Source: Escherichia coli (GTDB lineage: Bacteria; Pseudomonadota; Gammaproteobacteria; Enterobacterales; Enterobacteriaceae). Taken from it: a stretch of 64,000 nucleotides of DNA. The notes beneath the pieces are model-generated. The model made no database searches, was not told the origin of the DNA, and saw nothing but the letters and a program-made list of their open reading frames with translations. The stretch lies in the NCBI RefSeq assembly GCF_003334305.1, contig NZ_QOWS01000026.1. The stretch is one strand, 5' to 3'. A program made the translations under genes and the position numbers. Every line of letters starts with the position of its first letter. Position 1 is the first letter of the stretch. Shown here one piece after another: positions 1 through 64,000 of the stretch.

Positions 1-639
1 CTTGCCGCTCAGTCGGCGCTTTTGCATCGTCCGCGTCCAGCTTTTCGATAACCCGGCGGCGGAGAGTAAACGGTGATATTGATCGTCATCAAACGGCATA
101 TGCCATGCGATGGCGGCAGCCTCCTGCACGGTCACATCGCTGACACGGGAAACCAACTCCAGCGGCGCGTCCGCAGACACTTTCCCTGGCGCTATCACGC
201 TATACAACCACCCCACCTTACCTGTGTTTTGCATCAACTGCGCTATATCGCTGATATCAAAATGGTAATTGAGTTTATAGCAAGGCGAGCGCGGCTGGCT
301 GACCTGAATTAATGCCTCTCCCCAGCGGAAAATATCGCCCATATAAACATTACTTTCCGTGAGACCGTCGGTTGAGAGATTTTCGCCAAACGCAGGCGCA
401 ACAAACAACTCCGCCTGTTCCGGAAATTCCCGCGCCCAGTAGAGATAATGCTCACGAGGATAATGACACAGCGCTCTGTCTGGTCCGCCGTGAACCTTTT
501 TCTCCGCCTGCTCGTCACCTTCCAGCCCCAGCTCCGTCAGCATCAACTCACCATCAACCTGGATTTTGGCAATTGCGCTGGGTTTGCCTTCGGGATAAGC
601 CTGAATCTTGCCTGTGTATACATCAACCGGATATCGCAT
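1..639 (-). CDS. yiiM: MOSC-domain protein YiiM (6-N-hydroxylaminopurine resistance); the last ~11 codons lie outside the window
   Basis: The minus-strand frame is open from ATG at 639-637 to position 1. It has no stop in the window, so it is absent from the ORF track. My translation MRYPVDVYTGKIQAYPEGKPSAIAKIQVDGELMLTELG...AAGLSKSWTRTMQKRRLSGK matches my recollection of E. coli YiiM (224 aa). Confidence 0.85.
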   Translation of the reverse strand, partial: MRYPVDVYTGKIQAYPEGKPSAIAKIQVDGELMLTELGLEGDEQAEKKVHGGPDRALCHYPREHYLYWAREFPEQAELFVAPAFGENLSTDGLTESNVYMGDIFRWGEALIQVSQPRSPCYKLNYHFDISDIAQLMQNTGKVGWLYSVIAPGKVSADAPLELVSRVSDVTVQEAAAIAWHMPFDDDQYHRLLSAAGLSKSWTRTMQKRRLSGK

Positions 640-787
640 CTGTTCCCTCTCCACGAGAAATTTCCCCATTAGACCATATTTATTTTATGTCAGGCGTGCT
701 GTTTTCGCGGTAAGTATCCAGGCAGGAACTCAATAGCAAACCGGACGAACGTTAGTTCATCCGGCTGTGGGGATTAAGGAAGCAGGT

Positions 788-1771
788 TTATTTCACCGTA
801 CCTAAAATTTCGATTTTCGCTGCTCTGGCTTTGACTTTACGTGACCAGATAGAGGTAAGAATTGGCACCAGAATCGAAGTCACAATGACCGCCGTCGCTA
901 CCAGCGAAGTTGCTGCCGGAGCCATCGGTTTAAACGCAGGCACCATTTCTGCAATCAGCACAGGTGTCGCTACCGCGGCCCCTGCGGAACTGGAAGCGGC
1001 AATTCCGGCAGTGCCATCGCCACCGCCAATCAATTTATCGGCGATAATCAACGGAATACCGGTCACGATAATTACTGCCACACCCAACAGGATCCCCAGC
1101 AAACCAGTCTGGGCAATCACAGTCAAATCAATGGTATTGCCCAGCGCGAAGGCAAAGAATGGAATCAGCGTTTGCACCGCTTTGCTGAAAAATTCTCGTA
1201 ATTCAGGGTCAAGGTTCCCCAGGGCAAAGCCCACCAGGAACGGTAATACTGCGCCGACGAAAACATGCGGTTCAAACGAGGCAATCCCTGCAGTGCCCAG
1301 AATAATCATCGTCATGAGCGGCCCGGACTCCAACGACATCAACACAAATGCCCCAGCTTCTTCTTTTGTGCCGTACTGCTGCATGATGGAAGCGTAAAGT
1401 CCGCCATTGGTCATATCCATCGCCGCCACCAGCGCCAGCGTTGAAAGTCCGGCAAAGAATCCAACTTCAACACCATGTTCCGGAATAATGCGCGAGGCAA
1501 TTGCCGCAACCACCCACGCGACGGCAATTTTTGTTACCACCAGCGTACCGGATTTACGCAATACCGTTCCCGTCGCGCTTAATTTTATTGACGCCCCCAT
1601 GCAAAAAAACCACACCGCCAGAATGGGCACCGTACCGGTAATCATCCCGTTGGTGAATGATCCAAAATATTTCCCCGCCCCCGGCGAGAAGGTGTGGCAC
1701 AGTGCGCCAAGGAATAGCGGGACGAGCATCATCCCCCCCGGGATTTTCTCAATCGAGCGTTTTATCTGCAT
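788..1771 (-). CDS. kdgT: 2-keto-3-deoxygluconate permease KdgT
   Basis: Track ORF 788..1813. The internal Met gives [28 protein letters not shown]..., 327 aa as I recall for KdgT. It is a polytopic hydrophobic protein. The start could be 6 nt upstream (MEMQIK). Confidence 0.9.
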
Positions 1772-1890
1772 TTCCATCACCTGTCGGCATATTTTTAAGG
1801 GCTGATGCGTCATTCCTCAATGGAGCATCAGTGTTGATGGAAACGAAGATAGACATTCATTTAATCAATAAAAGTGATCAAAACCACATC

Positions 1891-1910
1891 AATTGAAACA
1901 CTGTTTTATT
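1891..1910. promoter_or_regulatory. Candidate KdgR operator upstream of kdgT
   Basis: aattGAAACactGTTTTatt is an imperfect inverted repeat resembling the TGAAA-N-TTTCA KdgR box, about 120 bp upstream of the kdgT start. kdgT is a known KdgR regulon member. Confidence 0.45.
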
Positions 1911-1946
1911 TTTATCGGATCATTGTTTTTATTTTGAAATTGATCA

Positions 1947-1977
1947 CAAAAAAACCACCGCCGTTGGCGATGGTTCA
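1947..1977 (-). terminator. Rho-independent terminator of sodA
   Basis: The minus strand reads gaaccatcgcc-aac-ggcggtggtt followed by a T run (plus-strand A run at 1947-1954), about 55 nt after the sodA stop. Confidence 0.7.
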
Positions 1978-2030
1978 TTTTTTAAGCTGATATGCGGCCT
2001 ATACGCCTCATTGCAGCAGGCGGCAAATGA

Positions 2031-2651
2031 TTATTTTTTCGCCGCAAAACGTGCCGCTGCTTCGTCCCAGTTCACCACGTTCCAGAACTCTTTAATGTAG
2101 TCCGGACGGCGGTTCTGGAATTTCAGGTAGTAAGCATGTTCCCACACATCCAGGCCCAGAATCGGGAAGCCGGAAGCGCCAGAAATAGCTTCACCCATCA
2201 GCGGAGAATCCTGGTTAGCAGTAGAAACCACCGCCAGTTTATCGCCTTTCAGCACCAGCCATGCCCAGCCGGAACCAAAGCGGGAAGCTGCCGCTTTTTC
2301 AAATTCTGCTTTGAAGTTATCAACGGAGCCGAAGTCACGTTCGATAGCCGCTTTCAGGTCACCCTGCAGGGTGGTGCCTTTTTTCAGACCTTTCCAGAAC
2401 AGGCTGTGGTTAGCGTGACCGCCAGCGTTGTTGCGCAGTACGGTTTTCTTGTCTGCTGGCAGCTGGTCCAGTTTGGTGATCAGCTCTTCAACCGGCAGGT
2501 TGGCAAATTCTGGCAGGCTTTCCAGCGCCGCGTTGGCGTTGTTTACGTAGGTCTGATGGTGTTTGGTGTGGTGGATTTCCATGGTCTGCTTATCGAAGTG
2601 CGGTTCCAGGGCATCGTAAGCATACGGCAGGGATGGCAGGGTATAGCTCAT
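2031..2651 (-). CDS. sodA: Manganese superoxide dismutase
   Basis: Track ORF 2031..2657. From the second Met it reads [38 protein letters not shown]...[19 protein letters not shown], 206 aa, with Fe/Mn-SOD signature residues. Confidence 0.97.
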
Positions 2652-2730
2652 ATTCATCTCCAGTATTGTCGGGCGGCCGATTGTTAATGCCGCGTAAGCA
2701 GTTGGTTCATTATAGTTAATTAAATGATAT

Positions 2731-2747
2731 TGAAAATGATTATCAAT
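2731..2747. promoter_or_regulatory. Fur box in the sodA promoter
   Basis: tgaaaatgattatcaat matches about 12 of 14 positions of the TGATAATCATTATC Fur core. It lies 80-95 bp upstream of the sodA ATG, with a TATAAT (minus strand) at 2709-2714. Confidence 0.55.
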
Positions 2748-2935
2748 GCCGTACTTTTCGTAAGGGTATGGTTTTGCAGGAAAATGCCCGAGATGTGAAG
2801 CAAATCACCCACTTAATGCCGTGATTGCCAGTAAATCGACAACGGCGGCAACAGGCGAAAGGTTAATCGACAGCACGATTTTTACACTCATCTCGTCGGA
2901 GATGTGAAGCGACGAAAAATGATGAGGATAAGAAG

Positions 2936-3970
2936 ATGAGTAACGCGATTACGATGGGGATATTTTGGCATTTGATCGGCGCGGCCAGTGCAGCCTGTTT
3001 TTACGCTCCGTTCAAAAAAGTAAAAAAATGGTCATGGGAAACCATGTGGTCAGTCGGTGGGATTGTTTCGTGGATTATTCTGCCGTGGGCCATCAGCGCC
3101 CTGTTACTACCGAATTTCTGGGCGTATTACAGCTCGTTTAGTCTCTCTACGCTGCTGCCTGTTTTTCTGTTCGGCGCTATGTGGGGGATCGGTAATATCA
3201 ACTATGGCCTGACCATGCGTTATCTCGGCATGTCGATGGGAATTGGCATCGCCATTGGCATTACGTTGATTGTCGGTACGCTGATGACGCCAATTATCAA
3301 CGGCAATTTCGATGTGCTGATTAACACCGAAGGCGGACGCATGACGTTGCTCGGCGTTCTGGTGGCGCTGATTGGCGTAGGGATTGTAACTCGAGCCGGG
3401 CAGTTGAAAGAGCGCAAGATGGGCATTAAAGCCGAAGAGTTCAATCTGAAAAAAGGGCTGGTGCTGGCGGTGATGTGCGGCATTTTCTCTGCCGGGATGT
3501 CCTTTGCGATGAACGCCGCAAAACCGATGCATGAAGCCGCTGCCGCACTAGGCGTCGATCCACTGTATGTCGCTCTGCCAAGCTATGTCATCATCATGGG
3601 CGGCGGCGCGATCATCAACCTCGGTTTCTGTTTTATTCGTCTGGCAAAAGTGAAGGATTTGTCGCTAAAAGCCGACTTCTCGCTGGCAAAACCGCTGATC
3701 ACTCACAATGTGTTACTCTCAGCACTGGGCGGGTTGATGTGGTATCTGCAATTCTTTTTCTATGCCTGGGGCCACGCCCGCATTCCGGCGCAATATGACT
3801 ACATCAGTTGGATGCTGCATATGAGCTTCTATGTATTGTGCGGCGGTATCGTCGGGCTGGTGCTGAAAGAGTGGAACAATGCAGGACGCCGTCCGGTAAC
3901 GGTGTTGAGCCTCGGTTGTGTGGTGATTATTGTCGCCGCTAACATCGTCGGCATCGGCATGGCGAATTAA
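2936..3970 (+). CDS. rhaT: L-rhamnose:H+ symporter
   Basis: 344 aa, [38 protein letters not shown]..., a 10-TM DMT-type protein. It sits beside rhaRS as in E. coli. Confidence 0.95.
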
Positions 3971-4815
3971 TCTTTCTGCGAATTGAGATGACGCCACTGG
4001 CTGGGCGTCATCCCGGTTTCCCGGGTAAACACCACCGAAAAATAGTTACTATCTTCAAAGCCACATTCGGTAGAAATATCACTGATTAACAGGCGGCTAT
4101 GCTGGAGAAGATATTGCGCATGACACACTCTGACCTGTCGCAGATATTGATTGATGGTCATTCCAGTCTGCTGGCGAAATTGCTGACGCAAAACGCGCTC
4201 ACTGCACGATGCCTCATCACAAAATTTATCCAGCGCAAAGGGACTTTTCAGGCTAGCCGCCAGCCGGGTAATCAGCTTATCCAGCAACGTTTCGCTGGAT
4301 GTTGGCGGCAACGAATCACTGGTGTAACGATGGCGATTCAGCAACATCACCAACTGCCCGAACAGCAACTCAGCCATTTCGTTAGCAAACGGCACATGCT
4401 GACTACTTTCATGCTCAAGCTGACCGATAACCTGCCGCGCCTGCGCCATCCCCACGCTACCTAAGCGCCAGTGTGGTTGCCCTGCGCTGGCGCTAAATCC
4501 CGGAATCGCCCCCTGCCAGTCAAGATTCAGCTTCAGACGCTCCGGGCAATAAATAATATTCTGCAAAACCAGATCGTTAACGGAAGCGTAGGAGTGTTTA
4601 TCGTCAGCATGAATGTAAAAGAGATCGCCACGGGTAATGCGATAAGGGCGATCGTTGAGTACATGCAGGCCATTACCGCGCCAGACAATCACCAGCTCAC
4701 AAAAATCATGTGTATGTTCAGCAAAGACATCTTGCGGATAACGGTCAGCCACAGCGACTGCCTGCTGGTCGCTGGCAAAAAAATCATCTTTGAGAAGTTT
4801 TAACTGATGCGCCAC
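3967..4815 (-). CDS. rhaR: AraC-family activator RhaR
   Basis: Track ORF 3967..4989 is over-extended. A GTG at 4815-4813 gives (M)[30 protein letters not shown]..., 282 aa as I recall for RhaR. It has an N-terminal cupin and a C-terminal double HTH. Confidence 0.9.
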
Positions 4816-4888
4816 CGTGGCTACCTCGGCCAGAGAACGAAGTTGATTATTCGCAATATGGCGTACAAATACGTTGAGAAGATTCGCG

Positions 4889-5725
4889 TTATTGCAGAAA
4901 ACCATCCCGTCCCTGACGAATATCACGCGGTGACCAGTTAAACTCTCGGCGAAAAAGCGTCGAAAAGTGGTTACTGTCGCTGAATCCACAGCGATAGGCG
5001 ATGTCAGTAACGCTGGCCTCGCTGTGGCGTAGCAGATGTCGGGCTTTCATCAGTCGCAGGCGGTTCAGGTATCGCTGAGGCGTCAGTCCCGTTTGCTGCT
5101 TAAGCTGCCGATGTAGCGTACGCAGTGAAAGAGAAAATTGATCCGCCACGGCATCCCAATTCACCTCATCGGCAAAATGGTCCTCCAGCCAGGCCAGAAG
5201 CAAGTTGAGACGTGATGCGCTGTTTTCCAGGTTCTCCTGCAAACTGCTTTTACGCAGCAAGAGCAGTAATTGCATAAACAAGATCTCGCGACTGGCGGTC
5301 GAGGGTAAATCATTTTCCCCTTCCTGCTGTTCCATCTGTGCAACCAGCTGTCGCACCTGCTGCAATACGCTGTGGTTAACGCGCCAGTGAGACGGATACT
5401 GCCCATCCAGCTCTTGTGGCAGCAACTGATTCAGCCCGGCGAGAAACTGAAATCGATCCGGCGAGCGATACAGCACATTGGTCAGACACAGATTATCGGT
5501 ATGTTCATACAGATGCCGATCATGATCGCGTACGAAACAGACCGTGCCACCGGTGATGGTATAGGGCTGCCCATTAAACACATGAATACCCGTGCCATGT
5601 TCGACAATCACAATTTCATGAAAATCATGATGATGTTCAGGAAAATCCGCCTGCGGGAGCCGGGGTTCTATCGCCACGGACGCGTTACCAGACGGAAAGA
5701 AATCCACACTATGTAATACGGTCAT
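4889..5725 (-). CDS. rhaS: AraC-family activator RhaS
   Basis: 278 aa, [44 protein letters not shown]..., with a C-terminal AraC HTH. Confidence 0.95.
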
Positions 5726-8738
<3,013 letters not shown>

Positions 8739-8742
8739 ACAC

Positions 8743-8870
8743 TGCCGGATGCGGCGCGAGCGCCTTATCCGGCCTACAGGTCGGCAACAGTTGTAGGCCT
8801 GATAAGACGCGACAGCGTCGCATCAGGCATTGATTGCCGGATGCGGCACGAGCGCCTTATCCGGCCTACG
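8743..8870. repeat. BIME: three REP elements in alternating orientation
   Basis: ctgccggatgcggcgcgagcgccttatccggcctaca, then tgtaggcctgataagacgcgacagcgtcgcatcaggca, then tgccggatgcggcacgagcgccttatccggcctac. These are canonical E. coli REP sequences between rhaA and rhaD. Confidence 0.9.
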
Positions 8871-8912
8871 GGTCGTGCATCTGACAACACCGAATTTACA
8901 GGAACACAGAAC

Positions 8913-9737
8913 ATGCAAAACATTACCCAGTCCTGGTTTGTCCAGGGAATGATCAAAGCCACCACCGATGCCTGGCTGAAAGGCTGGGACGAGCGCAACG
9001 GCGGCAACCTGACGCTGCGCCTGGATGACGCCGATATCGCGCCTTATAAAGACAACTTCCATGCACAACCGCGCTATATCCCGCTCAGCCAGCCCATGCC
9101 TTTACTGGCAAATACACCGTTTATTGTCACCGGCTCCGGCAAATTCTTCCGTAACGTCCAGCTTGATCCTGCAGCTAACTTAGGCGTCGTAAAAGTCGAC
9201 AGCGACGGCGCGGGCTACCATATTCTCTGGGGGTTAACCAACGAAGCCGTTCCAACTTCTGAACTTCCGGCTCACTTTCTCTCCCACTGCGAGCGCATTA
9301 AAGCCACCAACGGTAAAGATCGGGTGATCATGCACTGCCACGCCACCAACCTGATCGCCCTCACCTATGTACTGGAAAACGACACCGCGGTCTTTACTCG
9401 CCAACTGTGGGAAGGCAGCACCGAGTGTCTGGTGGTATTCCCGGATGGCGTTGGCATTCTGCCGTGGATGGTGCCCGGCACGGACGAAATCGGCCAGGCG
9501 ACCGCACAAGAGATGCAAAAACATTCGCTGGTGTTGTGGCCCTTCCACGGCGTCTTCGGCAGCGGGTCGACGTTGGATGAAACATTCGGTTTAATCGACA
9601 CCGCAGAAAAATCAGCACAAGTATTAGTGAAGGTTTATTCGATGGGCGGCATGAAACAGACCATCAGCCGTGAAGAGTTGATAGCGCTCGGCAAGCGCTT
9701 CGGCGTTACACCACTAGCCAGTGCGCTGGCGCTGTAA
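8913..9737 (+). CDS. rhaD: Rhamnulose-1-phosphate aldolase
   Basis: Track ORF 8841..9737 starts inside a REP. The ATG at 8913 gives [39 protein letters not shown], 274 aa, a class II aldolase. Confidence 0.95.
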
Positions 9738-9746
9738 GGAGCAAAC

Positions 9747-10061
9747 ATGATCCGCAAAGCCTTTGTCATGCAGGTTAACCCCGACGCTCACGAAGAGTAT
9801 CAGCGTCGGCATAACCCCATCTGGCCGGAACTGGAAGCAGTGTTGAAATCTCACGGTGCGCATAACTACGCCATTTACCTCGACAAAGCGCGTAATCTGC
9901 TGTTTGCCACGGTAGAGATTGAATCTGAAGAGCGCTGGAATGCGGTTGCCAGTACTGATGTTTGCCAACGTTGGTGGAAATATATGACCGACGTCATGCC
10001 CGCGAACCCGGATAACAGCCCGGTGAGTAGCGAACTGCAAGAAGTGTTTTACCTGCCGTAA
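9747..10061 (+). CDS. rhaM: L-rhamnose mutarotase
   Basis: 104 aa, [46 protein letters not shown]... (YiiL). Confidence 0.95.
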
Positions 10062-10070
10062 TTGCCTAAT

Positions 10071-10101
10071 GTGCCGGAGACGCCTCCGGCACAATATTTT
10101 T
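10071..10101 (+). terminator. Rho-independent terminator of the rha operon
   Basis: gtgccggag-acgc-ctccggcac (9-bp GC-rich stem) followed by aatattttta, 10 nt after the rhaM stop. Confidence 0.8.
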
Positions 10102-10373
10102 AATTTCGATTTGAAAAATAAACATATTACACCTTCAGTTAATATATCCCGGTAACTTATATTTCCCCGATGCATTGTGAGTAAATCACAAAAATAATGA
10201 ATAACTCATTAATGATTCATGTGGTTTATTTAAATAACCATTATGTGCATTACTCCGCAAATCTGACCTTTCACTCTGTCTCAAATTGTCATTGTTTACC
10301 GACATATCGCCTCTCATCACTTAATCGCTCCACCATTACAATTGATTAAAATATATTTCATGGAGTCCGATTA

Positions 10374-10820
10374 ATGGCAGCTCTTACTGCAAGCTGTATT
10401 GACCTGAATATTCAGGGCAATGGCGCTTATTCCATTCTGAAGCAGTTGGCGACAATGGCGTTACAAAACGGTTTTATCACCGACTCACACCAGTTCCTGC
10501 AAACCCTGCTGCTGCGCGAAAAAATGCACTCTACTGGATTTGGTTCCGGCATCGCCGTGCCGCACGGTAAAAGCGCCTGCGTTAAACAACCGTTCGTGTT
10601 ATTCGCCCGCAAAGCGCAGGCTATTGACTGGAAAGCCAGCGATGGCGAAGACGTCAATTGCTGGATCTGCCTCGGCGTGCCGCAAAGCGGCGAAGAGGAT
10701 CAGGTCAAAATCATCGGTACACTGTGTCGCAAAATTATCCACCAGGATTTTATTCACCAACTGCGACGAGGCGACGCCGACCAGGTGTTTGCCTTGTTAA
10801 ATCAAACCCTCAGCTCATAA
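10374..10820 (+). CDS. frvA: PTS fructose-like EIIA component
   Basis: 148 aa with the EIIA(Fru/Mtl/Ntr) phosphorylation motif GFGSGIAVPHGKS. Confidence 0.9.
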   Translation: MAALTASCIDLNIQGNGAYSILKQLATMALQNGFITDSHQFLQTLLLREKMHSTGFGSGIAVPHGKSACVKQPFVLFARKAQAIDWKASDGEDVNCWICLGVPQSGEEDQVKIIGTLCRKIIHQDFIHQLRRGDADQVFALLNQTLSS

Positions 10821-10830
10821 GGAAGTGGCG

Positions 10831-12282
10831 ATGGAGTCATCCTTACGTATTGTCGCGATCACCAACTGCCCCGCCGGGATCGCTCACACCTACATGGTGG
10901 CGGAAGCCCTGGAACAGAAAGCCCGTTCTCTCGGCCATACCATAAAAGTGGAAACTCAAGGGTCCAGTGGCGTTGAAAACCGCTTATCCAGCGAAGAGAT
11001 TGCCGCTGCCGATTACGTCATTCTCGCTACCGGGCGTGGCCTGAGCGGCGATGACCGGGCGCGGTTTGCCGGGAAGAAGGTTTATGAGATTGCCATCTCC
11101 CAGGCGTTGAAAAATATCGACCAGATTTTCAGTGAATTACCAACAAACTCGCAGCTTTTTGCCGCAGATAGCGGCGTGAAGCTCGGCAAACAGGAAGTAC
11201 AAAGCGGCAGCGTAATGAGCCACCTGATGGCGGGCGTCTCTGCGGCGCTGCCGTTTGTTATCGGTGGCGGTATCCTGGTGGCGCTTGCCAACATGCTGGT
11301 GCAGTTCGGCCTGCCGTATACCGATATGTCGAAAGGCGCGCCGTCGTTTACCTGGGTGGTTGAATCCATCGGTTATCTCGGCTTCACCTTTATGATCCCC
11401 ATCATGGGCGCTTATATTGCCTCGTCGATTGCCGATAAACCCGCTTTCGCTCCGGCGTTTCTGGTTTGCTATCTGGCGAATGACAAAGCCCTGCTCGGCA
11501 CCCAGTCAGGTGCGGGATTCCTCGGCGCGGTGGTGCTGGGGCTGGCGATTGGCTATTTCGTCTTCTGGTTCCGTAAAGTGCGCCTTGGCAAAGCATTACA
11601 ACCGCTGCTCGGTTCAATGCTGATCCCGTTCGTTACTCTGCTGGTTTTCGGCGTGCTCACTTACTACGTTATCGGACCGGTAATGTCCGACCTCATGGGC
11701 GGGTTGCTGCACTTCCTGAACACCATTCCTCCATCAATGAAATTTGCGGCAGCGTTTCTGGTCGGTGCGATGCTGGCGTTCGATATGGGCGGCCCCATCA
11801 ATAAAACCGCCTGGTTCTTCTGCTTCTCACTGCTGGAAAAACACATTTATGACTGGTACGCCATCGTCGGCGTTGTCGCGCTGATGCCGCCCGTCGCGGC
11901 GGGTCTTGCGACGTTCATTGCGCCCAAACTGTTTACCCGACAGGAAAAAGAGGCTGCCAGTAGTGCCATTGTGGTCGGTGCCACAGTCGCAACCGAACCG
12001 GCTATACCTTACGCTCTGGCAGCTCCGTTGCCGATGATTACCGCCAATACGCTGGCGGGTGGCATTACCGGCGTGCTGGTGATCGCTTTCGGAATCAAAC
12101 GTCTGGCACCTGGTTTGGGTATCTTTGACCCGCTGATCGGCCTGATGTCGCCGGTGGGTTCGTTTTATCTGGTGCTGGCGATTGGCCTCGCGCTGAACAT
12201 TTCATTCATTATCGTCCTGAAAGGATTGTGGTTACGCCGCAAAGCGAAAGCCGCGCAACAGGAGCTTGTCCATGAACATTGA
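10831..12282 (+). CDS. frvB: PTS fructose-like EIIB-EIIC component
   Basis: Track ORF 10825..12282. The ATG at 10831 is preceded by aaggaag. The N-terminal IIB domain has VAITNCPAGIAHTYM (Cys phosphorylation site), followed by a polytopic IIC domain. 483 aa. Confidence 0.9.
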   Translation: MESSLRIVAITNCPAGIAHTYMVAEALEQKARSLGHTIKVETQGSSGVENRLSSEEIAAADYVILATGRGLSGDDRARFAGKKVYEIAISQALKNIDQIFSELPTNSQLFAADSGVKLGKQEVQSGSVMSHLMAGVSAALPFVIGGGILVALANMLVQFGLPYTDMSKGAPSFTWVVESIGYLGFTFMIPIMGAYIASSIADKPAFAPAFLVCYLANDKALLGTQSGAGFLGAVVLGLAIGYFVFWFRKVRLGKALQPLLGSMLIPFVTLLVFGVLTYYVIGPVMSDLMGGLLHFLNTIPPSMKFAAAFLVGAMLAFDMGGPINKTAWFFCFSLLEKHIYDWYAIVGVVALMPPVAAGLATFIAPKLFTRQEKEAASSAIVVGATVATEPAIPYALAAPLPMITANTLAGGITGVLVIAFGIKRLAPGLGIFDPLIGLMSPVGSFYLVLAIGLALNISFIIVLKGLWLRRKAKAAQQELVHEH

Positions 12283-13342
12283 GTTACTGCAACAGTTGTG
12301 CGAAGCCAGCGCCGTCAGCGGCGATGAACAGGAAGTTCGCGACATTCTGATAAACACGCTGGAACCTTGCGTTAATGAAATCACCTTTGATGGTCTGGGC
12401 AGCTTTGTTGCCCGTAAGGGGAATAAAGGTCCAAAAGTTGCCGTTGTCGGGCATATGGATGAAGTCGGCTTTATGGTCACCCACATCGACGAGAGCGGTT
12501 TTCTGCGCTTCACCACCATTGGCGGCTGGTGGAATCAGTCGATGCTCAACCACCGGGTAACCATACGCACACACAAGGGATTTAAAATCCCTGGTGTGAT
12601 TGGTTCCGTCGCGCCTCATGCGTTAACGGAAAAGCAAAAGCAACAACCGCTGTCATTTGATGAGATGTTCATTGATATTGGCGCGAACAGTCGCGAAGAA
12701 GCGGAAAAGCGCGGCGTTGAAATTGGCGATTTTATTAGCCCGGAAGCCAATTTTGCCTGCTGGGGCGAAGATAAAGTAGTCGGAAAGGCGCTGGATAACC
12801 GCATCGGCTGCGCGATGATGGCGGAGCTACTACAGACAGTAAATAACCCAGAAATTACGCTGTACGGCGTTGGCAGTGTGGAAGAAGAAGTTGGGCTACG
12901 CGGGGCACAAACCTCGGCGGAACACATTAAACCGGATGTGGTGATTGTGCTGGATACCGCTGTCGCAGGTGATGTTCCGGGCATTGATAACATTAAATAC
13001 CCGCTGAAACTGGGCCAGGGGCCGGGGCTGATGCTGTTTGACAAGCGCTACTTCCCCAACCAGAAACTGGTAGCAGCGTTTAAAAACTGTGCCACGCAGA
13101 ATGATTTACCGCTGCAATTTTCCACCATGAAAACCGGAGCGACGGATGGCGGGCGCTACAACGTGATGGGCGGCGGGCGTCCGGTTGTCGCGCTGTGTCT
13201 GCCAACTCGTTATCTGCACGCCAACAGCGGTATGATTTCAAAAGCCGATTACGATGCTCTGCTCACGCTGATACGGGGTTTTCTGACCACCTTAACTGCG
13301 GAGAAAGTCAACGCGTTTAGCCAGTTCCGTCAGGTGGATTAA
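12272..13342 (+). CDS. frvX: M42-family metallopeptidase (CelM/FrvX type)
   Basis: Track ORF 12266..13342. The ATG at 12272 follows caggag. It reads MNIELLQQLCEASAVSGDEQEVRDIL...VGHMDEVGFMV...DNRIGCA, motifs typical of M42 aminopeptidases. It overlaps the frvB 3' end by 11 nt. Confidence 0.88.
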   Translation: MNIELLQQLCEASAVSGDEQEVRDILINTLEPCVNEITFDGLGSFVARKGNKGPKVAVVGHMDEVGFMVTHIDESGFLRFTTIGGWWNQSMLNHRVTIRTHKGFKIPGVIGSVAPHALTEKQKQQPLSFDEMFIDIGANSREEAEKRGVEIGDFISPEANFACWGEDKVVGKALDNRIGCAMMAELLQTVNNPEITLYGVGSVEEEVGLRGAQTSAEHIKPDVVIVLDTAVAGDVPGIDNIKYPLKLGQGPGLMLFDKRYFPNQKLVAAFKNCATQNDLPLQFSTMKTGATDGGRYNVMGGGRPVVALCLPTRYLHANSGMISKADYDALLTLIRGFLTTLTAEKVNAFSQFRQVD

Positions 13343-15090
13343 TGCTAAACGAACGCCAGTTAAAGATTGTCGATCTGCTGGAGCAACAGCCGCGCACGCC
13401 TGGTGAGCTGGCGCAACAGACTGGCGTTTCAGGCAGGACCATCCTGCGTGATATTGACTATCTCAACTTTACCCTTAACGGCAAAGCCCGCATTTCCGCC
13501 AGTGGTAGTGCGGGCTATCAGCTGGAAATCTTCGAGCGCCGCAGCTTTTTTCAGTTGCTGCAAAAGCACGATAACGACGATCGGCTGCTGGCACTGTTAT
13601 TACTGAATACCTTTACTCCCCGTGCGCAACTCGCCTCGGCGCTTAATTTGCCAGAAACGTGGGTCGCAGAGCGTCTGCCCCGGTTAAAACAGCGTTATGA
13701 ACGCGCTTGTTGCCTGGCCAGCCGCCCCGGTTTGGGCCATTTCATTGATGAGACAGAAGAGAAGCGCGTTATCTTGCTGGCGAACTTGCTGCGCAAAGAT
13801 CCGTTTTTAATTCCGCTGGCGGGCGTAACACGAGACAACCTTCAGCATTTATCCACGGCCTGCGACAACCAACACCGCTGGCCGCTCATGCAGGGTGATT
13901 ATCTCTCCAGCCTGATTCTGGCGATTTACGCCCTGCGTAATCAACTGACCGATGAGTGGCCGCAATATCCCGGTGACGAGATAAAACAAATCGTTGAACA
14001 TAGCGGTCTGTTTCTTGGTGATAACGCTGTAAGAACCCTGACAGGTTTGATAGAGAAACAGCATCAGCAAGCGCAGATAATTTCTGCCGATAATGTGCAG
14101 CGGTTGCTGCAAAGGGTGCCGGGCATCGCGTCATTGAATATTATTGATACGCAGCTGGTTGAGAACATTACCGGGCATTTATTACGTTGCCTTGCCGCAC
14201 CGGTGTGGATTGCTGAGCACCGCCAAAGCAGCATGAATAACCTGAAAGCCGCCTGGCCTGCGGCCTTTGATATGAGTCTGCACTTTATTACGCTACTGCG
14301 TGAACAGCTCGATATTCCCCTTTTCGACAGCGATCTGATCGGTTTGTATTTTGCCTGTGCGCTGGAACGGCATCAAAACGAACGCCAGCCGATCATTTTG
14401 CTCTCGGACCAGAACGCGATTGCCACTATTAATCAGCTCGCCATTGAGCGCGATGTTTTACATTGTCGGGTGATTATTGCCCGTAGCTTAAGCGAACTTG
14501 TTGCCATTCGCGAAGAGATTGAGCCGTTATTGATCATTAACAACAGCCATTATTTACTGGATGACGCGGTAAATAATTACATCACCGTAAAAAATATCAT
14601 TACGGCTGCCGGTATCGAACAAATAAAACATTTTCTGGCGACGGCATTTATTCGCCAACAGCCGGAGCGTTTTTTCTCTGCCCCCGGAAGTTTTCATTAT
14701 TCGAATGTACGCGGTGAAAGCTGGCAACATATTACCCGGCAAATTTGTGCGCAATTAGTCGCACAACACCATATTACCGCCGATGAAGCACAACGCATCA
14801 TCGCCCGCGAAGGCGAAGGTGAAAACCTGATTGTTAATCGCCTCGCCATCCCACATTGCTGGAGCGAACAGGAGCGACGTTTTCGTGGATTTTTTATTAC
14901 CCTCGCCCAACCAGTTGAGGTGAATAACGAAGTCATTAACCATGTCTTGATCGCCTGCGCCGCCGCCGATGCGCGTCATGAGCTAAAAATATTTAGCTAT
15001 CTGGCAAGCGTATTGTGTCAGCATCCGGCAGAGGTTATTGCCGGGTTAACAGGATATGAGGCATTTATGGAGTTACTTCACAAGGGGTGA
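13342..15090 (+). CDS. frvR: frv operon regulator: N-terminal winged HTH plus C-terminal EIIA-like domain
   Basis: 582 aa. The N-terminus LKIVDLLEQQPRTPGELAQQTGVSGRTILRDIDYLN is a DeoR-type wHTH. The C-terminal region carries NRLAIPHCW, which resembles an EIIA phospho-His motif. The start overlaps the frvX stop (TAATG). Confidence 0.88.
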   Translation: MLNERQLKIVDLLEQQPRTPGELAQQTGVSGRTILRDIDYLNFTLNGKARISASGSAGYQLEIFERRSFFQLLQKHDNDDRLLALLLLNTFTPRAQLASALNLPETWVAERLPRLKQRYERACCLASRPGLGHFIDETEEKRVILLANLLRKDPFLIPLAGVTRDNLQHLSTACDNQHRWPLMQGDYLSSLILAIYALRNQLTDEWPQYPGDEIKQIVEHSGLFLGDNAVRTLTGLIEKQHQQAQIISADNVQRLLQRVPGIASLNIIDTQLVENITGHLLRCLAAPVWIAEHRQSSMNNLKAAWPAAFDMSLHFITLLREQLDIPLFDSDLIGLYFACALERHQNERQPIILLSDQNAIATINQLAIERDVLHCRVIIARSLSELVAIREEIEPLLIINNSHYLLDDAVNNYITVKNIITAAGIEQIKHFLATAFIRQQPERFFSAPGSFHYSNVRGESWQHITRQICAQLVAQHHITADEAQRIIAREGEGENLIVNRLAIPHCWSEQERRFRGFFITLAQPVEVNNEVINHVLIACAAADARHELKIFSYLASVLCQHPAEVIAGLTGYEAFMELLHKG

Positions 15091-15093
15091 ACT

Positions 15094-15118
15094 GTGTCGG
15101 ATGCGCCGCATCCGACAC
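15094..15118. terminator. Hairpin between convergent frvR and yiiG
   Basis: gtgtcggatgcg/cgcatccgacac is a near-perfect inverted repeat lying 4 nt after the frvR stop and 22 nt after the yiiG stop. Confidence 0.55.
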
Positions 15119-15139
15119 TGCATTTATCATCAAAAACGT

Positions 15140-16180
15140 TTAACGCAGGCTATTATAGTCATCAACCATTTCGTTGTACTCGCGTAATGCTCTCGGGAAA
15201 GAGTCGTCGACCATCCAGCTTGAGTTTGCGTCCTGCAGTTGCTCTTTATCCCAGTCAGAGTACGGGACTTTATCTCTGACGCGGCGAACGTATTTTTTAG
15301 CCTCGAGTTGATACTGGCCTGCCGAATTAATAAACGAGAAATTCATGCCGCCTTTATCCGCTTCTTTGGCCTGCGCCACCAGCGTTTCCAGTTCAGACAC
15401 TTTCTTCATTGCCGCTTCTGCATCAAACTTATCTTGCGATATCAGGTTATTAATTTGTTTCGCTGAAATCATGACTGCCAGAGAGTAATAGTGGAATGTT
15501 TTCCCTTCTCTTTCTTCAATATTTTTCAGTTCCGCAAGCTGGCGCTTATCGTTAATTTCCTGAATCGCCGCATGATAAGATTCTGCTACAGGTTCAAAGG
15601 CTTCCAGATTTTTTAAGAATGTCTGGTGCAGCGTTTTCCCTTTCGCAAACGCATCGTCTTTATAATTTTCCTGGGTGTAATATTTATCCATTTCGTTAAT
15701 GGTATTACCCAACGCCACGGCAGCATCGATATAACTCACCGCCACGCCATCAATTGGTTGCAGCGCAGGCGTTAACGCCACAGCACTTTTTACGCCTTTT
15801 TCACACTCAGCGAGGTTGGATTCACTAATGCCGTAGATGCCATAAACAGTACGCTCTTCACCGGTAGGCCCCTGTTTAAAATCTTTCAGCCAGTCAGCAT
15901 AACGCGCCAGACTGCTCTGTACAGGGATCTGTAACTTGTTATAGCACTTGATATAGACATCCATTTTTTCGTCGAAAACCGCTTGTTCATCGACCACCGG
16001 TTGCGCAGGTGTTTCAGGTTTAGCTTCTGCTTTTGCAACGGGAGCTTCAGGAGCTGGTGCGGCAGGTTGACTATTGGCAGGCGGGGGCGTTTCTGTTTCG
16101 GCTTTTTTATCATCACAACCCGTCAGACCGAGGGCCATGATGGCGACTATAATAGCGGAAGATAATAAATTCCTTTTCAT
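15140..16180 (-). CDS. yiiG: Lipoprotein YiiG (DUF3829 family)
   Basis: 346 aa. The signal peptide has the lipobox LGLTGC, followed by a Pro/Ala/Glu-rich linker. It matches my recollection of YiiG, which is 351 aa in K-12. Confidence 0.85.
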   Translation of the reverse strand: MKRNLLSSAIIVAIMALGLTGCDDKKAETETPPPANSQPAAPAPEAPVAKAEAKPETPAQPVVDEQAVFDEKMDVYIKCYNKLQIPVQSSLARYADWLKDFKQGPTGEERTVYGIYGISESNLAECEKGVKSAVALTPALQPIDGVAVSYIDAAVALGNTINEMDKYYTQENYKDDAFAKGKTLHQTFLKNLEAFEPVAESYHAAIQEINDKRQLAELKNIEEREGKTFHYYSLAVMISAKQINNLISQDKFDAEAAMKKVSELETLVAQAKEADKGGMNFSFINSAGQYQLEAKKYVRRVRDKVPYSDWDKEQLQDANSSWMVDDSFPRALREYNEMVDDYNSLR

Positions 16181-16289
16181 TTAATTGCCTTATAAATATA
16201 TAGATAAGAGAATGAACATAATAAATGAAAAAAGAAAACACCACTACACGCGTTTTATTTATAAATAAAATAATAAAATTCACGAAATG

Positions 16290-16328
16290 AATAAGTCCTG
16301 CAATTTAATATATATCGCAGGACTTATT
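16290..16328. terminator. AT-rich 12-bp-stem hairpin just after fdhD
   Basis: aataagtcctgc-N15-gcaggacttatt lies 5 nt beyond the fdhD stop, with T-rich flanks on both strands. Confidence 0.45.
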
Positions 16329-16332
16329 TTAA

Positions 16333-17166
16333 TTAATTGCTCAAACGCTGCGGATGGGTATAAACCGTTGCCCGACCCGGTTTACAAAAACCTACCAGTG
16401 TCAGATTACAGCGCTCAGCCACTTCTACAGCAAGCGTGGTCGCGGCAGACACCGCAAACAAAATCTCTACGCCGCACATCGCCGACTTTTGCACCATTTC
16501 ATAACTGGCACGACTGGAAACCAGTACCGCACCTTGCTGCCAGCTTTCCCCTTCTTGTGACCGGCGGCCTAACAGTTTGTCCAGCGCCACATGGCGACCC
16601 ACATCTTCATGCCCGCCGACCAGTTCGCCAGATGGCAACATCCAGGCAGCGGCGTGAGTACAACCAGTCAGTTGCCCCACTGGCTGAAAATCGTTGAGAT
16701 GACGTAATGCATCATCCAGTTTGTTGAGATCAAACGTCTGGGTGAACGGTAGCGGCTGCACCGGTTTTCCGATGTCATTAAGTTGCTCCACGCCGCATAC
16801 GCCACAGCCCGTACGTCCCGCCAGCGCCCGGCGGCGCTCCTTCAACCCCATAAAGCGGCGGCTGGAAAGCTCAATTTGTACTTCAAGACCATTACAGGAA
16901 GGAACGACATCCATGCCGAAGATATCGCGCGGACTTTCTATTATCCCCTCGGAAAGCGAAAAACCGAGCGCAAAGTACTCAAGGTCTTTGGGCGACGCCA
17001 TCATCACCACATGCGAAATGCCGTTGTAGACCAGCGCAACGGGAACTTCTTCCGCGACCTCATCTAACCGTGGGTGTTGTAAATCATCACGCCGCCATAA
17101 CTCAATTTGACGAACACCTGTGATATTTGTCACATTTTCGATTTCTTTTCGCTGTGTTTTTTTCAC
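16333..17166 (-). CDS. fdhD: Formate dehydrogenase sulfurtransferase/accessory protein FdhD
   Basis: 277 aa, [56 protein letters not shown]... Confidence 0.95.
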
Positions 17167-17359
17167 TTTCTCTTAACCGGATAAGAACACACACACCAAC
17201 ATTATAGTATTCTGTTACAAACCCTTCCTGGATGGAGGGAAATTGAGCCAATTCTGGACCTTTGCGGCCCCTTCCGCAAAGAAAAATAACTCCCACTCCC
17301 TGCACACGCAGCAAGCGAATGTAAATGGGACGTGACAATGTCGAAACAAGGAGCAATCC

Positions 17360-20300
17360 ATGCAGGTCAGCAGAAGGCAGTTCTTTAAGATCTGCGCTGG
17401 CGGTATGGCAGGCACCACGGCAGCGGCACTGGGTTTTGCACCCAGCGTAGCGCTCGCGGAAACCCGGCAGTATAAACTGCTGCGCACCCGCGAAACCCGT
17501 AATACCTGCACCTATTGTTCCGTAGGCTGTGGGCTGTTGATGTACAGCCTCGGTGACGGAGCAAAAAACGCCAAAGCATCTATCTTCCATATCGAAGGCG
17601 ATCCGGATCACCCGGTCAACCGCGGTGCACTTTGTCCGAAAGGCGCTGGCCTGGTGGATTTCATCCACTCCGAAAGCCGTCTGAAGTTTCCGGAATACCG
17701 TGCGCCAGGTTCTGATAAATGGCAGCAAATCAGTTGGGAAGAGGCGTTTGATCGCATCGCCAAACTGATGAAAGAAGACCGCGATGCTAACTACATTGCG
17801 CAAAACGCCGAAGGCGTGACTGTTAACCGCTGGCTCTCCACCGGGATGCTGTGTGCTTCCGCGTCGAGTAACGAAACCGGCTATTTAACGCAAAAATTCT
17901 CCCGCGCGCTGGGTATGCTCGCGGTCGACAACCAGGCGCGTGTCTGACACGGACCAACGGTAGCAAGTCTTGCTCCAACATTTGGTCGCGGTGCGATGAC
18001 CAACCACTGGGTCGACATCAAGAACGCCAACCTCGTCGTGGTGATGGGCGGTAACGCCGCTGAAGCTCACCCGGTCGGGTTCCGCTGGGCGATGGAAGCC
18101 AAAATTCACAACGGCGCGAAGCTGATTGTGATCGATCCTCGCTTTACGCGTACGGCGGCGGTAGCTGACTACTATGCCCCTATTCGTTCCGGTACTGACA
18201 TTGCTTTCCTGTCAGGCGTATTGCTGTACCTGCTGAACAATGAAAAATTCAACCGCGAATACACCGAAGCCTATACCAACGCAAGCCTGATAGTGCGTGA
18301 GGATTACGGCTTTGAAGATGGCCTGTTCACCGGCTACGACGCGGAAAAACGCAAGTACGATAAATCCTCCTGGACTTATGAACTGGACGAAAACGGCTTC
18401 GCCAAACGCGATACCACGCTGCAACATCCGCGCTGCGTGTGGAACTTGCTGAAACAGCACGTTTCCCGCTACACGCCAGATGTGGTTGAAAACATCTGTG
18501 GTACGCCAAAAGACGCGTTCCTGAAAGTCTGCGAATACATCGCAGAAACCAGTGCTCACGATAAAACTGCCTCGTTCCTCTATGCCCTCGGCTGGACGCA
18601 ACACTCCGTTGGTGCGCAAAACATTCGTACGATGGCGATGATCCAGCTGCTGCTCGGCAATATGGGGATGGCCGGCGGCGGCGTTAACGCCCTGCGCGGT
18701 CACTCCAATATTCAGGGGCTGACGGACCTGGGGCTGCTGTCGCAGAGTCTGCCAGGTTACATGACGCTGCCAAGCGAGAAGCAGACCGATCTGCAAACCT
18801 ACCTTACCGCCAACACGCCAAAACCGCTGCTGGAAGGCCAGGTAAACTACTGGGGCAACTACCCGAAATTCTTCGTCTCTATGATGAAGGCCTTCTTTGG
18901 TGATAAAGCGACGGCGGAAAATAGCTGGGGCTTTGACTGGTTGCCGAAGTGGGATAAAGGCTACGACGTCCTGCAATACTTCGAGATGATGAAAGAAGGC
19001 AAGGTCAATGGCTATATCTGCCAGGGCTTTAACCCTGTTGCCTCATTCCCGAACAAAAACAAAGTGATCGGTTGTCTGTCGAAACTGAAGTTCCTCGTCA
19101 CCATCGACCCGCTGAACACTGAAACCTCTAACTTCTGGCAGAACCACGGTGAGCTGAACGAAGTTGACTCGTCGAAGATCCAGACCGAAGTGTTCCGTCT
19201 GCCATCGACCTGCTTCGCAGAAGAGAACGGTTCAATCGTTAACTCAGGTCGCTGGTTGCAGTGGCACTGGAAAGGTGCGGACGCCCCGGGGATTGCGCTG
19301 ACTGATGGCGAGATCCTCTCCGGTATCTTCCTGCGCTTGCGCAAGATGTATGCCGAACAGGGTGGCGCGAACCCGGACCAGGTGCTGAACATGACCTGGA
19401 ACTACGCCATTCCGCATGAGCCGAAGTCGGAAGAAGTAGCGATGGAGAGCAACGGTAAGGCGCTGGCCGATATTACCGATCCGGCAACCGGTGCGGTTAT
19501 CGTCAAGAAAGGCCAACAACTTAGCTCGTTCGCCCAATTGCGCGATGACGGTACAACCTCCTGTGGCTGCTGGATTTTCGCCGGTAGCTGGACGCCGGAA
19601 GGCAACCAGATGGCGCGTCGTGATAACGCCGATCCGTCTGGCCTCGGTAACACGCTGGGCTGGGCATGGGCATGGCCGCTTAACCGCCGCATTCTGTATA
19701 ACCGCGCCTCCGCAGATCCGCAGGGTAACCCGTGGGATCCGAAGCGTCAGTTGCTGAAATGGGACGGCACTAAGTGGACCGGCTGGGATATTCCGGACTA
19801 CAGCGCAGCGCCTCCGGGTAGCGGCGTCGGGCCGTTTATCATGCAGCAGGAAGGCATGGGGCGTCTGTTTGCCCTCGATAAGATGGCGGAAGGTCCGTTC
19901 CCGGAACACTACGAGCCGTTTGAAACGCCGCTGGGAACTAACCCGCTGCATCCAAACGTTATCTCGAACCCGGCTGCACGTATCTTTAAAGACGACGCCG
20001 AAGCATTGGGTAAAGCCGATAAGTTCCCGTATGTCGGAACCACCTATCGTCTGACCGAGCATTTCCACTACTGGACCAAACACGCGCTGTTGAACGCGAT
20101 TTTGCAACCAGAGCAGTTTGTGGAAATCGGGGAGTCGCTGGCGAATAAACTTGGCATTGCCCAGGGCGATACCGTGAAAGTCTCCTCCAACCGTGGCTAT
20201 ATCAAGGCCAAAGCGGTGGTGACCAAACGTATTCGTACACTGAAAGTGAACGGCAAAGATATCGATACCATCGGTATTCCGATTCACTGGGGCTATGAAG

Positions 20301-20410
20301 GCGTAGCTAAAAAAGGCTTTATTGCCAATACGTTAACGCCATTCGTTGGTGATGCGAACACGCAGACGCCGGAGTTTAAGTCCTTCCTTGTGAATGTGGA
20401 AAAGGTGTAA
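17360..20410 (+). CDS. fdoG: Formate dehydrogenase-O catalytic subunit; selenocysteine at codon 196 (TGA 17945-17947)
   Basis: Track ORFs 17360..17947 and 17996..20410 are in the same frame and joined by a single TGA, giving 1016 aa. A twin-arginine signal (MQVSRRQFFKICAGG) and molybdopterin oxidoreductase motifs are present, and fdoHI follow. Confidence 0.93.
17945..17987 (+). other. UGA(Sec) codon plus SECIS stem-loop
   Basis: In tgaCACGGACCAACGGTAGCAAGTCTTGCTCCAACATTTGGTC, the outer stem is gaccaa/ttggtc and the apical stem agcaa-gtc-ttgct. It resembles the fdhF/fdnG SECIS as I recall it. Confidence 0.8.
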
Positions 20411-20422
20411 CGGAGACGACAT

Positions 20423-21325
20423 ATGGCTTATCAATCTCAAGATATCATTCGTCGTTCCGCGACTAACGGTCTGACCCCCGCGCCTCAGGCGCGGGACTTC
20501 CAGGAAGAAGTGGCGAAACTCATCGACGTCACCACCTGTATCGGCTGTAAAGCCTGTCAGGTGGCGTGTTCAGAGTGGAACGACATTCGCGATACCGTCG
20601 GCAATAACATTGGGGTGTACGACAACCCCAATGATTTAAGCGCCAAATCGTGGACGGTAATGCGCTTCTCGGAAGTGGAGCAGAACGACAAACTGGAATG
20701 GCTGATCCGCAAAGACGGCTGTATGCACTGTTCCGATCCAGGCTGCCTGAAAGCGTGCCCGGCGGAAGGTGCAATTATTCAGTATGCCAACGGTATCGTC
20801 GACTTCCAGTCCGAGCAGTGCATTGGCTGCGGTTATTGCATTGCGGGCTGTCCGTTCGACATTCCGCGCCTCAACCCGGAAGACAACCGCGTCTACAAAT
20901 GTACGCTGTGCGTTGACCGCGTGGTGGTTGGGCAAGAACCAGCCTGCGTGAAGACCTGCCCAACGGGCGCGATTCACTTCGGTACGAAAGAGTCGATGAA
21001 AACGCTGGCGAGCGAGCGCGTTGCTGAGCTGAAAACCCGCGGTTACGACAATGCGGGTCTGTACGATCCGGCAGGCGTCGGTGGTACACACGTCATGTAC
21101 GTGCTGCACCATGCTGACAAGCCAAATCTGTATCATGGCTTGCCGGAGAACCCGGAAATCAGCGAAACCGTGAAATTCTGGAAAGGCATCTGGAAACCGC
21201 TCGCGGCTGTTGGCTTTGCGGCTACCTTTGCGGCCAGTATCTTCCACTACGTGGGTGTCGGTCCGAACCGTGCGGATGAGGAAGAGAATAATCTGCACGA
21301 AGAGAAAGACGAGGAGCGCAAATGA
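20423..21325 (+). CDS. fdoH: Formate dehydrogenase-O iron-sulfur subunit
   Basis: 300 aa with four Cys clusters ([38 protein letters not shown]) and a C-terminal TM helix. Confidence 0.95.
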
Positions 21326-21957
21326 AACGACGTGACACCATCGTGCGCTACACCGCGCCGGAACGTATCAACCACTGGATCACCGCCTTCTGCTTCATCC
21401 TGGCGGCGGTGAGCGGGCTGGGCTTTTTGTTCCCGTCCTTCAACTGGTTGATGCAAATCATGGGCACACCGCAGCTGGCGCGAATTCTGCACCCGTTTGT
21501 CGGCGTGGTTATGTTTGCCTCGTTCATCATCATGTTTTTCCGTTACTGGCATCACAACCTAATCAATCGGGATGATATCTTTTGGGCGAAGAATATTCGT
21601 AAGATCGTCGTCAACGAGGAAGTAGGTGACACCGGGCGTTATAACTTCGGTCAGAAATGCGTTTTCTGGGCGGCGATTATTTTCCTGGTTCTGCTGCTGG
21701 TGAGCGGCGTGATTATCTGGCGTCCTTATTTTGCGCCTGCTTTCTCAATCCCGGTGATCCGATTCGCGTTAATGCTGCATTCATTTGCCGCAGTGGCGTT
21801 AATTGTGGTTATCATGGTGCATATCTACGCCGCCCTTTGGGTGAAAGGCACGATTACCGCCATGGTGGAAGGATGGGTTACCAGCGCCTGGGCGAAGAAA
21901 CATCACCCGCGCTGGTACCGTGAGGTCCGCAAGACAACGGAAAAGAAAGCTGAATGA
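21322..21957 (+). CDS. fdoI: Formate dehydrogenase-O cytochrome b556 subunit
   Basis: 211 aa, a four-TM di-haem cytochrome b. Its start overlaps the fdoH stop (ATGA). Confidence 0.95.
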
Positions 21958-22883
21958 GTATTCGCATAATCCCGCAAGATGAGCTGGGTTCAAGCGAGAA
22001 ACGTACGGCGGATATGATTCCGCCGTTATTGTTCCCTCGGCTCAAGAATTTATACAACCGCCGCGCCGAGCGTCTGCGCGAGCTGGCAGAAAATAATCCG
22101 CTGGGTGATTACCTGCGCTTTGCTGCGCTTATCGCCCACGCCCAGGAAGTGGTGCTGTACGACCATCCGCTGGAGATGGATCTGACCGCGCGCATTAAAG
22201 AAGCCAGCGCACAGGGCAAGCCCCCGCTGGATATTCACGTTCTGCCGCGTGATAAGCACTGGCAAAAGCTGCTGATGGCGCTGATTGCTGAGCTGAAACC
22301 TGAAATGAGCGGCCCGGCGCTGGCAGTGATTGAGAATCTGGAGAAGGCATCGACTCAGGAGCTGGAAGATATGGCCAGCGCACTGTTTGCCTCTGATTTC
22401 TCATCCGTCAGCAGCGATAAAGCGCCGTTTATCTGGGCTGCACTGTCGCTCTACTGGGCGCAGATGGCCAATCTGATCCCCGGCAAAGCCCGCGCTGAAT
22501 ACGGCGAGCAACGTCAATATTGCCCGGTTTGTGGTTCTATGCCGGTGTCCAGCATGGTGCAAATTGGCACCACTCAGGGTCTGCGTTACCTGCACTGCAA
22601 CCTGTGTGAAACCGAATGGCACGTAGTGCGCGTAAAATGCAGCAACTGCGAGCAGAGCGGCAAACTGCATTACTGGTCGCTGGATGACGAACAGGCCGCG
22701 ATTAAAGCCGAAAGCTGCGATGACTGTGGCACTTACCTGAAGATTCTTTATCAGGAAAAAGAACCGAAAGTTGAAGCCGTGGCAGATGACCTCGCTTCTC
22801 TGGTACTGGACGCGCGAATGGAGCAAGAAGGCTATGCCCGCAGTTCCATCAACCCGTTCCTGTTTCCGGGTGAAGGGGAGTAA
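21954..22883 (+). CDS. fdhE: Formate dehydrogenase formation protein FdhE
   Basis: 309 aa with CxxC pairs ([29 protein letters not shown]). Its start overlaps the fdoI stop (ATGA). Confidence 0.95.
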
Positions 22884-23063
22884 TCTCTGACGTTTTCCGG
22901 GTGGCGCTGGTCGCCCGGATTACAGCTCATAGGGTGTGACGACACCATCTCTCGTATTCCGCGTTACCCATTCAAGATCATGCCGCAATTGTCTGTTTGC
23001 CTCGTTCTTCCCTCCAACACATCGATAAGGTTATGGGTATGTCACTGATGACAAGCGTATGAT

Positions 23064-23163
23064 TGCCTGATGCGCTGCGCTTATCAGCCCTACCAATAAA
23101 CTTCAATATATTGAATTTGCATGACTTTGTAGGCCGGATAAGGCGTTCACGCCGCATCCGGCA
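23064..23163. repeat. Two REP elements
   Basis: tgcctgatgcgctgcgcttatcagccctac (23064-23093) and tgtaggccggataaggcgttcacgccgcatccggca (23128-23163). Confidence 0.8.
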
Positions 23164-23212
23164 TGAACAACGCGCACGTTGTCAGCAATCTGATTGACAT
23201 CATTTTTTCCCA

Positions 23213-23431
23213 TTACCATTCCTCGCGCAGCTTACGCTGATATTCGACACCATCTTCCTCACACCCTTGCCAGATGCCAGGAACACTGGTTCTTGCTGTT
23301 TGCGATTGATTTATCAGGTATTGATCTACCGCTTCCCTTAATAGGTCCGCACGAGGAAGATTACGCTGCACCTCGAGATCATCAAGTTGCTTAATCACCT
23401 CATTCGATAAATCGAGTAAAATTCTGCCCAT
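23213..23431 (-). CDS. yiiF: Small ribbon-helix-helix (CopG/Arc/MetJ-like) DNA-binding protein YiiF
   Basis: Track ORF 23213..23455. From the internal Met it reads [39 protein letters not shown]..., 72 aa as I recall for YiiF, with a beta-strand/helix/helix pattern. The start codon is uncertain (23431 or 23455). Confidence 0.8.
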
Positions 23432-23548
23432 ATCTATACCTGCCAGAGAGTTCATAAATATCTCGCCAATATCATTTTTGAATCTATGGAGAGAAAAGTA
23501 CCCTTGCCGAATCTTTAAAGAAAGCTCATTTACGCATCATTTTTTATT

Positions 23549-23568
23549 TTTGCGAGGCGTTTTCCAGA
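23549..23568 (-). promoter_or_regulatory. Conserved 20-bp box, copy 1 (candidate -24/-12 promoter upstream of yiiF)
   Basis: The minus strand reads TCTGGAAAACGCCTCGCAAA, with GG and GC spaced as in sigma-54 promoters. It lies about 118 nt upstream of the yiiF ATG. See findings. Confidence 0.4.
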
Positions 23569-23673
23569 TACGATGTAACAGTTGCAGTTATTATAAGTTC
23601 AAGTAAAACAGCCTTGTATTAATACCAGAATAAGGGCATCTGTTTTTTTATATTCAAGAATGAAAAATTTTTT

Positions 23674-23892
23674 TCATTCCTTATGCTCCTTACACTGATC
23701 ATCAACACCAACTGTCTCACCCCTTTGCCTGCCTCTCTTTGCTTTACGCACCGGAAATTGCTGCCGCTCCAGATATTGCTCAACCGCTTCGCGTAAAATT
23801 GCAGATCGTGAAACCTTACGCCAGCCCCGAAGCTTGTTCAGCCGTTTAATTGCCTCTTCTGATAAATGAAGAAAAACCGTATTCATCGCCAT
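23674..23892 (-). CDS. yiiE: Small ribbon-helix-helix DNA-binding protein YiiE (paralogue of YiiF)
   Basis: Track ORF 23674..23919. The ATG at 23892 is preceded by aaggtgg. It reads MAMNTVFLHLSEEAIKRLNKLRGWRKVSRSAILREAVEQYLERQ..., 72 aa. Confidence 0.82.
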   Translation of the reverse strand: MAMNTVFLHLSEEAIKRLNKLRGWRKVSRSAILREAVEQYLERQQFPVRKAKRGRQRGETVGVDDQCKEHKE

Positions 23893-23987
23893 TACCACCA
23901 CCTTACATATATTACTCATTAATGTATGTGCGAAAATTACGCCGGAAAATCATTTAAAAAAAGCGGATTTTTGCATGTTGTTTTGTT

Positions 23988-24007
23988 TTTGCGAGGTGTT
24001 TTCCAGA
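23988..24007 (-). promoter_or_regulatory. Conserved 20-bp box, copy 2 (upstream of yiiE)
   Basis: The minus strand reads TCTGGAAAACACCTCGCAAA, about 96 nt upstream of the yiiE ATG. The flanking AACTGCAAC is also shared with copy 1. Confidence 0.4.
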
Positions 24008-24496
24008 AATAATAAGAGTGTTGCAGTTGTTTCATTTATTACTCAAAAATGGTTTAGTTATCGCCCAGGATGAGTTATGGATGCTATGAATATATTATAT
24101 TCAGGGATGTTTATTTTTTGATTGGATCTTTATTTGCATAATCTGAATGGTGTACCCGAAAAATGTCAGCATCCTAACAGCACCCGGATTTAAGGTGAAA
24201 TTAATCATCCATCACAGACCGGTCAGTACTGCCACCAACCGGTCTTTACTTGTTCATCGTTATAATTTTGTTGGTAACAGTTCGGGAAACAAGGAATTCC
24301 TTCCGGAACCCCCCGGTATCATCCGATAGCATTGACGTCAATCATCAGCGCGACGATGAGTTTTTTTAATCGCATCATAGGGTGGCGACGTTCAGCACGA
24401 TTACGGGTCATAGCAAAACTCCTGGGCAGGCGACCACTATGCCGCTTTCACAGGAGTTCTGAATGCTAGTGCTTTCTGTATGGCATAACCATGCCT

Positions 24497-24787
24497 CTAA
24501 CGGTTAAGTGCTTGCAGCACATGTTGCGGATCATTGGCAATCGCTCGCAGCAAAGCCTTTGCAGGCCCGGTCGGTGAACGTCGCCCCTGCTCCCAGTTAC
24601 GCAACGTGTCTACGCTTACAGAAATAAGATCGGCAAATTTAGATTGTGACAACCCTGAAGCGCGGCGTATTTCTTTGATTTTCATAGCATCAACTTCAAA
24701 AGTCCGCGAAGGCTGTCGCGTTCCTTCAATAATTTCATTCATCTGGGCCATGCTGTGAGTCAACCGCTCAAAAAGTGCCTTATCCAT
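24497..24787 (-). CDS. XRE-family HTH antitoxin (HigA-2 type)
   Basis: 96 aa. IKEIRRASGLSQSKFADLISVSVDTLRNWEQGRRSPTGPAKALL is a Cro/C1-type HTH. Its ATG directly abuts the stop of the upstream toxin ORF (TGGTAAATG). Confidence 0.8.
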   Translation of the reverse strand: MDKALFERLTHSMAQMNEIIEGTRQPSRTFEVDAMKIKEIRRASGLSQSKFADLISVSVDTLRNWEQGRRSPTGPAKALLRAIANDPQHVLQALNR

Positions 24788-25099
24788 TTACCACCTCGTA
24801 TTTAACAACCGGAGCATTGCTTTTTCCTGGGGAGACAGATCATCTTTAATACCCTTACGATAAATAAGCAGTAATCTGATCTCATAATGTTTAACCTGAT
24901 GAAAGTAAATAACCCTGACACCAGCACGTTTCCCCTTTCCTCCTGAAACCCATCGAACCTTTCTTAACCCACCAGTTTCAGGTATTACCTCACCATAGTC
25001 AGGATTCAAGGCCAGGAAAAACTGAAAACGACTGAATTCATCGTCGGTCAGCAGTTTTTGAACATCTTCAGTAAAAATTTCCGTTTCGATGAAGAGCAT
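24788..25099 (-). CDS. RelE/ParE-superfamily toxin (HigB-2 type)
   Basis: 103 aa, MLFIETEIFTEDVQKLLTDDEFSRFQFFLALNPDYGEVIPETGGLRKVRWVSGGKGKRAGVRVIYF.... The pattern resembles Vibrio HigB-2 as I recall it (GGLRK.R...GKGKRGG.R.IY). The toxin-first gene order is typical of hig loci. Confidence 0.75.
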   Translation of the reverse strand: MLFIETEIFTEDVQKLLTDDEFSRFQFFLALNPDYGEVIPETGGLRKVRWVSGGKGKRAGVRVIYFHQVKHYEIRLLLIYRKGIKDDLSPQEKAMLRLLNTRW

Positions 25100-25136
25100 A
25101 ATTATACGCCATTGGCTTAGAGTAACAATCCTTTTT

Positions 25137-25153
25137 GTACGTCATTGACGTAC
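25137..25153. promoter_or_regulatory. Perfect palindrome, candidate antitoxin operator
   Basis: gtacgtca-t-tgacgtac has 8-bp arms and lies 38-54 bp upstream of the toxin ATG. Confidence 0.45.
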
Positions 25154-25220
25154 CCTTGAAACCACTAGCTTACTGATAGTGCTCCAGCAAAACCACGTCT
25201 CTGCCGGGTTTGTCTTTAGA

Positions 25221-25240
25221 TTTGCGAGGCGCTTTCCAGA
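25221..25240 (-). promoter_or_regulatory. Conserved 20-bp box, copy 3 (upstream of the toxin gene)
   Basis: The minus strand reads TCTGGAAAGCGCCTCGCAAA, about 122 nt upstream of the toxin ATG. Confidence 0.35.
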
Positions 25241-25327
25241 TTTTTCACGCCCGTGAATTTCCCTGTATCCATCCAGCAAAAACGGGTGTATAAGACTGTA
25301 CATTCATACAGCAAAATAAGTTCTACT

Positions 25328-26236
25328 ATGGCACTGGAAAAAGGAATTGCAGAGTTAGTCGAAAAGTTTATCGCTGCGGGTCGCCCCTCATCGCGTCAAC
25401 AAAGTATTGCGCAGCGCAGGGAGGGCTATATCGCCAGCGCTGTCCTTGCGGGTGAGACAGAAACGCGGGTAGATATTCAGACTATCGAACTTGAAGGGAT
25501 GACCTTACGAATAGTGTCGCCGCTGAATGCCCCGACATTACTCCCGACGATAATTTATTACTACGGTGGCTGTTTTGTTAGCGGCGGGTTCGCAACTCAC
25601 GACAACCAGCTGCGCCAGTTAGCCTATTACGGGCAATGTCGGGTTATTGCCGTCCAGTATCGGCTGGCACCGGAACATACTTTCCCCGCCGCCCATGATG
25701 ATGCGCAACGAGGTGCAGAAATAGTCTGGCAACACGCCGAACGACTCGGCGTTGATAAACAACGTATAACTCTTGCCGGTGACAGTGCGGGCGGACATCT
25801 GGCGCTGGTAACTGCTTTGCGATTAAAGCGTGCTGGCGAGTGGCAACCGGCACAACTCATCTTAATTTATCCTATGCTTGATGCGACTGCGCATTTCGAA
25901 AGCTACATACGCAATGGTCACGATTACATCATCACACGCGACACTTTACTGAGCGGCTTTGAGATGTATCTGCCAGGCATTGAACGCAGGCATCCTGAAG
26001 CCAGCCCTCTTTGGCGCGATGATTTCAATGGCTTGCCACCTGTACATATCATTACCGCTGAATACGACCCACTTTGCGATGAAGGTGAAGCGTTGTATCA
26101 CCGCATGACAGGGCAAGGAGTGCAATGCACCTGCCAACGCTACCTTGGCGTTATCCACGGATTTTTTCAGTTAGGTGGTATCAGCGAGGCCGCGCGATCG
26201 GCACTACGGGATGTTGCCTGGAGAGCGGGAAGGTAA
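25328..26236 (+). CDS. Alpha/beta-hydrolase, hormone-sensitive-lipase family (family IV esterase)
   Basis: Track ORF 25253..26236 has a GTG start. The ATG at 25328 (MALEKGIAELVEKF...) gives the usual ~80 aa before the oxyanion-hole block. Motifs present are GDSAGG (nucleophile elbow), EYDPLCDEG (Asp) and GVIHGF (His). Confidence 0.8.
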   Translation: MALEKGIAELVEKFIAAGRPSSRQQSIAQRREGYIASAVLAGETETRVDIQTIELEGMTLRIVSPLNAPTLLPTIIYYYGGCFVSGGFATHDNQLRQLAYYGQCRVIAVQYRLAPEHTFPAAHDDAQRGAEIVWQHAERLGVDKQRITLAGDSAGGHLALVTALRLKRAGEWQPAQLILIYPMLDATAHFESYIRNGHDYIITRDTLLSGFEMYLPGIERRHPEASPLWRDDFNGLPPVHIITAEYDPLCDEGEALYHRMTGQGVQCTCQRYLGVIHGFFQLGGISEAARSALRDVAWRAGR

Positions 26237-26251
26237 CTTCGGACCTGGGCC

Positions 26252-26284
26252 CTGAAAAGGTTTTCAGATTGAAAACCTTTTCAG
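26252..26284. terminator. Bidirectional hairpin between the convergent esterase gene and yiiD
   Basis: ctgaaaaggttttc-agatt-gaaaaccttttcag has a perfect 14-bp stem. Confidence 0.7.
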
Positions 26285-26299
26285 TCAAGTAAAACGCCC

Positions 26300-27289
26300 C
26301 TACTCTTCTTCGTTCCCGCCCTCTTCATACGGGCCAAATGGCTTCGCGGGCAGAACGATATACGTGCCTTCAAACACTGCACCCGGCGTCTCGTCGCCAA
26401 AGATTTCAACTTGCATCTGCACCCGTGCTTTTCGTCCGCGCGCCAGACGGTCGAGATCGCCGCTTAAGGCACCAAGGTCGGCTATCGCATGAGGTTTACC
26501 GCTAATCGGCTTGCTGTAGCGGATATGCGCATCCGCCAGAATAATCGTTCCGCCGAGATGGCGTTCGCGCAGCATCAGCCAGATAAGCCCCCAACCGGTG
26601 AGCGTCGCCAGCGAGAATAAACTCCCGGCAAACAGCGTATGGTGCGGATTCTGATTGCCGGTTTCCGGCATGGTGGTGATAAATTTTTGCCCGGTATATT
26701 GTTGAATGCGCACGCCCATTTTTTCGCTTAATGGAATGTGTTCATACCACGCCTGTTGCAGCTGGGCGCACCAGTCACCGCGATGCAGAATATCATCCAG
26801 AGTGGCAACGGGTTTAATCATCAAAAAATGGCGAATCGGCGTGGTAGTTGGGGTGGTGATCTCCCCCTGATTAATGAATCCCAGCTTGGCGAAAAACTCC
26901 ACCGCGTCTTCACGGGCGCTACAGGTCACGCGCTTAACGCCTTCCTGACGCGCCACCGACTCCAGGGTCATCGCCATCAGCGTTCCTAACCCTTTGTCCT
27001 GCACGTCGGGATGAACGGCCATAAAGCGAATGGACGCTTCATTGTCGGCATTAATATACAATCGGCCTACCGCCACCAGATTACCCTGCTCGTCGACGAC
27101 CATCTGGTGATGCGCCATCGCATCCCACGCGTCGCGTTCCGAACCTTTTGGTTGATGCAGGGGCTTACGCAACATTTCCCAGCGAAACTGATAGTAACGC
27201 TCTAATTCTTCTTCTGTTTGTGGAACCCGAAGGTGATACATAGCGATACTCTCTCTTGTTTCCCGTGACAACCCTGGAAGCTGGCTCAT
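26300..27289 (-). CDS. yiiD: GNAT acetyltransferase / hotdog thioesterase fusion protein YiiD
   Basis: 329 aa. The N-terminal GNAT domain reads [31 protein letters not shown], and the C-terminal half is thioesterase-like. YiiD has been reported as a malonyl-ACP decarboxylase (my recollection). Confidence 0.9.
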
Positions 27290-27723
27290 ACCTGCAACCA
27301 GAATGTCACGGGGCCATCATTGACCAGCGATACCTGCATATCGGCAGCGAAGCGTCCTGTTTGCGTGTTCATCTCTTGCTGGCGGCAGCGTTCGACGAAA
27401 TAGTCATATAACGCCTCTGCGCGATCCGGTGATGCGCCTTTGGAGAAACTTGGGCGCATCCCTCGTTCGGTATCTGCGGCGAGGGTAAACTGGGAAACCA
27501 CCAGTACACTGCCGCCCGCCTGTTGCACGTTGAGATTCATCTTGCCTTCGGCATCGCTAAAGATGCGGTAGCCGAGCACACGCTCGCACAGACGGTTTGC
27601 TTTCTGTTCGTCGTCATCCTTTTCGACACCCAATAACACCAAAAGTCCCGCGCCAATTTCGCCCGTCACTTCTCCCTCCACGGTGACGCTGGCACGGGTT
27701 ACGCGTTGAATTAATGCAATCAT
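27286..27723 (-). CDS. dtd: D-aminoacyl-tRNA deacylase
   Basis: 145 aa, [45 protein letters not shown]...SQFTLAADT... It overlaps yiiD by 4 nt. Confidence 0.95.
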
Positions 27724-28592
27724 GGTTCGTCGTCTTCTTCTTGTTCAGCTGCTTGTTTTAGTTTGCGGTATTCCCCGAGAGTGACAGTAATTTCCGCGCC
27801 AAGCAAGACGATACACCATGTCCAGTAGACCCAAACAAAGAGAATGGGGATCACCGCCAGCACGCCGTAAATGAGCTGATATGACGGGAACATGGTGATA
27901 TAAAGCGCGAAACCTTTCTTTCCTGCTTCGAACAGGAGTGCAGCGACAAACGCGCCGACAATCGCGTCGCGGTTAGGTACGCGGATGGTAGGAACAATGC
28001 TGTACAGCAACCAGAAGGAGATCCACGACAACAGCAGCGGAAAAATACGCAGCACGTTGTCGATGACAGTATTGAGATCGCTCGCCCAGCGCAGGGAGAG
28101 CAAATAGGAACTGATCGCCAGACTGGCCCCTGCCAGCAGCGGCCCCAGCGTTAAAATCATCCAGTACACGGCAAACGAGTAAATTTTTGGTCGCGCTCGT
28201 TTACTGCGCCAGATGGTATTCAACGCGCTATCGATGGAGTACATCAACAATAATGCGGTGACGATCAGCCCGCACGCGCCAACGGCGGTCATCTTGTTGG
28301 AATTGGCAACAAATTGTTCGATATACCGCTGAATAACATCGCCAGTAGCAGGCAGAAAGTTGGCAAAAATAAAGTGACGCAACTGAATGCTGACGTCGGA
28401 AAACATGGGAAAAGCGGCGAAAAGCGCAAAAACAACGGCAACCAGCGGCACTAATGAGAGCAAAGACACATAGGCAAGGTTACCTGCCAGGGTTGTCATG
28501 TTGTCCTCATCAATACGTTGCCAGAGTAGTTTTAGCCAGGCCCATAGTGGACGAGTACGGTGCCTGGCTTTGTCCTGAATGGTTTTTAGCAT
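27720..28592 (-). CDS. yihY: Inner-membrane protein YihY (BrkB/UPF0761 family; formerly mis-assigned as RNase BN)
   Basis: 290 aa polytopic protein, [50 protein letters not shown]... It overlaps dtd by 4 nt. Confidence 0.9.
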
Positions 28593-29185
28593 AACACCTT
28601 CGCGAAATAGTCCGGGATGGTGGTTTTATCTTTCACCAGAATACTGGTAATGCCCAGCTGATTGGCTCCTTCTATATTATCGGCGTTATCGTCGAAAAAG
28701 ACCGTATCGCTGGGTGAAAAACCTTCCGCCTGCAAAACATGCTGGTAAATTCGTGCTTCAGGTTTGCGCATCCCCAGATCTTGCGACAGATAGATATGGT
28801 CAGCAGCATCACGAATTTCCGGGTATTCTTCCGGCCAGAAGGTGGTATGCAGGCGGTTGGTATTGGAAAGCACCACCACGCGATGCCCCTGCTCACGCAG
28901 TTTATGCATGATGGCGATCACTTCCGGGCGCAGCGCAACAAACACCGCCTGCCAGCCGTGAGAGAACTGCTCGTAGCTTAGCGGTAGAGCCATCTCATGA
29001 CACAGCGCCTCTGCGAACGCTTCGTCGCTAATTTCCCCACGCTCATGCTGATGAAACGCCTCCCCCATATGAAAACTCTTCTTAAGCGATGCCAGCGGAA
29101 TACGCGTTAAATCGCTCCAGGCTCCCAGCACACGGTTAAAGTCGATATCGACAATCACATTACCTAAATCAAAGATATAGAGCAT
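28586..29185 (-). CDS. yihX: HAD-family alpha-D-glucose-1-phosphate phosphatase
   Basis: Track ORF 28586..29206. The ATG at 29185 is preceded by aaggagg. [16 protein letters not shown] carries the HAD DxG/DxD motif. 199 aa. Confidence 0.9.
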
Positions 29186-29283
29186 TTTTGCCTCCTTTCG
29201 CGCCACAAGAAATTAACTGTAGCGGGAAAGGATGGGTTTGGCTATGTGGCAAGGTATGAAGCCAGGTTAACGGTCACAAAAAT

Positions 29284-30069
29284 CTACGCGTCTTCCTGGG
29301 GAAGAATGATTTCAATTTGGCTGTCTTGTAAGCGTGATTTTAGCGCAGCGGGCGGCAGCTCGTCGGTAAAGAGCGCAGTGACCTGTGCCACGTTACCAAT
29401 TTCAACCGCCGCCGAAGCATGATACTTAGTGTGATCGGCGACCAGCAGAATATTTCTCGCGTGCGCCATCATCGTTTTCACCACGTTAGCTTCGTTTACA
29501 TCAAACTCCATCAACGCGCCATCGCTCTCAATCGCCCCAACGCTTGTTACCAGATAATCAGCACGAAAATCAGCCACAAAGGACGCCGCTGAAGGGCCAA
29601 TGATCCCGCTATTATGAGAGCGCAACGTACCGCCGGGCACCATCACTTCAAAGCGCGGGTTGTGGTAAAGAATATGCGCCACACGCAGGCTGTTGGTGAT
29701 TATCCGCAAATGATTATGGTTAAGTAACGCCCGGGCAACATGCTCAACAGTCGTACCAATGGTGATAAATATTGTTGAACCATCAGGAATATAGTCTGCC
29801 ACCGCTTCGGCAATCGCTTTTTTTTCCTCGGTTTGCGAAACCTCACGCTGCTCGAACGCCGTATTAACGACGCTGGAAGCCCGACCCGCGCCACCGTGAT
29901 GGCGCGTAATCAGGCCTTGCTCGCTTAATTTACGAATATCCCGGCGGACCGTCTGCGTGGAGACATCCAGCAGATTTGCCAGCTCATCAATATTCATATA
30001 CCCACGCTCGGCGATCAGCATGAGGAGTTGGTCGTGCCGCGGGTTACCGGTTAGTTCGGTAAGGCTCAT
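29284..30069 (-). CDS. csqR: DeoR-family repressor of the sulfoquinovose cluster (CsqR)
   Basis: Track ORF 29284..30093. The ATG at 30069 is preceded by gagga. It reads MSLTELTGNPRHDQLLMLIAERGYMNIDELANLLDVSTQTVRRDIRKL, 261 aa (YihW). Confidence 0.9.
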   Translation of the reverse strand: MSLTELTGNPRHDQLLMLIAERGYMNIDELANLLDVSTQTVRRDIRKLSEQGLITRHHGGAGRASSVVNTAFEQREVSQTEEKKAIAEAVADYIPDGSTIFITIGTTVEHVARALLNHNHLRIITNSLRVAHILYHNPRFEVMVPGGTLRSHNSGIIGPSAASFVADFRADYLVTSVGAIESDGALMEFDVNEANVVKTMMAHARNILLVADHTKYHASAAVEIGNVAQVTALFTDELPPAALKSRLQDSQIEIILPQEDA

Positions 30070-30102
30070 GAAAATTCCTCGAAAAACCATCACCCTGGCA
30101 TT

Positions 30103-30999
30103 TTATACAAAAAGTGACAAAAAAGATCGGGTTTGATCACAGTCAGGGATCCCGGCTCGTCCACCGGGACGTGTGCATTTTAACGCCGCTACACCGCTGG
30201 CGAAGCGGACTGACTCCGCTAAATCCCCACTTGTTGCCAGCGCCACCGCCAAAGCGCCGTGAAAAACATCACCCGCACCTGTGGTATCTACCACATCAAC
30301 TTTGAAGGCCGGTTGATGCTGACGCCCACCATTTTCCAGCCAGTCGCAGCCTGCGCTACCCTGGGTCACATAGACATGACCATTTGTGAGCGTTTGTGCC
30401 TGTTTTAGCGCACTGGCCATCTCTTTCACGCCCGTTAAGCGCGCCAGACCCGGTTCTGAAAAGGCCGCGTGATCGCTTAATGCCACCAGCTCACTGATAT
30501 CCTGCGGCGTAATGTCCCCGTCCAGAACGGTCATCACACCCGCCTGACGGGCCAGGGTGAAGGCTTTTTTAGCGCCGTCGTGCCAGCGTACATCTGCCAG
30601 CACAACATCCCACTGAGAGAAATCAATTTCCTCCAACCACTCTGCGTCAGGCAGCAGATCCGGGCTGGGGTAGTTAATGATTATCCGCTCGCCTTTGGTA
30701 TCCACCATGATGGCGGATTGCGAAGATTTCGCCTGGTTATACCGTTTGGTGTAACGGGTGTTAACGCCCCAGGATTCCAGCTCTGCCAGCAGGCTGTTGC
30801 CCGTGTCGTCATCACCTACGCGACCAATAAAATCGACCTGCGCCCCCAGCCTTGCCGCCGCAACCGCTGCCGTCGCCGCTGGCCCGCCACCAACTTCCGT
30901 ATAATTTCTCGCCACGTATTTACCGCTCTCCGTCGGTAACCCTTCCACGTAATAGATGCGATCCATCACGGTTATACCTACACAAGCAACACGAATCAT
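30103..30999 (-). CDS. yihV: 6-deoxy-6-sulfofructose kinase (PfkB family)
   Basis: Track ORF 30103..31005. The ATG at 30999 follows aagga. It reads MIRVACVGITVMDRIYYVEGLP...DTTGAGDVFHGALAVAL (PfkB signature), 298 aa. Confidence 0.92.
   Translation of the reverse strand: MIRVACVGITVMDRIYYVEGLPTESGKYVARNYTEVGGGPAATAAVAAARLGAQVDFIGRVGDDDTGNSLLAELESWGVNTRYTKRYNQAKSSQSAIMVDTKGERIIINYPSPDLLPDAEWLEEIDFSQWDVVLADVRWHDGAKKAFTLARQAGVMTVLDGDITPQDISELVALSDHAAFSEPGLARLTGVKEMASALKQAQTLTNGHVYVTQGSAGCDWLENGGRQHQPAFKVDVVDTTGAGDVFHGALAVALATSGDLAESVRFASGVAALKCTRPGGRAGIPDCDQTRSFLSLFV
30109..30118. promoter_or_regulatory. AAAAAGTGAC repeat, copy upstream of csqR (candidate CsqR operator half-site)
   Basis: An exact 10-mer, 40-50 bp upstream of the csqR ATG, overlapping the last codons of yihV. 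Confidence 0.35.
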
Positions 31000-31052
31000 G
31001 GTCATTCCTTAAACATTTTGGGATGCGTTCATTTTAATTTCACCAATTGTTT

Positions 31053-31143
31053 AAAAAGTGACGGCTGTCAATTTTTTGACGATAAATTACAAATACGATC
31101 AAAAACAGACAAGCAAAGCATGTCATAAATGACAAAAAGTGAC
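31053..31143. promoter_or_regulatory. yihV / yihU divergent control region with repeated AAAAAGTGAC and palindromes
   Basis: AAAAAGTGAC occurs at 31053-31062 and 31134-31143. tgtcat-aa-atgaca is at 31121-31134, and aaaaagtgac-ggct-gtcaattttt is an imperfect palindrome at 31053-31076. Confidence 0.4.
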
Positions 31144-31166
31144 ATCACTGTATTCAGGAGAGGGTT

Positions 31167-32063
31167 ATGGCAGCAATCGCGTTTATCGGTTTAGGACAAA
31201 TGGGTTCGCCAATGGCGAGCAATTTATTGCAGCAAGGGCATCAACTTCGCGTCTTTGATGTGAACGCCGAAGCTGTGCGGCATCTGGTAGACAAAGGTGC
31301 GACTCCCGCCGCCAACCCAGCGCAGGCCGCTAAAGATGCCGAATTTATCATTACCATGTTGCCGAATGGCGATCTGGTGCGCAACGTGTTGTTCGGTGAA
31401 AACGGCGTTTGCGAAGGCTTATCTACCGATGCGCTGGTCATTGATATGTCCACCATCCATCCGCTGCAAACCGATAAATTGATTGCCGATATGCAAGCCA
31501 AAGGCTTCAGCATGATGGATGTTCCGGTAGGCCGTACTTCTGCAAATGCCATTACCGGTACTCTGTTACTGCTGGCTGGCGGCACCGCTGAACAAGTTGA
31601 ACGTGCCACACCGATCCTGATGGCGATGGGCAGTGAGTTGATCAACTCTGGCGGTCCGGGCATGGGGATCCGCGTTAAGCTCATCAACAACTACATGAGC
31701 ATCGCGCTCAATGCGCTTTCGGCAGAAGCCGCCGTTTTGTGCGAAGCCCTGAATCTTCCCTTCGATGTTGCCGTCAAAGTGATGAGCGGTACCGCCGCCG
31801 GTAAAGGTCACTTCACCACTTCCTGGCCAAACAAAGTCCTCAGCGGAGATCTTTCTCCCGCCTTCATGATCGATCTTGCCCATAAGGATCTTGGCATCGC
31901 CCTTGATGTCGCCAACCAGCTGCATGTGCCAATGCCGCTGGGGGCCGCCTCACGGGAGGTTTATAGCCAGGCGCGCGCAGCGGGTCGCGGTCGCCAGGAC
32001 TGGTCCGCCATTCTGGAACAGGTCCGTGTCAGTGCCGGGATGACTGCCAAAGTAAAAATGTAA
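31167..32063 (+). CDS. yihU: 3-sulfolactaldehyde reductase (beta-hydroxyacid dehydrogenase family)
   Basis: 298 aa. [21 protein letters not shown] is a Rossmann GxGxxG motif. Confidence 0.92.
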
Positions 32064-32086
32064 CGACTGGATAAAGGAATAAATGA

Positions 32087-32965
32087 ATGAATAAGTACAC
32101 CATCAACGACATTACGCGCGCATCGGGCGGTTTTGCCATGCTGGCGGTCGATCAGCGCGAAGCCATGCGCATGATGTTTGCCGCGGCTGGGGCACCCGCT
32201 CCGGTAGCCGATAGCGTTTTAACTGATTTCAAAGTTAACGCTGCAAAGGCCCTCTCGCCTTATGCCTCGGCGATTCTGGTAGATCAACAATTCTGCTACC
32301 GCCAGGTGGTTGAGCAAAACGCGATTGCCAAAAGTTGCGCCATGATTGTCGCCGCCGATGAGTTCATTCCTGGCAACGGTATTCCGGTCGATAGCGTGGT
32401 TATTGACCGCAAAATCAATCCGCTACAGATCAAACAAGACGGTGGCAAAGCCTTAAAACTGCTGGTGCTGTGGCGTAGTGATGAAGATGCGCAGCAACGT
32501 CTGGATATGGTGAAAGAGTTCAACGAACTGTGCCACTCACACGGTCTGGTAAGCATCATTGAGCCAGTCGTCCGCCCACCGCGTCGTGGCGATAAATTCG
32601 ATCGCGAACAAGCGATCATCGATGCCGCCAAAGAGCTGGGCGACAGTGGCGCTGACCTCTACAAAGTTGAAATGCCGCTTTATGGCAAAGGTCCGCAACA
32701 AGAGCTTCTCTGTGCTTCACAACGTCTGAATGACCATATCAATATGCCATGGGTGATCCTCTCTTCCGGTGTCGACGAAAAACTGTTCCCGCGTGCCGTA
32801 CGCGTGGCAATGACGGCGGGCGCATCGGGATTCCTGGCAGGCCGTGCAGTCTGGGCATCGGTCGTCGGTTTACCAGACAACGAGCTGATGCTGCGTGACG
32901 TTTGCGCACCGAAATTACAACAACTTGGCGATATCGTCGACGAAATGATGGCTAAACGCCGCTAA
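32087..32965 (+). CDS. yihT: 6-deoxy-6-sulfofructose-1-phosphate aldolase (class I, LacD-like)
   Basis: 292 aa, [31 protein letters not shown]..., with a LacD/tagatose-bisphosphate-aldolase-like N-terminus. Confidence 0.92.
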
Positions 32966-32981
32966 GATGAGGATAAAAGGA

Positions 32982-34223
32982 ATGAAATGGTTTAACACCC
33001 TAAGCCACAACCGTTGGCTGGAACAGGAAACCGACCGCATCTTTGATTTTGGTAAAAATTCCGTAGTGCCGACTGGTTTTGGCTGGTTAGGCAATAAAGG
33101 GCAAATCAAAGAAGAGATGGGCACCCATCTGTGGATCACCGCTCGTATGTTGCACGTTTATTCCGTTGCTGCGGCGATGGGTCGACCTGGCGCTTACTCG
33201 TTGGTTGATCACGGTATCAAAGCCATGAACGGCGCACTGCGTGATAAAAAATATGGCGGCTGGTATGCCTGCGTGAATGACGAGGGCGTGGTGGATGCCT
33301 CCAAACAGGGCTATCAACACTTCTTTGCTCTGCTGGGTGCCGCCAGCGCCGTCACAACGGGTCACCCGGAAGCGCGCAAGCTGCTCGATTACACCATTGA
33401 AATTATCGAGAAATATTTCTGGAGCGAAGAAGAGCAGATGTGCCTGGAATCCTGGGACGAAGCCTTCAGCAAAACCGAAGAGTACCGCGGCGGCAATGCC
33501 AATATGCACGCGGTGGAAGCTTTCTTGATTGTTTATGACGTCACTCACGACAAAAAATGGCTGGATCGCGCGATTCGCGTGGCTTCCGTGATTATCCACG
33601 ACGTCGCCAGAAATAATCATTATCGCGTTAACGAACACTTCGATACCCAGTGGAATCCGCTGCCGGATTACAACAAAGATAACCCGGCGCATCGCTTCCG
33701 CGCGTTTGGAGGTACACCAGGCCACTGGATCGAATGGGGCCGTTTAATGCTGCACATCCATGCTGCCCTGGAAGCCCGTTGCGAACAACCACCAGCATGG
33801 CTGCTAGAAGATGCCAAAGGTCTGTTTAACGCCACCGTGCGCGATGCCTGGGCACCCGATGGCGCGGACGGGATTGTTTATACCGTTGACTGGGAAGGAA
33901 AACCGGTGGTCCGCGAACGTGTACGTTGGCCTATCGTCGAAGCAATGGGTACGGCCTACGCGCTCTACACCGTCACTGGCGATCGCCAGTATGAAACCTG
34001 GTATCAAACATGGTGGGAGTACTGCATTAAGTACCTGATGGACTATGAAAATGGTTCCTGGTGGCAGGAGCTGGATGCGGACAATAAGGTCACCACCAAA
34101 GTCTGGGACGGCAAACAGGATATTTATCACCTGCTGCATTGCCTGGTGATCCCGCGTATCCCGTTAGCGCCCGGCATGGCTCCAGCGGTTGCAGCGGGTC
34201 TGCTGGATATTAATGCGAAATAA
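32982..34223 (+). CDS. yihS: Sulfoquinovose isomerase (AGE/N-acylglucosamine-2-epimerase fold)
   Basis: Track ORF 32967..34223. The ATG at 32982 gives [27 protein letters not shown]..., 413 aa. Confidence 0.92.
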
Positions 34224-34246
34224 CTGATCTGAAAATAGGGTGCGGG

Positions 34247-34292
34247 TTTTCCCCTCACCCTAACCCTCTCCCCAAAGGGGCGAGGGGACCGT
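34247..34292. repeat. boxC-like GC-rich extragenic repeat / hairpin between yihS and yihR
   Basis: tttcccctcaccctaaccctctccccaaaggggcgaggggaccg, with a stem ccctctcccc/ggggcgaggg carrying one mismatch. It resembles the E. coli boxC family (GGGTTAGGGTGAGGGG) as I recall it. Confidence 0.45.
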
Positions 34293-34336
34293 CCGGTGCA
34301 GTTTTTGGGTTTGACATCAGCCTCACGGGAGGCTGT

Positions 34337-35263
34337 ATGTCGTTAATTAAGGTGCCTTGTATGCAAATCACCAATATGCATTGCAGTGGACAGACCGTTT
34401 CACTTGCCGCGGGGGATTATCACGCGACCATTGTGACCGTCGGTGCTGGTCTGGCTGAATTAACCTTTCAGGGTTGTCATTTAGTCATCCCGCACAAACC
34501 CGAAGAGATGCCGCTGGCGCATCTGGGTAAAGTGCTTATTCCGTGGCCGAACCGGATCGCCAACGGCTGTTACCGCTATCAGGGGCAGGAATATCAGTTA
34601 CCCATTAATGAACATAGTTCAAAAGCCGCTATTCACGGGCTGCTTGCCTGGCGAGACTGGCAAATTAGTGAATTAACCGCCACCAGCGTTACCCTGACAG
34701 CTTTTCTGCCGCCCAGTTACGGCTATCCGTTTATGCTGGCTTCACAAGTTGTTTATTCGCTCAACGCACACACGGGTCTTTCCGTTGAGATCGCAAGCCA
34801 GAATATCGGCACTGTCGCAGCGCCTTATGGCGTGGGTATTCATACTTATTTAACCTGCAACTTAACATCTGTTGATGAATATCTGTTCCAGCTTCCGGCA
34901 AACCAGGTTTATGCCGTTGATGAACACGTAAATCCGACAACGCTTCACCACGTTGATGAGCTGGATTTAAATTTCACGCAGGCGAAAACAATAGCCGCGA
35001 CAAAAATCGACCACACCTTTAAAACCGCTAATGATCTGTGGGAAATAACCATTACCCATCCACAACAGGCGCTTTCGGTTAGCCTTTGTTGCGATCAACC
35101 CTGGGTACAAATTTATAGCGGTGAAAAATTACAGCGTCAGGGACTGGCAGTTGAACCTATGAGTTGCCCGCCTAACGCCTTTAATTCAGGTATCGACTTA
35201 TTATTACTGGAACCAGGAAAACCGCACCGCCTGTTTTTTAACATTTACGGACAGAGAAAATAA
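34337..35263 (+). CDS. yihR: Sulfoquinovose mutarotase (aldose-1-epimerase family)
   Basis: 308 aa, MSLIKVPCMQITNMHCSGQTVSLAAGDYHATIVTVGAGLAELTF...IPWPNRI... Confidence 0.9.
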   Translation: MSLIKVPCMQITNMHCSGQTVSLAAGDYHATIVTVGAGLAELTFQGCHLVIPHKPEEMPLAHLGKVLIPWPNRIANGCYRYQGQEYQLPINEHSSKAAIHGLLAWRDWQISELTATSVTLTAFLPPSYGYPFMLASQVVYSLNAHTGLSVEIASQNIGTVAAPYGVGIHTYLTCNLTSVDEYLFQLPANQVYAVDEHVNPTTLHHVDELDLNFTQAKTIAATKIDHTFKTANDLWEITITHPQQALSVSLCCDQPWVQIYSGEKLQRQGLAVEPMSCPPNAFNSGIDLLLLEPGKPHRLFFNIYGQRK

Positions 35264-35461
35264 CTTGTATTGATTAGCAGTCAAAATCATTGAAGAACAT
35301 TTCACTCGCTAAAGGCAACATTATGTATCTTCAATTTATTAAGTTAAAAACAGCTCAGCTTCTGTAAAGTTTTTATATATCAGTTTTATGAGAATCATTT
35401 TACATAAGCCTGTAATAACAGGAAGGCAACAATCTCGTTCTCAACTCTATGGAGATTAGTT

Positions 35462-37498
35462 ATGGATACGCCACGTCCACAGTTATTAGATTTTCAATTT
35501 CATCAGAATAACGACAGTTTTACCCTACATTTTCAACAACGTCTTATTTTAACCCATAGCAAAGATAATCCTTGTTTATGGATTGGCTCAGGTATAGCGG
35601 ATATCGATATGTTCCGCGGTAATTTCAGCATTAAAGATAAACTACAGGAGAAAATTGCGCTTACCGACGCCATCGTCAGCCAGTCACCGGATGGTTGGTT
35701 AATTCATTTCAGCCGTGGTTCTGACATTAGCGCCACGCTGAATATCTCTGCCGACGATCAGGGCCGTTTATTGCTGGAACTACAAAACGACAACCTTAAC
35801 CACAACCGTATCTGGCTGCGCCTTGCCGCTCAACCAGAGGACCATATCTACGGCTGCGGCGAACAGTTTTCCTACTTCGATCTGCGTGGCAAACCGTTCC
35901 CGCTATGGACCAGTGAACAAGGCGTTGGTCGCAACAAACAAACCTATGTCACCTGGCAGGCCGACTGCAAAGAAAATGCGGGCGGCGACTATTACTGGAC
36001 TTTCTTCCCACAGCCTACGTTTGTCAGCACGCAGAAGTATTACTGCCATGTTGATAACAGTTGCTATATGAACTTCGACTTTAGTGCCCCGGAATACCAT
36101 GAACTGGCGCTGTGGGAAGACAAAGCAACGCTGCGTTTTGAATGTGCTGACACATACATTTCCCTGCTGGAAAAATTAACCGCCCTGCTGGGACGCCAGC
36201 CAGAACTGCCCGACTGGATTTATGACGGAGTAACGCTCGGCATTCAGGGCGGGACGGAAGTGTGCCAGAAGAAACTGGACACCATGCGTAACGCGGGCGT
36301 GAAGGTCAACGGCATCTGGGCGCAGGACTGGTCCGGTATTCGTATGACCTCTTTTGGCAAACGCGTGATGTGGAACTGGAAGTGGAACAGCGAAAACTAC
36401 CCGCAACTGGATTCACGCATTAAGCAGTGGAATCAGGAGGGCGTGCAGTTCCTGGCCTATATCAACCCGTATGTTGCCAGCGATAAAGATCTCTGCGAAG
36501 AAGCGGCACAACACGGCTATCTGGCAAAAGATGCCTCTGGCGGTGACTATCTGGTGGAGTTTGGCGAGTTTTACGGCGGCGTTGTCGATCTCACTAATCC
36601 AGAAGCCTACGCCTGGTTCAAGGAAGTGATCAAAAAGAACATGATTGAACTCGGCTGCGGCGGCTGGATGGCTGACTTCGGCGAGTATCTGCCCACCGAC
36701 ACTTACCTGCATAACGGCATCAGCGCCGAAATTATGCATAACGCCTGGCCCGCGCTGTGGGCGAAATGTAACTACGAAGCCCTTGAAGAAACGGGCAAGC
36801 TCGGCGAGATCCTTTTCTTTATGCGCGCCGGTTCTACCGGTAGCCAGAAATACTCCACCATGATGTGGGCGGGCGACCAGAACGTCGACTGGAGTCTCGA
36901 CGATGGCCTGGCGTCGGTTGTCCCGGCGGCGCTGTCGCTGGCAATGACCGGACATGGCCTGCACCACAGCGACATTGGCGGTTACACCACCCTGTTTGAG
37001 ATGAAGCGCAGCAAAGAGCTGCTGCTGCGCTGGTGCGATTTCAGCGCCTTCACGCCGATGATGCGCACCCACGAAGGTAACCGTCCTGGCGACAACTGGC
37101 AGTTTGACGGCGACGCAGAAACTATCGCCCATTTTGCCCGTATGACCTCCGTCTTCACCACCCTGAAACCTTACCTGAAAGAGGCTGTCGCGCTGAATGC
37201 GAAGTCCGGCCTGCCGGTTATGCGCCCGCTGTTCCTGCATTACGAAGACGATGCGCACACTTACACCCTGAAATATCAGTACCTGTTAGGTCGCGACATT
37301 CTGGTCGCTCCGGTGCATGAAGAAGGCCGTAGCGACTGGACGCTCTATCTGCCGGAGGATAACTGGGTCCACGCCTGGACGGGTGAAGCGTTCCGGGGCG
37401 GGGAAGTTACCGTTAATGCGCCCATCGGCAAGCCGCCGGTCTTTTATCGCGCCGATAGCGAATGGGCGGCACTGTTCGCGTCGTTAAAAAGCATCTAA
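35462..37498 (+). CDS. yihQ: Sulfoquinovosidase (glycoside hydrolase family 31)
   Basis: 678 aa. GH31 blocks are present: KVNGIWAQDW, GGWMADFGEYLP and MMWAGDQNVDWS. Confidence 0.93.
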   Translation: MDTPRPQLLDFQFHQNNDSFTLHFQQRLILTHSKDNPCLWIGSGIADIDMFRGNFSIKDKLQEKIALTDAIVSQSPDGWLIHFSRGSDISATLNISADDQGRLLLELQNDNLNHNRIWLRLAAQPEDHIYGCGEQFSYFDLRGKPFPLWTSEQGVGRNKQTYVTWQADCKENAGGDYYWTFFPQPTFVSTQKYYCHVDNSCYMNFDFSAPEYHELALWEDKATLRFECADTYISLLEKLTALLGRQPELPDWIYDGVTLGIQGGTEVCQKKLDTMRNAGVKVNGIWAQDWSGIRMTSFGKRVMWNWKWNSENYPQLDSRIKQWNQEGVQFLAYINPYVASDKDLCEEAAQHGYLAKDASGGDYLVEFGEFYGGVVDLTNPEAYAWFKEVIKKNMIELGCGGWMADFGEYLPTDTYLHNGISAEIMHNAWPALWAKCNYEALEETGKLGEILFFMRAGSTGSQKYSTMMWAGDQNVDWSLDDGLASVVPAALSLAMTGHGLHHSDIGGYTTLFEMKRSKELLLRWCDFSAFTPMMRTHEGNRPGDNWQFDGDAETIAHFARMTSVFTTLKPYLKEAVALNAKSGLPVMRPLFLHYEDDAHTYTLKYQYLLGRDILVAPVHEEGRSDWTLYLPEDNWVHAWTGEAFRGGEVTVNAPIGKPPVFYRADSEWAALFASLKSI

Positions 37499-37543
37499 TC
37501 ACATCCGCCCGTGGGGAAACTCATGGGCAAAGGGAGAACATCG

Positions 37544-38929
37544 ATGAGTCACATCACAACGGAAGATCCAGCAACTTTACGCCTGCCCTTTAAAGAGAAA
37601 CTCTCTTACGGTATTGGCGACCTGGCCTCTAACATCCTGCTGGATATCGGTACGCTTTATCTTTTGAAGTTTTATACCGACGTTCTGGGGCTGCCAGGCA
37701 CCTATGGCGGCATTATCTTTTTGATTTCAAAATTCTTTACTGCGTTTACCGATATGGGTACCGGCATTATGTTGGATTCCCGACGCAAGATCGGTCCAAA
37801 AGGTAAGTTCCGTCCTTTTATTCTGTATGCGTCATTCCCGGTCACCTTACTGGCGATCGCCAACTTTGTCGGCACACCGTTTGATGTCACCGGTAAAACG
37901 GTGATGGCCACTATTCTGTTTATGCTTTACGGACTGTTTTTCAGCATGATGAACTGCTCCTACGGCGCAATGGTTCCCGCTATCACCAAAAACCCCAACG
38001 AACGCGCCTCACTGGCGGCATGGCGTCAGGGCGGCGCTACGCTGGGCCTGCTGCTGTGCACGGTGGGATTCGTGCCAGTGATGAATCTTATCGAGGGTAA
38101 TCAGCAACTTGGCTATATCTTCGCCGCCACGCTGTTTTCACTGTTCGGCCTGCTGTTTATGTGGATCTGCTACTCAGGCGTGAAAGAGCGTTATGTCGAA
38201 ACCCAACCAACCAATCCGGCGCAAAAGCCTGGCCTGTTGCAATCTTTCCGCGCAATTGCCGGTAACCGCCCACTGTTCATTCTGTGTATTGCCAACCTCT
38301 GCACCTTAGGGGCGTTTAACGTCAAGCTCGCCATTCAGGTCTATTACACCCAGTACGTACTTAACGATCCCATCCTGTTGTCGTATATGGGATTTTTCAG
38401 CATGGGCTGTATTTTCATCGGCGTGTTCCTGATGCCTGGCGCAGTCAGACGTTTTGGTAAGAAGAAGGTCTATATCGGCGGCCTGCTGATTTGGGTGCTG
38501 GGCGATCTGCTCAACTATTTCTTCGGCGGCGGCTCGGTCAGCTTTGTGGCGTTCTCCTGCCTGGCGTTCTTCGGCTCAGCGTTTGTTAACAGCCTGAACT
38601 GGGCGCTGGTTTCCGACACCGTCGAGTACGGCGAGTGGCGCACCGGCGTGCGTTCGGAAGGAACGGTCTACACCGGTTTTACCTTCTTTCGCAAAGTGTC
38701 TCAGGCGCTGGCTGGTTTCTTCCCCGGCTGGATGCTGACGCAAATTGGCTATGTGCCGAACGTCGCACAGGCTGACCACACCATTGAAGGGTTACGCCAG
38801 TTGATCTTCATCTACCCAAGCGCACTGGCGGTAGTCACCATTGTGGCGATGGGTTGCTTCTACAGCCTGAACGAGAAGATGTATGTCCGCATTGTGGAAG
38901 AGATAGAAGCCCGTAAACGCACGGCGTAA
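37544..38929 (+). CDS. yihP: GPH-family (glycoside-pentoside-hexuronide) cation symporter YihP
   Basis: Track ORF 37511..38929 has a GTG start. The ATG at 37544 follows agggag. It reads MSHITTEDPATLRLPFKEKLSYGIGDLASN..., 461 aa, 12 TM. Confidence 0.88.
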   Translation: MSHITTEDPATLRLPFKEKLSYGIGDLASNILLDIGTLYLLKFYTDVLGLPGTYGGIIFLISKFFTAFTDMGTGIMLDSRRKIGPKGKFRPFILYASFPVTLLAIANFVGTPFDVTGKTVMATILFMLYGLFFSMMNCSYGAMVPAITKNPNERASLAAWRQGGATLGLLLCTVGFVPVMNLIEGNQQLGYIFAATLFSLFGLLFMWICYSGVKERYVETQPTNPAQKPGLLQSFRAIAGNRPLFILCIANLCTLGAFNVKLAIQVYYTQYVLNDPILLSYMGFFSMGCIFIGVFLMPGAVRRFGKKKVYIGGLLIWVLGDLLNYFFGGGSVSFVAFSCLAFFGSAFVNSLNWALVSDTVEYGEWRTGVRSEGTVYTGFTFFRKVSQALAGFFPGWMLTQIGYVPNVAQADHTIEGLRQLIFIYPSALAVVTIVAMGCFYSLNEKMYVRIVEEIEARKRTA

Positions 38930-38971
38930 TAATAATAAACGACGCCCTGCGGGGCGTTATAAGGAGTGATT

Positions 38972-40375
38972 ATGTCTGACCATAATCCACTGACATTAAA
39001 ACTGAATCTGCGGGAAAAAATCGCCTATGGTATGGGCGACGTCGGTTCGAATTTAATGCTCTGCATCGGTACTCTGTATCTCCTCAAATTTTATACCGAT
39101 GAATTAGGGATGCCTGCTTACTATGGCGGGATTATCTTTCTGGTGGCGAAGTTTTTTACCGCGTTTACCGATATGCTCACCGGATTTTTACTCGACTCGC
39201 GGAAAAATATTGGGCCTAAAGGCAAATTTCGTCCCTTTATTTTATATGCAGCGGTTCCGGCGGCGTTAATTGCAACGCTCCAGTTTATCGCCACCACCTT
39301 TTGTTTGCCGGTTAAAACGACGATTGCCACCGCGCTGTTTATGATGTTTGGACTTTCATACAGTCTGATGAACTGCTCGTATGGTGCGATGATCCCGGCA
39401 ATTACCAAAAACCCGAATGAGCGCGCGCAGCTCGCGGCTTACCGCCAGGGTGGTGCAACCATAGGGCTATTGATTTGTACCGTGGCGTTTATTCCGTTGC
39501 AGTCGCTTTTTTCTGACTCAACCGTCGGTTATGCCTGTGCGGCACTTATGTTCTCCATTGGCGGCTTTATTTTTATGATGCTGTGCTACAGAGGCGTCAA
39601 AGAGCATTATGTGGACACAGCGCCAACCGGACATAAAGCCAGTATTCTCAAATCTTTTTGCGCGATATTTCGTAATCCACCATTGCTGGTTTTATGCATT
39701 GCTAACCTGTGTACTCTGGCGGCATTTAATATCAAACTGGCGATTCAGGTCTATTACACCCAGTATGTGCTGAATGATATTAATTTATTGTCGTGGATGG
39801 GATTCTTCAGTATGGGATGCATCCTCGTCGGCGTATTACTGGTGCCAGTAACTGTAAAATGTTTTGGTAAAAAACAGGTTTATTTAGCTGGCATGGTGCT
39901 ATGGGCGGTGGGTGATATCCTGAATTATTTCTGGGGAAGTAACTCTTTCACTTTCGTCATGTTCTCTTGTGTCGCCTTTTTTGGCACGGCCTTTGTAAAC
40001 AGCCTGAACTGGGCACTGGTACCAGATACCGTAGATTACGGTGAATGGAAAACCGGTATTCGTGCCGAAGGTTCTGTTTATACCGGTTATACCTTCTTTC
40101 GTAAAATTTCTGCCGCACTTGCTGGCTTCTTGCCAGGCATTATGCTGACGCAAATTGGTTATGTTCCCAACATCGCGCAAAGCGATGCGACATTACAGGG
40201 TTTGCGTCAGCTCATTTTTATCTGGCCTTGTGCACTGGCAATTATTGCTGCATTGACGATGGGATTCTTTTACACACTCAATGAAAAACGGTTTGCATTG
40301 ATTATTGAGGAAATCAACCAACGCAAAAATAAAGAGATGGCGACAGAAGAAAAAACGGCTTCCGTAACGTTATAA
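38972..40375 (+). CDS. yihO: GPH-family cation symporter YihO (paralogue of YihP)
   Basis: Track ORF 38966..40375. The ATG at 38972 follows aaggag. It reads MSDHNPLTLKLNLREKIAYGMGDVGSN..., 467 aa. Confidence 0.9.
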   Translation: MSDHNPLTLKLNLREKIAYGMGDVGSNLMLCIGTLYLLKFYTDELGMPAYYGGIIFLVAKFFTAFTDMLTGFLLDSRKNIGPKGKFRPFILYAAVPAALIATLQFIATTFCLPVKTTIATALFMMFGLSYSLMNCSYGAMIPAITKNPNERAQLAAYRQGGATIGLLICTVAFIPLQSLFSDSTVGYACAALMFSIGGFIFMMLCYRGVKEHYVDTAPTGHKASILKSFCAIFRNPPLLVLCIANLCTLAAFNIKLAIQVYYTQYVLNDINLLSWMGFFSMGCILVGVLLVPVTVKCFGKKQVYLAGMVLWAVGDILNYFWGSNSFTFVMFSCVAFFGTAFVNSLNWALVPDTVDYGEWKTGIRAEGSVYTGYTFFRKISAALAGFLPGIMLTQIGYVPNIAQSDATLQGLRQLIFIWPCALAIIAALTMGFFYTLNEKRFALIIEEINQRKNKEMATEEKTASVTL

Positions 40376-40442
40376 ATGTCAATAGCCGCTATTTCCATCC
40401 TGGTGGGTGGCGGCCTCCCTACGTTTAAAAAATGGACTTATT

Positions 40443-41135
40443 ATGAAAAAGATTAATGCAATAATTTTATTATCTTCTCTGACCTCTGCCTCGGTATTTG
40501 CTGGCGCATACGTCGAAAACAGGGAGGCATATAATCTTGCCTCCGATCAGGGCGAGGTTATGCTACGTGTGGGTTATAACTTCGATATGGGCGCGGGTAT
40601 TATGTTAACCAATACCTACACCTTTCAGCGAGAAGATGAACTAAAACATGGCTATAATGAAATTGAAGGTTGGTATCCTTTATTCAAACCAACCGATAAA
40701 TTAACCATCCAGCCCGGTGGCTTAATTAATGATAAGAGTATCGGTTCGGGTGGTGCAGTGTATCTGGACGTCAACTATAAATTTGTACCATGGTTTAATC
40801 TGACAGTACGAAATCGCTATAACCATAATAACTATAGTTCAACAGATTTGAGCGGGGAACTGGATAATAATGACACCTATGAAATTGGCACCTACTGGAA
40901 TTTTAAAATCACCGATAAATTTTCCTATACATTTGAGCCACATTACTTCATGCGAGTGAATGACTTTAATAGTAGCAACGGGAAAGATCATCATTGGGAA
41001 ATCACTAACACCTTCCGTTACCGTATTAATGAACACTGGCTCCCTTATTTCGAATTGCGCTGGTTAGACCGCAACGTCGAACCGTACCACCGCGAGCAAA
41101 ACCAGATCCGTATCGGGACGAAGTATTTCTTCTGA
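40443..41135 (+). CDS. ompL: Outer-membrane porin OmpL
   Basis: Track ORF 40407..41135. The ATG at 40443 gives MKKINAIILLSSLTSASVFA (signal peptide). The protein has alternating beta-strand character and the terminal ...IRIGTKYFF. 230 aa. Confidence 0.9.
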   Translation: MKKINAIILLSSLTSASVFAGAYVENREAYNLASDQGEVMLRVGYNFDMGAGIMLTNTYTFQREDELKHGYNEIEGWYPLFKPTDKLTIQPGGLINDKSIGSGGAVYLDVNYKFVPWFNLTVRNRYNHNNYSSTDLSGELDNNDTYEIGTYWNFKITDKFSYTFEPHYFMRVNDFNSSNGKDHHWEITNTFRYRINEHWLPYFELRWLDRNVEPYHREQNQIRIGTKYFF

Positions 41136-41142
41136 TGTGAAA

Positions 41143-41220
<78 letters not shown>

Positions 41221-41225
41221 ATTAA

Positions 41226-42491
41226 TTAAGCTTCAGCCGCCAGCATCTCTTTCTTACGTTGGCTAATACGCTTAACCAGCATTACGGAAACCACCGCACC
41301 ACAGAATGCGAAGCAGGCCATAATGCCAAACACGATTTTGTAGCCAATAATCCCCGGATTTAAATCCAGAATGTAGCCATACAGACTGAAGCAGAACATC
41401 GCCGGGGCGTAACCAATAAAGCTACCCAACGCCATCGCCGCGCCTGTTTTATTTTCAGCAATTTTTGCTTCGCCGATAGGTGCAAAAAATACGGCTCGCT
41501 GTGTAAAGACTATCGCGCCAAAGCCCAGCGTACATGCCATCCCTAAATAGACCGGCATACTTTCGTGCGGCAGCATAATCAACAGTACGAGCGCAGCGGT
41601 ACTGATGATAAAGGTGTAGCATAGATATTTACTCGGCGATTTCAGGATCTTATCTGAAATCATGCCACCAATCGGTCCACCAATCATTTTCAGACAGTAT
41701 TGGTTAATGATGCCGTAAGCCCCCACCAGCGCAACGGGCAATAGATAGATGTTTTTCAGGAATGGAATGAAGAATGTCAGGCCACAGTAAACCGCGTAAA
41801 CGAAGAAGACGTTAAAAGCGATAAGCCAGATGGTTTTGTCTCTCAGCACCGAGGTCATACTGGTGTTTTGCGATGCTCCGTCTTCTTTTTTCACCTCAAC
41901 GGACGGTGCCTCTTCTTTGTCATTCAGGACAAAGAAAATAATAATGCCTACGGCAATCACAATAAGGGAATAGAACCAGATGCCTGCTTTAAAACCCAAT
42001 AAGCCACTGCCAAACCAGGTAAATACTGCCAACGCAGAAAATGCCACCACGGTATCGACAATGCCACGCCCTGTTTCGAAGAAGCCAAACAACCGACCTT
42101 GTTGTTCGCTATTGCCCAATCGACTTACCGACTTGAGCAAGACCGGCCAGTTCATCATGTCGCAAGTAACGCCAAATAGCGCCCAGACAAAGAGGATGCC
42201 CCAATACCCCGGCATTGTCGTCAAATAAACACCCAGTAATCCTGTCGCAATGAGTGAGAATGACATGGTGTATCTGCGCGGTAGTTTATCGGCAAAATAA
42301 ATAGACAGAAAAAAACCCACTGTCGTGACAAATGAGTTTACCGACATAGCATTACCAATTTGACCATTGGTCAAATGGAAATATTCCTGCATCGGGATAT
42401 AAAACGCATCTTTCAGCGACGGTAATTTATAAATTGTACCGCCACACAATGTTAATAGACTAAATAACGCCCATTTCTTTTTCGTGAGCAT
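41226..42491 (-). CDS. yihN: MFS transporter YihN (substrate unknown)
   Basis: 421 aa, 12 predicted TM segments, MLTKKKWALFSLLTLCGGTIYKLPSLKDAFYIPMQEYFHLTNGQIGN... Confidence 0.88.
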   Translation of the reverse strand: MLTKKKWALFSLLTLCGGTIYKLPSLKDAFYIPMQEYFHLTNGQIGNAMSVNSFVTTVGFFLSIYFADKLPRRYTMSFSLIATGLLGVYLTTMPGYWGILFVWALFGVTCDMMNWPVLLKSVSRLGNSEQQGRLFGFFETGRGIVDTVVAFSALAVFTWFGSGLLGFKAGIWFYSLIVIAVGIIIFFVLNDKEEAPSVEVKKEDGASQNTSMTSVLRDKTIWLIAFNVFFVYAVYCGLTFFIPFLKNIYLLPVALVGAYGIINQYCLKMIGGPIGGMISDKILKSPSKYLCYTFIISTAALVLLIMLPHESMPVYLGMACTLGFGAIVFTQRAVFFAPIGEAKIAENKTGAAMALGSFIGYAPAMFCFSLYGYILDLNPGIIGYKIVFGIMACFAFCGAVVSVMLVKRISQRKKEMLAAEA

Positions 42492-42592
42492 AACATCCCC
42501 TAAGCGATTTTTAAAATCACTGTTTTAAAGGCAATAAGATACCGACCATTCATATGGAATGGTTTTATTAACTGCGTATGAGTTAAAACTTA

Positions 42593-43573
42593 TTAGTGGT
42601 TCAGAAGATGGTTTGCCTCTTGTTTGATTTGTTGTAGTACGTTACGCACATGATTTATCTGATTAATTGCATCTTCTTTTTCTTTACGTAACCGCGCATC
42701 CAGTAAATGATTTTCTGGCAATGGTGTTTCACTCATCTGGCGATAAGGGATCCACGGATTATCATCTTCGTCTTCAAAGCGGAACGCCGGCGCATAGTAA
42801 TCAACCTCTTCTTCCAGGCCATATGCCGTCACCTGCGGCTCATCATCACCCAGGCATATAAGGTGCGTTAATAACGCTTTGAACGGCATATCACCCTGAC
42901 CTGAAATACAGGCTTTATGACCCAGGCCACCCGGTTCTTTAACGATCAAGGCATCTTTGATATGGACCTGGGTAATATGCGGCGCCATCGTTTTTAAAGC
43001 GTCGATGGGATGCTCATTTGCATTGATCATGTTCGCAAAATCAAACAGTAAGGAAAGAGATTCCATCTCACTTTCTTTGACCAGCGACACCAGCTCATGG
43101 CTTTTTAAATCTTCATGCTGTTCGATCGTAAAAGTCAGGCCGCTGTCCTGATACGTTTCCCGTACATAGGCAATGTCGTTAGCGATGATCGATAATACGT
43201 CGCGCAAATTACCTTCATAACGTGGATAAAAACGTACGGACGATGCCCCAGTTTTCAACGCAATGGCGACGGCTTCGTCAATAGATGCCTTATCTGAGGC
43301 GCTGGTTTCAATATGAATATCAAGGTTCAGACGGCGGGCTTTATCTCCAAAGGCAGAGAGTTCTTTATCGTCCATATTACCAAGAGAAAAACGCTCGCCA
43401 TCCAGAACATGGATTTTGACGCCACGTAGATTATTTTCACTTGCGATATCAAGTAAATCAGCAGGCAACACTCTTTCCAGCCGCATATTTAAATGAAAGG
43501 CATAAGCATGTAAATAAAGAGGAAGAGTGTCGACACGTTGTAGAATCTTTCTTGCGTTATTTATTGTCACCAT
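42593..43573 (-). CDS. yihM: Xylose-isomerase-like TIM-barrel protein (putative sugar-phosphate isomerase/epimerase) YihM
   Basis: 326 aa, MVTINNARKILQRVDTLPLYLHAYAFHLNMRLERVLPADLLDIASENNLRGVKIHV... Confidence 0.85.
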   Translation of the reverse strand: MVTINNARKILQRVDTLPLYLHAYAFHLNMRLERVLPADLLDIASENNLRGVKIHVLDGERFSLGNMDDKELSAFGDKARRLNLDIHIETSASDKASIDEAVAIALKTGASSVRFYPRYEGNLRDVLSIIANDIAYVRETYQDSGLTFTIEQHEDLKSHELVSLVKESEMESLSLLFDFANMINANEHPIDALKTMAPHITQVHIKDALIVKEPGGLGHKACISGQGDMPFKALLTHLICLGDDEPQVTAYGLEEEVDYYAPAFRFEDEDDNPWIPYRQMSETPLPENHLLDARLRKEKEDAINQINHVRNVLQQIKQEANHLLNH

Positions 43574-43580
43574 AAAACAC

Positions 43581-44291
43581 CTACAGATTAATGATGAGGT
43601 CTACGGCCTCAAATCGCCAATATTCAATATCTATCTGGACAATATTGCCTTGCTGGTCGGCGCGATGCTTTTCAATTAAGATCGCTGGCATACCCGCAGA
43701 ACCGCCAAGATACTTGCTGATATCGCCCGGCATTCTGACGGGTTTGAAAATCAATTTTTTTACTACCGTCTCTTTTTGGTAGCACTTTTCCCAGACTGCA
43801 GAAAATGAGTGGTTTTCAAGTTGTTCAATAAAACCCGGAGCAACTTCAGGATTAATATATGTTTCGTGATAGAAAACTTTATGTCCTTCCAGCGCCCCCC
43901 AGCCGGTGATGCGATAGAGTTCAGTTGATGGTGTCACTGCAATCAGTGGCGCGAGCGTCTTGGGAATATCGCTGGTACGGTTTTTCTCGGTAAACCCCCA
44001 GGAAGGCTCTCGTCCTTGCTCAATTGCGGCCCGCTGAAAGCTCGCCGACAACTCCGGACTGTAATTAAATCGCGGCTGGGTCACGAACCACCCCTTACGA
44101 TCCTTACGGAAGATTTTGGATTCTGCCTCGAGGTTCAACAACGCCTGGCGCAGCGTCATACGTTTAATGCCCAGCAGTTCTCCCAGCTCTCTTTCTGAAG
44201 GGAGTTTTCCACCCGGCGTGGTGATGCCATCTTTCAACCACCGATCCAGTTTCTCTTTTGCATTTTCTACGGTGGATTGATTCTCCGCCAT
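43581..44291 (-). CDS. yihL: GntR-family (HutC/UTRA-type) transcriptional regulator YihL
   Basis: 236 aa. The wHTH reads LPSERELGELLGIKRMTLRQALLNLEAESKIFRKDRKGWFV. The stop is 7 nt from the yihM start. Confidence 0.88.
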   Translation of the reverse strand: MAENQSTVENAKEKLDRWLKDGITTPGGKLPSERELGELLGIKRMTLRQALLNLEAESKIFRKDRKGWFVTQPRFNYSPELSASFQRAAIEQGREPSWGFTEKNRTSDIPKTLAPLIAVTPSTELYRITGWGALEGHKVFYHETYINPEVAPGFIEQLENHSFSAVWEKCYQKETVVKKLIFKPVRMPGDISKYLGGSAGMPAILIEKHRADQQGNIVQIDIEYWRFEAVDLIINL

Positions 44292-44304
44292 TGTTTAATC
44301 CTTT

Positions 44305-44316
44305 TGGTTTAAACCA
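44305..44316. promoter_or_regulatory. Perfect 12-bp palindrome TGGTTTAAACCA, candidate YihL operator
   Basis: It lies 14-25 bp upstream of the yihL ATG, abutting the aagga SD. Its shape matches HutC-type operators (GGT-N-ACC cores). Confidence 0.4.
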
Positions 44317-44456
44317 GATGAAGCATCTTACGCTTACGCCAAAAAAGAAAGCAATTAACGGCGTATGACTTTGCAGATAATTGTGACAAAGCTCTCTATT
44401 GACGTAATCCCAGACTTATAAGGGAGATACTCGCATTGGTGTGCGCTCACGACAGG

Positions 44457-44490
44457 TAAAAAAAAACCTGCCAGCGATGGCAGGTTTTTT
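44457..44490. terminator. Bidirectional rho-independent terminator downstream of bipA
   Basis: aaaaaaaaa-acctgcc-agcga-tggcaggt-tttttt, flanked by A and T runs. Confidence 0.85.
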
Positions 44491-44507
44491 ATAACTAAAA
44501 AACGAAA

Positions 44508-46331
44508 TTAATCGTCTTTCGGTGCGCGGTTGGCGCGGCGACGATCGTTTTCCGTCAGGTGACGTTTACGAATACGGATAGAGGTCGGAGTCACTTCTAC
44601 TAGTTCGTCATCATCGATGAACTCCAGAGCTTGTTCCAGAGTCATGCGGATAGGCGGAACCAGAACAACGGCTTCGTCAGTACCGGAAGCACGCATGTTG
44701 GTCAGTTTCTTACCGGTCAGGCAGTTTACCGTCAGGTCGTTAGAGCGGCTATGAATACCGATAATCTGACCTTCGTAAACTTCTGCACCGTGACCGAGGA
44801 ACAGCTTACCGCGATCCTGCAGACCGAACAGCGCGAACGCGACCGCTTTACCCTGACCGTTAGAGATCAGTACGCCGTTCTGACGCTGACCCACTTCACC
44901 CGGACGTACGTCGTCGTAGTGGCTGAAGGTGGAGTACAGCAGACCAGTACCGGAAGTCATGGTCATGAACTCAGAACGGAAGCCAATCAGACCACGGCTT
45001 GGGATCACGTAGTCGAGACGTACGCGGCCTTTACCGTCTGGATTCATGTTTTTCAGGTCGCCTTTACGTTCGCCCAGCGCCTGCATTACAGAACCCTGAT
45101 GCTGTTCTTCAACGTCCAGAGTCACGTTTTCATATGGCTCTTGTTTACGACCGTCGATTTCACGGAAGATAACTTTCGGACGGGATACCGCCAGTTCGAA
45201 ACCTTCACGACGCATGTTTTCGATCAGAACAGACAGGTGTAGTTCGCCACGACCAGAAACGCGGAACGCATCAGCGTCTTCGGTTTCTTCTACGCGCAGC
45301 GCAACGTTGTGTACCAGTTCTTTGTTCAGACGATCCAGGATCTGACGAGACGTTACGAACTTACCTTCTTTACCGCAGAACGGCGAGGTGTTAACGCAGA
45401 AGAACATAGAAACGGTCGGCTCATCAACGGAGAGTGCCGGCAGCGCTTCAACGTTTTGCGTGTCGCAAACGGTGTCAGAAATGTTCAGTTCGCCAAGGCC
45501 CGTGATCGCAACGATATCGCCAGCTTCCGCCAGGTCGGTTTCGATACGTTCCAGACCGAGGTGGCCCAGCACTTTACCGACTTTCGCGTTGCGGGTTTTG
45601 CCTTCGCTATCGATGATAGTGACCTGCTGGTTCGGCTTCACTTTACCGCGCTTGATGCGGCCAATGCCGATAACGCCAACATAGCTGTTGTAATCGAGCT
45701 GAGAAATCTGCATCTGGAACGGACCGTCAAGGTCAACGTCCGGCGCAGGAACGTGGTCAACAATCGCCTGGTACAGCGGGGTCATGTCTTCCGCCATATC
45801 TTCGTGGTCCAGACCCGCGATACCGTTCAGCGCAGAAGCGTAAACGATCGGGAAGTCCAACTGCTCGTCGGTCGCGTCGAGGTTAACGAACAGATCGAAT
45901 ACCTGATCCACAACCCAATCAGGACGCGCGCCAGGGCGGTCAACTTTGTTGATAACAACAATCGGCTTCAGGCCGTAAGCAAACGCTTTTTTGGTTACGA
46001 AGCGCGTTTGCGGCATCGGGCCGTCAAATGCGTCAACCACCAGCAGCACTGAGTCTACCATGGACATTACACGTTCAACTTCACCACCGAAGTCGGCGTG
46101 CCCCGGGGTATCAACGATGTTGATACGGTAATCATTCCATTTGATAGCGGTGTTTTTCGCGAGGATGGTAATCCCACGCTCTTTCTCCAAATCGTTGGAG
46201 TCCATCACGCGCTCTTGGGTTTCGGCACGAGAGTCGAACGTACCGGATTGTTGGAGCAGCTTGTCTACCAGGGTGGTTTTACCATGGTCTACGTGCGCGA
46301 TGATGGCGATATTACGCAATTTTTCGATCAC
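44508..46331 (-). CDS. bipA: Ribosome-associated translational GTPase BipA/TypA
   Basis: 607 aa, [32 protein letters not shown]...[15 protein letters not shown]... Confidence 0.97.
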
Positions 46332-46482
46332 AACTTTGCCTCAGGCATTAGAAATAGCGCGTTATTGTACACGGATTAATCGCACTACAAAACAGGATCA
46401 CAAACATCCTCCGCAAACAAGTATTGCAGAGTCCCTTTGTGATCGCTTTCACGGAGCATAAAAAGGGTTATCCAAAGGTCAT

Positions 46483-46573
46483 TGCACCAACATGGTGCTT
46501 AATGTTTCCATTGAAGCACTATATTGGTGCAACATTCACATCGTGGTGCAGCCCTTTTGCACGATGGTGCGCA
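46483..46573. promoter_or_regulatory. NtrC enhancer sites upstream of glnA
   Basis: There are four TGCACC-N5-GGTGCA-like sites: tgcaccaacatggtgct (46483), gcactatattggtgca (46516), ttcacatcgtggtgca (46535) and tgcacgatggtgcgca (46558). Confidence 0.85.
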
Positions 46574-46604
46574 TGATAACGCCTTTTAGGGGCAATTTAA
46601 AAGT

Positions 46605-46620
46605 TGGCACAGATTTCGCT
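46605..46620 (+). promoter_or_regulatory. glnAp2 sigma-54 promoter
   Basis: TGGCACagattTCGCT has the canonical -24 GG / -12 GC spacing and lies about 85 nt upstream of the glnA ATG. Confidence 0.9.
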
Positions 46621-46703
46621 TTATCTTTTTTACGGCGACACGGCCAAAATAATTGCAGATTTCGTTACCACGACGACCATGACCAATCCAGGAGAGTTAA
46701 AGT

Positions 46704-48113
46704 ATGTCCGCTGAACACGTACTGACGATGCTGAACGAGCACGAAGTGAAGTTTGTTGATTTGCGCTTCACCGATACTAAAGGTAAAGAACAGCACGTCA
46801 CTATCCCTGCTCATCAGGTGAATGCTGAATTCTTCGAAGAAGGCAAAATGTTTGACGGCTCCTCGATTGGCGGCTGGAAAGGCATTAACGAGTCCGACAT
46901 GGTGCTGATGCCAGACGCATCCACCGCAGTGATTGACCCGTTCTTCGCCGACTCCACCCTGATTATCCGTTGCGACATCCTTGAACCTGGCACCCTGCAA
47001 GGCTATGACCGTGACCCGCGCTCCATTGCGAAGCGCGCCGAAGATTACCTGCGTTCCACTGGCATTGCCGACACCGTACTGTTCGGGCCAGAACCTGAAT
47101 TCTTCCTGTTCGATGACATCCGTTTCGGATCATCTATCTCCGGTTCCCACGTTGCTATCGACGATATCGAAGGCGCATGGAACTCCTCCACCCAATACGA
47201 AGGTGGTAACAAAGGTCACCGTCCGGCAGTGAAAGGCGGTTACTTCCCGGTTCCACCGGTAGACTCGGCTCAGGATATTCGTTCTGAAATGTGTCTGGTG
47301 ATGGAACAGATGGGTCTGGTGGTTGAAGCCCATCACCACGAAGTAGCGACTGCTGGTCAGAACGAAGTGGCTACCCGCTTCAATACCATGACCAAAAAAG
47401 CTGACGAAATTCAGATCTACAAATATGTTGTGCACAACGTAGCGCACCGCTTCGGTAAAACCGCGACCTTTATGCCAAAACCGATGTTCGGTGATAACGG
47501 CTCCGGTATGCACTGCCACATGTCTCTGTCTAAAAACGGCGTTAACCTGTTCGCAGGCGACAAATACGCAGGTCTGTCTGAGCAGGCGCTGTACTACATT
47601 GGCGGCGTAATCAAACACGCTAAAGCGATTAACGCCCTGGCAAACCCGACCACCAACTCTTATAAGCGTCTGGTCCCGGGCTATGAAGCACCGGTAATGC
47701 TGGCTTACTCTGCGCGTAACCGTTCTGCGTCTATCCGTATTCCGGTGGTTTCTTCTCCGAAAGCACGTCGTATCGAAGTACGTTTCCCGGATCCGGCAGC
47801 TAACCCGTACCTGTGCTTTGCTGCCCTGCTGATGGCCGGTCTTGATGGTATCAAGAACAAGATCCATCCGGGCGAAGCCATGGACAAAAACCTGTATGAC
47901 CTGCCGCCAGAAGAAGCGAAAGAGATCCCACAGGTTGCAGGCTCTCTGGAAGAAGCACTGAACGAACTGGATCTGGACCGCGAGTTCCTGAAAGCCGGTG
48001 GCGTGTTCACTGACGAAGCAATTGATGCGTACATCGCTCTGCGTCGCGAAGAAGATGACCGCGTGCGTATGACTCCGCATCCGGTAGAGTTTGAGCTGTA
48101 CTACAGCGTCTAA
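46704..48113 (+). CDS. glnA: Glutamine synthetase
   Basis: 469 aa, [39 protein letters not shown]... Confidence 0.98.
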
Positions 48114-48344
48114 TAGTTGAAGTTGTACTACCCGGCGCAACAACGCCGGAGGTTCAAACCAGGCCCATCTGGCGTAATTGTTGCAGCCAGTTTGAACACG
48201 GACAGCGCGCAGAACCCGGAGCGTACACTGGTACGTGAGGAGTTCGAGCACTGCCCAGGTTCAAAATGGCAAATAAAATAGCCTGATGGGACTGGTTTTT
48301 AGTTGCCGTGGAAATTTCAGCCCATCTCTGCATGGGCTTTTTTC
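48114..48344 (+). ncRNA. glnZ: glnA 3'UTR, source of the 3'UTR-derived sRNA GlnZ (5' end set by processing, not determinable here)
   Basis: A 231-nt non-coding tail lies between the glnA stop and a strong terminator. GlnZ has been reported from the enterobacterial glnA 3'UTR (my recollection). Internal pairings are visible (ggttcaaac / gtttgaac). Confidence 0.5.
48319..48344 (+). terminator. glnA / GlnZ rho-independent terminator
   Basis: agcccat-ctctgc-atgggct followed by tttttt. Confidence 0.85.
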
Positions 48345-48388
48345 TCCGTCAATTCTCTGATGCTTCGCGCTTTTTATCCGTAAAAAGC

Positions 48389-48410
48389 TATAATGCACTA
48401 AAATGGTGCA
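48389..48410 (+). promoter_or_regulatory. glnL promoter -10 with overlapping NtrC operator
   Basis: TATAAT at 48389-48394 is immediately followed by, and overlaps, tgcactaaaatggtgca (NtrC consensus). Confidence 0.8.
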
Positions 48411-48431
48411 ACCTGTTCAGGAGACTGCTTT

Positions 48432-49481
48432 ATGGCAACAGGCACGCAGCCCGATGCTGGGCAGATCCTCAACTCGCTGATTAACAGTATTTTGTTAATC
48501 GATGACAACCTGGCGATCCATTACGCCAACCCTGCCGCGCAACAACTGCTCGCCCAAAGCTCCCGCAAATTGTTTGGTACACCGTTACCGGAACTGTTGA
48601 GCTACTTCTCATTAAATATCGAGCTGATGCAAGAAAGTCTGGAGGCGGGGCAAGGTTTTACCGATAACGAAGTGACGCTGGTCATCGACGGGCGCTCGCA
48701 TATCCTTTCTGTGACGGCCCAGCGTATGCCGGACGGCATGATCCTGCTGGAGATGGCTCCGATGGATAACCAGCGCCGCTTAAGTCAGGAACAGCTACAG
48801 CACGCCCAGCAGGTTGCTGCCCGTGATTTAGTGCGCGGCCTGGCACATGAGATTAAAAATCCGCTTGGCGGTTTACGTGGCGCGGCGCAGCTGCTCAGCA
48901 AAGCGTTACCTGACCCATCACTACTCGAATATACCAAAGTGATTATCGAACAGGCGGACCGGCTGCGAAATCTGGTCGACCGTCTGTTGGGGCCGCAGCT
49001 GCCCGGTACGCGCGTTACCGAAAGTATTCACAAAGTGGCTGAACGCGTGGTAACGCTGGTGTCGATGGAACTGCCGGACAACGTGCGGTTGATTCGTGAT
49101 TACGATCCCAGCCTGCCGGAACTGGCGCACGACCCGGATCAAATTGAACAGGTCTTGCTGAATATTGTGCGCAATGCGCTACAGGCGCTGGGGCCGGAAG
49201 GCGGTGAAATCATTCTGCGTACCCGCACCGCGTTTCAACTGACCTTACACGGCGAGCGCTACCGGCTGGCGGCGCGGATTGATGTGGAAGATAACGGGCC
49301 GGGCATTCCGCCTCATTTGCAGGATACGCTGTTTTACCCGATGGTCAGCGGCCGCGAAGGTGGCACCGGGCTTGGCTTATCCATCGCTCGTAATTTGATT
49401 GATCAGCATTCAGGCAAAATTGAATTTACCAGTTGGCCAGGGCATACCGAGTTCTCGGTTTACCTGCCTATCAGGAAATAA
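48432..49481 (+). CDS. glnL: Nitrogen-regulation sensor kinase NtrB
   Basis: 349 aa with the H-box [11 protein letters not shown] and PAS and HATPase domains. Confidence 0.97.
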
Positions 49482-49492
49482 AGGTGACGTTT

Positions 49493-50902
49493 ATGCAACG
49501 AGGGATAGTCTGGGTAGTCGATGACGATAGTTCCATCCGTTGGGTGCTTGAACGTGCGCTCGCTGGAGCGGGTTTAACCTGTACGACATTTGAGAACGGC
49601 GCGGAAGTACTGGAGGCGCTGGCGAGCAAAACGCCGGATGTGCTGCTTTCAGATATCCGTATGCCGGGAATGGACGGGCTGGCGCTGCTCAAGCAGATTA
49701 AACAGCGCCATCCAATGCTTCCGGTCATCATTATGACCGCACATTCCGATCTGGATGCTGCCGTCAGCGCCTATCAACAAGGTGCGTTTGATTATCTGCC
49801 CAAACCGTTTGATATCGACGAAGCAGTGGCGCTGGTTGAGCGCGCTATCAGTCATTACCAGGAACAGCAGCAGCCGCGTAATATTCAGCTTAACGGCCCA
49901 ACGACCGATATCATCGGCGAAGCGCCAGCCATGCAGGACGTGTTCCGTATTATCGGTCGGCTTTCGCGTTCTTCTATTAGCGTGCTGATTAACGGCGAAT
50001 CCGGCACCGGTAAAGAACTGGTCGCTCATGCCCTGCATCGCCACAGTCCGCGCGCCAAAGCGCCGTTTATCGCGCTGAATATGGCAGCTATCCCAAAAGA
50101 TTTGATCGAATCAGAACTGTTTGGCCACGAGAAAGGCGCGTTTACTGGCGCGAATACCATTCGTCAGGGGCGTTTTGAACAGGCCGATGGCGGTACATTA
50201 TTCCTCGACGAAATTGGTGATATGCCGCTGGATGTGCAGACGCGTTTGCTGCGCGTGCTGGCAGACGGTCAGTTTTACCGCGTTGGCGGCTATGCGCCGG
50301 TGAAAGTGGATGTGCGGATTATCGCTGCCACTCACCAGAATCTCGAACAGCGAGTGCAGGAAGGTAAGTTCCGTGAGGATCTGTTCCACCGCCTGAACGT
50401 TATCCGCGTTCATCTGCCGCCGCTGCGCGAACGTCGGGAAGATATTCCCCGTCTGGCGCGCCATTTTTTACAGGTTGCCGCGCGCGAACTGGGCGTAGAA
50501 GCGAAGTTACTGCATCCGGAAACCGAAGCTGCTCTGACGCGTCTGGCGTGGCCAGGCAACGTGCGCCAGCTGGAAAACACCTGCCGCTGGCTAACGGTGA
50601 TGGCCGCCGGGCAGGAAGTGTTGATTCAGGATTTGCCCGGCGAACTGTTTGAATCAACGGTTGCGGAGAGTACTTCGCAAATGCAACCGGACAGCTGGGC
50701 GACGCTTCTTGCGCAGTGGGCAGACAGAGCGCTGCGTTCCGGTCATCAAAATCTGCTTTCCGAAGCGCAGCCAGAGCTGGAGCGGACGTTACTGACGACC
50801 GCGTTGCGACATACGCAGGGGCATAAACAGGAAGCGGCGCGGCTACTCGGCTGGGGCCGCAACACCCTGACGCGTAAGTTAAAAGAGCTGGGGATGGAGT
50901 GA
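49493..50902 (+). CDS. glnG: Sigma-54 enhancer-binding response regulator NtrC
   Basis: Track ORF 49433..50902. The ATG at 49493 gives [23 protein letters not shown]..., 469 aa, with GESGTGKE (AAA+) and GAFTGA motifs. Confidence 0.97.
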
Positions 50903-51013
50903 TTCACAGCTTGTGTGTAAAGATTGATTATTGAGCGCAAATTGCTGGTATTTTACGCTTTACTGTTCCGATAAGTTCAGTATGATCTTGCCCGGAAAAC
51001 GGGGAGAGTCATT

Positions 51014-51124
51014 ATGCTGGAATCAATAATTAATCTGGTATCGAGTGGCGCAGTTGACAGCCACACACCGCAAACTGCCGTTGCTGCCGTGCTGTGTGCC
51101 GCAATGATTGGGCTGTTTAGTTGA
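51014..51124 (+). CDS. yshB: Small protein YshB (36 aa)
   Basis: Below the track threshold. ggggagag-N5-ATG is followed by MLESIINLVSSGAVDSHTPQTAVAAVLCAAMIGLFS*. I recall yshB at this position, between glnG and hemN. Confidence 0.7.
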   Translation: MLESIINLVSSGAVDSHTPQTAVAAVLCAAMIGLFS

Positions 51125-51156
51125 GTTTCAGATTGCTGATGAAGTGCTCTTTGTTC

Positions 51157-51247
51157 ATGCCGGATGCGGCGTGAACGCCTTATCCGGCCTACAAAAGCAA
51201 TATTTTCAACAGGTTTTGTAGGCCTGATAAGCGTAGCGCATCAGGCA
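51157..51247. repeat. BIME: two inverted REP elements
   Basis: atgccggatgcggcgtgaacgccttatccggcctaca ... tgtaggcctgataagcgtagcgcatcaggca. Confidence 0.88.
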
Positions 51248-51313
51248 ATCTTGTTCTCAGCACATTGATGGCGCTTTCGTTTTCTACTTTGTAAACGAAG
51301 CGCCATTCACTAT

Positions 51314-52687
51314 TTAAATCACCCGTGAGAACTGCTGCATCCGCGCTTTCTGGCGCAGATAGGTATCAAAGCACATGCAAATGTTGCGGATCAGCAAGCG
51401 ACCTTTCGCCGTCACCTGTATTCCCTTCTCATCCACATCCACCAGCCCATCTTTTGCTAACGGGGCGAGCAGCTTGAGATCTTCCGCAAAGTAATCAGCG
51501 AAGTGCAAATCCCACTGTTTCTCAATAGGGGCGTAATCCAGACGGAAGTTGCAGATGAGCGACTTAATCACATCGCGGCGAATACAGTCATCACGCGTTA
51601 GCGCAATACCACGCCACAGCGCATTGCCTTGTTCATCCACTTGCTGATAGTACTGCTTCAACTCTTTCTGGTTCTGCGCGTAGCAGTCGCCAATCATGCT
51701 GATGGCGGAAACGCCCATCCCCAGCAGATCGGTATCGCCCTGAGTGGTGTAGCCCTGGAAGTTACGATGCAGCACGCCTTCACGCTGGGCCACCGCCAGC
51801 TCGTCATCCGGACGGGCAAAGTGATCCATACCGATAAACTGATAGCCCGATTGCGTCAGGAAGGCGATGGTTTCCTGCAGGATATCGAGTTTTTGCTGCG
51901 GACTCGGCAGGTCAGCATCTTTGATTTTGCGCTGAGCAGCAAAAATGGTCGGCAGATGCGCGTAGTTAAAGACACTCAGACGATCGGGGTTCAGCTCCGC
52001 CACACGTTTCAGGGTAAAGGCGAAACTCTCCGGCGTCTGTTTCGGCAGGCCGTAAATCAGGTCGATGTTGGTGGAGGTAAAACCAATCTCACGCGCATGG
52101 TTAAGCAGTGCAAAGATGAACTCTTCATCCTGCTCGCGGTTAACCAGACGTTGCACTTCTTTGTTGAAGTCCTGCACGCCCATGCTCAGGCGATTAAAGC
52201 CTTCGGCGCGTAAATGATCGAGTACATCCAGTTCGATTTCCCGCGGATCGACTTCGATCGAAATCTCCGCATCGGCATTGAACTGGAAGTTTTCGCGCAG
52301 CAGCTTCATCAGGCGGCTGATTTGCGCTTTATTCAGATACGTCGGCGTTCCGCCGCCCCAGTGCAATTGGCTGACGTGACGCCCGGCGAACAGCGGTGCA
52401 CGATGGACGATTTCTTGCTCCAGCGCGTCCAGATACTGATCGGCCTTGTGCTGCTGGCGAGTAACAATCTTATTGCAACCGCAGAAGTAACAAAGCTTAT
52501 GGCAGAACGGGATATGTACGTAGAGAGATAATGGACGCTCAGGATAGCGCGCCACGGCTTGTAAAAACGCCTGTTCGCCGAAGTCTTCTGAAAACTCCAG
52601 CGCGGTCGGGTACGAGGTGTATCGTGGCCCGGAATAGTTATATTTCTGGATCAGGGCCAGATCCCAGTCGATTTGCTGTACAGACAT
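51314..52687 (-). CDS. hemN: Oxygen-independent coproporphyrinogen III dehydrogenase (radical SAM)
   Basis: Track ORF 51314..52693. The ATG at 52687 follows aaggag. It reads MSVQQIDWDLALIQKYNYSGPRYTSYPTA...HIPFCHKLCYFCGC (CxxxCxxC), 457 aa. Confidence 0.96.
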   Translation of the reverse strand: MSVQQIDWDLALIQKYNYSGPRYTSYPTALEFSEDFGEQAFLQAVARYPERPLSLYVHIPFCHKLCYFCGCNKIVTRQQHKADQYLDALEQEIVHRAPLFAGRHVSQLHWGGGTPTYLNKAQISRLMKLLRENFQFNADAEISIEVDPREIELDVLDHLRAEGFNRLSMGVQDFNKEVQRLVNREQDEEFIFALLNHAREIGFTSTNIDLIYGLPKQTPESFAFTLKRVAELNPDRLSVFNYAHLPTIFAAQRKIKDADLPSPQQKLDILQETIAFLTQSGYQFIGMDHFARPDDELAVAQREGVLHRNFQGYTTQGDTDLLGMGVSAISMIGDCYAQNQKELKQYYQQVDEQGNALWRGIALTRDDCIRRDVIKSLICNFRLDYAPIEKQWDLHFADYFAEDLKLLAPLAKDGLVDVDEKGIQVTAKGRLLIRNICMCFDTYLRQKARMQQFSRVI

Positions 52688-52875
52688 GCTCACTCCTTCC
52701 GATGGCGTCTCTGGCGGCTACGGCGTACCGGCGGATGCCCGTTTCGGGTCATCAGCCGGTTGCGCAGCCACTTTTGTCGCCGCGACAACCGCTGTAGTTT
52801 AACGAATAACCACACCAGATAACATATAACCGGAAGGGTTATCAGCAGAACGGGAAGGCCCACGGCGGCAATCCG

Positions 52876-53385
52876 TTAGTTGCCCCGCAGCAGACGCATC
52901 ATGTCTTCTTGCTTCTCGTCTTCTTCCTCTTCTTCGTCATCGTCATAAGAGAGGCCGAGTTTCTGCATCAACTCATCAATACGATCCAGTTTAGCATCCA
53001 CCCAGGATTGCTCTTCGGCACTCAGGGTTTCGCCTGCTTCCAGACGTTCCAGCAGCGCATCCAGACGCTCATCCGTTTCCAGTAATTCCAACTCCGCCTG
53101 CGGTGAAAGCATAGGTTTCTCACTCTTCGGTTTGTGCTGTTTGGTGACTTTTTCAGTCACGCCCAATGGAATAGGGGTTTTACTGCCAATACGTGGATCT
53201 TTTGGTGCGTTCTGGCCTTTGCTGCCTGACGTGGTGTTTCCGCCCGCTGCGCGGCTGCCCGGCGCATGACCACGACGTTTTTTCTGACGCTTGCGATCAC
53301 GAGCTTCCTGATCCAGCTCCTCGCGTGTTTTTCGACGCGCTTTTGCATGACCTTTGCTGCGTGAGTTTGAAGATGATGGTTTCAT
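52876..53385 (-). CDS. yihI: Der GTPase-activating protein YihI
   Basis: Track ORF 52876..53448. From the internal Met it reads [40 protein letters not shown]..., 169 aa, with a basic N-terminus and an acidic C-terminus. Confidence 0.9.
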
Positions 53386-53452
53386 AATGGTTCGTCTTTT
53401 AGCCGTTTTATTCAGTATAGATTTGCGGCGGAATCTAACAGAAAGCAAGCAA

Positions 53453-53696
53453 AGAAAAAAGGCGACAGATTACTCTGTCGCCTTTTTTCCTGACTCATAA
53501 CCCTTAACGGGTCTTACAATCCTTGCAGGCCGCCAACACACCCTGTTTTTCCTTTAGCCGGAACAATCCGTGTTGATTCCATTTCCGTTTAATTACGTCT
53601 CCGGACGTTTGTCTTCCTGACAATCCTCTGTCTTCGCCTCCTGGCGCTCCTGACCCTCATCCTGAGTCATTGTTCCTGTTAGCGTCCTCGCTCTAT
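53453..53696 (-). ncRNA. csrC: CsrC, the CsrA-sequestering sRNA
   Basis: The minus strand reads ATAGAGCGAGGACGCTAACAGGAACAATGACTCAGGATGAGGGTCAGGAGCGCCAGGAGG... and carries 14 GGA motifs (counted by hand). It ends in the terminator ggcgacag-agtaatc-tgtcgcc plus a T run. It lies in the yihA-yihI intergenic region, as known for csrC. Confidence 0.92.
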
Positions 53697-53966
53697 GGGT
53701 GCTACTTTACGCCTTTGCTTTAAACAAACAATCAACCGCCATCAGTATTTGCACATTTTCAGAGTTTTATATAAAAGCAATTCACTGATTTATATAGCTT
53801 ATTTGACATGCATCGCAGAATTTTCTCTGCTATTTCGCATAAAGACTATCGGCAATGTCTCACAAAGCGTATGGCTTTTACTTACAACGCTCACGCCGAA
53901 AAATCCGCCTTTTATTATGGTTCAGGTATAATCGCCACAAAGCTTTGACTGACGGAGACGACCGCT

Positions 53967-54599
53967 TTGACTAATTTGAATTATCAACAGACGCATTTTG
54001 TGATGAGTGCGCCTGATATTCGCCACCTACCTTCCGATACCGGAATTGAAGTGGCTTTTGCAGGCCGTTCCAACGCAGGTAAATCCAGCGCGCTGAACAC
54101 GCTGACTAACCAGAAAAGCCTGGCTCGTACCTCAAAAACCCCAGGGCGCACCCAGCTTATCAACCTGTTTGAAGTGGCTGACGGCAAGCGTCTGGTTGAC
54201 TTGCCTGGGTACGGTTATGCGGAAGTCCCGGAAGAGATGAAGCGCAAATGGCAGCGTGCGCTCGGCGAATACCTCGAAAAACGTCAGAGCCTGCAAGGTC
54301 TGGTGGTGCTAATGGATATTCGCCATCCGCTGAAAGATTTGGATCAGCAGATGATTGAGTGGGCGGTAGACAGCAATATCGCCGTTCTGGTGCTGCTGAC
54401 CAAAGCGGACAAACTGGCAAGCGGCGCACGTAAAGCGCAATTGAATATGGTGCGTGAAGCTGTACTGGCGTTTAACGGTGATGTGCAGGTTGAAACGTTT
54501 TCTTCGTTGAAGAAACAAGGCGTGGACAAGCTGCGGCAGAAACTGGATACCTGGTTTAGCGAGATGCAGCCTGTAGAAGAAACGCAGGACGGCGAATAA
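53967..54599 (+). CDS. engB: Ribosome-biogenesis GTPase EngB (YihA)
   Basis: 210 aa with a TTG start, [44 protein letters not shown] (G1 motif). Confidence 0.93.
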
Positions 54600-54618
54600 T
54601 TTTCTTGCCTTAATGCTT

Positions 54619-54700
54619 GTGCCGGATGTGGCGTATCCGGCCCGTAAATTCAATAGATTACAATTCTACCGTTGGCCTGATAAACATAGCGCATCAGGCA
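54619..54700. repeat. REP-like elements
   Basis: gtgccggatgtggcgtatccggccc and ttggcctgataaacatagcgcatcaggca. Confidence 0.7.
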
Positions 54701-54724
54701 TTACGGATCTTTTCTTTCGCCCAA

Positions 54725-54833
54725 TAAAAAACGCCCCAGTCATTACTGACTGGGGCGGCTAAAATATTCAGCCAAATCCGATTACGTGAAGTAAAAGGTC
54801 TGAAAGATAGAACATCTTACCTCTGTACCCTAC
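54725..54833 (-). ncRNA. spf: Spot 42 sRNA
   Basis: The minus strand reads GTAGGGTACAGAGGTAAGATGTTCTATCTTTCAGACCTTTTACTTCACGTAATCGGATTTGGCTGAATATTTTAGCCGCCCCAGTCAGTAATGACTGGGGCGTTTTTTATT, which is the Spot 42 sequence as I recall it. It lies between polA and yihA. Confidence 0.95.
54768..54815 (-). CDS. spfP: 15-aa ORF inside Spot 42 (SpfP)
   Basis: ATGTTCTATCTTTCAGACCTTTTACTTCACGTAATCGGATTTGGCTGA encodes MFYLSDLLLHVIGFG*, preceded by GAGGTAAG. I recall it reported as a translated small protein. Confidence 0.6.
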   Translation of the reverse strand: MFYLSDLLLHVIGFG

Positions 54834-54980
54834 GCGACTAACTTTACTCTTTTTTGTTCAGTTCAGAAAGCACTTTTTGTAATTTTTTTTCAGTTGTTGC
54901 ATAGGAATTTCTAATAGCCATCACAAAACGTGACAGCTTATGTTGCTTACTTACGAAAAAAGGGCATGTTCAGGCGAATC

Positions 54981-57767
54981 TTAGTGCGCCTGATCCCAGT
55001 TTTCGCCACTCCCCACTTCCACCAGCAACGGCACATCCAGACGGGTACAGTTTTCCATCAGTTGATGAATCTGCTTCGCGACGGCATCAACATCATCTTT
55101 ATGAACTTCAAATACCAGTTCATCGTGTACCTGCATGATCATACGTACACGCGGTTGCTCAGCCTGTAACCACGCATCAACGGCAATCATCGCCCGTTTG
55201 ATAATGTCGGCGGCGGTTCCCTGCATTGGCGCGTTAATGGCTGCACGTTCAGCCGCTGCACGACGAGCACCATTGCTGGATTTGATATCCGGCAGATACA
55301 GACGGCGTCCGTCCAGCGTTTCAACGTAGCCCTGCTCTTTCGCCTGAGCACGGGTGCGTTCCATATACTCCAGCACGCCAGGGTAGCGTTCGAAGTAAAG
55401 GTCCATGTACTTCTGCGCTTCTTTACGTGGAATGTTCAATTGCCGCGCCAGACCGAAAGCACTCATGCCATAAATCAGACCAAAGTTGATCGCTTTCGCG
55501 CTACGGCGTTGCTCGCTGGTGACGGTTTCCAGTGGCAAACCAAACACTTCTGCCGCCGTTGCCCGGTGGATATCTTTTCCTTCCGCGAATGCGGTCAGCA
55601 AGCCTTTGTCACGCGAGAGATGCGCCATAATGCGCAGTTCAATCTGCGAGTAGTCCGCTGAGACAATCACATAATCCTCTGGCGCAATAAACGCCTGGCG
55701 GATACGACGACCTTCTTCATTACGCACCGGAATGTTTTGCAGGTTAGGATCGGTTGACGATAAACGTCCCGTTGCAGTTACTGCCTGGTGATAAGAGGTA
55801 TGCACACGCCCGGTTTTCGGGTTGATCATCAGCGGCAGCTTGTCGGTGTAAGTCGACTTTAGCTTCGCCAGACCACGATACTCCAGAATCACTTTTGGCA
55901 ACGGATAGTCCAGCGCCAGTTCTTCCAGTACCTCTTCCGACGTTGACGGCGCGCCACCCGGCGTTTTCTTCAGCGGTTTAATGCCCTGTTTTTCAAACAG
56001 AATGGTTTGTAACTGCTTGGTGGAAGAAAGGTTAAATTCCTCACCTGCAATTTCATGCGCTTTCTTTTCCAGCTCAGCCAGACGAAGGGTGAGCTCTTCA
56101 GAATGATTGTGCAGCACTTTCGGATCGATCTTCACACCGTTACGTTCAATGCGTGAAAGCACCGGCACCAGCGGCATTTCGATATTCTCGAAGACGTTCA
56201 ACGGCCCTTTGTGTTTTTGCAGATCTGGCCACATTTTCAGATGCAACTGCAAGGTGACATCTGCATCTTCGGCGGCGTAACGTCCGGCTTCTTCGAGGGC
56301 AATCTGGTTAAAGGTCAGTTGATTTTTGCCTTTACCCGCAATCTCTTCAAAAGTGATGGTTTTGTGCTTCAACCAACGTTCCGCGAGGCTGTCCATATCG
56401 TGACGCCCGGCAACGCTATTGAGAATGTAGGACTCCAGCATGGTATCAAACGCAATCCCACGCAGCTCAATGCCGTAATTCGCCAGAATACCGCGATCGT
56501 ATTTCAGGTTTTGCCCGACCTTCAGCGCCTTTTCATCTTCCAGCAGCGGTTTTAGCAACTCGAGTGCACGCTCGCGAGAGATTTGATCGGGCGCGTCAAG
56601 ATAATCATGAGCAACCGGAATATATGCCGCTACGCCTGGCTCGATAGCAAAAGAAAGCCCGACCAGGTTAGCAGAGATGTTATCAAGGCTGTCGGTTTCG
56701 GTATCAAATGCAAATACCGGCGCTTTTTCCAGCTTCGCAATCCACGCTTTCAGTGTTTCTTCATCAAGGATGGTGACGTAGTTGTCATAAGAAATCACCG
56801 TTGCCGTCACTTCTGGTGCTTCGTCTGCAACACTGGTTTCCTGTGGCTTCGCGGCTGGTTTTGCCCCTTTGGCCTGTAACCATTTGCCCGCTTCGACATC
56901 AGCAGTCCAGCGTTTGAACTCATACTTTTTGAACAGCCCCAACAACTCTTCCGCTGCCGGTTGCTGCACTTCCAGTTGTTCACAGGTCAGCTCCAGTTCA
57001 ACGTCGGTTTTAATCGTCGCCAGCTGGTATGAGAGATAAGCAACTTCTTTGTTTTGCTCGAGCTTCGCTGCCATTGTTTTCGCGCCACGGAAGCTCAACC
57101 CAGCAATTTTTTCTGGCTCGGCATACAGCGTATCCAGCCCGCCCAGACCTTGCAGCAATGCCTGCGCGGTTTTTTCACCGACGCCCGGTACGCCAGGAAT
57201 GTTATCGGAGGAGTCACCCATCAGCGCCAGGAAATCGATGATCAGTTCTGGCGGCACGCCGTACTTATTCACCACCTCTTCCGGTCCGAGGATGGTATTC
57301 GTCATGGTATTGATAAGCGTAATATTTGGCGTCACCAGCTGCGCCATATCTTTATCGCCAGTGCTGATCAGCACCGGACGCCCGGCTTTTTCGGCTTCGC
57401 GCGCCAGAGTACCGATAACGTCGTCCGCTTCTACGCCAGAAACCGCCAGCAGCGGCAGTCCCATCGCTTTAACCATCGCGTGCAGGGGTTCGATTTGTGC
57501 TCGCAGATCGTTCGGCATTGGCGGGCGATGTGATTTGTAATGTTCAAACAGTTCATCACGAAAGGTTTTTCCCTTGGCGTCAAAGACCACCGCTGCATGC
57601 GTCGGTTTATATTGCATGATCAGACTGCGCAGCATGTTGAGGACACCATACATCGCACCGGTCGGCTCGCCTGCGCTGTTAGTCAGCGGGGGAAACGCGT
57701 GATATGCGCGATAAAGATAAGATGAACCATCTACAAGGATAAGTGGATTTTGGGGGATCTGAACCAT
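54981..57767 (-). CDS. polA: DNA polymerase I
   Basis: 928 aa, [41 protein letters not shown]..., with 5'-nuclease, 3'-5' exonuclease and polymerase domains. Confidence 0.98.
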
Positions 57768-57890
57768 AATGTCCGTGCCTGTTTATCAGATTATGGGTAA
57801 AGGATGCCACAGACAGGATGAAAACATGAGTTTTTCACCGCTTTTCGTGAAAATCTTTTGTAGATCTTCTGGATCGCTCGCAAATCGTCA

Positions 57891-57899
57891 TGTGGATAA
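57891..57899 (-). promoter_or_regulatory. DnaA box in the polA promoter region
   Basis: Plus-strand tgtggataa equals TTATCCACA on the minus strand (9/9). It lies about 125 bp upstream of the polA ATG. A second 8/9 box, tgtggatag, is at 58032-58040. Confidence 0.6.
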
Positions 57900-58130
57900 C
57901 TTTGTGCATAAATTATTTACATCGCTTTTAATTTATTATCATGCTTTTTACAGCATGATGTTTGTCTTTGTTTTTCATGCAGTTAAAAATAAAGCCATCC
58001 CTAATAATTGAGATAATGGGATTTTTTCTAATGTGGATAGATATGAATTATTTTTCTCCTTAAGGATCATCCGTTATTTGGGTCGTTTTCTGCTAAAATC
58101 TGCGCCTTGCGCTTCTTTAGCGCACTGTCT

Positions 58131-59063
58131 ATGGCTAACCTTTTGAATAAATTCATTATGACGAGAATACTCGCTGCGATAACCCTTTTGCTGAGTATCG
58201 TATTGACCATTTTGGTCACTATTTTTTGTTCCGTCCCGATCATCATTGCCGGGATTGTAAAACTATTGCTACCTGTGCCAGTCATTTGGCGAAAGGTTTC
58301 GCGTTTTTGTGATTTTATGATGTATTGCTGGTGTGAAGGTCTGGCGGTATTACTGCATCTGAACCCACACCTGCAATGGGAAGTTCACGGGCTGGAAGGG
58401 TTAAGTAAGAAGAACTGGTATCTGCTTATTTGTAACCACCGTAGTTGGGCAGATATTGTCGTACTATGCGTGCTGTTTCGTAAGCACATTCCGATGAATA
58501 AATATTTCCTCAAGCAACAGCTGGCCTGGGTGCCATTTCTTGGCCTGGCGTGCTGGGCGCTGGATATGCCGTTTATGAAGCGTTATTCCCGCGCTTATTT
58601 ATTACGTCATCCGGAGCGACGTGGTAAAGATGTTGAAACCACTCGGCGTTCTTGTGAAAAGTTTCGCCTGCATCCCACCACCATTGTCAATTTCGTTGAA
58701 GGCTCCCGTTTCACGCAAGAAAAACATCAGCAAACCCACTCCACTTTTCAAAACTTGTTGCCACCAAAGGCGGCAGGCATTGCGATGGCGCTAAATGTAC
58801 TGGGTAAACAATTCGATAAACTGCTTAATGTTACGCTGTGTTATCCGGACAATAACCGTCAGCCGTTCTTCGATATGTTAAGCGGTAAACTGACGCGAAT
58901 TGTCGTTCATGTGGATTTACAGCCTATTGCCGATGAGTTACATGGCGACTACATCAATGACAAAAGCTTTAAGCGCCATTTTCAGCAATGGCTGAACTCA
59001 CTGTGGCAGGAAAAAGACCGACTTCTGACGTCGTTGATGTCATCACAGCGGCAGGACAAGTAA
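58131..59063 (+). CDS. yihG: PlsC-family (lyso)phospholipid acyltransferase YihG
   Basis: Track ORF 58107..59063. The ATG at 58131 gives [21 protein letters not shown]..., 310 aa. The acyltransferase HX4D motif is NHRSWAD. Confidence 0.9.
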
Positions 59064-59069
59064 ATTTTG

Positions 59070-59095
59070 CTCGCCTCTGAATGAGCAGAGGCGAG
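59070..59095. terminator. Hairpin between convergent yihG and yihF
   Basis: ctcgcctctg-aatgag-cagaggcgag has a perfect 10-bp stem. The flanking T runs are weak. Confidence 0.5.
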
Positions 59096-59103
59096 TGAGT
59101 ATT

Positions 59104-60534
59104 TTAATGAACAAAACGTCCGGCACGAGACATAAATTCTTCTTCGCTCATCTCCTGTCCGTTAAAAACAACTTTACCCGGTGTATAACGCAGTTGCAGC
59201 GAGGCGGTATTGTTGTCAATCGTGATTAACTGAAACATCTGACCTAAGGTCATCATCCCGCTGATTTGTTTATCAGCCCGCTTTTGCGCTTTTTCCGCAT
59301 CCATTCCTTCAGATAAATTAAGCTGTTTTGCGGTTTCTGTGGCGACATTAAGCGGTAACTTCACATCAAAATTGAGCGATTTAATATCTTTGTTTGTGGA
59401 TGATGAAGATTTGGCTGGGTCGGCAATACTGATATCCAGATTGGCATTTAGTTCGCCGAGTGCGTTCTTCCATTTTACCGGTTGTTTAATGGTCGGCTCA
59501 CTTTTTTGTAATAACGGTAAATACTCTTTGAACAATGCAGCATTCACTTCTTGCAGAGCAACTTCATCGTTTGCTAACTCAGGGTGTGCAGCAAGCTGCT
59601 TCTGCATTGCAATGTTATACTGGATGATAAATTGGCGCACCGCTGAGGGATCAATAGATTCAGCAATCAATGACCACTCACCACTACCGAGTTGCTGATT
59701 CCCTTTTGTTAACTTATCAAGTTCGTAGGTCAGATTGACATTGATATAATCTTTGTCTTTAACGCGATCCAGCCTGGTTTTTGCAACGAAAGCATCGATT
59801 TGGGCAACGTCTTCCCCGTGATTGATAATGTTAATCTGATTAAATTTCGACTCGCTTTCACCAACCGGAAATTTCTTTTCTTCTAATCGCGCCAGAGAAT
59901 CAATGGTAAAACTTTTTGCCGTTACTTTGTTCATTGGTGATAATTGCAGAACAATATCTTCGACTTTGCCTTCAATATCCAGGTTAGACAATGAACTACC
60001 ATCACCATTAAAAGTAAACTGGCCCTCACCAAAAGAAAACTTTCCATACTCTGCAGGGGCAACATCTAATGTCGTAGAGAATGAGCCACCAAACGCGAAT
60101 CGCAATGTCGCTTCCACGGGCGATTTATTTTTCGCGGCGATAAATAGCGGTTGTGTCAGTTCATTATTCACTAAGTTCACTTTTGCCGCTGCCAGTGCTG
60201 GGATGACATTACCATGCATTAACATTGTGATGGGCAACGGACCGTGCTCAACATCCACATCAAATACAACTTTCTGGCCTGGCTTGATATTGAGATCGGG
60301 TGCACCGTTATCGAATGTCATTTGCATTTGAAAACGGGAATTAAAAAAGCCTTTGTCAAAATTTTGATAACTTAACGTCATATCGTAGGCATGTTCACCT
60401 TTCTTTTTAGCATCGTTAAAATCTTTAATAAATTTTTCGACACCAGGCTGAATTTGTGTACCTGTGTACCATGTGCCACCACCCCAGATTACGGCTAACG
60501 CAACAATAACACCTGTAGCTGACTTACGTATCAT
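59104..60534 (-). CDS. yihF: DUF945-family exported/membrane-anchored protein YihF
   Basis: Track ORF 59104..60576. From the internal Met it reads MIRKSATGVIVALAVIWGGGTWYTGTQIQPG..., 476 aa, with an N-terminal signal/anchor. Confidence 0.88.
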   Translation of the reverse strand: MIRKSATGVIVALAVIWGGGTWYTGTQIQPGVEKFIKDFNDAKKKGEHAYDMTLSYQNFDKGFFNSRFQMQMTFDNGAPDLNIKPGQKVVFDVDVEHGPLPITMLMHGNVIPALAAAKVNLVNNELTQPLFIAAKNKSPVEATLRFAFGGSFSTTLDVAPAEYGKFSFGEGQFTFNGDGSSLSNLDIEGKVEDIVLQLSPMNKVTAKSFTIDSLARLEEKKFPVGESESKFNQINIINHGEDVAQIDAFVAKTRLDRVKDKDYINVNLTYELDKLTKGNQQLGSGEWSLIAESIDPSAVRQFIIQYNIAMQKQLAAHPELANDEVALQEVNAALFKEYLPLLQKSEPTIKQPVKWKNALGELNANLDISIADPAKSSSSTNKDIKSLNFDVKLPLNVATETAKQLNLSEGMDAEKAQKRADKQISGMMTLGQMFQLITIDNNTASLQLRYTPGKVVFNGQEMSEEEFMSRAGRFVH

Positions 60535-60641
60535 ATAAATATTCCCTGATAAAACAGCAAAACTTTGAATATCCACTTATGCTGAAATAATGTCCAGCGG
60601 CAGGATGCATTATCAGAATGTATTTATATTTATTAAATAAT

Positions 60642-60669
60642 AAAAAAAGCCCGTGAATATTCACGGGCT
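60642..60669 (-). terminator. Rho-independent terminator of dsbA
   Basis: The minus strand reads agcccgtga-atat-tcacgggct followed by ttttttt, about 20 nt after the dsbA stop. Confidence 0.85.
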
Positions 60670-60688
60670 TTATGTAATTTACATTTAA

Positions 60689-61315
60689 TTATTTTTTCTC
60701 GGACAGATATTTCACTGTATCAGCATACTGCTGAACAAAAACATCCATATTGCTGGTATCCATGCCCTGCGGATTCAGCTGATATTTACCGTTAACAAAC
60801 ATCGCCGGAACACCACGCAATTGCACGTCAGCTGCAGCTTTTTCCTGCTGAGCGACCAGAGATTTCACCACGAAGCTGTTCCACGCCGCGTCGTACTCTT
60901 CACCTTTAATACCTGCGTTGATAAATACATCGCGGATATCAGATGCTGAACGAATGGTCTGGGTTTTCTGTACGCCTTCAAACAGCGGAACAGTCACTTT
61001 GTCTTCCACGCCCAGCGCCATCGCCACAGCCCATGCCTGAGTCAGATCTTTGCCCAGGTCACCACCCATGAAGTTGACGTGGTATTTAGTCATCTTCACG
61101 CCTTCCGGCAGTTTTTTCTTCACATTATCAGAAATATGCAGAACTTCTTCAAACTGATAGCAGTGCGGACAGAAGAAAGAGAAAAACTCCAGCACTTGCG
61201 GCGCGCCAGCTACCGGTTTTTCCAGGGTAGTGTACTGTTTACCATCTTCATACTGCGCCGCCGATGCGCTAAACGCTAAAACTAAACCAGCCAGCGCCAG
61301 CCAAATCTTTTTCAT
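60689..61315 (-). CDS. dsbA: Periplasmic thiol:disulfide oxidoreductase DsbA
   Basis: 208 aa, [56 protein letters not shown] (CPHC active site). Confidence 0.98.
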
Positions 61316-61331
61316 GATCTACTCTCTCCGA

Positions 61332-62318
61332 TTAATACATAGGTGTTAATTGTAAAGGGGGTTCTTGTAGAACTTTTGCCTGTTCTATAAAAGTCGCCGT
61401 TTGTCGCAGCCAGTAATCTTCCCCGGTTAACCACGGGAAATTTTTCGGGAACGCGGGATCAGCCCAACGCCGCATTAGCCAGGCAAGATAATAAACCAAA
61501 CGCATGGCGCGTAAAGGTTCAATCAGTCCGATTTCAGCGGTGTCGAACTCGCTAAATTCTTCATAAGCTTCAATAATAGTTTCCAGTTGCATCCGCTGCT
61601 CGGCTTTATCGCCATTGAGCAACATCCACAAATCCTGAATAGCTGGACCATTACGTGCATCATCCAGATCAACAAACATTGGACCATCGCGCCAGAGAAT
61701 ATTCCCGGCGTGGCAGTCTCCATGTAGCCGCAGAACGGTGAAGTCTTCCCGCCAGTGTGCTGTAACGGCGGCGATCAGCTCATCTGTCGCTTTCAGGAAT
61801 GCCGCTTTCAACCCGGAAGGCATCAGTGTAGCGTCCTCAAACAGCTTGCGTGGCTCAATGAGATATTCATTCAGACCGATGGTCGGGCGATGGATAAAAA
61901 GCTGTTTGCGCCCCGTCTGGTGCATACGCCCTAAATAACGCCCAACCGCTTCCATCTGATCGATATTATCAGCTTCGAACTGGCGACCACCGACGCTTGG
62001 AAAAACAGCGAAATAAAATCCCTGATGATTCAATAAAGTCTGACCGTTAAAGGCCACAGGTGCTGCGACCGGAACTTCATCATTTACCAACTGCAACGCA
62101 AATTGATGTTCTTCGAGGATTTGATCGGCTGTCCAACGTTCAGGGCGATAAAATTTGACGACAAAACGTCGACGATCTTCGTCCTGAAATTGATAGACAC
62201 GGTTTTCATAGCTGTTAAGCGGGGTAAGACCGGAATCCACCCGGATCCCTTGCTCAAATAGAGCATCCATGATGGTATCCGGGTGTAGTGTCTGGAAAGT
62301 AAAAGCGCTGTTGTTCAT
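61332..62318 (-). CDS. srkA: Ser/Thr protein kinase SrkA (YihE/RdoA)
   Basis: 328 aa with an eukaryotic-like kinase / aminoglycoside-phosphotransferase fold (LHGDCHAGNILW, FVDLDDA). It lies 16 nt upstream of dsbA. Confidence 0.93.
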   Translation of the reverse strand: MNNSAFTFQTLHPDTIMDALFEQGIRVDSGLTPLNSYENRVYQFQDEDRRRFVVKFYRPERWTADQILEEHQFALQLVNDEVPVAAPVAFNGQTLLNHQGFYFAVFPSVGGRQFEADNIDQMEAVGRYLGRMHQTGRKQLFIHRPTIGLNEYLIEPRKLFEDATLMPSGLKAAFLKATDELIAAVTAHWREDFTVLRLHGDCHAGNILWRDGPMFVDLDDARNGPAIQDLWMLLNGDKAEQRMQLETIIEAYEEFSEFDTAEIGLIEPLRAMRLVYYLAWLMRRWADPAFPKNFPWLTGEDYWLRQTATFIEQAKVLQEPPLQLTPMY

Positions 62319-62394
62319 CCCATCATCCGGAAAACATTACGAATGATGAAGGATATCATTTCACGATGATTTTGGTGGCACCGCTTACAAGCTT

Positions 62395-62664
62395 TTACTC
62401 TTTAATTACGCCACGAGCGCGTAACAGCGCCGTTTTGAAGTCTTCTTCATAATCTTTCTGCAAACCCGGGATCACCGCATCTTTCGCGGAATCACGCATT
62501 TTCAGGTGATAGATCAGAATGTCATCCGTCAAATCCGCCAGTTCGCCGTCAAAACCTGACTCTTTCGCCAGTTTCTGCAAAAATTGCAACAGGTTAAGGT
62601 CTGGCTCTTTTTGCCAGGCTGGCTGGAGGAGTTCAATAACTTCATTCAGACGTTTACATTTCAT
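62395..62664 (-). CDS. yihD: DUF1040 protein YihD
   Basis: Track ORF 62395..62694. The ATG at 62664 follows aaggag. It reads [38 protein letters not shown]..., 89 aa. Confidence 0.88.
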
Positions 62665-62733
62665 AGTAATGCTCCTTACTCTTGAGACAGACACGTTAGC
62701 AGGGTCAATCCCACAATAAAAGAGGCGATATCG

Positions 62734-63318
62734 GTGAATCTGATGACGACGATAACAGGCGTTGTGCTGGCAGGCGGTAAAGCCAGACGAATGGGCGGCG
62801 TAGATAAAGGATTGCTTGAATTAAACGGCAAACCATTATGGCAACATGTCGCTGACGCGCTTATGACGCAGCTCTCTCACGTCGTGGTTAATGCCAATCG
62901 CCATCAGGAAATCTATCAGGCAAGCGGTCTGAAAGTGATTGAAGATTCACTGGCGGATTACCCAGGCCCTCTGGCAGGAATGCTTTCAGTAATGCAGCAG
63001 GAAGCAGGCGAGTGGTTTTTGTTTTGTCCGTGCGATACTCCTTATATTCCCGAGGATTTAGCAGCCCGGCTTAATCATCAGCGCAAAGATGCGCCTGTCG
63101 TGTGGGTCCACGACGGTGAACGCGATCACCCGACTATTGCTCTGGTAAACCGCGCAATTGAGCCTTTATTACTGGAATATCTGCAAGCAGGAGAACGCCG
63201 GGTAATGGCATTTATGCGTCTGGCTGGCGGTCATGCGGTTGATTTCAGCGATAATAAAGATGCATTTATTAACGTGAATACGCCAGAGGAGCTTGCCCGA
63301 TGGCAGGAAAAACGATGA
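62734..63318 (+). CDS. mobA: Molybdenum cofactor guanylyltransferase
   Basis: 194 aa with a GTG start, [36 protein letters not shown]... Confidence 0.95.
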
Positions 63319-63827
63319 TACCGTTACTCGCCTTTGCCGCGTGGAGTGGTACCGGAAAAACTACGCTTTTGAAACAACTGATCCCGGCATTATGCGCCAG
63401 AGGGATCCGTCCAGGGCTGATTAAGCATACGCACCATGATATGGATGTTGATAAGCCAGGCAAAGATAGCTATGAGCTGCGCAAGGCTGGCGCGGCACAA
63501 ACCATCGTTGCCAGCCAGCAACGATGGGCCTTGATGACGGAAACACCAGACGAAGAAGAGCTGGATCTACAGTTTCTCGCAAGTCGAATGGATACCTCAA
63601 AGCTGGATTTGATTCTGGTCGAAGGGTTTAAGCATGAAGAGATCGCAAAGATTGTGCTGTTTCGCGATGGAGCCGGACATCGACCTGAAGAATTAGTGAT
63701 AGACAGGCATGTTATTGCTGTAGCCAGTGATGTGCCGCTTAATCTTGATGTCGCATTACTGGATATTAATGATGTTGAGGGGCTGGCTGATTTTGTGGTG
63801 GAGTGGATGCAAAAGCAGAACGGATAA
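63300..63827 (+). CDS. mobB: Molybdopterin-guanine dinucleotide biosynthesis adaptor protein MobB
   Basis: 175 aa with the P-loop [12 protein letters not shown]. It overlaps the mobA 3' end. Confidence 0.93.
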
Positions 63828-63834
63828 GCAAGAG

Positions 63835-63870
63835 TAGGCTGGATAAGACGCGCCAGCGTCGCATCCGGCA
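63835..63870. repeat. REP element
   Basis: gtaggctggataagacgcgccagcgtcgcatccggca. Confidence 0.8.
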
Positions 63871-63888
63871 TTTTTTTCTGCGCCAATG

Positions 63889-63916
63889 CAAAAAGGCCAT
63901 CCTGACGGATGGCCTT
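63889..63916 (-). terminator. rRNA operon terminator downstream of 5S rRNA
   Basis: The minus strand reads aaggccatc-cgtcag-gatggcctt followed by tttgc, immediately 3' of the 5S gene. Confidence 0.8.
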
Positions 63917-63928
63917 CTGCTTAATTTG

Positions 63929-64000
63929 ATGCCTGGCAGTTCCCTACTCTCGCATGGGGAGACCCCACACTACCATCGGCGCTACGGCGTTTCACTTCTG
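63929..64000 (-). rRNA. rrfA: 5S ribosomal RNA, 3'-terminal 72 nt (the rest is beyond the window)
   Basis: The reverse complement reads CAGAAGTGAAACGCCGTAGCGCCGATGGTAGTGTGGGGTCTCCCCATGCGAGAGTAGGGAACTGCCAGGCAT, the E. coli 5S 3' end. Its position next to mobB corresponds to rrnA. Confidence 0.95.

Follow-up and report, generated by a model that had tools for sequence, protein, structure and literature searches.

The frvABXR operon of Escherichia coli: a PTS cassette with an M42 aminopeptidase that may handle a sugar carrying an amino acid or peptide

The frv genes of Escherichia coli associate a fructose-family PTS transporter, FrvA and FrvB, with an M42 aminopeptidase, FrvX, and a regulator, FrvR. 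In the reading that we favour, to which we give about one chance in two, FrvA and FrvB would import a sugar–amino acid or sugar–peptide cargo, FrvX would process it, and FrvR, itself under PTS control, would activate the operon. The window analysed here is a stretch of 64 000 nucleotides of E. coli (contig NZ_QOWS01000026.1, assembly GCF_003334305.1). A literature search found no functional study of frv, and in a 2023 review frvA and frvB are still called putative.

A compact transcription unit

The original prediction of a four-gene frv operon at 10374-15090 was verified in its open reading frames, motifs and junctions. Frames for frvA, frvB, frvX and frvR were found where expected in a check of the window, every protein matches its own NCBIfam frv equivalog model, and the RefSeq annotation of E. 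coli has the same four genes in an identical layout, which makes frvABXR an already known object. E. coli strains H15 and A7 have the region with 100% identity, K-12-type genomes with 97.2%. The genes and their borders are as follows:

10070..10093, + strand: rhaM intrinsic terminator hairpin, then a T-run (terminator scan; fold -19.5 kcal/mol, z = -5.7)
10374..10820, + strand: frvA, fructose-family EIIA, 148 aa (PTS_EIIA_2, 3.2e-34; NF007389, 3.6e-87)
10831..12282, + strand: frvB, EIIB fused to fructose-family EIIC, 483 aa (PTS_IIB, 1e-20; PTS_EIIC, 6e-34; NF008493, 1034 bits)
12272..13342, + strand: frvX, M42 (TET-type) aminopeptidase, 356 aa (Peptidase_M42, 2e-102)
13342..15090, + strand: frvR, regulator, 582 aa (HTH_11, 3e-10; PTS_EIIA_2, 4.5e-13; NCBIfam, family alignment, AF2 model, Foldseek, hhalign)
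15094..15118, no strand assigned: stable hairpin between the convergent frvR and yiiG (sequence; fold -19.4 kcal/mol, z = -4.7)

A ribosome-binding site, GGAG, precedes frvA at 10362-10365. Read from the sequence, the frvA stop TAA (10818-10820) is followed by a 10-nt spacer containing AGGAAG and then by the frvB ATG at 10831 (with an in-frame GTG at 10825), the two genes being adjacent without overlap. The frvB TGA (12280-12282) and the frvX ATG (12272) overlap by 11 nt, and frvX and frvR overlap as TAATG (13340-13344). The whole appears to be a compact transcription unit, with the rhaM terminator as its predicted upstream edge and the hairpin after frvR as its predicted downstream edge.

A mobile cassette under selection

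The operon is not in decay: 4185 genomes have the four genes intact, and all of them are under purifying selection. Within E. coli their dN/dS ranges from 0 to 0.36, and in comparison with Citrobacter, Klebsiella and Trabulsiella from 0.03 to 0.13; for frvX, values of 0.06-0.15 were obtained. FrvB does not differ by a single residue from its K-12 allele (100% protein identity), although dS = 0.09. The operon is missing, through clean deletion or IS1, in ~23% of complete E. coli genomes, and it is therefore dispensable.

Hafnia has the same four genes flanked by dapB/xanthine-dehydrogenase-like genes and ispH, with neither the frvB-frvX nor the frvX-frvR overlap kept. Listeria newyorkensis, cornellensis, goaensis and fleischmannii have these four genes too, with identities to E. 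coli of 77-78% for FrvB, 60-64% for FrvX and 31-35% for FrvR. These comparisons show frv to be a self-contained mobile cassette, moving between chromosomal contexts and between phyla, a conclusion that is new here. Kinase, aldolase, glycosidase and deglycase genes were absent from all frv-type cassettes seen. A RafY-type glycoporin gene adjoins frvA in many E. coli and some other genera; it is kept in strains without frv and stands beside other sugar genes in Scandinavium, so that its adjacency to frv looks like synteny, not function.

The transporter and the peptidase

FrvA displays GIAVPHG at residues 59-65, with the phospho-acceptor H64 (codon 10563-10565), as well as R48/E49; FrvB displays NCPAGIAHTYM with C13 (codon 10867-10869). 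In FrvX the two-metal site (H61, D175, E206, D228, H316) and the catalytic E205 and D63 are all present, and by these residues the protein is a predicted catalytically intact M42 aminopeptidase. Its nearest solved relatives (PDB 1vhe, 5ds0 and 1y0r among its matches) are TET/M42 aminopeptidases. FrvX matches such enzymes over its full length (P. horikoshii TET1-3, B. subtilis YsdC, S. pneumoniae PepA, T. maritima TmPep1050; E 4e-87 to 3e-34) and keeps all their metal ligands and catalytic residues; unlike these stand-alone or tandem general peptidases, it sits inside a PTS cassette. Characterised M42 enzymes are general aminopeptidases, and no report on the specificity of FrvX was found in the searched literature.

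It might be, then, that FrvX is an ordinary housekeeping-type aminopeptidase, placed in a PTS setting by co-regulation or accident, and that FrvAB moves a plain fructose- or mannose-like sugar. Amino-acid supply during use of a particular carbon source would be an example of such co-regulation. The canonical active site, the general character of the TET relatives and the loss of both overlaps in Hafnia agree with this idea, which we nonetheless consider unlikely in view of the company that M42 genes keep, described below. Another proposal, inherited from an old 'endoglucanase/CelM' annotation, would make FrvX a glycan-active enzyme working in vivo on a phospho-oligosaccharide. 'Endoglucanase' names persist on several PDB relatives and on sgcX, and a glycoporin gene next to frvA would suit this role; however, the conserved residues are the two-metal aminopeptidase set, cellulase has been shown to be a mistaken annotation for M42 proteins, and the porin outlives frv and has other neighbours elsewhere. 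We find this proposal hardly credible.

M42 genes, PTS operons and amino-acid enzymes

That E. coli has three M42 paralogues, each in a PTS operon, was part of the original prediction and is seen in the K-12 annotation. The other two, ypdE (fryBC-ypdF-ypdE-fryA) and sgcX (sgcXBCQAER), lie in orphan PTS operons, and their products share with FrvX the same catalytic set, H61, D63, D175, E205, E206, D228 and H316 being invariant among the three. The PTS parts differ from those of frv (Fru-type with an EI-HPr-EIIA fusion for Fry, Gat-type for Sgc), as do the regulators (AraC-type YpdC, DeoR-type SgcR), and there are enzymes beyond the frv set: YpdF (M24) in fry, SgcE and SgcQ in sgc.

The linkage of M42 with the PTS reaches outside E. 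coli, a point on which the prediction had staked itself. It was found in at least eight enterobacterial genera and Hafnia, in at least four Listeria sensu lato species, and in Clostridioides difficile, Sarcina and Erysipelotrichaceae; YpdE and YpdF have counterparts in a C. difficile PTS operon (42% and 34% identity). The association recurs within certain clades but does not extend to the M42 family overall: no PTS gene was detectable at 56 of 65 distant M42 loci, where tandem M42 doublets or triplets are common, and this speaks for a housekeeping FrvX. Against such a role, an M42 gene has been retained independently within operons of three PTS families (Fru, Gat, Lac) in Proteobacteria and Firmicutes; the frv cassette moves as a unit with frvX, itself under selection; and no sugar-phosphate-processing enzyme is encoded, which is odd for a plain-sugar PTS operon unless its product is a central metabolite.

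Further evidence against a housekeeping FrvX comes from genes in the same operons. Within the Listeria frv operon lies a gene for a C-S lyase of the PatB family, with a score above the TIGR04350 cut-off, and two other low-GC frv-type cassettes, one of them without M42, have a PatB-like gene at this place too; in Superficieibacter a PatB-family gene is convergent, just after frvR. Lac-family PTS/M42 operons with PatB-family genes exist in C. difficile, Sarcina and a Clostridium MAG, and these also carry M24 or M17 aminopeptidases. It appears, and this is new here, that Firmicute frv-type and other M42-linked PTS operons repeatedly include a PatB/MalY-family C-S lyase together with M24/M17 aminopeptidases; no glycosidase gene was seen at the four loci checked. 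To be sure, PatB/MalY-type proteins can have other roles, in Cys/Met metabolism or, for MalY, in binding a regulator.

This setting suggests that the frv cargo is a sugar bearing an amino acid or short-peptide moiety. FrvX had been predicted to act on the transported substrate, perhaps a glycated one: an amino-acid moiety, unproven as it is, gains from the recurrence of PatB lyases and M24/M17 peptidases, whereas the glycated variant loses ground with neither deglycase nor kinase at hand. Were the substrate glycated (an Amadori/Heyns amino acid or peptide, for instance a fructosyl-amino acid), this would agree with a permease of the fructose family, and enterics do have uptake systems, PTS or permease, for fructoselysine, glucoselysine and fructose-asparagine. 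Yet the frv-type cassettes seen carry no SIS-type deglycase, kinase or amidase of the known Amadori pathways, and M42 aminopeptidases and PLP lyases need the free alpha-amine that is blocked in alpha-fructosyl amino acids. Next to the C. difficile M42-PTS operon there is an AgaS-family SIS gene; the block from regulator to lyase does not include it, and its partner is a tagatose-bisphosphate aldolase. A glycated substrate is thus very improbable.

Two known systems deserve comparison. E. coli malX-malY, an unexplained pairing of a PTS EIIBC with a PatB/MalY-family beta C-S lyase, has a Glc-family permease and no peptidase; E. coli frv, conversely, has the peptidase and no lyase. Similar permease/PatB-family pairs are seen in the Listeria frv operons, in the M42-less cassette (L090) and in the Lac-family operons. 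The second system is alf-2 of L. casei, a glycoamino-acid pathway for 6'-fucosyl-GlcNAc-Asn, whose sugar-uptake cluster encodes the peptidase PepV and AsdA, an aminotransferase-fold PLP enzyme (PMC6960285). It is a precedent for a sugar permease, a peptidase and a PLP enzyme together in glycoamino-acid use, although its permease is of the MFS and not of the PTS, glycosylasparaginase and fucosidase cut the bond, and PepV is not required (PMC6960285).

The regulator FrvR

FrvR comprises a wHTH (residues 1-63), a second wHTH (78-135), a helical PRD-like region (139-343) in which H279 is conserved and Y336 replaces the second histidine, an EIIB-like alpha/beta domain (349-440) with S355 where the cysteine would be, and an EIIA domain (450-582) with R489, E490 and H505, the latter in AIPHCW (codon 14854-14856). 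Among 28 orthologues H279 and H505 are invariant; Y336 is an invariant tyrosine; position 355 is S, A or C in the family, and the EIIB phospho-cysteine is lost. The AF2 model was built from a shallow alignment of 28 sequences (pLDDT 84.8, pTM 0.58), which makes the domain arrangement uncertain. Compared by Foldseek, it matches MgaSpn, AtxA and 3sqn over ~480 columns (E 3e-10 to 1.5e-9), and its C-terminus resembles EIIA-Ntr and EIIA-Mtl (TM-scores ~0.73). By hhalign, the family profile aligns with six PRD-containing regulators over columns 1-581 (probability 99%, E 6e-18). Pfam PRD was not detected in FrvR by sequence, and its N-terminus has a weak NCBIfam AcpB/EbpR/MafR match. Profile and model alike indicate that FrvR is a full-length, divergent regulator of the MtlR/LicR/Mga class, a placement that is new here. 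The likeness to the MtlR/LicR controllers of Firmicutes foreseen by the original prediction is thereby upheld; its 'DeoR-like wHTH' is indeed a wHTH, but of the HTH_11 and Mga class rather than the DeoR family.

With B. subtilis MtlR, LicR and ManR, FrvR shares the order wHTH, Mga-like wHTH, PRD region, EIIB(Gat)-like and EIIA(Mtl/Fru)-like domains, the EIIA histidine and one PRD2 histidine, and a gene lying beside the PTS presumably under its control. It differs by a tyrosine, Y336, for the second PRD2 histidine, by an EIIB-like domain without phospho-cysteine, by its proteobacterial host and by PRDs below Pfam detection, the likeness being one of sequence and model. The PRD-containing virulence regulators Mga, AtxA, MgaSpn and AcpB give the best structural matches to residues ~1-480 of the model and share degenerate PRDs and a cysteine-less EIIB-like domain; unlike FrvR, they end there, without EIIA, and control virulence regulons instead of an adjacent PTS.

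The promoter and the question of silencing

The upstream gap (10062-10373, 312 bp) is AT-rich, as first described: GC is 0.33 for 10100-10399 compared with ~0.53 in genes, 0.25 for 10094-10243 and 0.38 for 10244-10373. The elements discerned there are:

10063..10185, no strand assigned: very AT-rich lineage-specific junction (blastn against O157 locus L003; porin annotation, Pfam Porin_8)
10244..10259, + strand: P1, TGTG-N8-C(A/G)CA, of CRP-like geometry (TGTGN-N6-NCACA), TGTGCATTACTCCGCA in the window (upstream-region alignment)
10287..10304, + strand: P2, palindrome TGTCA-N8-TGACA, TGTCATTGTTTACCGACA in the window (upstream-region alignment)
10314..10319, + strand: weak -35 candidate TCATCA, 3/6 matches (alignment; within a conserved CTCATC block)
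10337..10342, + strand: -10 candidate TACAAT, TAnAAT in most genera (conserved at -35 to -38 from the ATG)

By blastn, the O157 locus matches the window only at 9700-10062 and 10186-10900. The junction stands for 1723 bp in many other E. coli, where a divergent RafY-family glycoporin gene (Pfam Porin_8, 4.5e-152), absent from the window, is found. The most AT-rich stretch, 10094-10185, is filler found in this lineage where the porin gene is missing, and no conserved silencer, whereas the conserved 188 bp upstream of frvA seem to hold an ordered, activator-type promoter.

P1, P2 and the -10 candidate keep fixed distances from the ATG in 11 enterobacterial upstream regions. P1 lies at -128 to -131 in most of 13 such regions and at -119 in Scandinavium, where the P1-P2 spacing is ~10 bp shorter, roughly one helical turn; P2, at -85 to -88 in 11 regions, abuts the -35 region and shows no enrichment in the rest of the window (3 matches, 1.8 expected). 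Transcription is predicted to start near 10349, which puts P1 at about -97.5, not a canonical CRP class I position. P1 is a putative CRP site and P2 a candidate FrvR operator, both pairings being based on resemblance only; a palindrome just upstream of a weak -35 is a further likeness to MtlR, LicR and ManR. Conservation of this apparent promoter across enterobacteria is new here. In E. coli the right half-sites depart from the cross-genus consensus (CGCA for CACA in P1, CGACA for TGACA in P2), and no sigma-70 site turned up when 10094-10373 was scanned for consensus promoters.

These features could also mean that E. coli frv is a dispensable remnant in the manner of bgl, silenced by H-NS through its AT-rich upstream DNA and being lost. 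Like frv, the cryptic E. coli bgl is a PTS operon with a PTS-controlled (PRD) regulator, AT-rich upstream DNA and no laboratory expression, but BglG acts on RNA, as an antiterminator, and is not a DNA-binding activator. Silencing of bgl by H-NS is experimentally established; for frv it is conjecture. Low upstream GC, want of a consensus sigma-70 promoter, degenerate P1 and P2, and absence from ~23% of complete genomes all lean towards a remnant. So does, weakly, the presence of frvA among the genes for which one ChIP-chip study lists a changed distribution of RNA polymerase in an rpoZ mutant (PMC5811629), weakly because it is our own observation that many genes of that list are of the silenced kind. 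Opposed to decay are the intact genes with dN/dS of at most 0.36 for all four, FrvB unchanged between alleles at dS 0.09, a promoter architecture kept across genera, and the lineage-specific origin of the most AT-rich stretch; besides, silencing and an inducer-specific function can coexist. A silenced remnant is, on balance, distinctly improbable.

A putative pathway

In the sugar–amino acid reading, FrvA and FrvB would import and phosphorylate a hexose-type moiety, of the fructose/mannose family, that is joined to an amino acid or short peptide. FrvX would then remove N-terminal residues from the phosphorylated cargo, or cut an aminoacyl bond within it, and the freed sugar phosphate would enter central metabolism without further dedicated enzymes. 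It counts against this scheme that the enterobacterial cassette has no enzyme other than FrvX for breaking a sugar–amino acid bond. In the Firmicute versions, the PatB/MalY-type PLP beta-lyase of the same operon may handle the leftover Cys/Ser-type moiety. FrvR would activate the promoter from TGTCA-N8-TGACA, probably with CRP at the upstream TGTG-N8-CACA, and by analogy with MtlR, LicR and ManR it would be controlled through PTS phosphorylation: negatively at H505 of the EIIA domain, sensing the substrate via FrvA/FrvB, and positively at H279 of the PRD-like region, via HPr. The frv operon of E. coli would then be silent under laboratory conditions rather than dead.

The operon and its products

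The frv locus is real and already known, since its reading frames and motifs are confirmed and RefSeq annotates these four genes; frvABXR is textbook annotation, and each of its products matches its own 'frv' equivalog model in a Pfam and NCBIfam scan. The gene positions of the original prediction hold, and the motifs it quoted are present (GIAVPHG with H64 of FrvA, NCPAGIAHTYM with C13 of FrvB, AIPHCW with H505 of FrvR). It had described all four genes as translationally coupled. This is correct for frvB and frvX, which overlap by 11 nt, and for frvX and frvR, which meet as TAATG, but frvA and frvB are separated by a 10-nt spacer, inside which lies the ribosome-binding site of frvB. An in-frame GTG at 10825 stands ahead of the frvB ATG. 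The unit and its borders are as follows.

10070-10093, hairpin after rhaM, a strong terminator and the upstream edge of the frv unit
10374-10820, frvA
10831-12282, frvB
12272-13342, frvX
13342-15090, frvR
15094-15118, stable hairpin after frvR, the downstream edge of the frv unit
15140-16180 (-), yiiG, convergent with frvR, encoding a DUF3829 protein (3.3e-103); partly deleted in strains lacking frv

The frv DNA matches that of E. coli H15 and A7 at 100% identity and that of K-12-type genomes at 97.2%. Elsewhere in the window, six matches reach the Rfam gathering score.

8796-8866 (-), naRNA4, a REP-derived element upstream of rhaD
17942-18000 (+), SECIS element
44455-44523 (-), STnc370
46413-46520 (-), ES222
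53443-53696 (-), CsrC
54725-54843 (-), Spot 42

FrvA and FrvB are predicted to form the EIIA and EIIBC components of a PTS of the fructose family (TC 4.A.2). FrvA matches PTS_EIIA_2 (3.2e-34), TIGR00848 (8e-43) and NF007389 (3.6e-87), and carries R48, E49 and H64, the RE...PH phosphorylation motif of Mtl/Fru/Ntr-type EIIA. FrvB combines PTS_IIB (9-101), with the N-terminal phospho-cysteine position C13 present, and PTS_EIIC (134-406), and its model matches are of the fructose type (TIGR00829, 9.5e-30; TIGR01427, 1e-57; NF008493, 1034 bits). Profile and metal site likewise assign FrvX to peptidase family M42, that of the TET aminopeptidases: the match to PF05343 (2e-102) spans profile positions 1-292 of 292, and 21 relatives in the PDB at E <= 1e-5 include solved TET-type aminopeptidases that align over the full length. 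The two-metal site (H61, D175, E206, D228, H316) is complete, as are the catalytic E205 and D63; the numbering shows an offset of +7 relative to the PhTET2 ligands. All seven residues are invariant across FrvX orthologues, YpdE and SgcX. The latter two complete a trio of PTS-embedded M42 paralogues, as had been claimed, for the K-12 annotation places both inside orphan PTS operons.

A 2023 review still calls the frv PTS system 'putative'. In the literature searched, including the pairings of frvA with H-NS and with CRP, no functional study of frvA, frvB, frvX or frvR was found, nor one of YpdE, SgcX or M42 enzymes together with PTS; most papers on 'frvA' concern an unrelated P-type ATPase of Listeria.

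A maintained but dispensable unit

Decay of the operon is contradicted by low dN/dS ratios (Nei-Gojobori: 0-0.36 within E. coli, 0.03-0.13 against Citrobacter, Klebsiella and Trabulsiella) and by an unchanged FrvB protein, the window allele being 100% identical to that of K-12 despite a dS of 0.09. The operon is nonetheless dispensable in E. coli: it is found at >=80% coverage in 4185 of 5426 complete genomes and is missing from about 23%, having been lost either to a deletion that extends into yiiG or to replacement by IS1 (L001 and L004 among the comparison loci examined). Of the genomes bearing frv, 508 show no more than 90-95% identity to the window over 10062-15140, which is unusually divergent for chromosomal DNA of E. 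coli, and the dS of the neighbouring rhaM between window and K-12 is 0.23. In strain ECMA0423 (L024) all four frv genes are split into several ORFs, through sequencing frameshifts or pseudogenisation.

The 312-bp gap before frvA is AT-rich, as predicted, with a GC content of 0.25 at 10094-10243 and 0.38 at 10244-10373 against 0.525 in the operon. AT-rich upstream DNA is a feature that frv shares with H-NS-silenced cryptic operons of the bgl kind, and nothing specific on frvA and H-NS was found in the literature. E. coli O157 shares only the 188 bp nearest the operon (10186-10373). In place of the distal 123 bp, where the most AT-rich part lies, O157, B and many other strains have 1723 bp with a divergent gene for a RafY-family glycoporin. 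In O157 it encodes 464 residues (L003:1203-2597; Pfam Porin_8, 4.5e-152). The gene is absent from the window (junction 10063-10185) and from K-12; it reaches >=80% coverage in 2557 of 5426 complete E. coli genomes, some of these matches being plasmid paralogues. Considered as a clue to the substrate, the porin was rejected as weak, because frv-less strains keep it; in Scandinavium it adjoins a GH4-EIIC-GntR cluster, which also counts against the link, and in Citrobacter and Scandinavium an XRE-cupin gene and azlCD stand between porin and frvA. In Citrobacter braakii (L012:4294-5926) and Scandinavium (L018:4318-5953), frvA is immediately preceded by this regulator gene and by azlC-azlD, which belong to the exporter family for branched-chain amino acids and share the strand of frvA.

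A scan of the rhaM-frvA gap found no consensus sigma-70 promoter, as would be expected if the promoter were activator-dependent. It became visible only when 13 enterobacterial upstream regions were aligned across genera, which brought out four elements at fixed distances from the frvA ATG.

10244-10259, P1, TGTG-N8-C(A/G)CA, with CRP-like geometry
10287-10304, P2, palindrome TGTCA-N8-TGACA
Conserved CTCATC block, with a weak -35 TCATCA
10337-10342, -10 candidate TAnAAT (TACAAT in the window); transcription start predicted at about 10349, 25 nt before the ATG

CRP is a candidate for binding P1, and FrvR for binding P2. P1 agrees with the CRP core at 7 of 10 positions in E. coli and at 8 of 10 in most other genera, with a spacer of exactly 6 bp; its flank reads CAAA, not CATTT, and its predicted centre near -97.5 is a non-canonical position for CRP. 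In E. coli the right halves of both P1 and P2 depart from the cross-genus consensus, and in Scandinavium the two sites are about 10 bp closer, roughly one helical turn. Palindromes resembling P2 were considered as further FrvR targets in the window and rejected (3 matches against 1.8 expected, not significant). No equivalent of P1 or P2 was found in the upstream regions of Listeria.

A regulator of Firmicute type

A resemblance of FrvR to the MtlR/LicR controllers had been proposed, and it proves stronger than is visible from the sequence alone. At first sight the protein is poor in landmarks: HTH_11 (3e-10, residues 5-60) and a weak second HTH (79-116) at the N-terminus in Pfam, PTS_EIIA_2 (4.5e-13, 455-560) at the C-terminus. 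The N-terminal winged helix had been called DeoR-like; the fold stands, but the label is imprecise, the domain being HTH_11. The family is narrow, with word-index searches returning 135 and 32 proteins, essentially from Enterobacterales and Listeria, and the Pfam PRD domain is absent at E <= 0.01 from FrvR and from all 152 family members listed. Since a sequence search of the PDB found no relative, fold and profile methods were needed. An AlphaFold2 model (28 orthologues as input; pLDDT 84.8) begins with two winged helices (1-63 and 78-135) and continues with an extended helical stretch, an alpha/beta domain (349-440) and the EIIA domain. In Foldseek, residues ~1-480 match MgaSpn, AtxA and the Mga-like protein of E. 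faecalis (E 3e-10 to 1.5e-9), and the C-terminal domain matches EIIA-Ntr and EIIA-Mtl (TM-score ~0.73). A profile of FrvR aligns end to end with six Firmicute regulators carrying Pfam HTH_11, Mga, PRD and EIIA_2 domains (probability 99%, E 6e-18); its two winged-helix units fall on the HTH_11 and Mga region of PRD regulators, and its helical region (139-343) on the PRDs of these six bona fide regulators and, by fold, on those of Mga and AtxA.

Taken together, fold, profile alignment and residue conservation identify FrvR as a predicted, divergent regulator of the MtlR/LicR/ManR class that has kept fewer phospho-sites. The invariant H279 occupies the position of the first conserved histidine of PRD2, that of the second being an invariant tyrosine (Y336). 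R489, E490 and H505, likewise invariant, align with the EIIA RE...PH of PRD regulators. By contrast with MtlR/LicR/ManR activators, in which two PRDs are detectable by sequence and the EIIB(Gat)-like domain has a phosphorylatable cysteine, FrvR has no Pfam PRD match and lacks the phospho-cysteine (Cys of IICSSGGG), replaced by S355 in FrvR and by S, A or C across the family.

Citrobacter, Klebsiella, Superficieibacter, Trabulsiella, Scandinavium and Atlantibacter have the four-gene set too, and Hafnia (L005-L007) has it at another place in the chromosome. Unexpectedly, the set crosses phyla, being found as well in Listeria newyorkensis, cornellensis, goaensis and fleischmannii (L021-L023, L091). 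FrvR-like proteins are recorded also from L. grandensis, weihenstephanensis and booriae. Listeria proteins are 77-78% (FrvB), 60-64% (FrvX) and 31-35% (FrvR) identical to those of E. coli, and Hafnia is about equally close. As the GC content of the cassette differs from its flanks (higher in Listeria, lower in Hafnia) and its hosts and settings are varied, the frv unit is horizontally mobile, which fits the Firmicute flavour of FrvR. An enterobacterial-type porin-frvABXR locus, with an FrvX 76% identical to the window copy, occurs in a contig titled 'Chryseobacterium sp. 18061' (L017), probably a contaminated or mislabelled assembly.

Aminopeptidases, lyases and the PTS

The association of M42 peptidases with the PTS does extend beyond E. 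coli, to other enterobacteria, Hafnia, Listeria and Clostridia. It is not a general property of the family: among 65 distant M42 loci 56 have no PTS gene, as judged with phmmer and jackhmmer seeds of the Fru, Gat and Lac families only, so that genes of the Man and Asc families may have been missed. Tandem doublets or triplets of M42 genes prevail among these 56 loci. Most of the M42 genes without PTS linkage in Clostridia and other anaerobes are likewise arranged head to tail with one or two paralogues (L029, L034, L036-L049, L055, L057, L068, L069, L071, L077, L079, L082, L086 and others). Five of the nine PTS-linked loci, from C. difficile, two Clostridium-like genomes, Sarcina and one MAG, join M42 and a PatB-family lyase to a LicR-type regulator and/or Lac-family EIIA/B/C, and add an M24 YpdF-like or M17 aminopeptidase. 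The other four read regulator-EIIC-GrdB-like-M42-M42. Their 173-aa 'GrdB-related putative oxidoreductase' has no selenocysteine (NF041545, 6.8e-75) and lies between the EIIC gene and the M42 pair, at ~6250-6830 in each of L027, L028, L035 and L060 (Erysipelotrichaceae, Holdemanella, Eubacterium, Clostridium).

The same lyase family turns up in the frv cassette itself. In Listeria a gene for a PatB-family C-S lyase (TIGR04350, 362 bits, cut-off 340) is inserted between frvX and frvR. One low-GC cassette reads FrvA-FrvB-PatB-FrvR without M42 (L090), and a second FrvB-PatB-FrvR and then a clan-MH peptidase of another type (M20/M28/M42-like); frvR of Superficieibacter has a convergent PatB-family gene as its immediate downstream neighbour. 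The E. coli cassette has the peptidase only. PatB/MalY-family genes in or beside PTS operons are located as follows; the operons in question carry M42 peptidases or FrvR-type regulators.

L014:10824-12023
L021:9122-10297
L052:6753-7970
L074:11633-12820
L088:2108-3295
L090:2239-3405
L092:403-1575

This recurring association recalls the unexplained malX-malY pair of E. coli. The C. difficile operon (L074) is ordered regulator-M42-EIIA-EIIB-EIIC-M24-PatB. Genes for an AgaS-family sugar isomerase and a GatY/KbaY-type tagatose-bisphosphate aldolase just precede it (L074:3095-5157), and beyond its other end, on the other strand, lies a gene for an aldose 1-epimerase.

Nature of the cargo

That aminopeptidases and a PLP-dependent beta-lyase recur with PTS permeases of three families, whatever the architecture of the operon, argues, at the level of gene neighbourhoods, for a cargo that includes an amino acid or peptide whose alpha-amine is free. 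No enzyme cleaving a sugar bond was seen alongside these sets, and no glycosidase, kinase, aldolase or deglycase gene occurs in any frv-type cassette examined. The idea that the peptidase acts on the transported compound thus gains support at its core from the association of PTS, aminopeptidase and lyase. Its glycated variant, in which the cargo would be an alpha-Amadori compound, is disfavoured, as are plain sugars. The alf-2 glycoamino-acid pathway of L. casei is a partial precedent (PMC6960285).

It is conceivable, at perhaps one chance in eight, that frv, fry and sgc, the frv of Listeria and the clostridial Lac-family M42 operons (perhaps malXY too) are variants of one unrecognised catabolic strategy. 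Through the PTS a glycosyl-amino acid or a short glycopeptide would enter the cell and have its sugar phosphorylated; O-mannosyl- or O-GalNAc-Ser/Thr and S-glycosyl-Cys are examples of such a cargo. M42, M24 (X-Pro) and M17 aminopeptidases would trim the peptide until the alpha-amine is exposed, and a PatB/MalY-type PLP enzyme, with no glycosidase, would free the sugar phosphate by beta-elimination, yielding pyruvate and ammonia. Enterobacterial frv would then be a derivative that has no lyase of its own and depends on one encoded elsewhere in the chromosome, for instance MalY or MetC. Compatible with such a common strategy are the frv-type cassettes devoid of glycosidase, kinase and deglycase, the lyase kept where M42 is missing (L090), and the AgaS- and GatY/KbaY-type genes adjoining the C. 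difficile operon.

Significance

The substrates of the orphan PTS operons of E. coli K-12 (frv, fry, frw, sgc and others) have been unknown for some 30 years, and the three with an M42 'peptidase' are the oddest among them. Our comparison yields a short list of candidate substrate chemistries and a natural five-gene version of frv in culturable Listeria, together with a predicted operator (10287-10304), a CRP-like site (10244-10259) and two putative regulatory histidines of FrvR (H279 and H505). Most useful are the more precise domain layout of FrvR, the promoter elements predicted here, the Listeria version with its fifth gene and the connection to PatB, which together make an old orphan-operon question open to specific experiments. 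If the cargo is a sugar-amino acid or sugar-peptide, it would be a nutrient of a new class, used by enteric bacteria as well as by Listeria and Clostridia, and glycopeptides from the host or the diet would be the obvious candidates; M42 enzymes would have a function in the cell other than the turnover of bulk peptides, and the old malX-malY puzzle could be explained.

Follow-up and report, generated by a model that had tools for sequence, protein, structure and literature searches.

Three conserved boxes upstream of yiiF, yiiE, and a toxin-antitoxin operon in Escherichia coli are most likely CRP-S sites

The 64-kb stretch of Escherichia coli DNA analyzed here, referred to as the window, contains three nearly identical 20-bp boxes, each of which precedes a small gene for a regulator or a toxin. 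The question raised by this locus is what kind of site the box represents and which factors would act through it. The three repeated boxes had been reported with their sequences and coordinates in a preliminary description of the window, and a search of the window confirmed them. Even when up to 3 mismatches are allowed, TCTGGAAARCRCCTCGCAAA matches the 64-kb window at exactly three places, each on the minus strand. The chance expectation is 0.02 matches, and three matches were obtained in none of 100 dinucleotide shuffles. The boxes and the genes downstream of them are as follows.

23213..23455, minus strand: yiiF, encoding an RHH protein (VapB-like antitoxin); an orphan in the window
23549..23568, minus strand: box copy 1, probable CRP-S-type site 5' of yiiF; core TGGAA-aacgcc-TCGCA at 23551-23566, agreeing with the published CRP-S motif of E. 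coli at 10/10 half-site bases
23674..23892, minus strand: yiiE, encoding an RHH protein of the CopG family (PF01402, E = 2e-11); the longest ORF reaches 23919
23988..24007, minus strand: box copy 2, probable CRP-S-type site 5' of yiiE; core TGGAA-aacacc-TCGCA at 23990-24005, with 10/10 half-site bases
24497..24787, minus strand: HTH (XRE/'NadS family') antitoxin gene, 96 aa
24788..25099, minus strand: RelE/HigB-like toxin gene, 103 aa, with a weak PF06296 match; hypothetical protein or RelE/ParE-family toxin in RefSeq
25221..25240, minus strand: box copy 3, probable CRP-S-type site 5' of the HigB/RelE-like toxin gene; core TGGAA-agcgcc-TCGCA at 25223-25238

The boxes lie roughly 95-125 nt before minus-strand start codons, as had been described. 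Copy 1 is located 93 nt from the yiiF ATG at 23455 (117 nt from the K-12-style start at 23431), copy 2 is located 95 nt from the annotated-length yiiE start at 23892 (68 nt from the longest-ORF ATG at 23919), and copy 3 is located 121 nt from the toxin ATG at 25099. Copies 1 and 2 are present in K-12. A PIN/VapC toxin gene follows the yiiF homologue in strain SX4 and in other genera. The fdhE-fabY interval is hypervariable among E. coli alleles. We know of no description of the regulation of yiiE and yiiF. In the papers found to mention yiiE, the gene is associated with a weak RpoS SELEX peak about 600 bp off and, within a region bound by H-NS, with a 2.5-fold induction when SlyA is overexpressed, and with nothing more. 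The start-site supplements of two Cappable-seq papers have no entry for the yiiE/yiiF region. When the literal box sequence was looked for in published papers, only an unrelated primer matched.

The conservation of the box should be compared with that of its surroundings. Copies 1 and 2 are found within a 100-nt paralogous stretch (23493-23592 and 23932-24031, respectively) that is 71% identical overall, and the boxes inside this stretch are identical at 19 of the 20 positions. Both AACTGCAAC and the TATATTCA(A/G)G(A/G)ATG block, which had been noticed as common to copies 1 and 2, are present. No similarity was found between the flanks of copy 3 and those of copies 1 and 2. The left flank of copy 3 (the hydrolase start and a LexA box) is syntenic with other genera, and the downstream genes differ. 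Approximately 50 stretches of enterobacterial DNA, representing a dozen or more genera, contain the strict 20-mer. It is found there with unrelated flanks and ahead of differing genes, including vapBC, higBA-like, and Gp49/HTH modules, yhcG, a LysR gene, and a PTS operon. Where the adjacent intergenic DNA has diverged, the 20-mer is 100% conserved. Some loci have a box with no obvious target gene; the box in locus L037 is directed to the cybC 3' end, and a relB-like gene lies divergently on the opposite side.

Variation among the copies and among strain and species variants is centered on box positions 7-12, which comprise the spacer and, in the weaker half-site, the final base. Almost no change is seen in T.TGGA and CTCGCAAA; position 2 is C or T, and one variant has TCGTA. 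The strain variants of copy 2 retain TGGA and CTCGCAAA and differ mainly between them. Sequence comparison indicates selection on the half-sites. Since the box is far better conserved than its flanks and recurs with unrelated flanks in many genera, the comparison supports its being a selected cis-regulatory element, more than a relic of duplication. On the same grounds, the earlier proposal of a shared regulatory element 5' of three small regulator or toxin-antitoxin units stands, except for its sigma-54 part.

The conserved part of the box corresponds to a known motif. TGGAA-N6-TCGCA on the minus strand is the reverse complement of TGCGA-N6-TTCCA and agrees in all three copies at 10 of 10 positions with the E. 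coli CRP-S motif of Sinha et al. 2009, T4G5C6G7A8-N6-T15T16C17C18A19, in the form in which it is given by Sondberg et al. 2019 (PMC6728893). The box, of which no description had been known, thus carries a published motif. TGGAA-N6-TCGCA is found nowhere else in the 64-kb window, where 0.15 occurrences are expected from shuffles. The identity of the bases at position 6 should be noted. In enterobacterial CRP-S half-sites, T6 is reported never to occur, and G6 is found wherever C6 is missing (Cameron and Redfield 2006, PMC1635313). The half-sites of the box obey this rule, with C6 in TGCGA, G6 in TGGAA, and T6 in neither. In addition, the TGGAA half has A at the position where CRP prefers G7. 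With A instead of G7 in this left half, CRP alone should bind very weakly, so that all would hinge on Sxy. Beyond the half-sites, TC to the left, CC in front of TCGCA, and AAA behind it are conserved more strongly than the published motif would demand. These observations suggest that each box is most likely a CRP-S site for a distal, Sxy- and cAMP-CRP-activated promoter of a toxin-antitoxin-type unit. The CRP-S motif and toxin-antitoxin operons driven by Sxy through CRP-S sites are already known, and what is new is most likely the assignment of these loci as further such sites.

The CRP-S site of E. coli sxy (tfoX) (Jaskolska and Gerdes 2015; Sondberg et al. 2019, PMC6728893) combines a TGCGA half with a weak half of the GGAA type in an asymmetric 5-6-5 arrangement, like the boxes. 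The K-12 sxy promoter reads ttttCGGAAagagccTCGCAaatttt, in which the half-sites TTCCG and TGCGA have been probed by mutation (PMC6728893). Copy 3 is identical to the sxy site at 18 of 22 positions (TGGAAagcgccTCGCAaa in copy 3 and CGGAAagagccTCGCAaa in sxy), and copies 1 and 2 at 16 of 22 positions each. The sxy site is located about 128 nt from the ATG, compared with 93-121 nt for the window boxes, and in both cases the LexA box of the divergent neighbor is found immediately upstream. The weak half begins with C in sxy but with T (consensus) in the window boxes, and the sxy site has been examined by mutation, whereas the window sites are predicted ones. The Sxy- and CRP-dependent promoter of the competence pilin gene ppdD contains TTCGTaacgccTCGCAaat, and a 13-nt run, AACGCCTCGCAAA, is common to this site and copy 1. 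The ppdD site is located 128 nt from the ATG; CRP binding is weak, and the gene is induced 90-fold by Sxy, an effect that depends on crp and cAMP (Cameron and Redfield 2006, PMC1635313). It differs from the boxes in its weak half (TTCGT vs TGGAA) and in its target, which is part of the DNA-uptake machinery. The upstream region of yhgH/gntX contains AGGAActtagcTCGCA, which we read as a putative CRP-S site; yhgH is annotated as encoding a DNA-utilization protein.

Candidate promoter elements are found between the boxes and the start codons as follows.

23495..23500, minus strand: predicted -10 (TACTTT) of the distal promoter P1 of yiiF, 51 nt after TCGCA, with the site center near -70.5 and a predicted start near 23488
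23934..23939, minus strand: predicted -10 (TAATTT) of the distal P1 of yiiE, offset 51, with a predicted start near 23927
25167..25172, minus strand: predicted -10 (TAAGCT) of the distal P1 of the toxin-antitoxin operon, offset 51, with a predicted start near 25160
25101..25128, minus strand: candidate proximal promoter P2 (TTGTTA-N16-TATAAT), abutting the toxin ATG, proposed by analogy with hicAB P2 and toxTA P2 (PMC6957337); its transcripts would begin inside the toxin gene

The Citrobacter homologue (locus L057) has TAAGGT at the same offset (51) as TAAGCT in the window, and the vapB/yiiF promoters of several genera have a TAnnnT hexamer at the same offset as yiiF P1. Such hexamers are phased relative to the box. 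TAnnnT is found 50-52 nt past TCGCA in 12-13 of 36-37 contexts and 61-62 nt past it in 9, counts that are inflated by related vapB-family promoters, which supply most of the offset-51 cases. The offset peak is matched by 1 of 5000 random circular shifts, the phasing being partly inflated by the related promoters. Offsets of 50-52 and 61-62 would place the site center near -70.5 or -81, and they appear to fit class-I CRP spacing. Activation at CRP-S promoters has been reported as class-I-like and AR1-dependent. No TAnnnT hexamer was seen by eye at these offsets in the validated sxy and ppdD promoters.

We propose that the box, tc-TGGAA-N6-TCGCA-aa on the minus strand, acts as an asymmetric low-affinity cAMP-CRP site that would be productive only with the co-activator Sxy (TfoX). 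At high cAMP and with accumulated Sxy, CRP-Sxy would occupy the box, and activating region 1 of CRP would then act on sigma-70 RNA polymerase at the weak distal P1, the -10 of which is predicted about 51 nt downstream, with the box at a class-I position near -70.5. Leaders of about 33-60 nt would read into yiiF, yiiE, and the toxin-antitoxin operon. A separate proximal promoter/operator next to the start codons would provide the usual antitoxin autoregulation, giving a two-promoter plan as in hicAB and Haemophilus toxTA. For the window genes, we infer CRP and Sxy binding, the start sites, and this two-promoter logic.

In E. coli hicAB, as summarized in PMC6957337 from Turnbull and Gerdes 2017, the toxin gene comes first, the distal P1 is driven by CRP-S and Sxy, and the proximal P2 near the toxin start is repressed by the antitoxin. 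The higB-like module of the window may be likened to this arrangement through its putative P1 and P2; the protein families of the two modules differ. No TGGAA-N6-TCGCA site of equal clarity was picked out upstream of hicA. toxTA (HI0660/HI0659) of Haemophilus influenzae is a competence-regulated, HigB/HigA-like pair with a CRP-S promoter and a second internal start (PMC6957337). It is likened to the window module by gene type, both being toxin-first with a RelE/HigB-like toxin and an XRE-type HTH antitoxin. The CRP-S sites of Pasteurellaceae are palindromic (TGCGA-N6-TCGCA), whereas the enterobacterial form in the window is asymmetric.

The box had originally been interpreted as a possible sigma-54 (-24/-12) promoter; transcription from such a promoter would start about 12 nt past the GC and need an enhancer-binding protein. 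The spacing behind this interpretation is as claimed: TGG-N9-TCGCA is found in the box, and the glnAp2 site of the same window (46604-46620) resembles the boxes in the 12-bp distance from GG to GC and in the TCGC of its -12 element. The same 12-bp distance is seen in TGGCAC-N5-TTGCA, the TGG-to-TCGC spacing is preserved in strain variants, and a few ChIP-bound sigma-54 sites have TGGAAC and TCGCA, e.g., CTGGAACGCTTTTCGCA in rlmD. However, on a sigma-54 weight matrix built from 135 published ChIP-seq sites, the boxes score only 4.8-6.7 bits, below every one of the bound sites (minimum 6.76, 5th percentile 10.1, and median 14.4), and 208-249 positions in the window reach the box score. Contrarily, glnAp2 scores 16.25 bits and is bound in ChIP-seq. 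Published E. coli sigma-54 ChIP-seq data, the consultation of which had been suggested, show no yiiE or yiiF peak in Tables 1 and 2 or in the supplement text of the K-12 study, and both genes are missing from the sites listed by RpoN genomic SELEX (naked DNA, K-12). Furthermore, the conserved A at two positions after GG and the trailing AAA are superfluous for sigma-54 but coincide with the CRP-S half-site and its flank. A sigma-54 promoter is thus extremely improbable here, and GG-N10-GC spacing appears to be a poor indicator of such a promoter when the flanking bases misfit. The fallback offered with this interpretation was nearer the truth in one part, a sigma-70-associated upstream element, since the box resembles an activator site for sigma-70 promoters; its other part, mere carry-over by duplication, is not borne out. 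An ordinary, Sxy-independent weak CRP site, or a non-functional relic of the duplication of the yiiE/yiiF unit, would account for the 5-6-5 CRP geometry and for the location of copies 1 and 2 inside a duplicated 100-nt promoter segment. Both are quite unlikely, judging from the lack of T6 in both half-sites and of G7 in one, features that make CRP-S sites poor for CRP alone, and from the 19/20 identity within a 71%-identical segment. Copy 3 with its dissimilar flanks, and the invariance of the 20-mer across genera between divergent flanks, also argue for selection on the box.

Two further interpretations concern the genes around the box. RHH proteins are encoded by two of the three downstream genes and by the vapB genes of other genera, and the two conserved blocks of the box are about one helical turn apart, as would suit an operator at which two dimers of the RHH protein of the locus (YiiE, YiiF, or VapB) bind direct repeats YGSAAA (TGGAAA and CGCAAA) 12 bp apart for auto- or cross-repression. 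Such an operator is very unlikely, since the same 20-mer precedes genes without an RHH partner (higBA-like, Gp49/HTH, yhcG, the PTS operon, and the LysR gene), and the box is about 90-120 nt from the start codons while vapB promoters have their own conserved inverted repeat (GATATAC..GTATATC) at the proximal promoter. It would also make the near-identity with the sxy and ppdD CRP-S sites coincidental. The other interpretation is a site-specific recombination or cassette-boundary site for small toxin-antitoxin cassettes, integron-like, and it draws on the hypervariability of the fdhE-fabY interval, on the boxes being direct repeats between successive gene units, on the synteny to the left of the box and variable genes to its right in other genera, and on yiiF-deletion alleles with a junction at the box 3' end. 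When six E. coli alleles and many genera were compared, however, the junctions were mostly off the box, only those of the yiiF-deletion alleles coinciding with it, and a cassette or att site was rejected as its main function. The K-12-type breakpoint is at about 24289, the DUF6708 insertion is about 35-45 bp away from copy 1 on its upstream side, and homology in the infA-clpA slot runs about 25 nt beyond the box. At the PTS locus, conserved core genes occupy both sides of the box in about 10 species. Unlike the arms of tyrosine-recombinase sites, the two blocks of the box are not inverted repeats, and no recombinase gene linked to the boxes is found in the locus. This interpretation is highly improbable.

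Several other candidates were rejected. Rfam gave no known RNA family at the box; its only matches in the window are REP-associated ones between yiiF and fdhE, and C4 antisense RNA is found near some boxes in other genera. Two other candidates, an element in the 5' UTR of a transcript under LexA control and a small leader ORF beginning after the box, are not conserved across contexts, and the K-12 candidate ORF has an early stop. Among the known sites of other regulators (MarA/SoxS/Rob box, Ada box, PurR, IclR/AllR, Cra, OmpR-type repeats, ECF sigma factors, and P1 C1 operator), none appeared to fit. An opposite-strand promoter, TTGCGA-N17-TATTAT, fits the infA-clpA context only.

The assignment of the boxes as CRP-S sites can be extended to a broader reading, which is possible but doubtful. 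The whole invariant 20-mer, TCTGGAAA-RCRY-CTCGCAAA, and not merely its loosely specified half-sites, could represent a high-specificity CRP-S subclass in which the extra conserved bases (the left TC, the CC before TCGCA, and the AAA after it) carry the Sxy-dependence determinant. It could also serve as a portable plug by which horizontally acquired toxin-antitoxin or defence-type genes (vapBC, higBA-like, Gp49/HTH, relB-like, YhcG nuclease, and C4-antisense-RNA modules), together with a PTS operon, would repeatedly have entered the Sxy regulon in a dozen or more genera of enterobacteria. In E. coli, the fdhE-fabY slot would in that case hold several Sxy-controlled units in tandem, beside an SOS (LexA)-controlled gene.

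Should the boxes function as CRP-S sites, the orphan antitoxin-like regulators yiiE and yiiF (in K-12) and a strain-variable higBA-like module would join the Sxy (competence) regulon. Overexpression of sxy in E. coli induces chpSB, higBA, and hokD. The boxes, being consensus-perfect and strongly conserved, may be convenient substrates for examining what makes a CRP site Sxy-dependent. If the assignment is true, the link between competence and toxin-antitoxin systems, represented by hicAB, toxTA, and the Sxy-induced chpSB and higBA, would be widened to a conserved accessory gene set across Enterobacteriaceae.

Across the 64 kb of the window, the TCTGGAAARCRCCTCGCAAA pattern is matched three times and no more, even with up to three mismatches allowed; chance would give 0.02 matches, and three are reached in none of 100 shuffles. 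This search confirms the three minus-strand copies of the 20-bp box reported at the same coordinates in the preliminary description.

Box copies and genes of the locus, in gene order
plus strand, fdhE, first gene
23213-23455, minus strand, yiiF (RHH protein)
23549-23568, minus strand, box copy 1, match to the pattern
23674-23892, minus strand, yiiE (RHH protein)
23988-24007, minus strand, box copy 2, match to the pattern
24497-24787, minus strand, HTH antitoxin gene
24788-25099, minus strand, RelE/HigB-like toxin gene
25221-25240, minus strand, box copy 3, match to the pattern
plus strand, alpha/beta hydrolase gene
minus strand, fabY/yiiD, last gene

From the end of the box to the start codon, the distance is 93 nt for yiiF, 95 nt for yiiE, and 121 nt for the toxin gene. 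Copies 1 and 2 lie inside a paralogous stretch of 100 nt that is just 71% identical, while the boxes themselves match at 19/20 positions, and the likeness of copy 3 to the other copies is limited to about 27 nt; the box is therefore more constrained than its surroundings. A perfect 7-3-7 palindrome, TGAATATAATATATTCA, is found about 80 bp upstream of copy 2 (approximately 24084-24100, minus strand). It is the block described earlier as TATATTCA, and just half of it remains upstream of copy 1 (related block at 23648-23672).

We consider it quite probable that the boxes are consensus CRP-S sites, i.e., asymmetric CRP sites working only with the co-activator Sxy (TfoX), and this is the best reading of them. 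The E. coli motif of Sinha et al. 2009, as quoted by Sondberg et al. (2019, PMC6728893), is 5'-T4G5C6G7A8-N6-T15T16C17C18A19-3', and the latter paper describes it as asymmetric and functional in either orientation. Its reverse complement, TGGAA-N6-TCGCA, coincides exactly with the bases conserved in the box and occurs in the window at the three boxes only (0.15 expected). The K-12 sxy promoter, ttttCGGAAagagccTCGCAaatttt, in which the half-sites TTCCG and TGCGA were mutated by Sondberg et al. (2019, PMC6728893), has a CRP-S site sharing 18/22 positions with copy 3, 16/22 with copies 1 and 2, and 17/22 with a further site upstream of yhcG. The ppdD promoter, TTCGTaacgccTCGCAaat, which CRP binds weakly and Sxy induces 90-fold with a requirement for crp and cAMP (Cameron and Redfield 2006, PMC1635313), has 13 consecutive bases in common with copy 1, and yhgH/gntX carries AGGAActtagcTCGCA. 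T6 is never found in enterobacterial CRP-S half-sites, and G6 is present in those without C6 (Cameron and Redfield 2006, PMC1635313); the box has C6 in one half-site and G6 in the other.

Weaker variants before yiiE/yiiF homologues include TTTGGATGCAGTCTCGCAAA, TTTGGATGCCGTCTCGCAAA, TTTGGAAAGAGTCTCGCAAA, TCTGGACAATGCCTCGCAAA, and TTTGGAAACCGCCTCGTAAA. The blocks T.TGGA and CTCGCAAA hardly vary, and variation falls at positions 7-12, so that the element is bipartite with a 5-6-5 layout. Conservation of the bases outside the half-sites exceeds what the published CRP-S motif requires. The set of Sinha and colleagues (2009) reportedly comprises 34 CRP-S units; copy 3 and the higB-like operon cannot be in those data because they are absent from K-12.

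From the -24/-12 geometry of the boxes, the preliminary description proposed that they might be sigma-54 promoters and suggested looking for ChIP-seq peaks. Bonocora et al. (2015, PMC4591121) list 135 ChIP-seq sites, from which we made a 17-column weight matrix to score the boxes. The bound sites range from 6.76 to 20.3 bits (median 14.4), and glnAp2 at 46604 scores 16.25 bits, whereas the boxes, at 4.85, 6.68, and 5.32 bits, fall under every bound site, and 208-249 window positions score at least as well. K-12 has copies 1 and 2, at NC_000913.3 4079176-4079195 and 4079614-4079633; no site at yiiE/yiiF is found in the high-stringency ChIP-seq tables or the searched part of the supplement text, nor in the RpoN genomic SELEX list (Shimada et al. 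2021), the nearest site in the sigma-54 lists being inside fdoI. The sigma-54 interpretation is not supported.

The distribution of the box, which we read as a CRP-S site, was surveyed by a strict scan of the 20-mer in one genome per species. Of the 85 stretches found, about 50 belong to enterobacteria or to E. coli-like contigs deposited under other names. The enterobacterial genera named number a dozen or more, including Escherichia, Citrobacter, Enterobacter, Kosakonia, Lelliottia, Phytobacter, Atlantibacter, Franconibacter, Scandinavium, Leclercia, Superficieibacter, and Silvania. The remaining stretches are spread over unrelated phyla, at least some of them in coding-like sequence as judged by eye, and their number is somewhat larger than, and of the same order as, a rough chance estimate of about 17. 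Five short contigs named Bacillus coahuilensis, Clostridiales, Veillonella, or Robinsoniella (L023, L046, L049, L066, and L075) match the E. coli yiiE/yiiF region over the approximately 130 nt shown, and look like assembly contamination.

The enterobacterial copies have unrelated flanks and different downstream genes, and when genera are aligned, the box stays unchanged next to intergenic DNA that has diverged.

Gene settings of the box
92-108 nt upstream of the start codon, RHH+PIN pair (vapBC, the intact form of yiiF)
121-125 nt upstream, higB-like toxin genes
before a Gp49/HigB-like + HTH pair
before a LysR gene
about 150 nt upstream of the ORF start, PTS EIICB operon
at modules with C4 antisense RNA
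at a divergent relB-like gene

At the PTS locus, the box is followed after 25 nt by TGTTA-N6-TCACA, a canonical CRP-like site. The box occurs in 5421 of 5426 complete E. coli genomes, at a median of three places per genome. A fourth E. coli box is the near-copy TCTGGAAAGCGCCTCGCATAA. Many strains have it 107 nt before yhcG, which encodes a DUF1016/PDDEXK nuclease; in E. coli O157:H7 (L092, 2501-2521) it is located in the gltD-yhcG spacer after the terminator-like hairpin of gltD.

C4 antisense RNA genes (Rfam RF01695) adjoin boxes in four loci, L006, L013, L027 (infA-clpA slot), and L014, where the box and C4 unit follow an ABC-transporter operon. The box stands either way round relative to the C4 unit. 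An ORF of 143-151 amino acids follows each C4 RNA gene, and the same 151-residue ORF is present in L044; the two ORFs scanned (L013 and L014) have no Pfam match. Read on its other strand, the box of the infA-clpA slot gives TTGCGA-N17-TATTAT, which precedes the a1/b1 and C4 elements.

The fdhE-fabY interval in E. coli (window 22884-26299; loci L001-L004) is a hypervariable slot. K-12-type alleles are without the toxin-antitoxin and hydrolase genes, and other alleles carry a DUF6708 gene pair, a ClbS/DfsB gene, two small hypothetical genes, or IS621 or ISEc53. In some alleles the yiiF homologue is followed by a gene for a VapC toxin, which makes yiiF of the window and K-12 an orphan VapB-type antitoxin gene. 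In alleles without yiiF (L002 1594-1613, L007, and L049), the box is joined directly to fdhE-side DNA, TCTGGAAAACGCCTCGCGAA|atacgagag, and in the window a weak box-like ATCTTGAATGGGTAACGCGGAA stands right before the same tacgagag (approximately 22945-22983). This arrangement suggests that these alleles arose by deletion between short similar sequences.

A LexA-box-like palindrome, CTGTATGAATGTACAG, is located at 25296-25311, about 57 nt upstream of copy 3; 16 nt separate it from the hydrolase start codon (ATG 25328-25330, plus strand). Citrobacter, Phytobacter, Atlantibacter, and others conserve it at the same place. The layout is like that between sulA and sxy in K-12, where the sulA LexA box is 34 nt from the sxy CRP-S site. 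This observation suggests that the hydrolase gene, or a transcript running toward the toxin-antitoxin genes, may be SOS-regulated.

The position of a hexamer downstream of the box should also be noted. A TAnnnT hexamer begins 51 nt past TCGCA in each of the three copies in the window.

Predicted -10 hexamers of the proposed distal promoters (P1)
23500-23495, minus strand, TACTTT, copy 1
23939-23934, minus strand, TAATTT, copy 2
25172-25167, minus strand, TAAGCT, copy 3

Among 36-37 non-redundant box contexts, several from related promoters, TAnnnT is found in 12-13 cases at offsets 50-52 and in 9 cases at 61-62, against a mean count of 0.93 per offset. The peak is reached by one of 5000 random circular shifts, and a mirror-image control has no comparable peak. 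With these offsets, the centre of the site falls near -70.5 or near -81, positions that differ by one helical turn. Activation at CRP-S promoters is reported to be class-I-like, dependent on AR1 and independent of AR2, with class-I-like site-to-start distances. With related promoters adding several cases, the phasing is supportive rather than decisive evidence for such a geometry, which remains predicted from sequence. Just upstream of yiiE, CCGGCGTAATTTTCGCA (23929-23945, minus strand) overlaps the predicted TAATTT; its sigma-54 matrix score of 12.96 bits is well over those of the boxes. The K-12 sequence is identical, yet the stretch is absent from the sigma-54 ChIP-seq tables.

Precedents for such an arrangement exist. 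In E. coli hicAB, the distal promoter, P1, is of the CRP-S/Sxy type, and the proximal one, P2, is repressed by the antitoxin; the Haemophilus toxTA pair, HigB/HigA-like with the toxin gene first, is under CRP-S control and has an internal second start (PMC6957337). Overexpression of sxy is reported to induce chpSB, higBA, and hokD. About 150 nt upstream of K-12 higB (L097, approximately 3600-3622, minus strand) lies TCTGGAAtcgcgcTTCCAtaaa, a palindromic pair of weak TGGAA half-sites without a TGCGA half. In the window, TTGTTA-N16-TATAAT abuts the ATG of the toxin gene and is a candidate P2-like promoter, whose transcripts would be unable to encode the toxin. In the vapB/yiiF promoters, a TGATATACT element is conserved, and an inverted repeat lies at the start codon. 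From the hicAB and toxTA analogy, the P2-like site, and these proximal elements, we propose that each box serves as the activator site of a distal sigma-70 promoter dependent on Sxy and cAMP-CRP, and that the proximal elements supply antitoxin autoregulation.

Follow-up and report, generated by a model that had tools for sequence, protein, structure and literature searches.

The interval between yiiE and fabY (yiiD) in the analyzed window—64,000 bp of Escherichia coli contig NZ_QOWS01000026.1—encodes a toxin-first type II toxin–antitoxin (TA) operon and a divergently transcribed family-IV esterase. In all likelihood, they are ordinary units, independent of one another but with a common divergent control region, and have long resided at the fdhE–fabY site in Enterobacteriaceae. 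The interval represents an unremarkable E. coli example of an already described module, and the TA operon, which belongs to the HigB-2/HigA-2 family of Vibrio cholerae, is judged by position, gene order, and reported identity to be orthologous to sehCD of Salmonella. An initial annotation of the window had proposed a HigB-2/HigA-2-type pair with an esterase gene opposite; both ORFs of the pair were found at the positions given there, the abutting toxin stop and antitoxin start (TAA/ATG) and the divergent, toxin-first arrangement were confirmed in the sequence, and the family assignments of all three products were upheld by PDB and Pfam matches. The locus comprises the following features:

24290–26299, no strand: segment without K-12 counterpart (blastn, window versus NEB10-beta, L002)
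24414–24461, minus strand: hairpin followed by UUUUG, an inverted repeat downstream of the antitoxin stop
24417–24522, no strand: segment of ~105 bp spanning the hairpin downstream of the TA operon together with the final 26 nt of the antitoxin gene
24497–24787, minus strand: HigA-2/SehD-like antitoxin, 96 aa (Pfam HTH_3, PDB HigA-2)
24788–25099, minus strand: HigB-2/SehC-like toxin, 103 aa (phmmer versus PDB HigB-2)
25105–25119, no strand: imperfect palindrome TACGCCATTGGCTTA, overlapping the TATAAT hexamer that abuts the toxin ATG
25137–25153, no strand: perfect palindrome GTACGTCA-T-TGACGTAC, ~40–55 nt upstream of the toxin ATG
25221–25240, no strand: third copy of the 20-bp box, TTTGCGAGGCGCTTTCCAGA (exact repeat count in the window)
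25289–25294, plus strand: esterase promoter -10 hexamer TATAAG (18-genus alignment)
25296–25311, no strand: LexA (SOS) box CTGTACATTCATACAG (CTGT-N8-ACAG; cross-genus conservation)
25328–26236, plus strand: family-IV (hormone-sensitive-lipase type) carboxylesterase, 302 aa (Pfam, PDB, motifs, synteny)
26252–26284, no strand: perfect hairpin with a 15-bp stem (inverted repeat), in the 63-bp gap between the convergent esterase and fabY genes

The site is conserved well beyond E. coli. In 35 of 36 loci of other species, the esterase gene has fdhE on one side, with yiiF present or not, and fabY–dtd–yihY on the other, and its identity across ~35 other Enterobacteriaceae species is 70–82%. The TA pair is likewise found at this position in E. 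albertii, Kluyvera, two Klebsiella species, and Yokenella, and also in Salmonella, the Enterobacter cloacae complex, and Cronobacter; across six or more genera, its identity is uniformly ~70%. The two units are frequently separated: 31 of the 36 esterase loci outside Escherichia have no TA pair, Cronobacter has the TA pair without the esterase, and in some Salmonella the TA pair stands beside a degraded esterase. The coupling of the TA pair to a hydrolase, as first proposed, was not supported, and the description of both as small mobile cargo gave way to one of long residence across genera.

Within E. coli, the segment proved to be accessory, as the initial annotation had supposed. Among 5426 complete genomes, the TA pair was found in 2637 and the esterase in 2640; neither is present in K-12. 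Carriage by K-12 and most E. coli, which had been named as the observation that would speak against accessory status, was not found: K-12 lacks both units, and carriers make up ~49%. Among the strains bearing the segment are ATCC 25922, one of ST131, and some that are labelled STEC. In the blastn comparison of the window with NEB10-beta, homology breaks off after position 24289 and returns at 26300. The yiiE–fabY gap of K-12 is ~850 bp, not the 0.6 kb given earlier, and a clean indel was not borne out, as 474 unrelated bp replace the segment in K-12. Of the two options offered initially—an insertion here or a deletion in K-12—the deletion is correct: K-12 is a nested-deletion derivative retaining the stub of a different, 617-aa gene.

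The toxin and antitoxin genes, both on the minus strand, form a bicistronic unit in the order toxin–antitoxin. Residues 2–99 of the toxin matched V. cholerae HigB-2 in a phmmer search of PDB (E 1.5e-19, 73.6 bits), and its residues R49, R62, Y80, and K82 align with R51, R64, Y82, and K84—the catalytic residues of VcHigB2 (PMC5416850)—all four being identical. The toxin scored 17.6 bits against Pfam PF06296, under the gathering threshold of 27, and matched no NCBIfam model; homologues 70% identical to it have precomputed PF06296 matches. The active site is RelE-like, and the predicted activity is that of an endonuclease cleaving mRNA in a ribosome-dependent manner. The antitoxin contains an XRE helix-turn-helix at residues 37–74 (Pfam HTH_3, E 7.5e-10), scored 60.7 bits against the NCBIfam model NadS (cut-off 60), and matched HigA-2 in PDB over residues 31–89 (E 1.8e-8); its nearest solved structure is Agrobacterium Atu1735 (E 1.3e-10). 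No similarity of its N-terminal 30 residues to HigA-2 was detectable in the PDB search. The N-terminal segment of the antitoxin would neutralise the toxin, while the C-terminal XRE domain would repress the operon at 25137–25153 and perhaps also at 25105–25119. A literature search by RefSeq protein accessions returned no papers, and one on "NadS" with antitoxin returned only a note that PGAP annotates nadS in K-12.

Candidate control signals were found around these genes. The perfect palindrome at 25137–25153, a candidate HigA-2/SehD operator, is kept in the TA loci of Salmonella, Enterobacter, Cronobacter, Klebsiella, Kluyvera, and Yokenella, and is also retained in locus L016 beside a decayed antitoxin gene. 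The imperfect palindrome at 25105–25119, conserved beside the toxin start in all TA-bearing loci, is a candidate second operator for the antitoxin. A promoter-like site (minus strand, 25128–25101) lies over this imperfect palindrome; in the sole sigma-70-like site found for the TA operon, the -10 hexamer abuts the toxin ATG. The toxin gene has no Shine–Dalgarno sequence, and the antitoxin gene has a strong one (AGGTGG) located within the end of the toxin gene. The hairpin at 24414–24461 folds at -31.5 kcal/mol (z -2.3) and is the probable terminator of the operon.

In Salmonella Typhimurium, sehCD (STM4032.2N–STM4033; SL3979–SL3980; 'higB-2' STM14_4847) occupies the same position next to fdhE and, like the TA pair of the window, is toxin-first and divergent from the esterase gene. 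A toxin encoded here in Salmonella shares 68% identity with that of the window, and the antitoxin 87% (tblastn); the Salmonella TA locus shares the conserved operator palindrome. The two loci differ in that the paralogous yiiF and yiiE lie between fdhE and the TA pair in E. coli, where sehAB, a second module found in Salmonella across the esterase gene, is also missing. STM4032.2N was reported to be 72% identical to an E. coli HigB in the paper that named sehCD (retracted); our equation of the window genes with STM4032, STM4032.2N, and STM4033 rests on position, gene order, and this reported identity. SehCD was listed among the functional TA pairs in Salmonella (PMC4366850), and in the retracted study the Salmonella toxin proved no more than moderately toxic to E. 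coli; by analogy with this work, the E. coli toxin would also be toxic. The Salmonella counterpart of the esterase, STM4032/STM14_4846 'nlhH', is a family-IV enzyme whose gene, as here, has fabY on one side and the TA pair or fdhE on the other, and a Salmonella enterica orthologue (locus L034) is 70% identical to the window esterase. The genes can thus hardly be called rarely characterised, as they had been: their Salmonella orthologues (sehCD; STM4032/nlhH) are already named and partly characterised.

The V. cholerae toxin HigB-2 (HigB-2/HigA-2, PDB 5JA8, 5JA9, 5JAA, 8A0X) is homologous to the window toxin at ~45% identity by eye, and the two have in common a GKGKR-type loop and an IYF/IYY chameleon strand; the V. 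cholerae toxin has been characterised biochemically. Both operons are toxin-first and encode an antitoxin with a C-terminal XRE helix-turn-helix. However, the V. cholerae pair resides in the Vibrio superintegron, whereas that of the window is chromosomal, at a conserved enterobacterial site.

The esterase gene starts at ATG 25328, which is used by PGAP and is invariant across genera; a longer GTG ORF from 25253 was rejected as the gene. The protein matched Pfam Abhydrolase_3 with 232.6 bits (5.3e-69) and its closest PDB esterases with E ~1e-50. It shares the Abhydrolase_3 fold with Est8 (4YPV), PestE (2YH2), EST2 (1EVQ), and E. coli Aes (4KRX) and is a cytoplasmic family-IV carboxylesterase. 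The triad motifs are intact—Ser in GDSAG (TLAGDSAGGHL), Asp in DPLCD, and His in HGF (GVIHGF)—and correspond to the GDSAG nucleophile elbow, DPLxD aspartate, and HGF histidine of family IV/HSL enzymes. The HGGG oxyanion-hole motif of these enzymes is replaced by HGGC in the orthologous group, in those other genera where the motif was scored, including Salmonella, and by YGGC in E. coli and E. albertii. NCBIfam scores were below the cut-offs of both LipP1 (238.8 versus 350) and Aes (139.9 versus 389), so the esterase belongs to neither named subfamily. The ribosome-binding site of the E. coli gene is weak, weaker than in the orthologues. Because of this and of the Tyr in place of the HGG His, the Escherichia esterase may have lower activity or expression than the orthologous enzymes.

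The toxin and esterase genes are separated by a divergent control region of 228 bp, and the most informative regulatory feature of the locus, a LexA box that the initial annotation did not contain, is located there. The box begins 2 nt past the -10 hexamer of the esterase promoter, whose TATAA is nearly invariant in the 18-genus alignment, and its own positions are invariant columns of the same alignment. CTG[T/G]-N8-ACAG occurs in the same place in 36/36 orthologous loci, with strict matches in 24 of them. The core CTGT-N8-ACAG was matched once in the 64-kb window versus 0.62 matches expected by chance; since this single match is insignificant alone, the case rests on cross-genus conservation and the Salmonella data. 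In Salmonella, nlhH and higB-2 were up 15.1-fold and 8.05-fold, respectively, with nalidixic acid and have one common LexA box, at distances of 13 nt and 184 nt from their ATGs (PMC8072944). Expression of the Salmonella esterase requires RecA and cleavable LexA, and the expressing subpopulation was lost in lexA(Ind-) and recA strains (PMC8072944). The geometry in the window is nearly the same, the box being 14–16 nt away from the start codon of the esterase and about 195 nt away from that of the toxin. The esterase would be transcribed from a sigma-70 promoter with its -10 immediately before the LexA box, and we therefore infer, by analogy with Salmonella, that it is off in unstressed cells of E. 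coli and SOS-induced upon DNA damage.

The same control region contains the third of three exact copies of a 20-bp box, which the initial annotation had correctly counted and placed. The sequence TTTGCGAGSYGYTTTCCAGA starts at 23549, 23988, and 25221 in the window, with no copies expected by chance; the first two (23549–23568 and 23988–24007) lie upstream of yiiF and yiiE, respectively. The third is ~105 nt upstream of the esterase ATG and is conserved in many genera; the box tracks the leftward genes. On the minus strand it reads TCTGGAAAGCGCCTCGCAAA, in which GG and GC are spaced as in canonical -24/-12 elements. It is conceivable, though doubtful, that the box is a sigma-54-type promoter for yiiF, yiiE, and higB-2, with a family-wide LexA-controlled esterase opposite; a literature search on yiiF and RpoN returned nothing, leaving the sigma-54 idea without support in the literature searched. 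If true, two stress inputs would converge in the control region, acting on a TA pair and an esterase.

At the other end of the segment, the hairpin before fabY (arms 26252–26266 and 26270–26284, loop of 3 nt) has a perfect stem, as previously described, of 15 rather than 14 bp. Its folding energies, one for each strand, are -22.5 and -24.2 kcal/mol (z ~-4), and it was found only in Escherichia, being absent from other genera and from K-12-type loci. It had been designated a terminator earlier; no U-tract flanks it, and it went uncalled in the terminator scan.

Variation among E. coli strains suggests that the carrier state is ancestral in Escherichia and was lost several times independently, as indicated by forms A, C, D, and the K-12 form. 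The fullest form is yiiF–yiiE–(small ORF)–TA–esterase–(617-aa gene)–fabY. The lineage of the window would have lost the 617-aa gene, and other strains the TA pair and the esterase, apparently between direct repeats of ~105 bp; K-12 would then have lost most of the 617-aa gene too. In strain NA3664 (L005), a second copy of the ~105-bp segment follows the esterase gene (L005 6289–6391, 85.8% identical), so that two copies in direct orientation flank the TA pair and esterase, and strains without the TA pair and esterase (L006) have one copy; such flanking is limited to form-D strains such as L005. A PGAP "transposase" at this site in other strains was considered as a sign of mobility and rejected: it is part of one 617-aa ORF, which matched nothing in Pfam or PDB and is therefore not evidence of mobility.

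That a mobile accessory islet, with the TA pair and a hydrolase as cargo, was inserted between core genes in this lineage is quite unlikely, even though only about half of the complete E. coli genomes carry the segment and form-D strains have direct repeats around it. The toxin region is AT-rich (GC 0.41–0.43), a property shared only with the yiiE/yiiF region; the esterase gene, syntenic in ~35 other species, has a GC of 0.51–0.54, like the flanking core genes. Related toxins occur on Salmonella plasmids at ~71–73% identity. A plasmid origin of the TA pair was rejected: its matches of at least 99% in the plasmid collection were megabase-sized records, evidently chromosomes, and true plasmid homologues are at most 73% identical. 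The dS of the TA–esterase segment versus E. albertii is only 0.015–0.06 compared with 0.33 for fabY, and the segment, being far less diverged within Escherichia, appears to have undergone recent lateral exchange by recombination. Such exchange within the genus would have occurred on top of ancient residence: the TA pair holds the same site in at least six genera at uniform identity, no near-identical cross-genus copies were seen outside Escherichia, and deletions explain the K-12 state. We failed to find an integrase, an IS element, or a flanking repeat at the edges in the window, in agreement with the initial annotation, and neither absence from the site in related genera nor, outside the AT-rich toxin and yiiE/yiiF regions, atypical composition, by which an islet would be recognised, was observed.

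A single three-gene system, for instance an anti-phage or stress module with the esterase as effector or sensor, is highly improbable. The near-perfect co-occurrence in E. coli (2637 versus 2640 genomes), the common control region, and the co-induction by nalidixic acid in Salmonella would fit it; however, the co-occurrence arises because both units are lost together in one deletion, and the units are found separately in most loci outside Escherichia, in Cronobacter, and in some Salmonella. Anti-phage defence was likewise rejected, as a PADLOC scan gave generic HTH matches for the antitoxin only, and the toxin and esterase match no defence model. It is also very unlikely that the TA pair of E. 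coli has lost its function and survives as a decaying relic. The missing Shine–Dalgarno sequence and the -10-like hexamer abutting the toxin ATG, a frameshifted toxin gene in L005, an IS1 insertion in H31, a decayed antitoxin remnant in L016, and the moderate toxicity noted in the retracted study point in that direction. Against it, none of the four catalytic residues has been lost, several genera share the operator palindrome, the Salmonella orthologue was reported functional (PMC4366850), and the operon is full-length in 2636 genomes, in 2210 of which it is at least 99% identical.

The preferred reading of two old, independent neighbours corrects an error that is easily made: what K-12 lacks resembles an inserted islet, yet K-12 is the degraded state. 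To our knowledge, no esterase of this group has a known function in the DNA-damage response. Our analysis predicts that about half of E. coli strains would possess an SOS-regulon esterase invisible to K-12-based SOS maps and that, in these strains, a HigB-2-type toxin would adjoin it.

The following features were recognized between yiiF and fabY (yiiD):

23549–23568, 23988–24007, and 25221–25240: copies of a 20-bp box, TTTGCGAGSYGYTTTCCAGA
24497–24787, minus strand: antitoxin ORF, 96 aa
24788–25099, minus strand: toxin ORF, 103 aa
25105–25119: imperfect palindrome
25137–25153: perfect palindrome, GTACGTCA-T-TGACGTAC, found in loci bearing the toxin–antitoxin (TA) pair only
25296–25311: LexA box, CTGTACATTCATACAG, 2 nt 3' of TATAAG and 16 nt 5' of the esterase ATG
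25328–26236, plus strand: esterase CDS, 302 aa, divergent from the TA pair
26252–26284: perfect 15-bp inverted repeat between the esterase and the convergent fabY

ORF calls and reading of the sequence agreed with the initial annotation on the coordinates of the TA genes and on the toxin stop codon TAA abutting the antitoxin ATG; the family assignments of the TA pair and the esterase were also right. Structures of Vibrio cholerae HigB-2 matched the toxin over nearly its full length (E 1.5e-19), and its residues R49, R62, Y80, and K82 aligned with R51, R64, Y82, and K84, the active site of HigB-2 determined by mutagenesis (PMC5416850). The toxin scored below the cut-off of Pfam PF06296 (17.6 bits) and matched no NCBIfam model, which is why it is "hypothetical" in many RefSeq genomes. 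E. coli genes auto-annotated as "Toxin HigB-2 / Antitoxin HigA-2" are already on record (PMC10304320). The antitoxin contained an XRE helix-turn-helix (residues 37–74), was similar to HigA-2 (E 1.8e-8), and narrowly passed the NCBIfam "NadS" model (60.7 bits, cut-off 60).

Only one sigma-70-like site was found for the TA operon; this TTGTTA-16-TATAAT (25101–25128, minus strand) ends 1 nt 5' of the toxin ATG. The antitoxin start codon is preceded by AGGTGG, located within the end of the toxin gene, and inspection of the sequence revealed no recognizable ribosome-binding site (Shine–Dalgarno) for the toxin gene. Either the toxin mRNA originates from a promoter further upstream or the translation of the toxin is unusual. 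By homology, the toxin would cut mRNA at the A site of the ribosome, and the antitoxin would be produced in excess via its strong ribosome-binding site, use its N-terminal part to neutralize the toxin, and repress the operon through binding of its helix-turn-helix to palindromes. The two palindromes, both kept in the TA loci of Salmonella, Enterobacter, and Cronobacter, are the obvious candidates for such operators.

The esterase was matched by Pfam Abhydrolase_3 (232.6 bits) and PDB esterases (~1e-50) and carried the motifs HGF, GDSAG, and DPLCD; by sequence, it belongs to the family-IV (hormone-sensitive-lipase type) enzymes, scoring under the cut-offs of both the LipP1 and Aes subfamily models of NCBIfam. 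ATG 25328 is the start annotated in RefSeq and is invariant across genera; a longer GTG ORF from 25253 was rejected as the esterase gene. The oxyanion-hole motif was YGGC only in E. coli and E. albertii (within IYYYGGCF, residues ~77–80, where Tyr replaces the His conserved in the HGG motif of family IV) versus HGGC in the other genera scored, and the AAGG-type ribosome-binding site of the other genera was weaker in Escherichia. These features hint at a reduced function of the Escherichia enzyme, which would fit the loss of the gene in half of E. coli. The esterase dN/dS was 0.13–0.28, calculated from small counts.

A terminator with a 14-bp stem, shared with fabY, had been proposed downstream of the esterase. 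The inverted repeat, lying before the fabY stop at 26300, was indeed perfect and folded on the two strands with −22.5 and −24.2 kcal/mol (z ~−4), but its stem was 15 bp, no U-run was found alongside, and it was not among the terminators predicted by the scan.

As the initial annotation had suspected, the segment is strain-variable: of 5426 complete E. coli genomes, 2637 carried the TA pair and 2640 the esterase, each as a single chromosomal copy. Carriers included ATCC 25922, ST131 strain JJ1887, and strains labelled STEC; both units were absent from K-12. The yiiE–fabY gap measured ~850 bp in K-12, not the 0.6 kb given initially, versus ~2.4 kb in the window. Of the two options put forward, an insertion here or a deletion in K-12, the latter was correct, but the indel was not clean: homology with K-12 ends at 24289 and restarts at 26300, with 474 unrelated bp between them in K-12. 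This is explained by the strain forms listed below.

Forms of the interval in E. coli; the proportions are rough, based on 30 rows sampled at even spacing from the matches
Form D (e.g., NA3664, locus L005): TA pair, esterase, 617-aa ORF, and fabY; 2/30
Form C (locus L006): 617-aa ORF and a single copy of the repeat, TA pair and esterase absent; 3/30
K-12 form: form C after loss of another ~2 kb, first ~100 nt of the 617-aa ORF kept; K-12-like, 11/30
Form A (window): TA pair and esterase kept, 617-aa ORF lost; A-like, 13/30
Other: 1/30

In form D, a direct repeat of ~105 bp (window 24417–24522) was present on both sides of the TA pair and esterase, and form C looks like a deletion between these repeats. 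The 617-aa ORF (L006 1689–3542, minus strand), located between the TA/esterase site and fabY in many E. coli strains, was absent from the window; the 474-bp filler of K-12 is the stub of this gene (remnant at 2369–2485 of L002, the NEB10-beta locus), annotated in RefSeq as a truncated pseudogene. RefSeq annotates the intact ORF as two pieces, one named "transposase" and the other a hypothetical protein marked as partial. No match was obtained for the ORF in Pfam or PDB; its CKSAKDRT sequence resembles CX5R, the motif at the active site of inositol phosphatases of the SopB/IpgD type.

Compared with NA3664 and M22546, the window lacked ~394 bp at 24355–24358, between yiiE and the antitoxin gene (L005 4017–4410); the gap truncates a 92-aa hypothetical gene (L005 CDS 3912–4190), for which no match was found in Pfam or PADLOC. 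In strain M22546 (locus L003, 846–2459), the homologues of yiiF and yiiE were separated by two additional genes, one for a DUF6708 protein and one for a hypothetical protein of 246 aa; the fdhE–fabY interval as a whole is therefore a hotspot of small indels.

The idea of uncharacterized mobile cargo was not sustained by comparison across genera, and Salmonella counterparts have already been described. Scanning one genome per species yielded 36 loci with a recognizable esterase orthologue, in genera including Klebsiella, Citrobacter, Kluyvera, Kosakonia, Enterobacter, Lelliottia, Raoultella, and Salmonella; in 35 of them, the gene was flanked by fdhE on one side, in some loci together with a yiiF homologue, and by fabY-dtd-yihY on the other. 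Esterase identity was 70–82% across the loci versus 88–93% for the flanking proteins. The G+C content of the esterase (0.51–0.54) equalled that of the flanks, and the toxin (0.41–0.43) and the yiiE/yiiF region (0.36–0.41) were AT-rich. The TA pair was located between fdhE/yiiF and the esterase in E. albertii, one Kluyvera genome, two Klebsiella species, and Yokenella, as well as in Salmonella enterica and the Enterobacter cloacae complex; in Cronobacter, it adjoined fdhE at this site, and the esterase was absent. Toxin identity to the window was uniform (68–74%) across the TA-bearing genera. Since 31 of the 36 esterase loci outside Escherichia had no TA pair, the two units are independent. The simplest reading, clearest for the esterase, is long-standing residence of both units at this site, with repeated losses. 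In a metagenome-assembled enterobacterium (locus L016, 4580–4760), fragments of the antitoxin gene (residues 1–24 and 54–95) and the operator palindrome persisted with the toxin gene gone, a case of TA decay in place. The dS values against E. albertii (locus L007) were 0.33 for fabY (26300–27241) versus 0.058 for the esterase and 0.015–0.03 for the TA genes, and therefore, the segment was recently exchanged by recombination within Escherichia.

Three features were conserved upstream of the esterase in an alignment of 18 genera: the LexA box, the 20-bp box, and, in TA-bearing loci, the palindrome. The LexA box, an invariant CTGTATATCCATACAG-type sequence, directly followed a near-invariant TATAA. 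It was the single CTGT-N8-ACAG match in 64 kb, which is not significant alone because 0.62 are expected by chance; CTG(T/G)-N8-ACAG was present at the matching position in 36/36 orthologous loci. In strain SSGNw1 (locus L004, 2690–4574), the ISL3-family element ISEc53 with a ClbS/DfsB gene was inserted inside the LexA box (window 25300–25307) with an 8-bp duplication (ACATTCAT), splitting the esterase from its promoter.

The 20-bp box occurred three times in the window, none being expected by chance, and its third copy, at 25221, lay in the divergent promoter region as first noted. The leftward genes yiiF, yiiE, and higB-2 begin 94, 96, and 122 nt, respectively, downstream of a copy; in the 18-genus alignment, the box was ~105 nt upstream of the esterase ATG. 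With up to 4 mismatches, it was found near the esterase in 14/14 loci with a leftward yiiF or TA gene and in 7/22 esterase-only loci, where it was visibly decaying (raw counts across species, kinship ignored). In Cronobacter, with TA but no esterase, a related sequence, GGAAGGGGGCTCGCAGAA, was located ~120 nt upstream of the toxin. This retention and decay, together with the Cronobacter sequence, suggest that the box serves the genes to its left rather than the esterase. Its minus-strand reading is TCTGGAAAGCGCCTCGCAAA, in which the conserved TGGAA and TCGCAAA and the variable spacer match the layout of sigma-54 promoters, GG-N10-GC; that the box (TGG-N9-TCGCA) might be a sigma-54 −24/−12 promoter facing yiiF, yiiE, and higB-2 is an idea only, and we found no literature on its reading by sigma-54. 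The genes yiiF (23213–23455) and yiiE (23674–23892) are tandem ribbon-helix-helix paralogues, yiiE with its upstream 100 nt being 71% identical to yiiF with its upstream region (upstream regions, 23493–23592 for yiiF and 23932–24031 for yiiE). Both weakly matched NCBIfam PRK11675 "LexA regulated protein" (E ~0.003–0.005); most other genera had yiiF alone or neither gene.

In Salmonella, the divergent genes nlhH (STM14_4846) and higB-2 (STM14_4847) share one LexA box, 13 nt from the nlhH and 184 nt from the higB-2 start codon (PMC8072944), a spacing almost identical to that in the window. Nalidixic acid raised the expression of nlhH 15.1-fold and of higB-2 8.05-fold; nlhH::gfp was on in ~0.8% of unstressed cells, and this subpopulation was lost in lexA(Ind−) and recA strains (PMC8072944). 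The rise of higB-2 could be direct, via the distant LexA box, or indirect, via antitoxin turnover. The Salmonella pair at the matching site was named sehCD (STM4032.2N-STM4033), with STM4032 as the single gene between sehCD and sehAB, in a paper since retracted and used here for names and layout only (PMC3868539); SehCD was among the pairs behaving as functional toxin/antitoxin pairs in Salmonella (PMC4366850). The window genes were taken as orthologous to those of Salmonella on the basis of their position, order, and spacing and of published identities. Given the conserved box and the Salmonella data, LexA would keep the E. coli esterase repressed, and DNA damage would induce it. The enterobacterial arrangement of an SOS-controlled esterase beside a HigB-2/SehC-type TA pair is a known one, and the module in the window is its E. 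coli representative.

What the first reader, a model, noticed from the sequence alone, without database searches (positions are those of the whole stretch)
29284..41135. Self-contained ten-gene pathway for the sulfosugar sulfoquinovose (sulfoglycolysis)
The sequence shows a compact 11.9-kb module. On the minus strand are a DeoR repressor and a PfkB sugar kinase. On the plus strand, all co-directional, are:
- a beta-hydroxyacid dehydrogenase (GLGQMG Rossmann motif)
- a class-I LacD-like aldolase
- an AGE-fold aldose/ketose isomerase
- an aldose-1-epimerase
- a GH31 glycosidase
- two GPH-family symporter paralogues
- a small porin

Read as a pathway, the steps are: release the sugar, anomerise it, isomerise it, phosphorylate it, cleave it to DHAP plus a C3 aldehyde, then reduce and export the C3 unit. 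That amounts to a private glycolysis for a 6-substituted hexose.

Established knowledge: this is the E. coli yihW-yihV / yihUTS / yihRQPO-ompL cluster. Denger et al. 2014 showed that it converts sulfoquinovose to DHAP and 2,3-dihydroxypropane-1-sulfonate. Later enzymology covered YihQ, YihR, YihS, YihV, YihT and YihU, and YihW was shown to be the repressor CsqR.

It is the most striking system in the window, but it is already described. All ten ORFs look intact here.
Basis: partly seen in the sequence, partly recalled or inferred. Interest (0 to 1): 0.7.

Follow-up and report, generated by a model that had tools for sequence, protein, structure and literature searches.

The report
Known E. coli sulfoquinovose breakdown cluster
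This is the well-studied ten-gene E. coli cluster that breaks down the plant sulfosugar sulfoquinovose; it is intact here and almost identical to the lab-strain version, so the finding is correct but ordinary.

Summary
Window 29284-41135 is the E. coli yih (sulfo-EMP sulfoglycolysis) cluster: csqR and yihV on the minus strand, yihU-T-S-R-Q-P-O-ompL on the plus strand.

- **Match to K-12:** it is colinear with K-12 MG1655 with no indels. The ten proteins are 97.4-100% identical to the K-12 proteins.
- **Match to other strains:** the DNA is 100% identical to several sequenced E. coli chromosomes.
- **Intactness:** all ten ORFs are intact. Every published catalytic and sulfonate-pocket residue I checked is present.

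1. Six of its ORF starts are over-extended "longest ORF" starts.
2. E. coli YihR has never been assayed. Mutarotase activity was shown only for a 19%-identical Herbaspirillum protein.
3. The import and export roles of YihO, YihP and OmpL are only proposed.
4. The lipase step and gluconeogenesis lie outside the cluster.

Side observation: Salmonella, E. whittamii and 1288 of 5426 complete E. coli genomes carry an eleventh gene, a TauE/SafE-family permease, between yihR and yihQ. This window, like K-12, has an unrelated 133-bp AT-rich filler there instead. I found no paper describing this in the searchable library.

Verdict: already known, low interest.

The parts
29284..30069 (-). csqR (yihW), a DeoR-family repressor of the cluster, 261 aa. 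A second, published in-frame start at Met25 has its ATG at 29997-29995.
   Evidence: 100% identical to K-12 CsqR. Pfam HTH_DeoR plus DeoRC. Met25 and the modelled ligand residues R75, R150, N153, S176, E193 and K215 are present. Function and the two isoforms come from PMC10991401, PMC12608037 and PMC8006165.
30103..30999 (-). yihV, 6-deoxy-6-sulfofructose kinase (PfkB family), 298 aa.
   Evidence: 100% identical to K-12 at both the DNA and protein level. PDB 7ag6 'Sulfofructose kinase', E=7e-200. Catalytic D244 and the K27-N109-R138 sulfonate triad are present (residues from PMC8006165).
30109..30119 (+). AAAAAGTGACA 11-mer, 40-50 bp upstream of the csqR ATG. It lies inside the last codons of yihV. 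Candidate CsqR box (inference).
   Evidence: One of only two exact copies of this 11-mer in the 64-kb window. It lies in the yihV/W region reported to bind CsqR (PMC12608037). It sits about 12-23 bp upstream of the mapped yihW transcription start at -27/-28 (PMC5816610).
31000..31166 (.). Divergent yihV / yihU regulatory spacer (167 bp, AT-rich). It carries repeated AAAAAGTGACA-like units at 31053-31063 (+), 31066-31076 (-), 31101-31111 (+) and 31134-31144 (+).
   Evidence: Differs from K-12 at one base, 31146. Repeats were found. The published CsqR-binding and multi-promoter region is described in PMC8006165, PMC12608037 and PMC5816610.
31167..32063 (+). yihU, NADH-dependent 3-sulfolactaldehyde reductase, 298 aa.
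   Evidence: 99.7% identical to K-12 (A161S). NCBIfam NF012005, 602 bits. PDB 6sm7, E=1e-191. GLGQMG at residues 8-13; R123, N174 and S178 present.
32087..32965 (+). yihT, class I sulfofructose-1-phosphate aldolase, 292 aa.
   Evidence: 100% identical to K-12. PDB 7ag1, E=8e-194. Schiff-base K193 and S226, S227, R253 present.
32982..34223 (+). yihS, sulfoquinovose to sulfofructose (and sulforhamnose) isomerase, AGE fold, 413 aa.
   Evidence: 100% identical to the K-12 protein. PDB 2rgk and 7ag4. H248, H383 and the R55-Q362-Q379 pocket present.
34236..34334 (.). GC-rich interspersed intergenic repeat in the yihS-yihR spacer (core about 34247-34323). It is not part of the pathway and is absent from the O157:H7-type cluster.
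   Evidence: Query positions 4964-5040 hit unannotated places elsewhere in E. coli chromosomes; the whole 11.9-kb query finds a median of 8 places per genome. The sequence is shown. O157, E. whittamii and G50 have about 25 bp here instead.
34337..35263 (+). yihR, aldose-1-epimerase family, presumed sulfoquinovose mutarotase, 308 aa. PGAP starts it 8 codons later.
   Evidence: 97.4% identical to K-12, with 8 substitutions all in residues 170-293. PF01263 and NF011719, 617 bits. No PDB relative at E<=1e-10. Activity is inferred from HsSQM only (PMC5902678).
35264..35461 (.). yihR-yihQ spacer. Bases 35272-35404 are a 133-bp, 28% GC filler. It occupies the place where other lineages carry a TauE/SafE-family permease gene. 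A CCTGTAATAACAGG palindrome lies at 35409-35422.
   Evidence: Identical to K-12. No similarity above chance to the 977 bp found in O157:H7. The palindrome and the last ~55 bp before yihQ are conserved between both types.
35462..37498 (+). yihQ, GH31 sulfoquinovosidase, 678 aa.
   Evidence: 99.7% identical to K-12 (V420I, T563S). PDB 5aed 'Sulfoquinovosidase', 1632 bits. R301, W304, D405, D472 and Y508 present.
37544..38929 (+). yihP, GPH-family MFS transporter, 461 aa. Proposed DHPS exporter, not demonstrated.
   Evidence: 99.3% identical to K-12. TIGR00792, 537 bits. The role is stated as 'most likely' in PMC6278857.
38972..40375 (+). yihO, GPH-family MFS transporter, 467 aa. Proposed importer of SQ and SQ-glycerol.
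   Evidence: 99.4% identical to K-12; 65% identical to YihP. TIGR00792, 529 bits. A yihO deletion abolishes growth on SQ (PMC6278857).
40443..41135 (+). ompL, KdgM-family outer-membrane porin, 230 aa.
   Evidence: 99.6% identical to K-12 (N60T). NF007434 'porin OmpL', 473 bits; PF06178. Induced on SQ in K-12 RNA-seq (PMC12608037).

Best explanation

Proposed sequence of events:
1. Sulfoquinovose (SQ) or SQ-glycerol crosses the outer membrane, presumably through OmpL, and the inner membrane, presumably through YihO.
2. YihQ hydrolyses the glycoside and releases alpha-SQ.
3. YihR presumably speeds conversion to beta-SQ.
4. YihS isomerises SQ to sulfofructose. It also makes sulforhamnose.
5. YihV phosphorylates sulfofructose at C1.
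6. YihT cleaves the product through a Lys193 Schiff base into DHAP and sulfolactaldehyde.
7. YihU reduces sulfolactaldehyde with NADH to 2,3-dihydroxypropanesulfonate (DHPS).
8. DHPS is exported, presumably by YihP.

CsqR represses the divergent yihV and yihU promoters and its own promoter. SQ, SQ-glycerol and sulforhamnose release it from DNA.

Shown for the identical or near-identical K-12 proteins in the literature: the YihQ, YihS, YihV, YihT and YihU activities and structures, CsqR binding and derepression, and the knockout phenotypes.

Inferred only: YihR activity, the OmpL, YihO and YihP substrates and transport directions, and that this particular strain grows on SQ.
For: - Sequence match: 100% DNA identity to annotated yih clusters. 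Gap-free colinearity with K-12 and 97.4-100% protein identity.
- Solved structures of the same proteins: 5aed, 2rgk/7ag4, 7ag1, 6sm7, 7ag6.
- All published catalytic and sulfonate-pocket residues are present (residue lists from PMC8006165).
- Family models pass their curated cut-offs.
- Regulatory spacers are identical to K-12 except for one base.
- All genes are under purifying selection across Escherichia and its relatives (dN/dS 0.01-0.11 in the deeper comparisons).
- Literature: knockouts of yihO, S, V, T and U fail to grow on SQ, and the proteins are induced on SQ (PMC6278857). The whole cassette is induced more than 32-fold on SQ in K-12 (PMC12608037). CsqR binding and derepression are reported in PMC8006165.
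Against: Nothing in the sequence argues against it.

Caveats:
- No growth or metabolite data exist for this strain.
- YihR carries 8 substitutions relative to K-12, one of them (P170T) next to the conserved His169.
- E. coli YihR activity has never been measured.
- The transporter assignments are untested.
- Nissle 1917, which lacks yihOPQRS, reportedly still grows on SQ (PMC12608037). The cassette may therefore not be the only route in E. coli.
Confidence: 0.95

Rival explanations
1. The cluster has another or an additional physiological substrate. One proposal is a lac-independent lactose route. Another is a role in O-antigen capsule formation, as proposed for the Salmonella yih operons. On this view sulfoquinovose is only one of its inputs.
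For: Kaznadzey et al. 2018 report induction of yihT, yihS and yihV on lactose and YihW-dependent promoter switching (PMC5816610). Lactose docks to CsqR models (PMC10991401). The NCBIfam models still name YihS closest to D-mannose isomerase and YihQ 'alpha-glucosidase'.
Against: Kinetics and structures show the core enzymes are selective for sulfonated intermediates and inactive on the glycolytic analogues. All the dedicated sulfonate pockets are conserved here (PMC8006165). No lactose-pathway enzymology for these proteins turned up in the papers I read. The capsule link rests on my own recollection of the Salmonella literature and was not checked here.
Confidence: 0.1
2. The cluster is present but silent or non-functional in this strain. 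It would be a cryptic remnant, for example because the YihR substitutions or an unseen regulatory defect block the pathway.
For: YihR differs from K-12 at 8 of 308 residues with a locally raised dN/dS of 0.26. Natural E. coli do carry broken versions, for example an IS5-mediated deletion from yihR through yihN in strain MB46. The short-cassette strain Nissle 1917 shows no induction on SQ (PMC12608037).
Against: All ten ORFs are full length with no frameshift or stop. The promoter and operator spacers are K-12-identical bar one base. In one search the exact DNA sequence scores 100.0% identity over the full 11,852 bp in eleven listed unrelated isolates, the top five at the maximum bit score, which does not suggest decay. 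The YihR motifs around His100, His169 and Glu273, which I take to be the conserved mutarotase residues, are intact. Mutarotation also occurs spontaneously, so even a weak YihR would not block the pathway.
Confidence: 0.03

Closest known systems
E. coli K-12 MG1655 yih cassette (b3875-b3884; Denger et al. 2014), the prototype sulfo-EMP pathway
   Same: Same ten genes, order, orientation and spacer lengths, with zero indels. 99.2% DNA identity over window 26300-48113, the yih cluster plus flanking genes. Proteins are 97.4-100% identical, and the same flanking genes are present (yihX on one side, yihN on the other).
   Different: Only point differences: 21 amino-acid substitutions in total, 8 of them in YihR; one base in the yihV/U spacer; one base in the yihS/R spacer.
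Eleven-gene yih cluster of E. coli O157:H7, E. whittamii and Salmonella enterica
   Same: All ten genes in the same order. O157 proteins are 93.5-100% identical to those in the window.
   Different: These clusters carry a 291-aa TauE/SafE-family permease gene (PF01925) between yihR and yihQ. They lack the interspersed repeat between yihS and yihR. The window has an unrelated 133-bp filler instead. In Cronobacter, Pantoea and RIT691 the TauE-like gene sits between yihQ and yihP.
Short yih cassette (yihTUVW) of E. coli Nissle 1917 and many ExPEC (Kaznadzey et al. 2025, PMC12608037)
   Same: Same chromosomal neighbourhood. It holds homologues of csqR, yihV, yihU and yihT.
   Different: It lacks yihS, R, Q, P, O and ompL. 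Its four genes are only about 66% identical in DNA to those here (1327 genomes). It is not induced by SQ (PMC12608037).
Variant sulfo-EMP clusters in other Enterobacterales, such as Yersinia intermedia
   Same: Same CsqR-like regulator, PfkB kinase, YihU-like reductase, GH31 sulfoquinovosidase (77% identical to the window's YihQ), two GPH transporters and a KdgM porin.
   Different: A class II (metal-dependent) aldolase replaces YihT, and a fucose-isomerase-type protein replaces the AGE-fold YihS (class II SFP aldolases are described in PMC10665668).

Membership tests
E. coli sulfo-EMP (yih) gene cluster, long form | Ten genes, csqR-yihV divergent from yihU-T-S-R-Q-P-O-ompL, in the K-12 order and chromosomal position | tested here: met
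   Gap-free alignment to K-12 4056625-4078438. The same neighbours yihX and yihN are present. PGAP annotation of 100%-identical DNA names all ten genes.
E. coli sulfo-EMP (yih) gene cluster, long form | Orthology to the biochemically characterised proteins | tested here: met
   97.4-100% identity to the K-12 proteins. Top PDB hits are the characterised proteins themselves.
E. coli sulfo-EMP (yih) gene cluster, long form | Growth on sulfoquinovose with DHPS excretion | not testable with these tools
   Needs culture of the strain. Shown for K-12 in the literature (PMC6278857, PMC12608037).
GH31 sulfoquinovosidase (YihQ) | Catalytic Asp405 and Asp472, plus the Arg301-Trp304-Tyr508 sulfonate pocket | tested here: met
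   All five residues are present. The pocket is taken from PMC8006165. The catalytic Asp numbering is from my own knowledge of Speciale et al. 2016.
SQ isomerase (YihS, AGE fold) | Catalytic His248 and His383, plus the Arg55-Gln362-Gln379 sulfonate pocket | tested here: met
   All present; the protein is 100% identical to K-12 (PMC8006165).
Sulfofructose kinase (YihV, PfkB) | GXGD motif with Asp244, plus the Lys27-Asn109-Arg138 triad in place of the RRS phosphate triad | tested here: met
   TTGAGDVF at residues 239-246; K27, N109 and R138 present (PMC8006165).
Class I SFP aldolase (YihT) | Schiff-base Lys193 and Arg253, Ser226, Ser227 | tested here: met
   All present; the protein is 100% identical to K-12.
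Sulfolactaldehyde reductase (YihU) | Rossmann GLGQMG motif, plus the Asn174-Ser178 and Arg123 sulfonate site | tested here: met
   NF012005 equivalog at 602 bits against a cut-off of 348. The single substitution, A161S, lies outside the listed site.
Sulfoquinovose mutarotase (YihR) | Measured SQ mutarotase activity | not testable with these tools
   Never measured for the E. coli protein; only for HsSQM at 19% identity (PMC5902678). Family membership (PF01263; NF011719, 617 bits) is met.
CsqR regulon (DeoR family) | HTH_DeoR plus DeoRC domains, and CsqR-binding DNA in the yihV/U and yihV/W regions | tested here: met
   Domains found. The protein is 100% identical to K-12, and both regulatory regions match K-12 except for one base. 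The exact operator sequence could not be checked against Shimada 2019, which is not held. The AAAAAGTGACA repeats are my inference.
GPH (glycoside-pentoside-hexuronide) symporters: YihO, YihP | Match to TIGR00792 above its cut-off; substrate and direction of transport | tested here: inconclusive
   The family match is met (537 and 529 bits against a cut-off of 231). Substrates and direction (SQ in, DHPS out) are proposals only and cannot be tested here.
KdgM-family porins (OmpL) | Match to PF06178 and the OmpL equivalog | tested here: met
   PF06178 at 305 bits; NF007434 at 473 bits against a cut-off of 288.

The most novel reading that the evidence does not exclude
The ten-gene K-12-type cluster in this window may be a derived form that has lost an ancestral eleventh gene. 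That gene is a TauE/SafE-family permease. It is still present between yihR and yihQ in Salmonella, E. whittamii and about a third of E. coli long cassettes. By analogy with TauE-type genes in other sulfoglycolysis clusters, it could be the original DHPS exporter.

If so, the textbook assignment 'YihP = DHPS exporter' would need re-testing. YihO and YihP, which are 65% identical symporter paralogues, might both be importers, for example one for SQ and one for SQ-glycerol. I found no paper describing this in the searchable library, but Denger et al. 2014 could not be read.
Probability: 0.3. Interest if true: 0.35.

Novelty: already known. Interest (0 to 1): 0.1.

Why it matters
The cluster is the model system for bacterial breakdown of sulfoquinovose, a major reservoir of organic sulfur made by plants and algae. 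It also feeds DHPS to sulfide-producing gut bacteria. Finding it intact in one more E. coli chromosome adds nothing new: about 72% of complete E. coli genomes carry it.

The points still worth attention lie at the edges of the known system:
- YihR has never been assayed.
- The roles of YihO, YihP and OmpL are unproven.
- The TauE-family gene that K-12 and this strain lack, but Salmonella and a quarter of E. coli keep, has not been studied.

Tried and rejected
- **Retained TauE start codon.** A MAFFT alignment (A1) suggested that the window's yihR-yihQ spacer keeps the start codon of the TauE-like gene as a deletion scar. I rejected this. blastn finds no similarity for 35272-35404. The Smith-Waterman score (20) equals the shuffle mean (20.2 +/- 2.5). 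tblastn with the TauE-like protein finds nothing significant in the window.
- **Known RNAs.** The Rfam gathering scan finds no RNA family inside 29284-41135.
- **Promoter and terminator scan.** It was uninformative. It found 12 promoter-like sites against 14.3 expected. Of the 23 terminator-like sites (13.7 expected), all but one lie inside genes.
- **PDB search for YihR.** No relative at E<=1e-10.
- **Papers not held.** Denger et al. 2014 (Nature) could not be fetched. I did not try Shimada et al. 2019; it did not appear in any library search. I therefore could not check the published operator sequence or any mention of an eleventh gene in those papers.
- **Genome-collection scan.** I obtained wider context instead from YihQ homologues.

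Full report
**1. Observation**

Megablast of the 11,852 bp against 5,426 complete E. coli genomes gives full-length, 100%-identical matches to several chromosomes (strains H15, A7, A28, DETEC-E601 and others). NCBI's annotation there reads csqR, yihV, yihU, yihT, yihS, yihR, yihQ, yihP, yihO, ompL.

The window differs from strain H15 by a single base in 19,852 bp.

Against K-12 MG1655 (locus L002), window 26300-48113 aligns without any gap at 99.24% identity.

| Protein | Identity to K-12 |
|---|---|
| CsqR, YihV, YihT, YihS | 100% |
| YihU | 99.7% (A161S) |
| YihQ | 99.7% (V420I, T563S) |
| OmpL | 99.6% |
| YihO | 99.4% |
| YihP | 99.3% |
| YihR | 97.4% (8 substitutions) |

No ORF carries an internal stop or frameshift.

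The only correction concerns start codons. The curated K-12 starts lie 6-36 nt downstream for csqR, yihV, yihS, yihP, yihO and ompL, and they sit behind better Shine-Dalgarno sequences.

**2. What the genes are**

- DeoR regulator (HTH_DeoR plus DeoRC)
- PfkB kinase
- Beta-hydroxyacid dehydrogenase (NF012005 'sulfolactaldehyde 3-reductase', 602 bits against a cut-off of 348)
- DeoC/LacD class I aldolase
- GlcNAc-2-epimerase (AGE) fold isomerase
- Aldose 1-epimerase
- GH31 glycosidase
- Two GPH symporters (TIGR00792), 65% identical to each other
- KdgM-family porin (NF007434 'porin OmpL')

The top PDB matches are the characterised proteins themselves:
- YihQ: 5aed
- YihS: 2rgk, 7ag4
- YihT: 7ag1
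- YihU: 6sm7
- YihV: 7ag6

I then checked the residues that Sharma et al. 2021 (PMC8006165) list as catalytic or as forming the sulfonate pockets. All are present:
- YihQ: R301, W304, Y508, plus D405 and D472
- YihS: H248, H383, plus R55, Q362, Q379
- YihV: D244, plus K27, N109, R138
- YihT: K193, R253, S226, S227
- YihU: R123, N174, S178, and GLGQMG at residues 8-13

**3. Regulation**

The regulatory DNA is essentially that of K-12. The 167-bp yihV/yihU spacer differs at one base (31146), and the csqR-proximal region is identical.

According to the literature:
- CsqR binds the yihU/V spacer and the region upstream of its own gene.
- SQ, SQ-glycerol and sulforhamnose release it (PMC8006165; PMC12608037).
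- Several promoters and CRP sites have been mapped there (PMC5816610).
- CsqR is made in two forms, the shorter one starting at Met25 (PMC10991401). Met25 is present here.

I noticed that the 11-mer AAAAAGTGACA has only two exact copies in the 64-kb window. One is at 30109-30119, 40-50 bp upstream of the csqR ATG. The other is at 31134-31144 in the yihV/U spacer. One-mismatch copies lie at 31053 and 31066 on the opposite strand. That makes it a plausible CsqR box. This is my inference only, because Shimada et al. 2019 was not available to compare.

**4. Mechanism**

The best explanation is the published sulfo-EMP pathway.
1. SQ or SQ-glycerol enters the cell, with OmpL and YihO as the proposed route.
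2. YihQ releases alpha-SQ.
3. YihR is presumed to anomerise it.
4. YihS makes sulfofructose.
5. YihV phosphorylates it.
6. YihT cleaves it to DHAP and sulfolactaldehyde.
7. YihU reduces the aldehyde to DHPS.
8. DHPS leaves the cell, with YihP as the proposed exporter.

The enzymatic steps for YihQ, S, V, T and U, and the repressor function, are experimentally established for proteins identical or nearly identical to those here.

Further support from the literature:
- K-12 knockouts of yihO, S, V, T and U do not grow on SQ (PMC6278857).
- The whole cassette is strongly induced on SQ (PMC12608037).

Comparison with O157:H7, E. whittamii and two unnamed Enterobacteriaceae shows purifying selection on all ten genes (dN/dS 0.01-0.11 in the deeper comparisons).

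**5.

- **YihR.** E. coli YihR has not been characterised. Abayakoon et al. 2018 state that YihR gave only poor protein. They measured activity on Herbaspirillum HsSQM, which is 19% identical (PMC5902678). YihR has no PDB relative at E<=1e-10.
- **Transporters.** The roles of YihO, YihP and OmpL are proposals. For YihP the wording in PMC6278857 is 'most likely'.
- **'Self-contained'.** This is approximate. Sulfolipid deacylation occurs outside the cell (PMC8006165 Fig. 1 legend). Growth on SQ requires gluconeogenesis for hexose phosphates (PMC12608037).

**6. Population context**

| Form | Genomes, of 5,426 complete E. coli |
|---|---|
| Long cluster, at least 80% of it in one piece | 3,884 |
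| Four-gene csqR-yihV-yihU-yihT module, about 66% identical in DNA | 1,327 |

The second row corresponds to the 'short cassette' described by Kaznadzey et al. 2025 (PMC12608037). Broken long forms also occur, for example an IS5-associated deletion from yihR through yihN in strain MB46.

**7. Side observation: an eleventh gene**

In E. coli O157:H7 a 291-aa TauE/SafE-family permease gene (PF01925) lies between yihR and yihQ. In all, 1,288 complete E. coli genomes carry it.

| Organism (locus) | TauE-like gene | Other differences |
|---|---|---|
| E. whittamii (L005) | between yihR and yihQ | |
| Unnamed enterobacterium G50 (L006) | between yihR and yihQ | lacks yihP |
| Salmonella enterica (L009) | between yihR and yihQ | |
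| RIT691 (L007) | between yihQ and yihP | |
| Cronobacter (L012) | between yihQ and yihP | |
| Pantoea (L013) | between yihQ and yihP | no KdgM-family porin gene called downstream |
| Citrobacter meridianamericanus (L010) | absent | |
| Enterobacter cloacae complex (L011) | absent | also lacks yihR |
| Yersinia intermedia (L014) | absent | different aldolase and isomerase |

The O157 and Salmonella TauE-like proteins are 85% identical. That is similar to YihQ (86%) from the same two loci. It fits co-inheritance with the cluster, and so a secondary loss in the K-12 and window type.

In the window, a 133-bp, 28% GC segment (35272-35404) occupies the gene's place. It shows no similarity above chance to the 977 bp it replaces. 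An early impression from a MAFFT alignment that the start codon survives did not hold up.

TauE-type permeases are routinely proposed as organosulfonate exporters in other sulfoglycolysis clusters (PMC8873060, PMC7491151).

I found no paper in the searchable library that mentions this gene in the enterobacterial yih cluster. The original Denger et al. 2014 paper is not held, so it may have been noted there.

**8. YihR evolves fastest**

YihR identity falls much faster than that of its neighbours:

| Comparison | YihR identity | YihS identity |
|---|---|---|
| E. whittamii (against the window) | 89% | 98% |
| Salmonella (against O157) | 71% | 93% |
| Cronobacter (against O157) | 56% | 85% |

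The other cluster proteins of E. whittamii are 94-99% identical to the window.

Against K-12 it has 8 non-synonymous and 9 synonymous differences (dN/dS 0.26). It remains under purifying selection in the deeper comparisons (dN/dS about 0.1).

One substitution, P170T, sits next to His169. The motifs around His100, His169 and Glu273 are intact. I take these to be the conserved mutarotase residues, judged from the sequence and not from an alignment.

**9. Verdict**

The system is already known in detail and is identical in structure to the K-12 prototype. Interest is low.

The most novel reading that remains open is that the K-12-type cluster is a TauE-less derivative, and that the exporter assignment deserves re-testing.

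Noticed in passing
window 35264-35461 (compare L003 6409-7451, L009 7031-7906): K-12 and this window lack a TauE/SafE-family permease gene. That gene sits between yihR and yihQ in O157:H7, E. whittamii, Salmonella and 1288 of 5426 complete E. coli genomes. Here a 133-bp, 28% GC filler (35272-35404) with no detectable homology takes its place. I found no paper describing it in the searchable library.
   Followed up: yes
window 34337-35263 (yihR): YihR is the fastest-evolving member of the cluster. It has 8 amino-acid changes against K-12, all in residues 170-293, including P170T next to His169. Identity is 89% in E. whittamii and 71% in Salmonella, against 93-99% for its neighbours. The E. coli protein has never been assayed.
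   Followed up: partly
window 30109-30119, 31053-31063, 31066-31076 (-), 31134-31144: AAAAAGTGACA occurs exactly only twice in 64 kb, both times in the two regions reported to bind CsqR. One-mismatch copies lie nearby. It is a candidate CsqR operator unit, but I could not check it against the published footprint.
   Followed up: partly
window 34236-34334: A GC-rich interspersed repeat (core about 34247-34323, with a CCCCTC...GAGGGG hairpin) fills the yihS-yihR spacer. It recurs at unannotated places elsewhere in E. coli chromosomes; the whole 11.9-kb query finds a median of 8 places per genome. It is absent from the O157-type cluster. From memory it resembles the boxC repeat family.
   Followed up: partly
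window 35409-35422: A perfect palindrome CCTGTAATAACAGG lies about 40 bp upstream of the yihQ start. It is conserved in both the K-12-type and the O157-type cluster even though the upstream sequence differs. It could be a protein-binding site or an RNA hairpin.
   Followed up: no
window 41226-42491 (yihN, minus strand): yihN is intact here (421 aa). In strain H15, which otherwise differs by one base in 19.9 kb, that one base turns codon 35 (Gln) into a stop, and the gene is annotated as a pseudogene.
   Followed up: yes
window 41140-41225: REP-type palindromic repeats (GCCGGATGCGGCG...CGCCTTATCCGGCC) fill the 90-bp gap between the convergent ompL and yihN genes.
   Followed up: no
window 24290-26299: About 2 kb next to fabY replaces 474 bp of K-12. 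It includes an ORF annotated as an alpha/beta hydrolase in strain H15 (about 25328-26236, plus strand).
   Followed up: no
window 48114-48318: The stretch just downstream of glnA, where K-12 has the sRNA GlnZ, does not align with K-12 (205 bp here against 172 bp), although both flanks are 99-100% identical.
   Followed up: no
window 8796-8866, 17942-18000, 44455-44523, 46413-46520, 53443-53696, 54725-54843: Rfam hits outside the cluster: naRNA4, a SECIS element, STnc370, ES222, CsrC and Spot 42. There are none inside 29284-41135.
   Followed up: no
L006 (Enterobacteriaceae bacterium G50), L011 (Enterobacter cloacae complex), L014 (Yersinia intermedia): Natural variants of the cluster. G50 has the TauE-like gene but no yihP. 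The Enterobacter cluster lacks yihR. The Yersinia cluster swaps in a class II aldolase and a fucose-isomerase-type protein.
   Followed up: partly
E. coli genome hits H108-H114 (for example NZ_CP025328.1 4446632-4450188): In 1327 E. coli genomes the only match is a four-gene csqR/kinase/reductase/aldolase module about 66% identical in DNA. It is the published 'short cassette', and it is a deeply divergent copy, not a truncated long cassette.
   Followed up: partly
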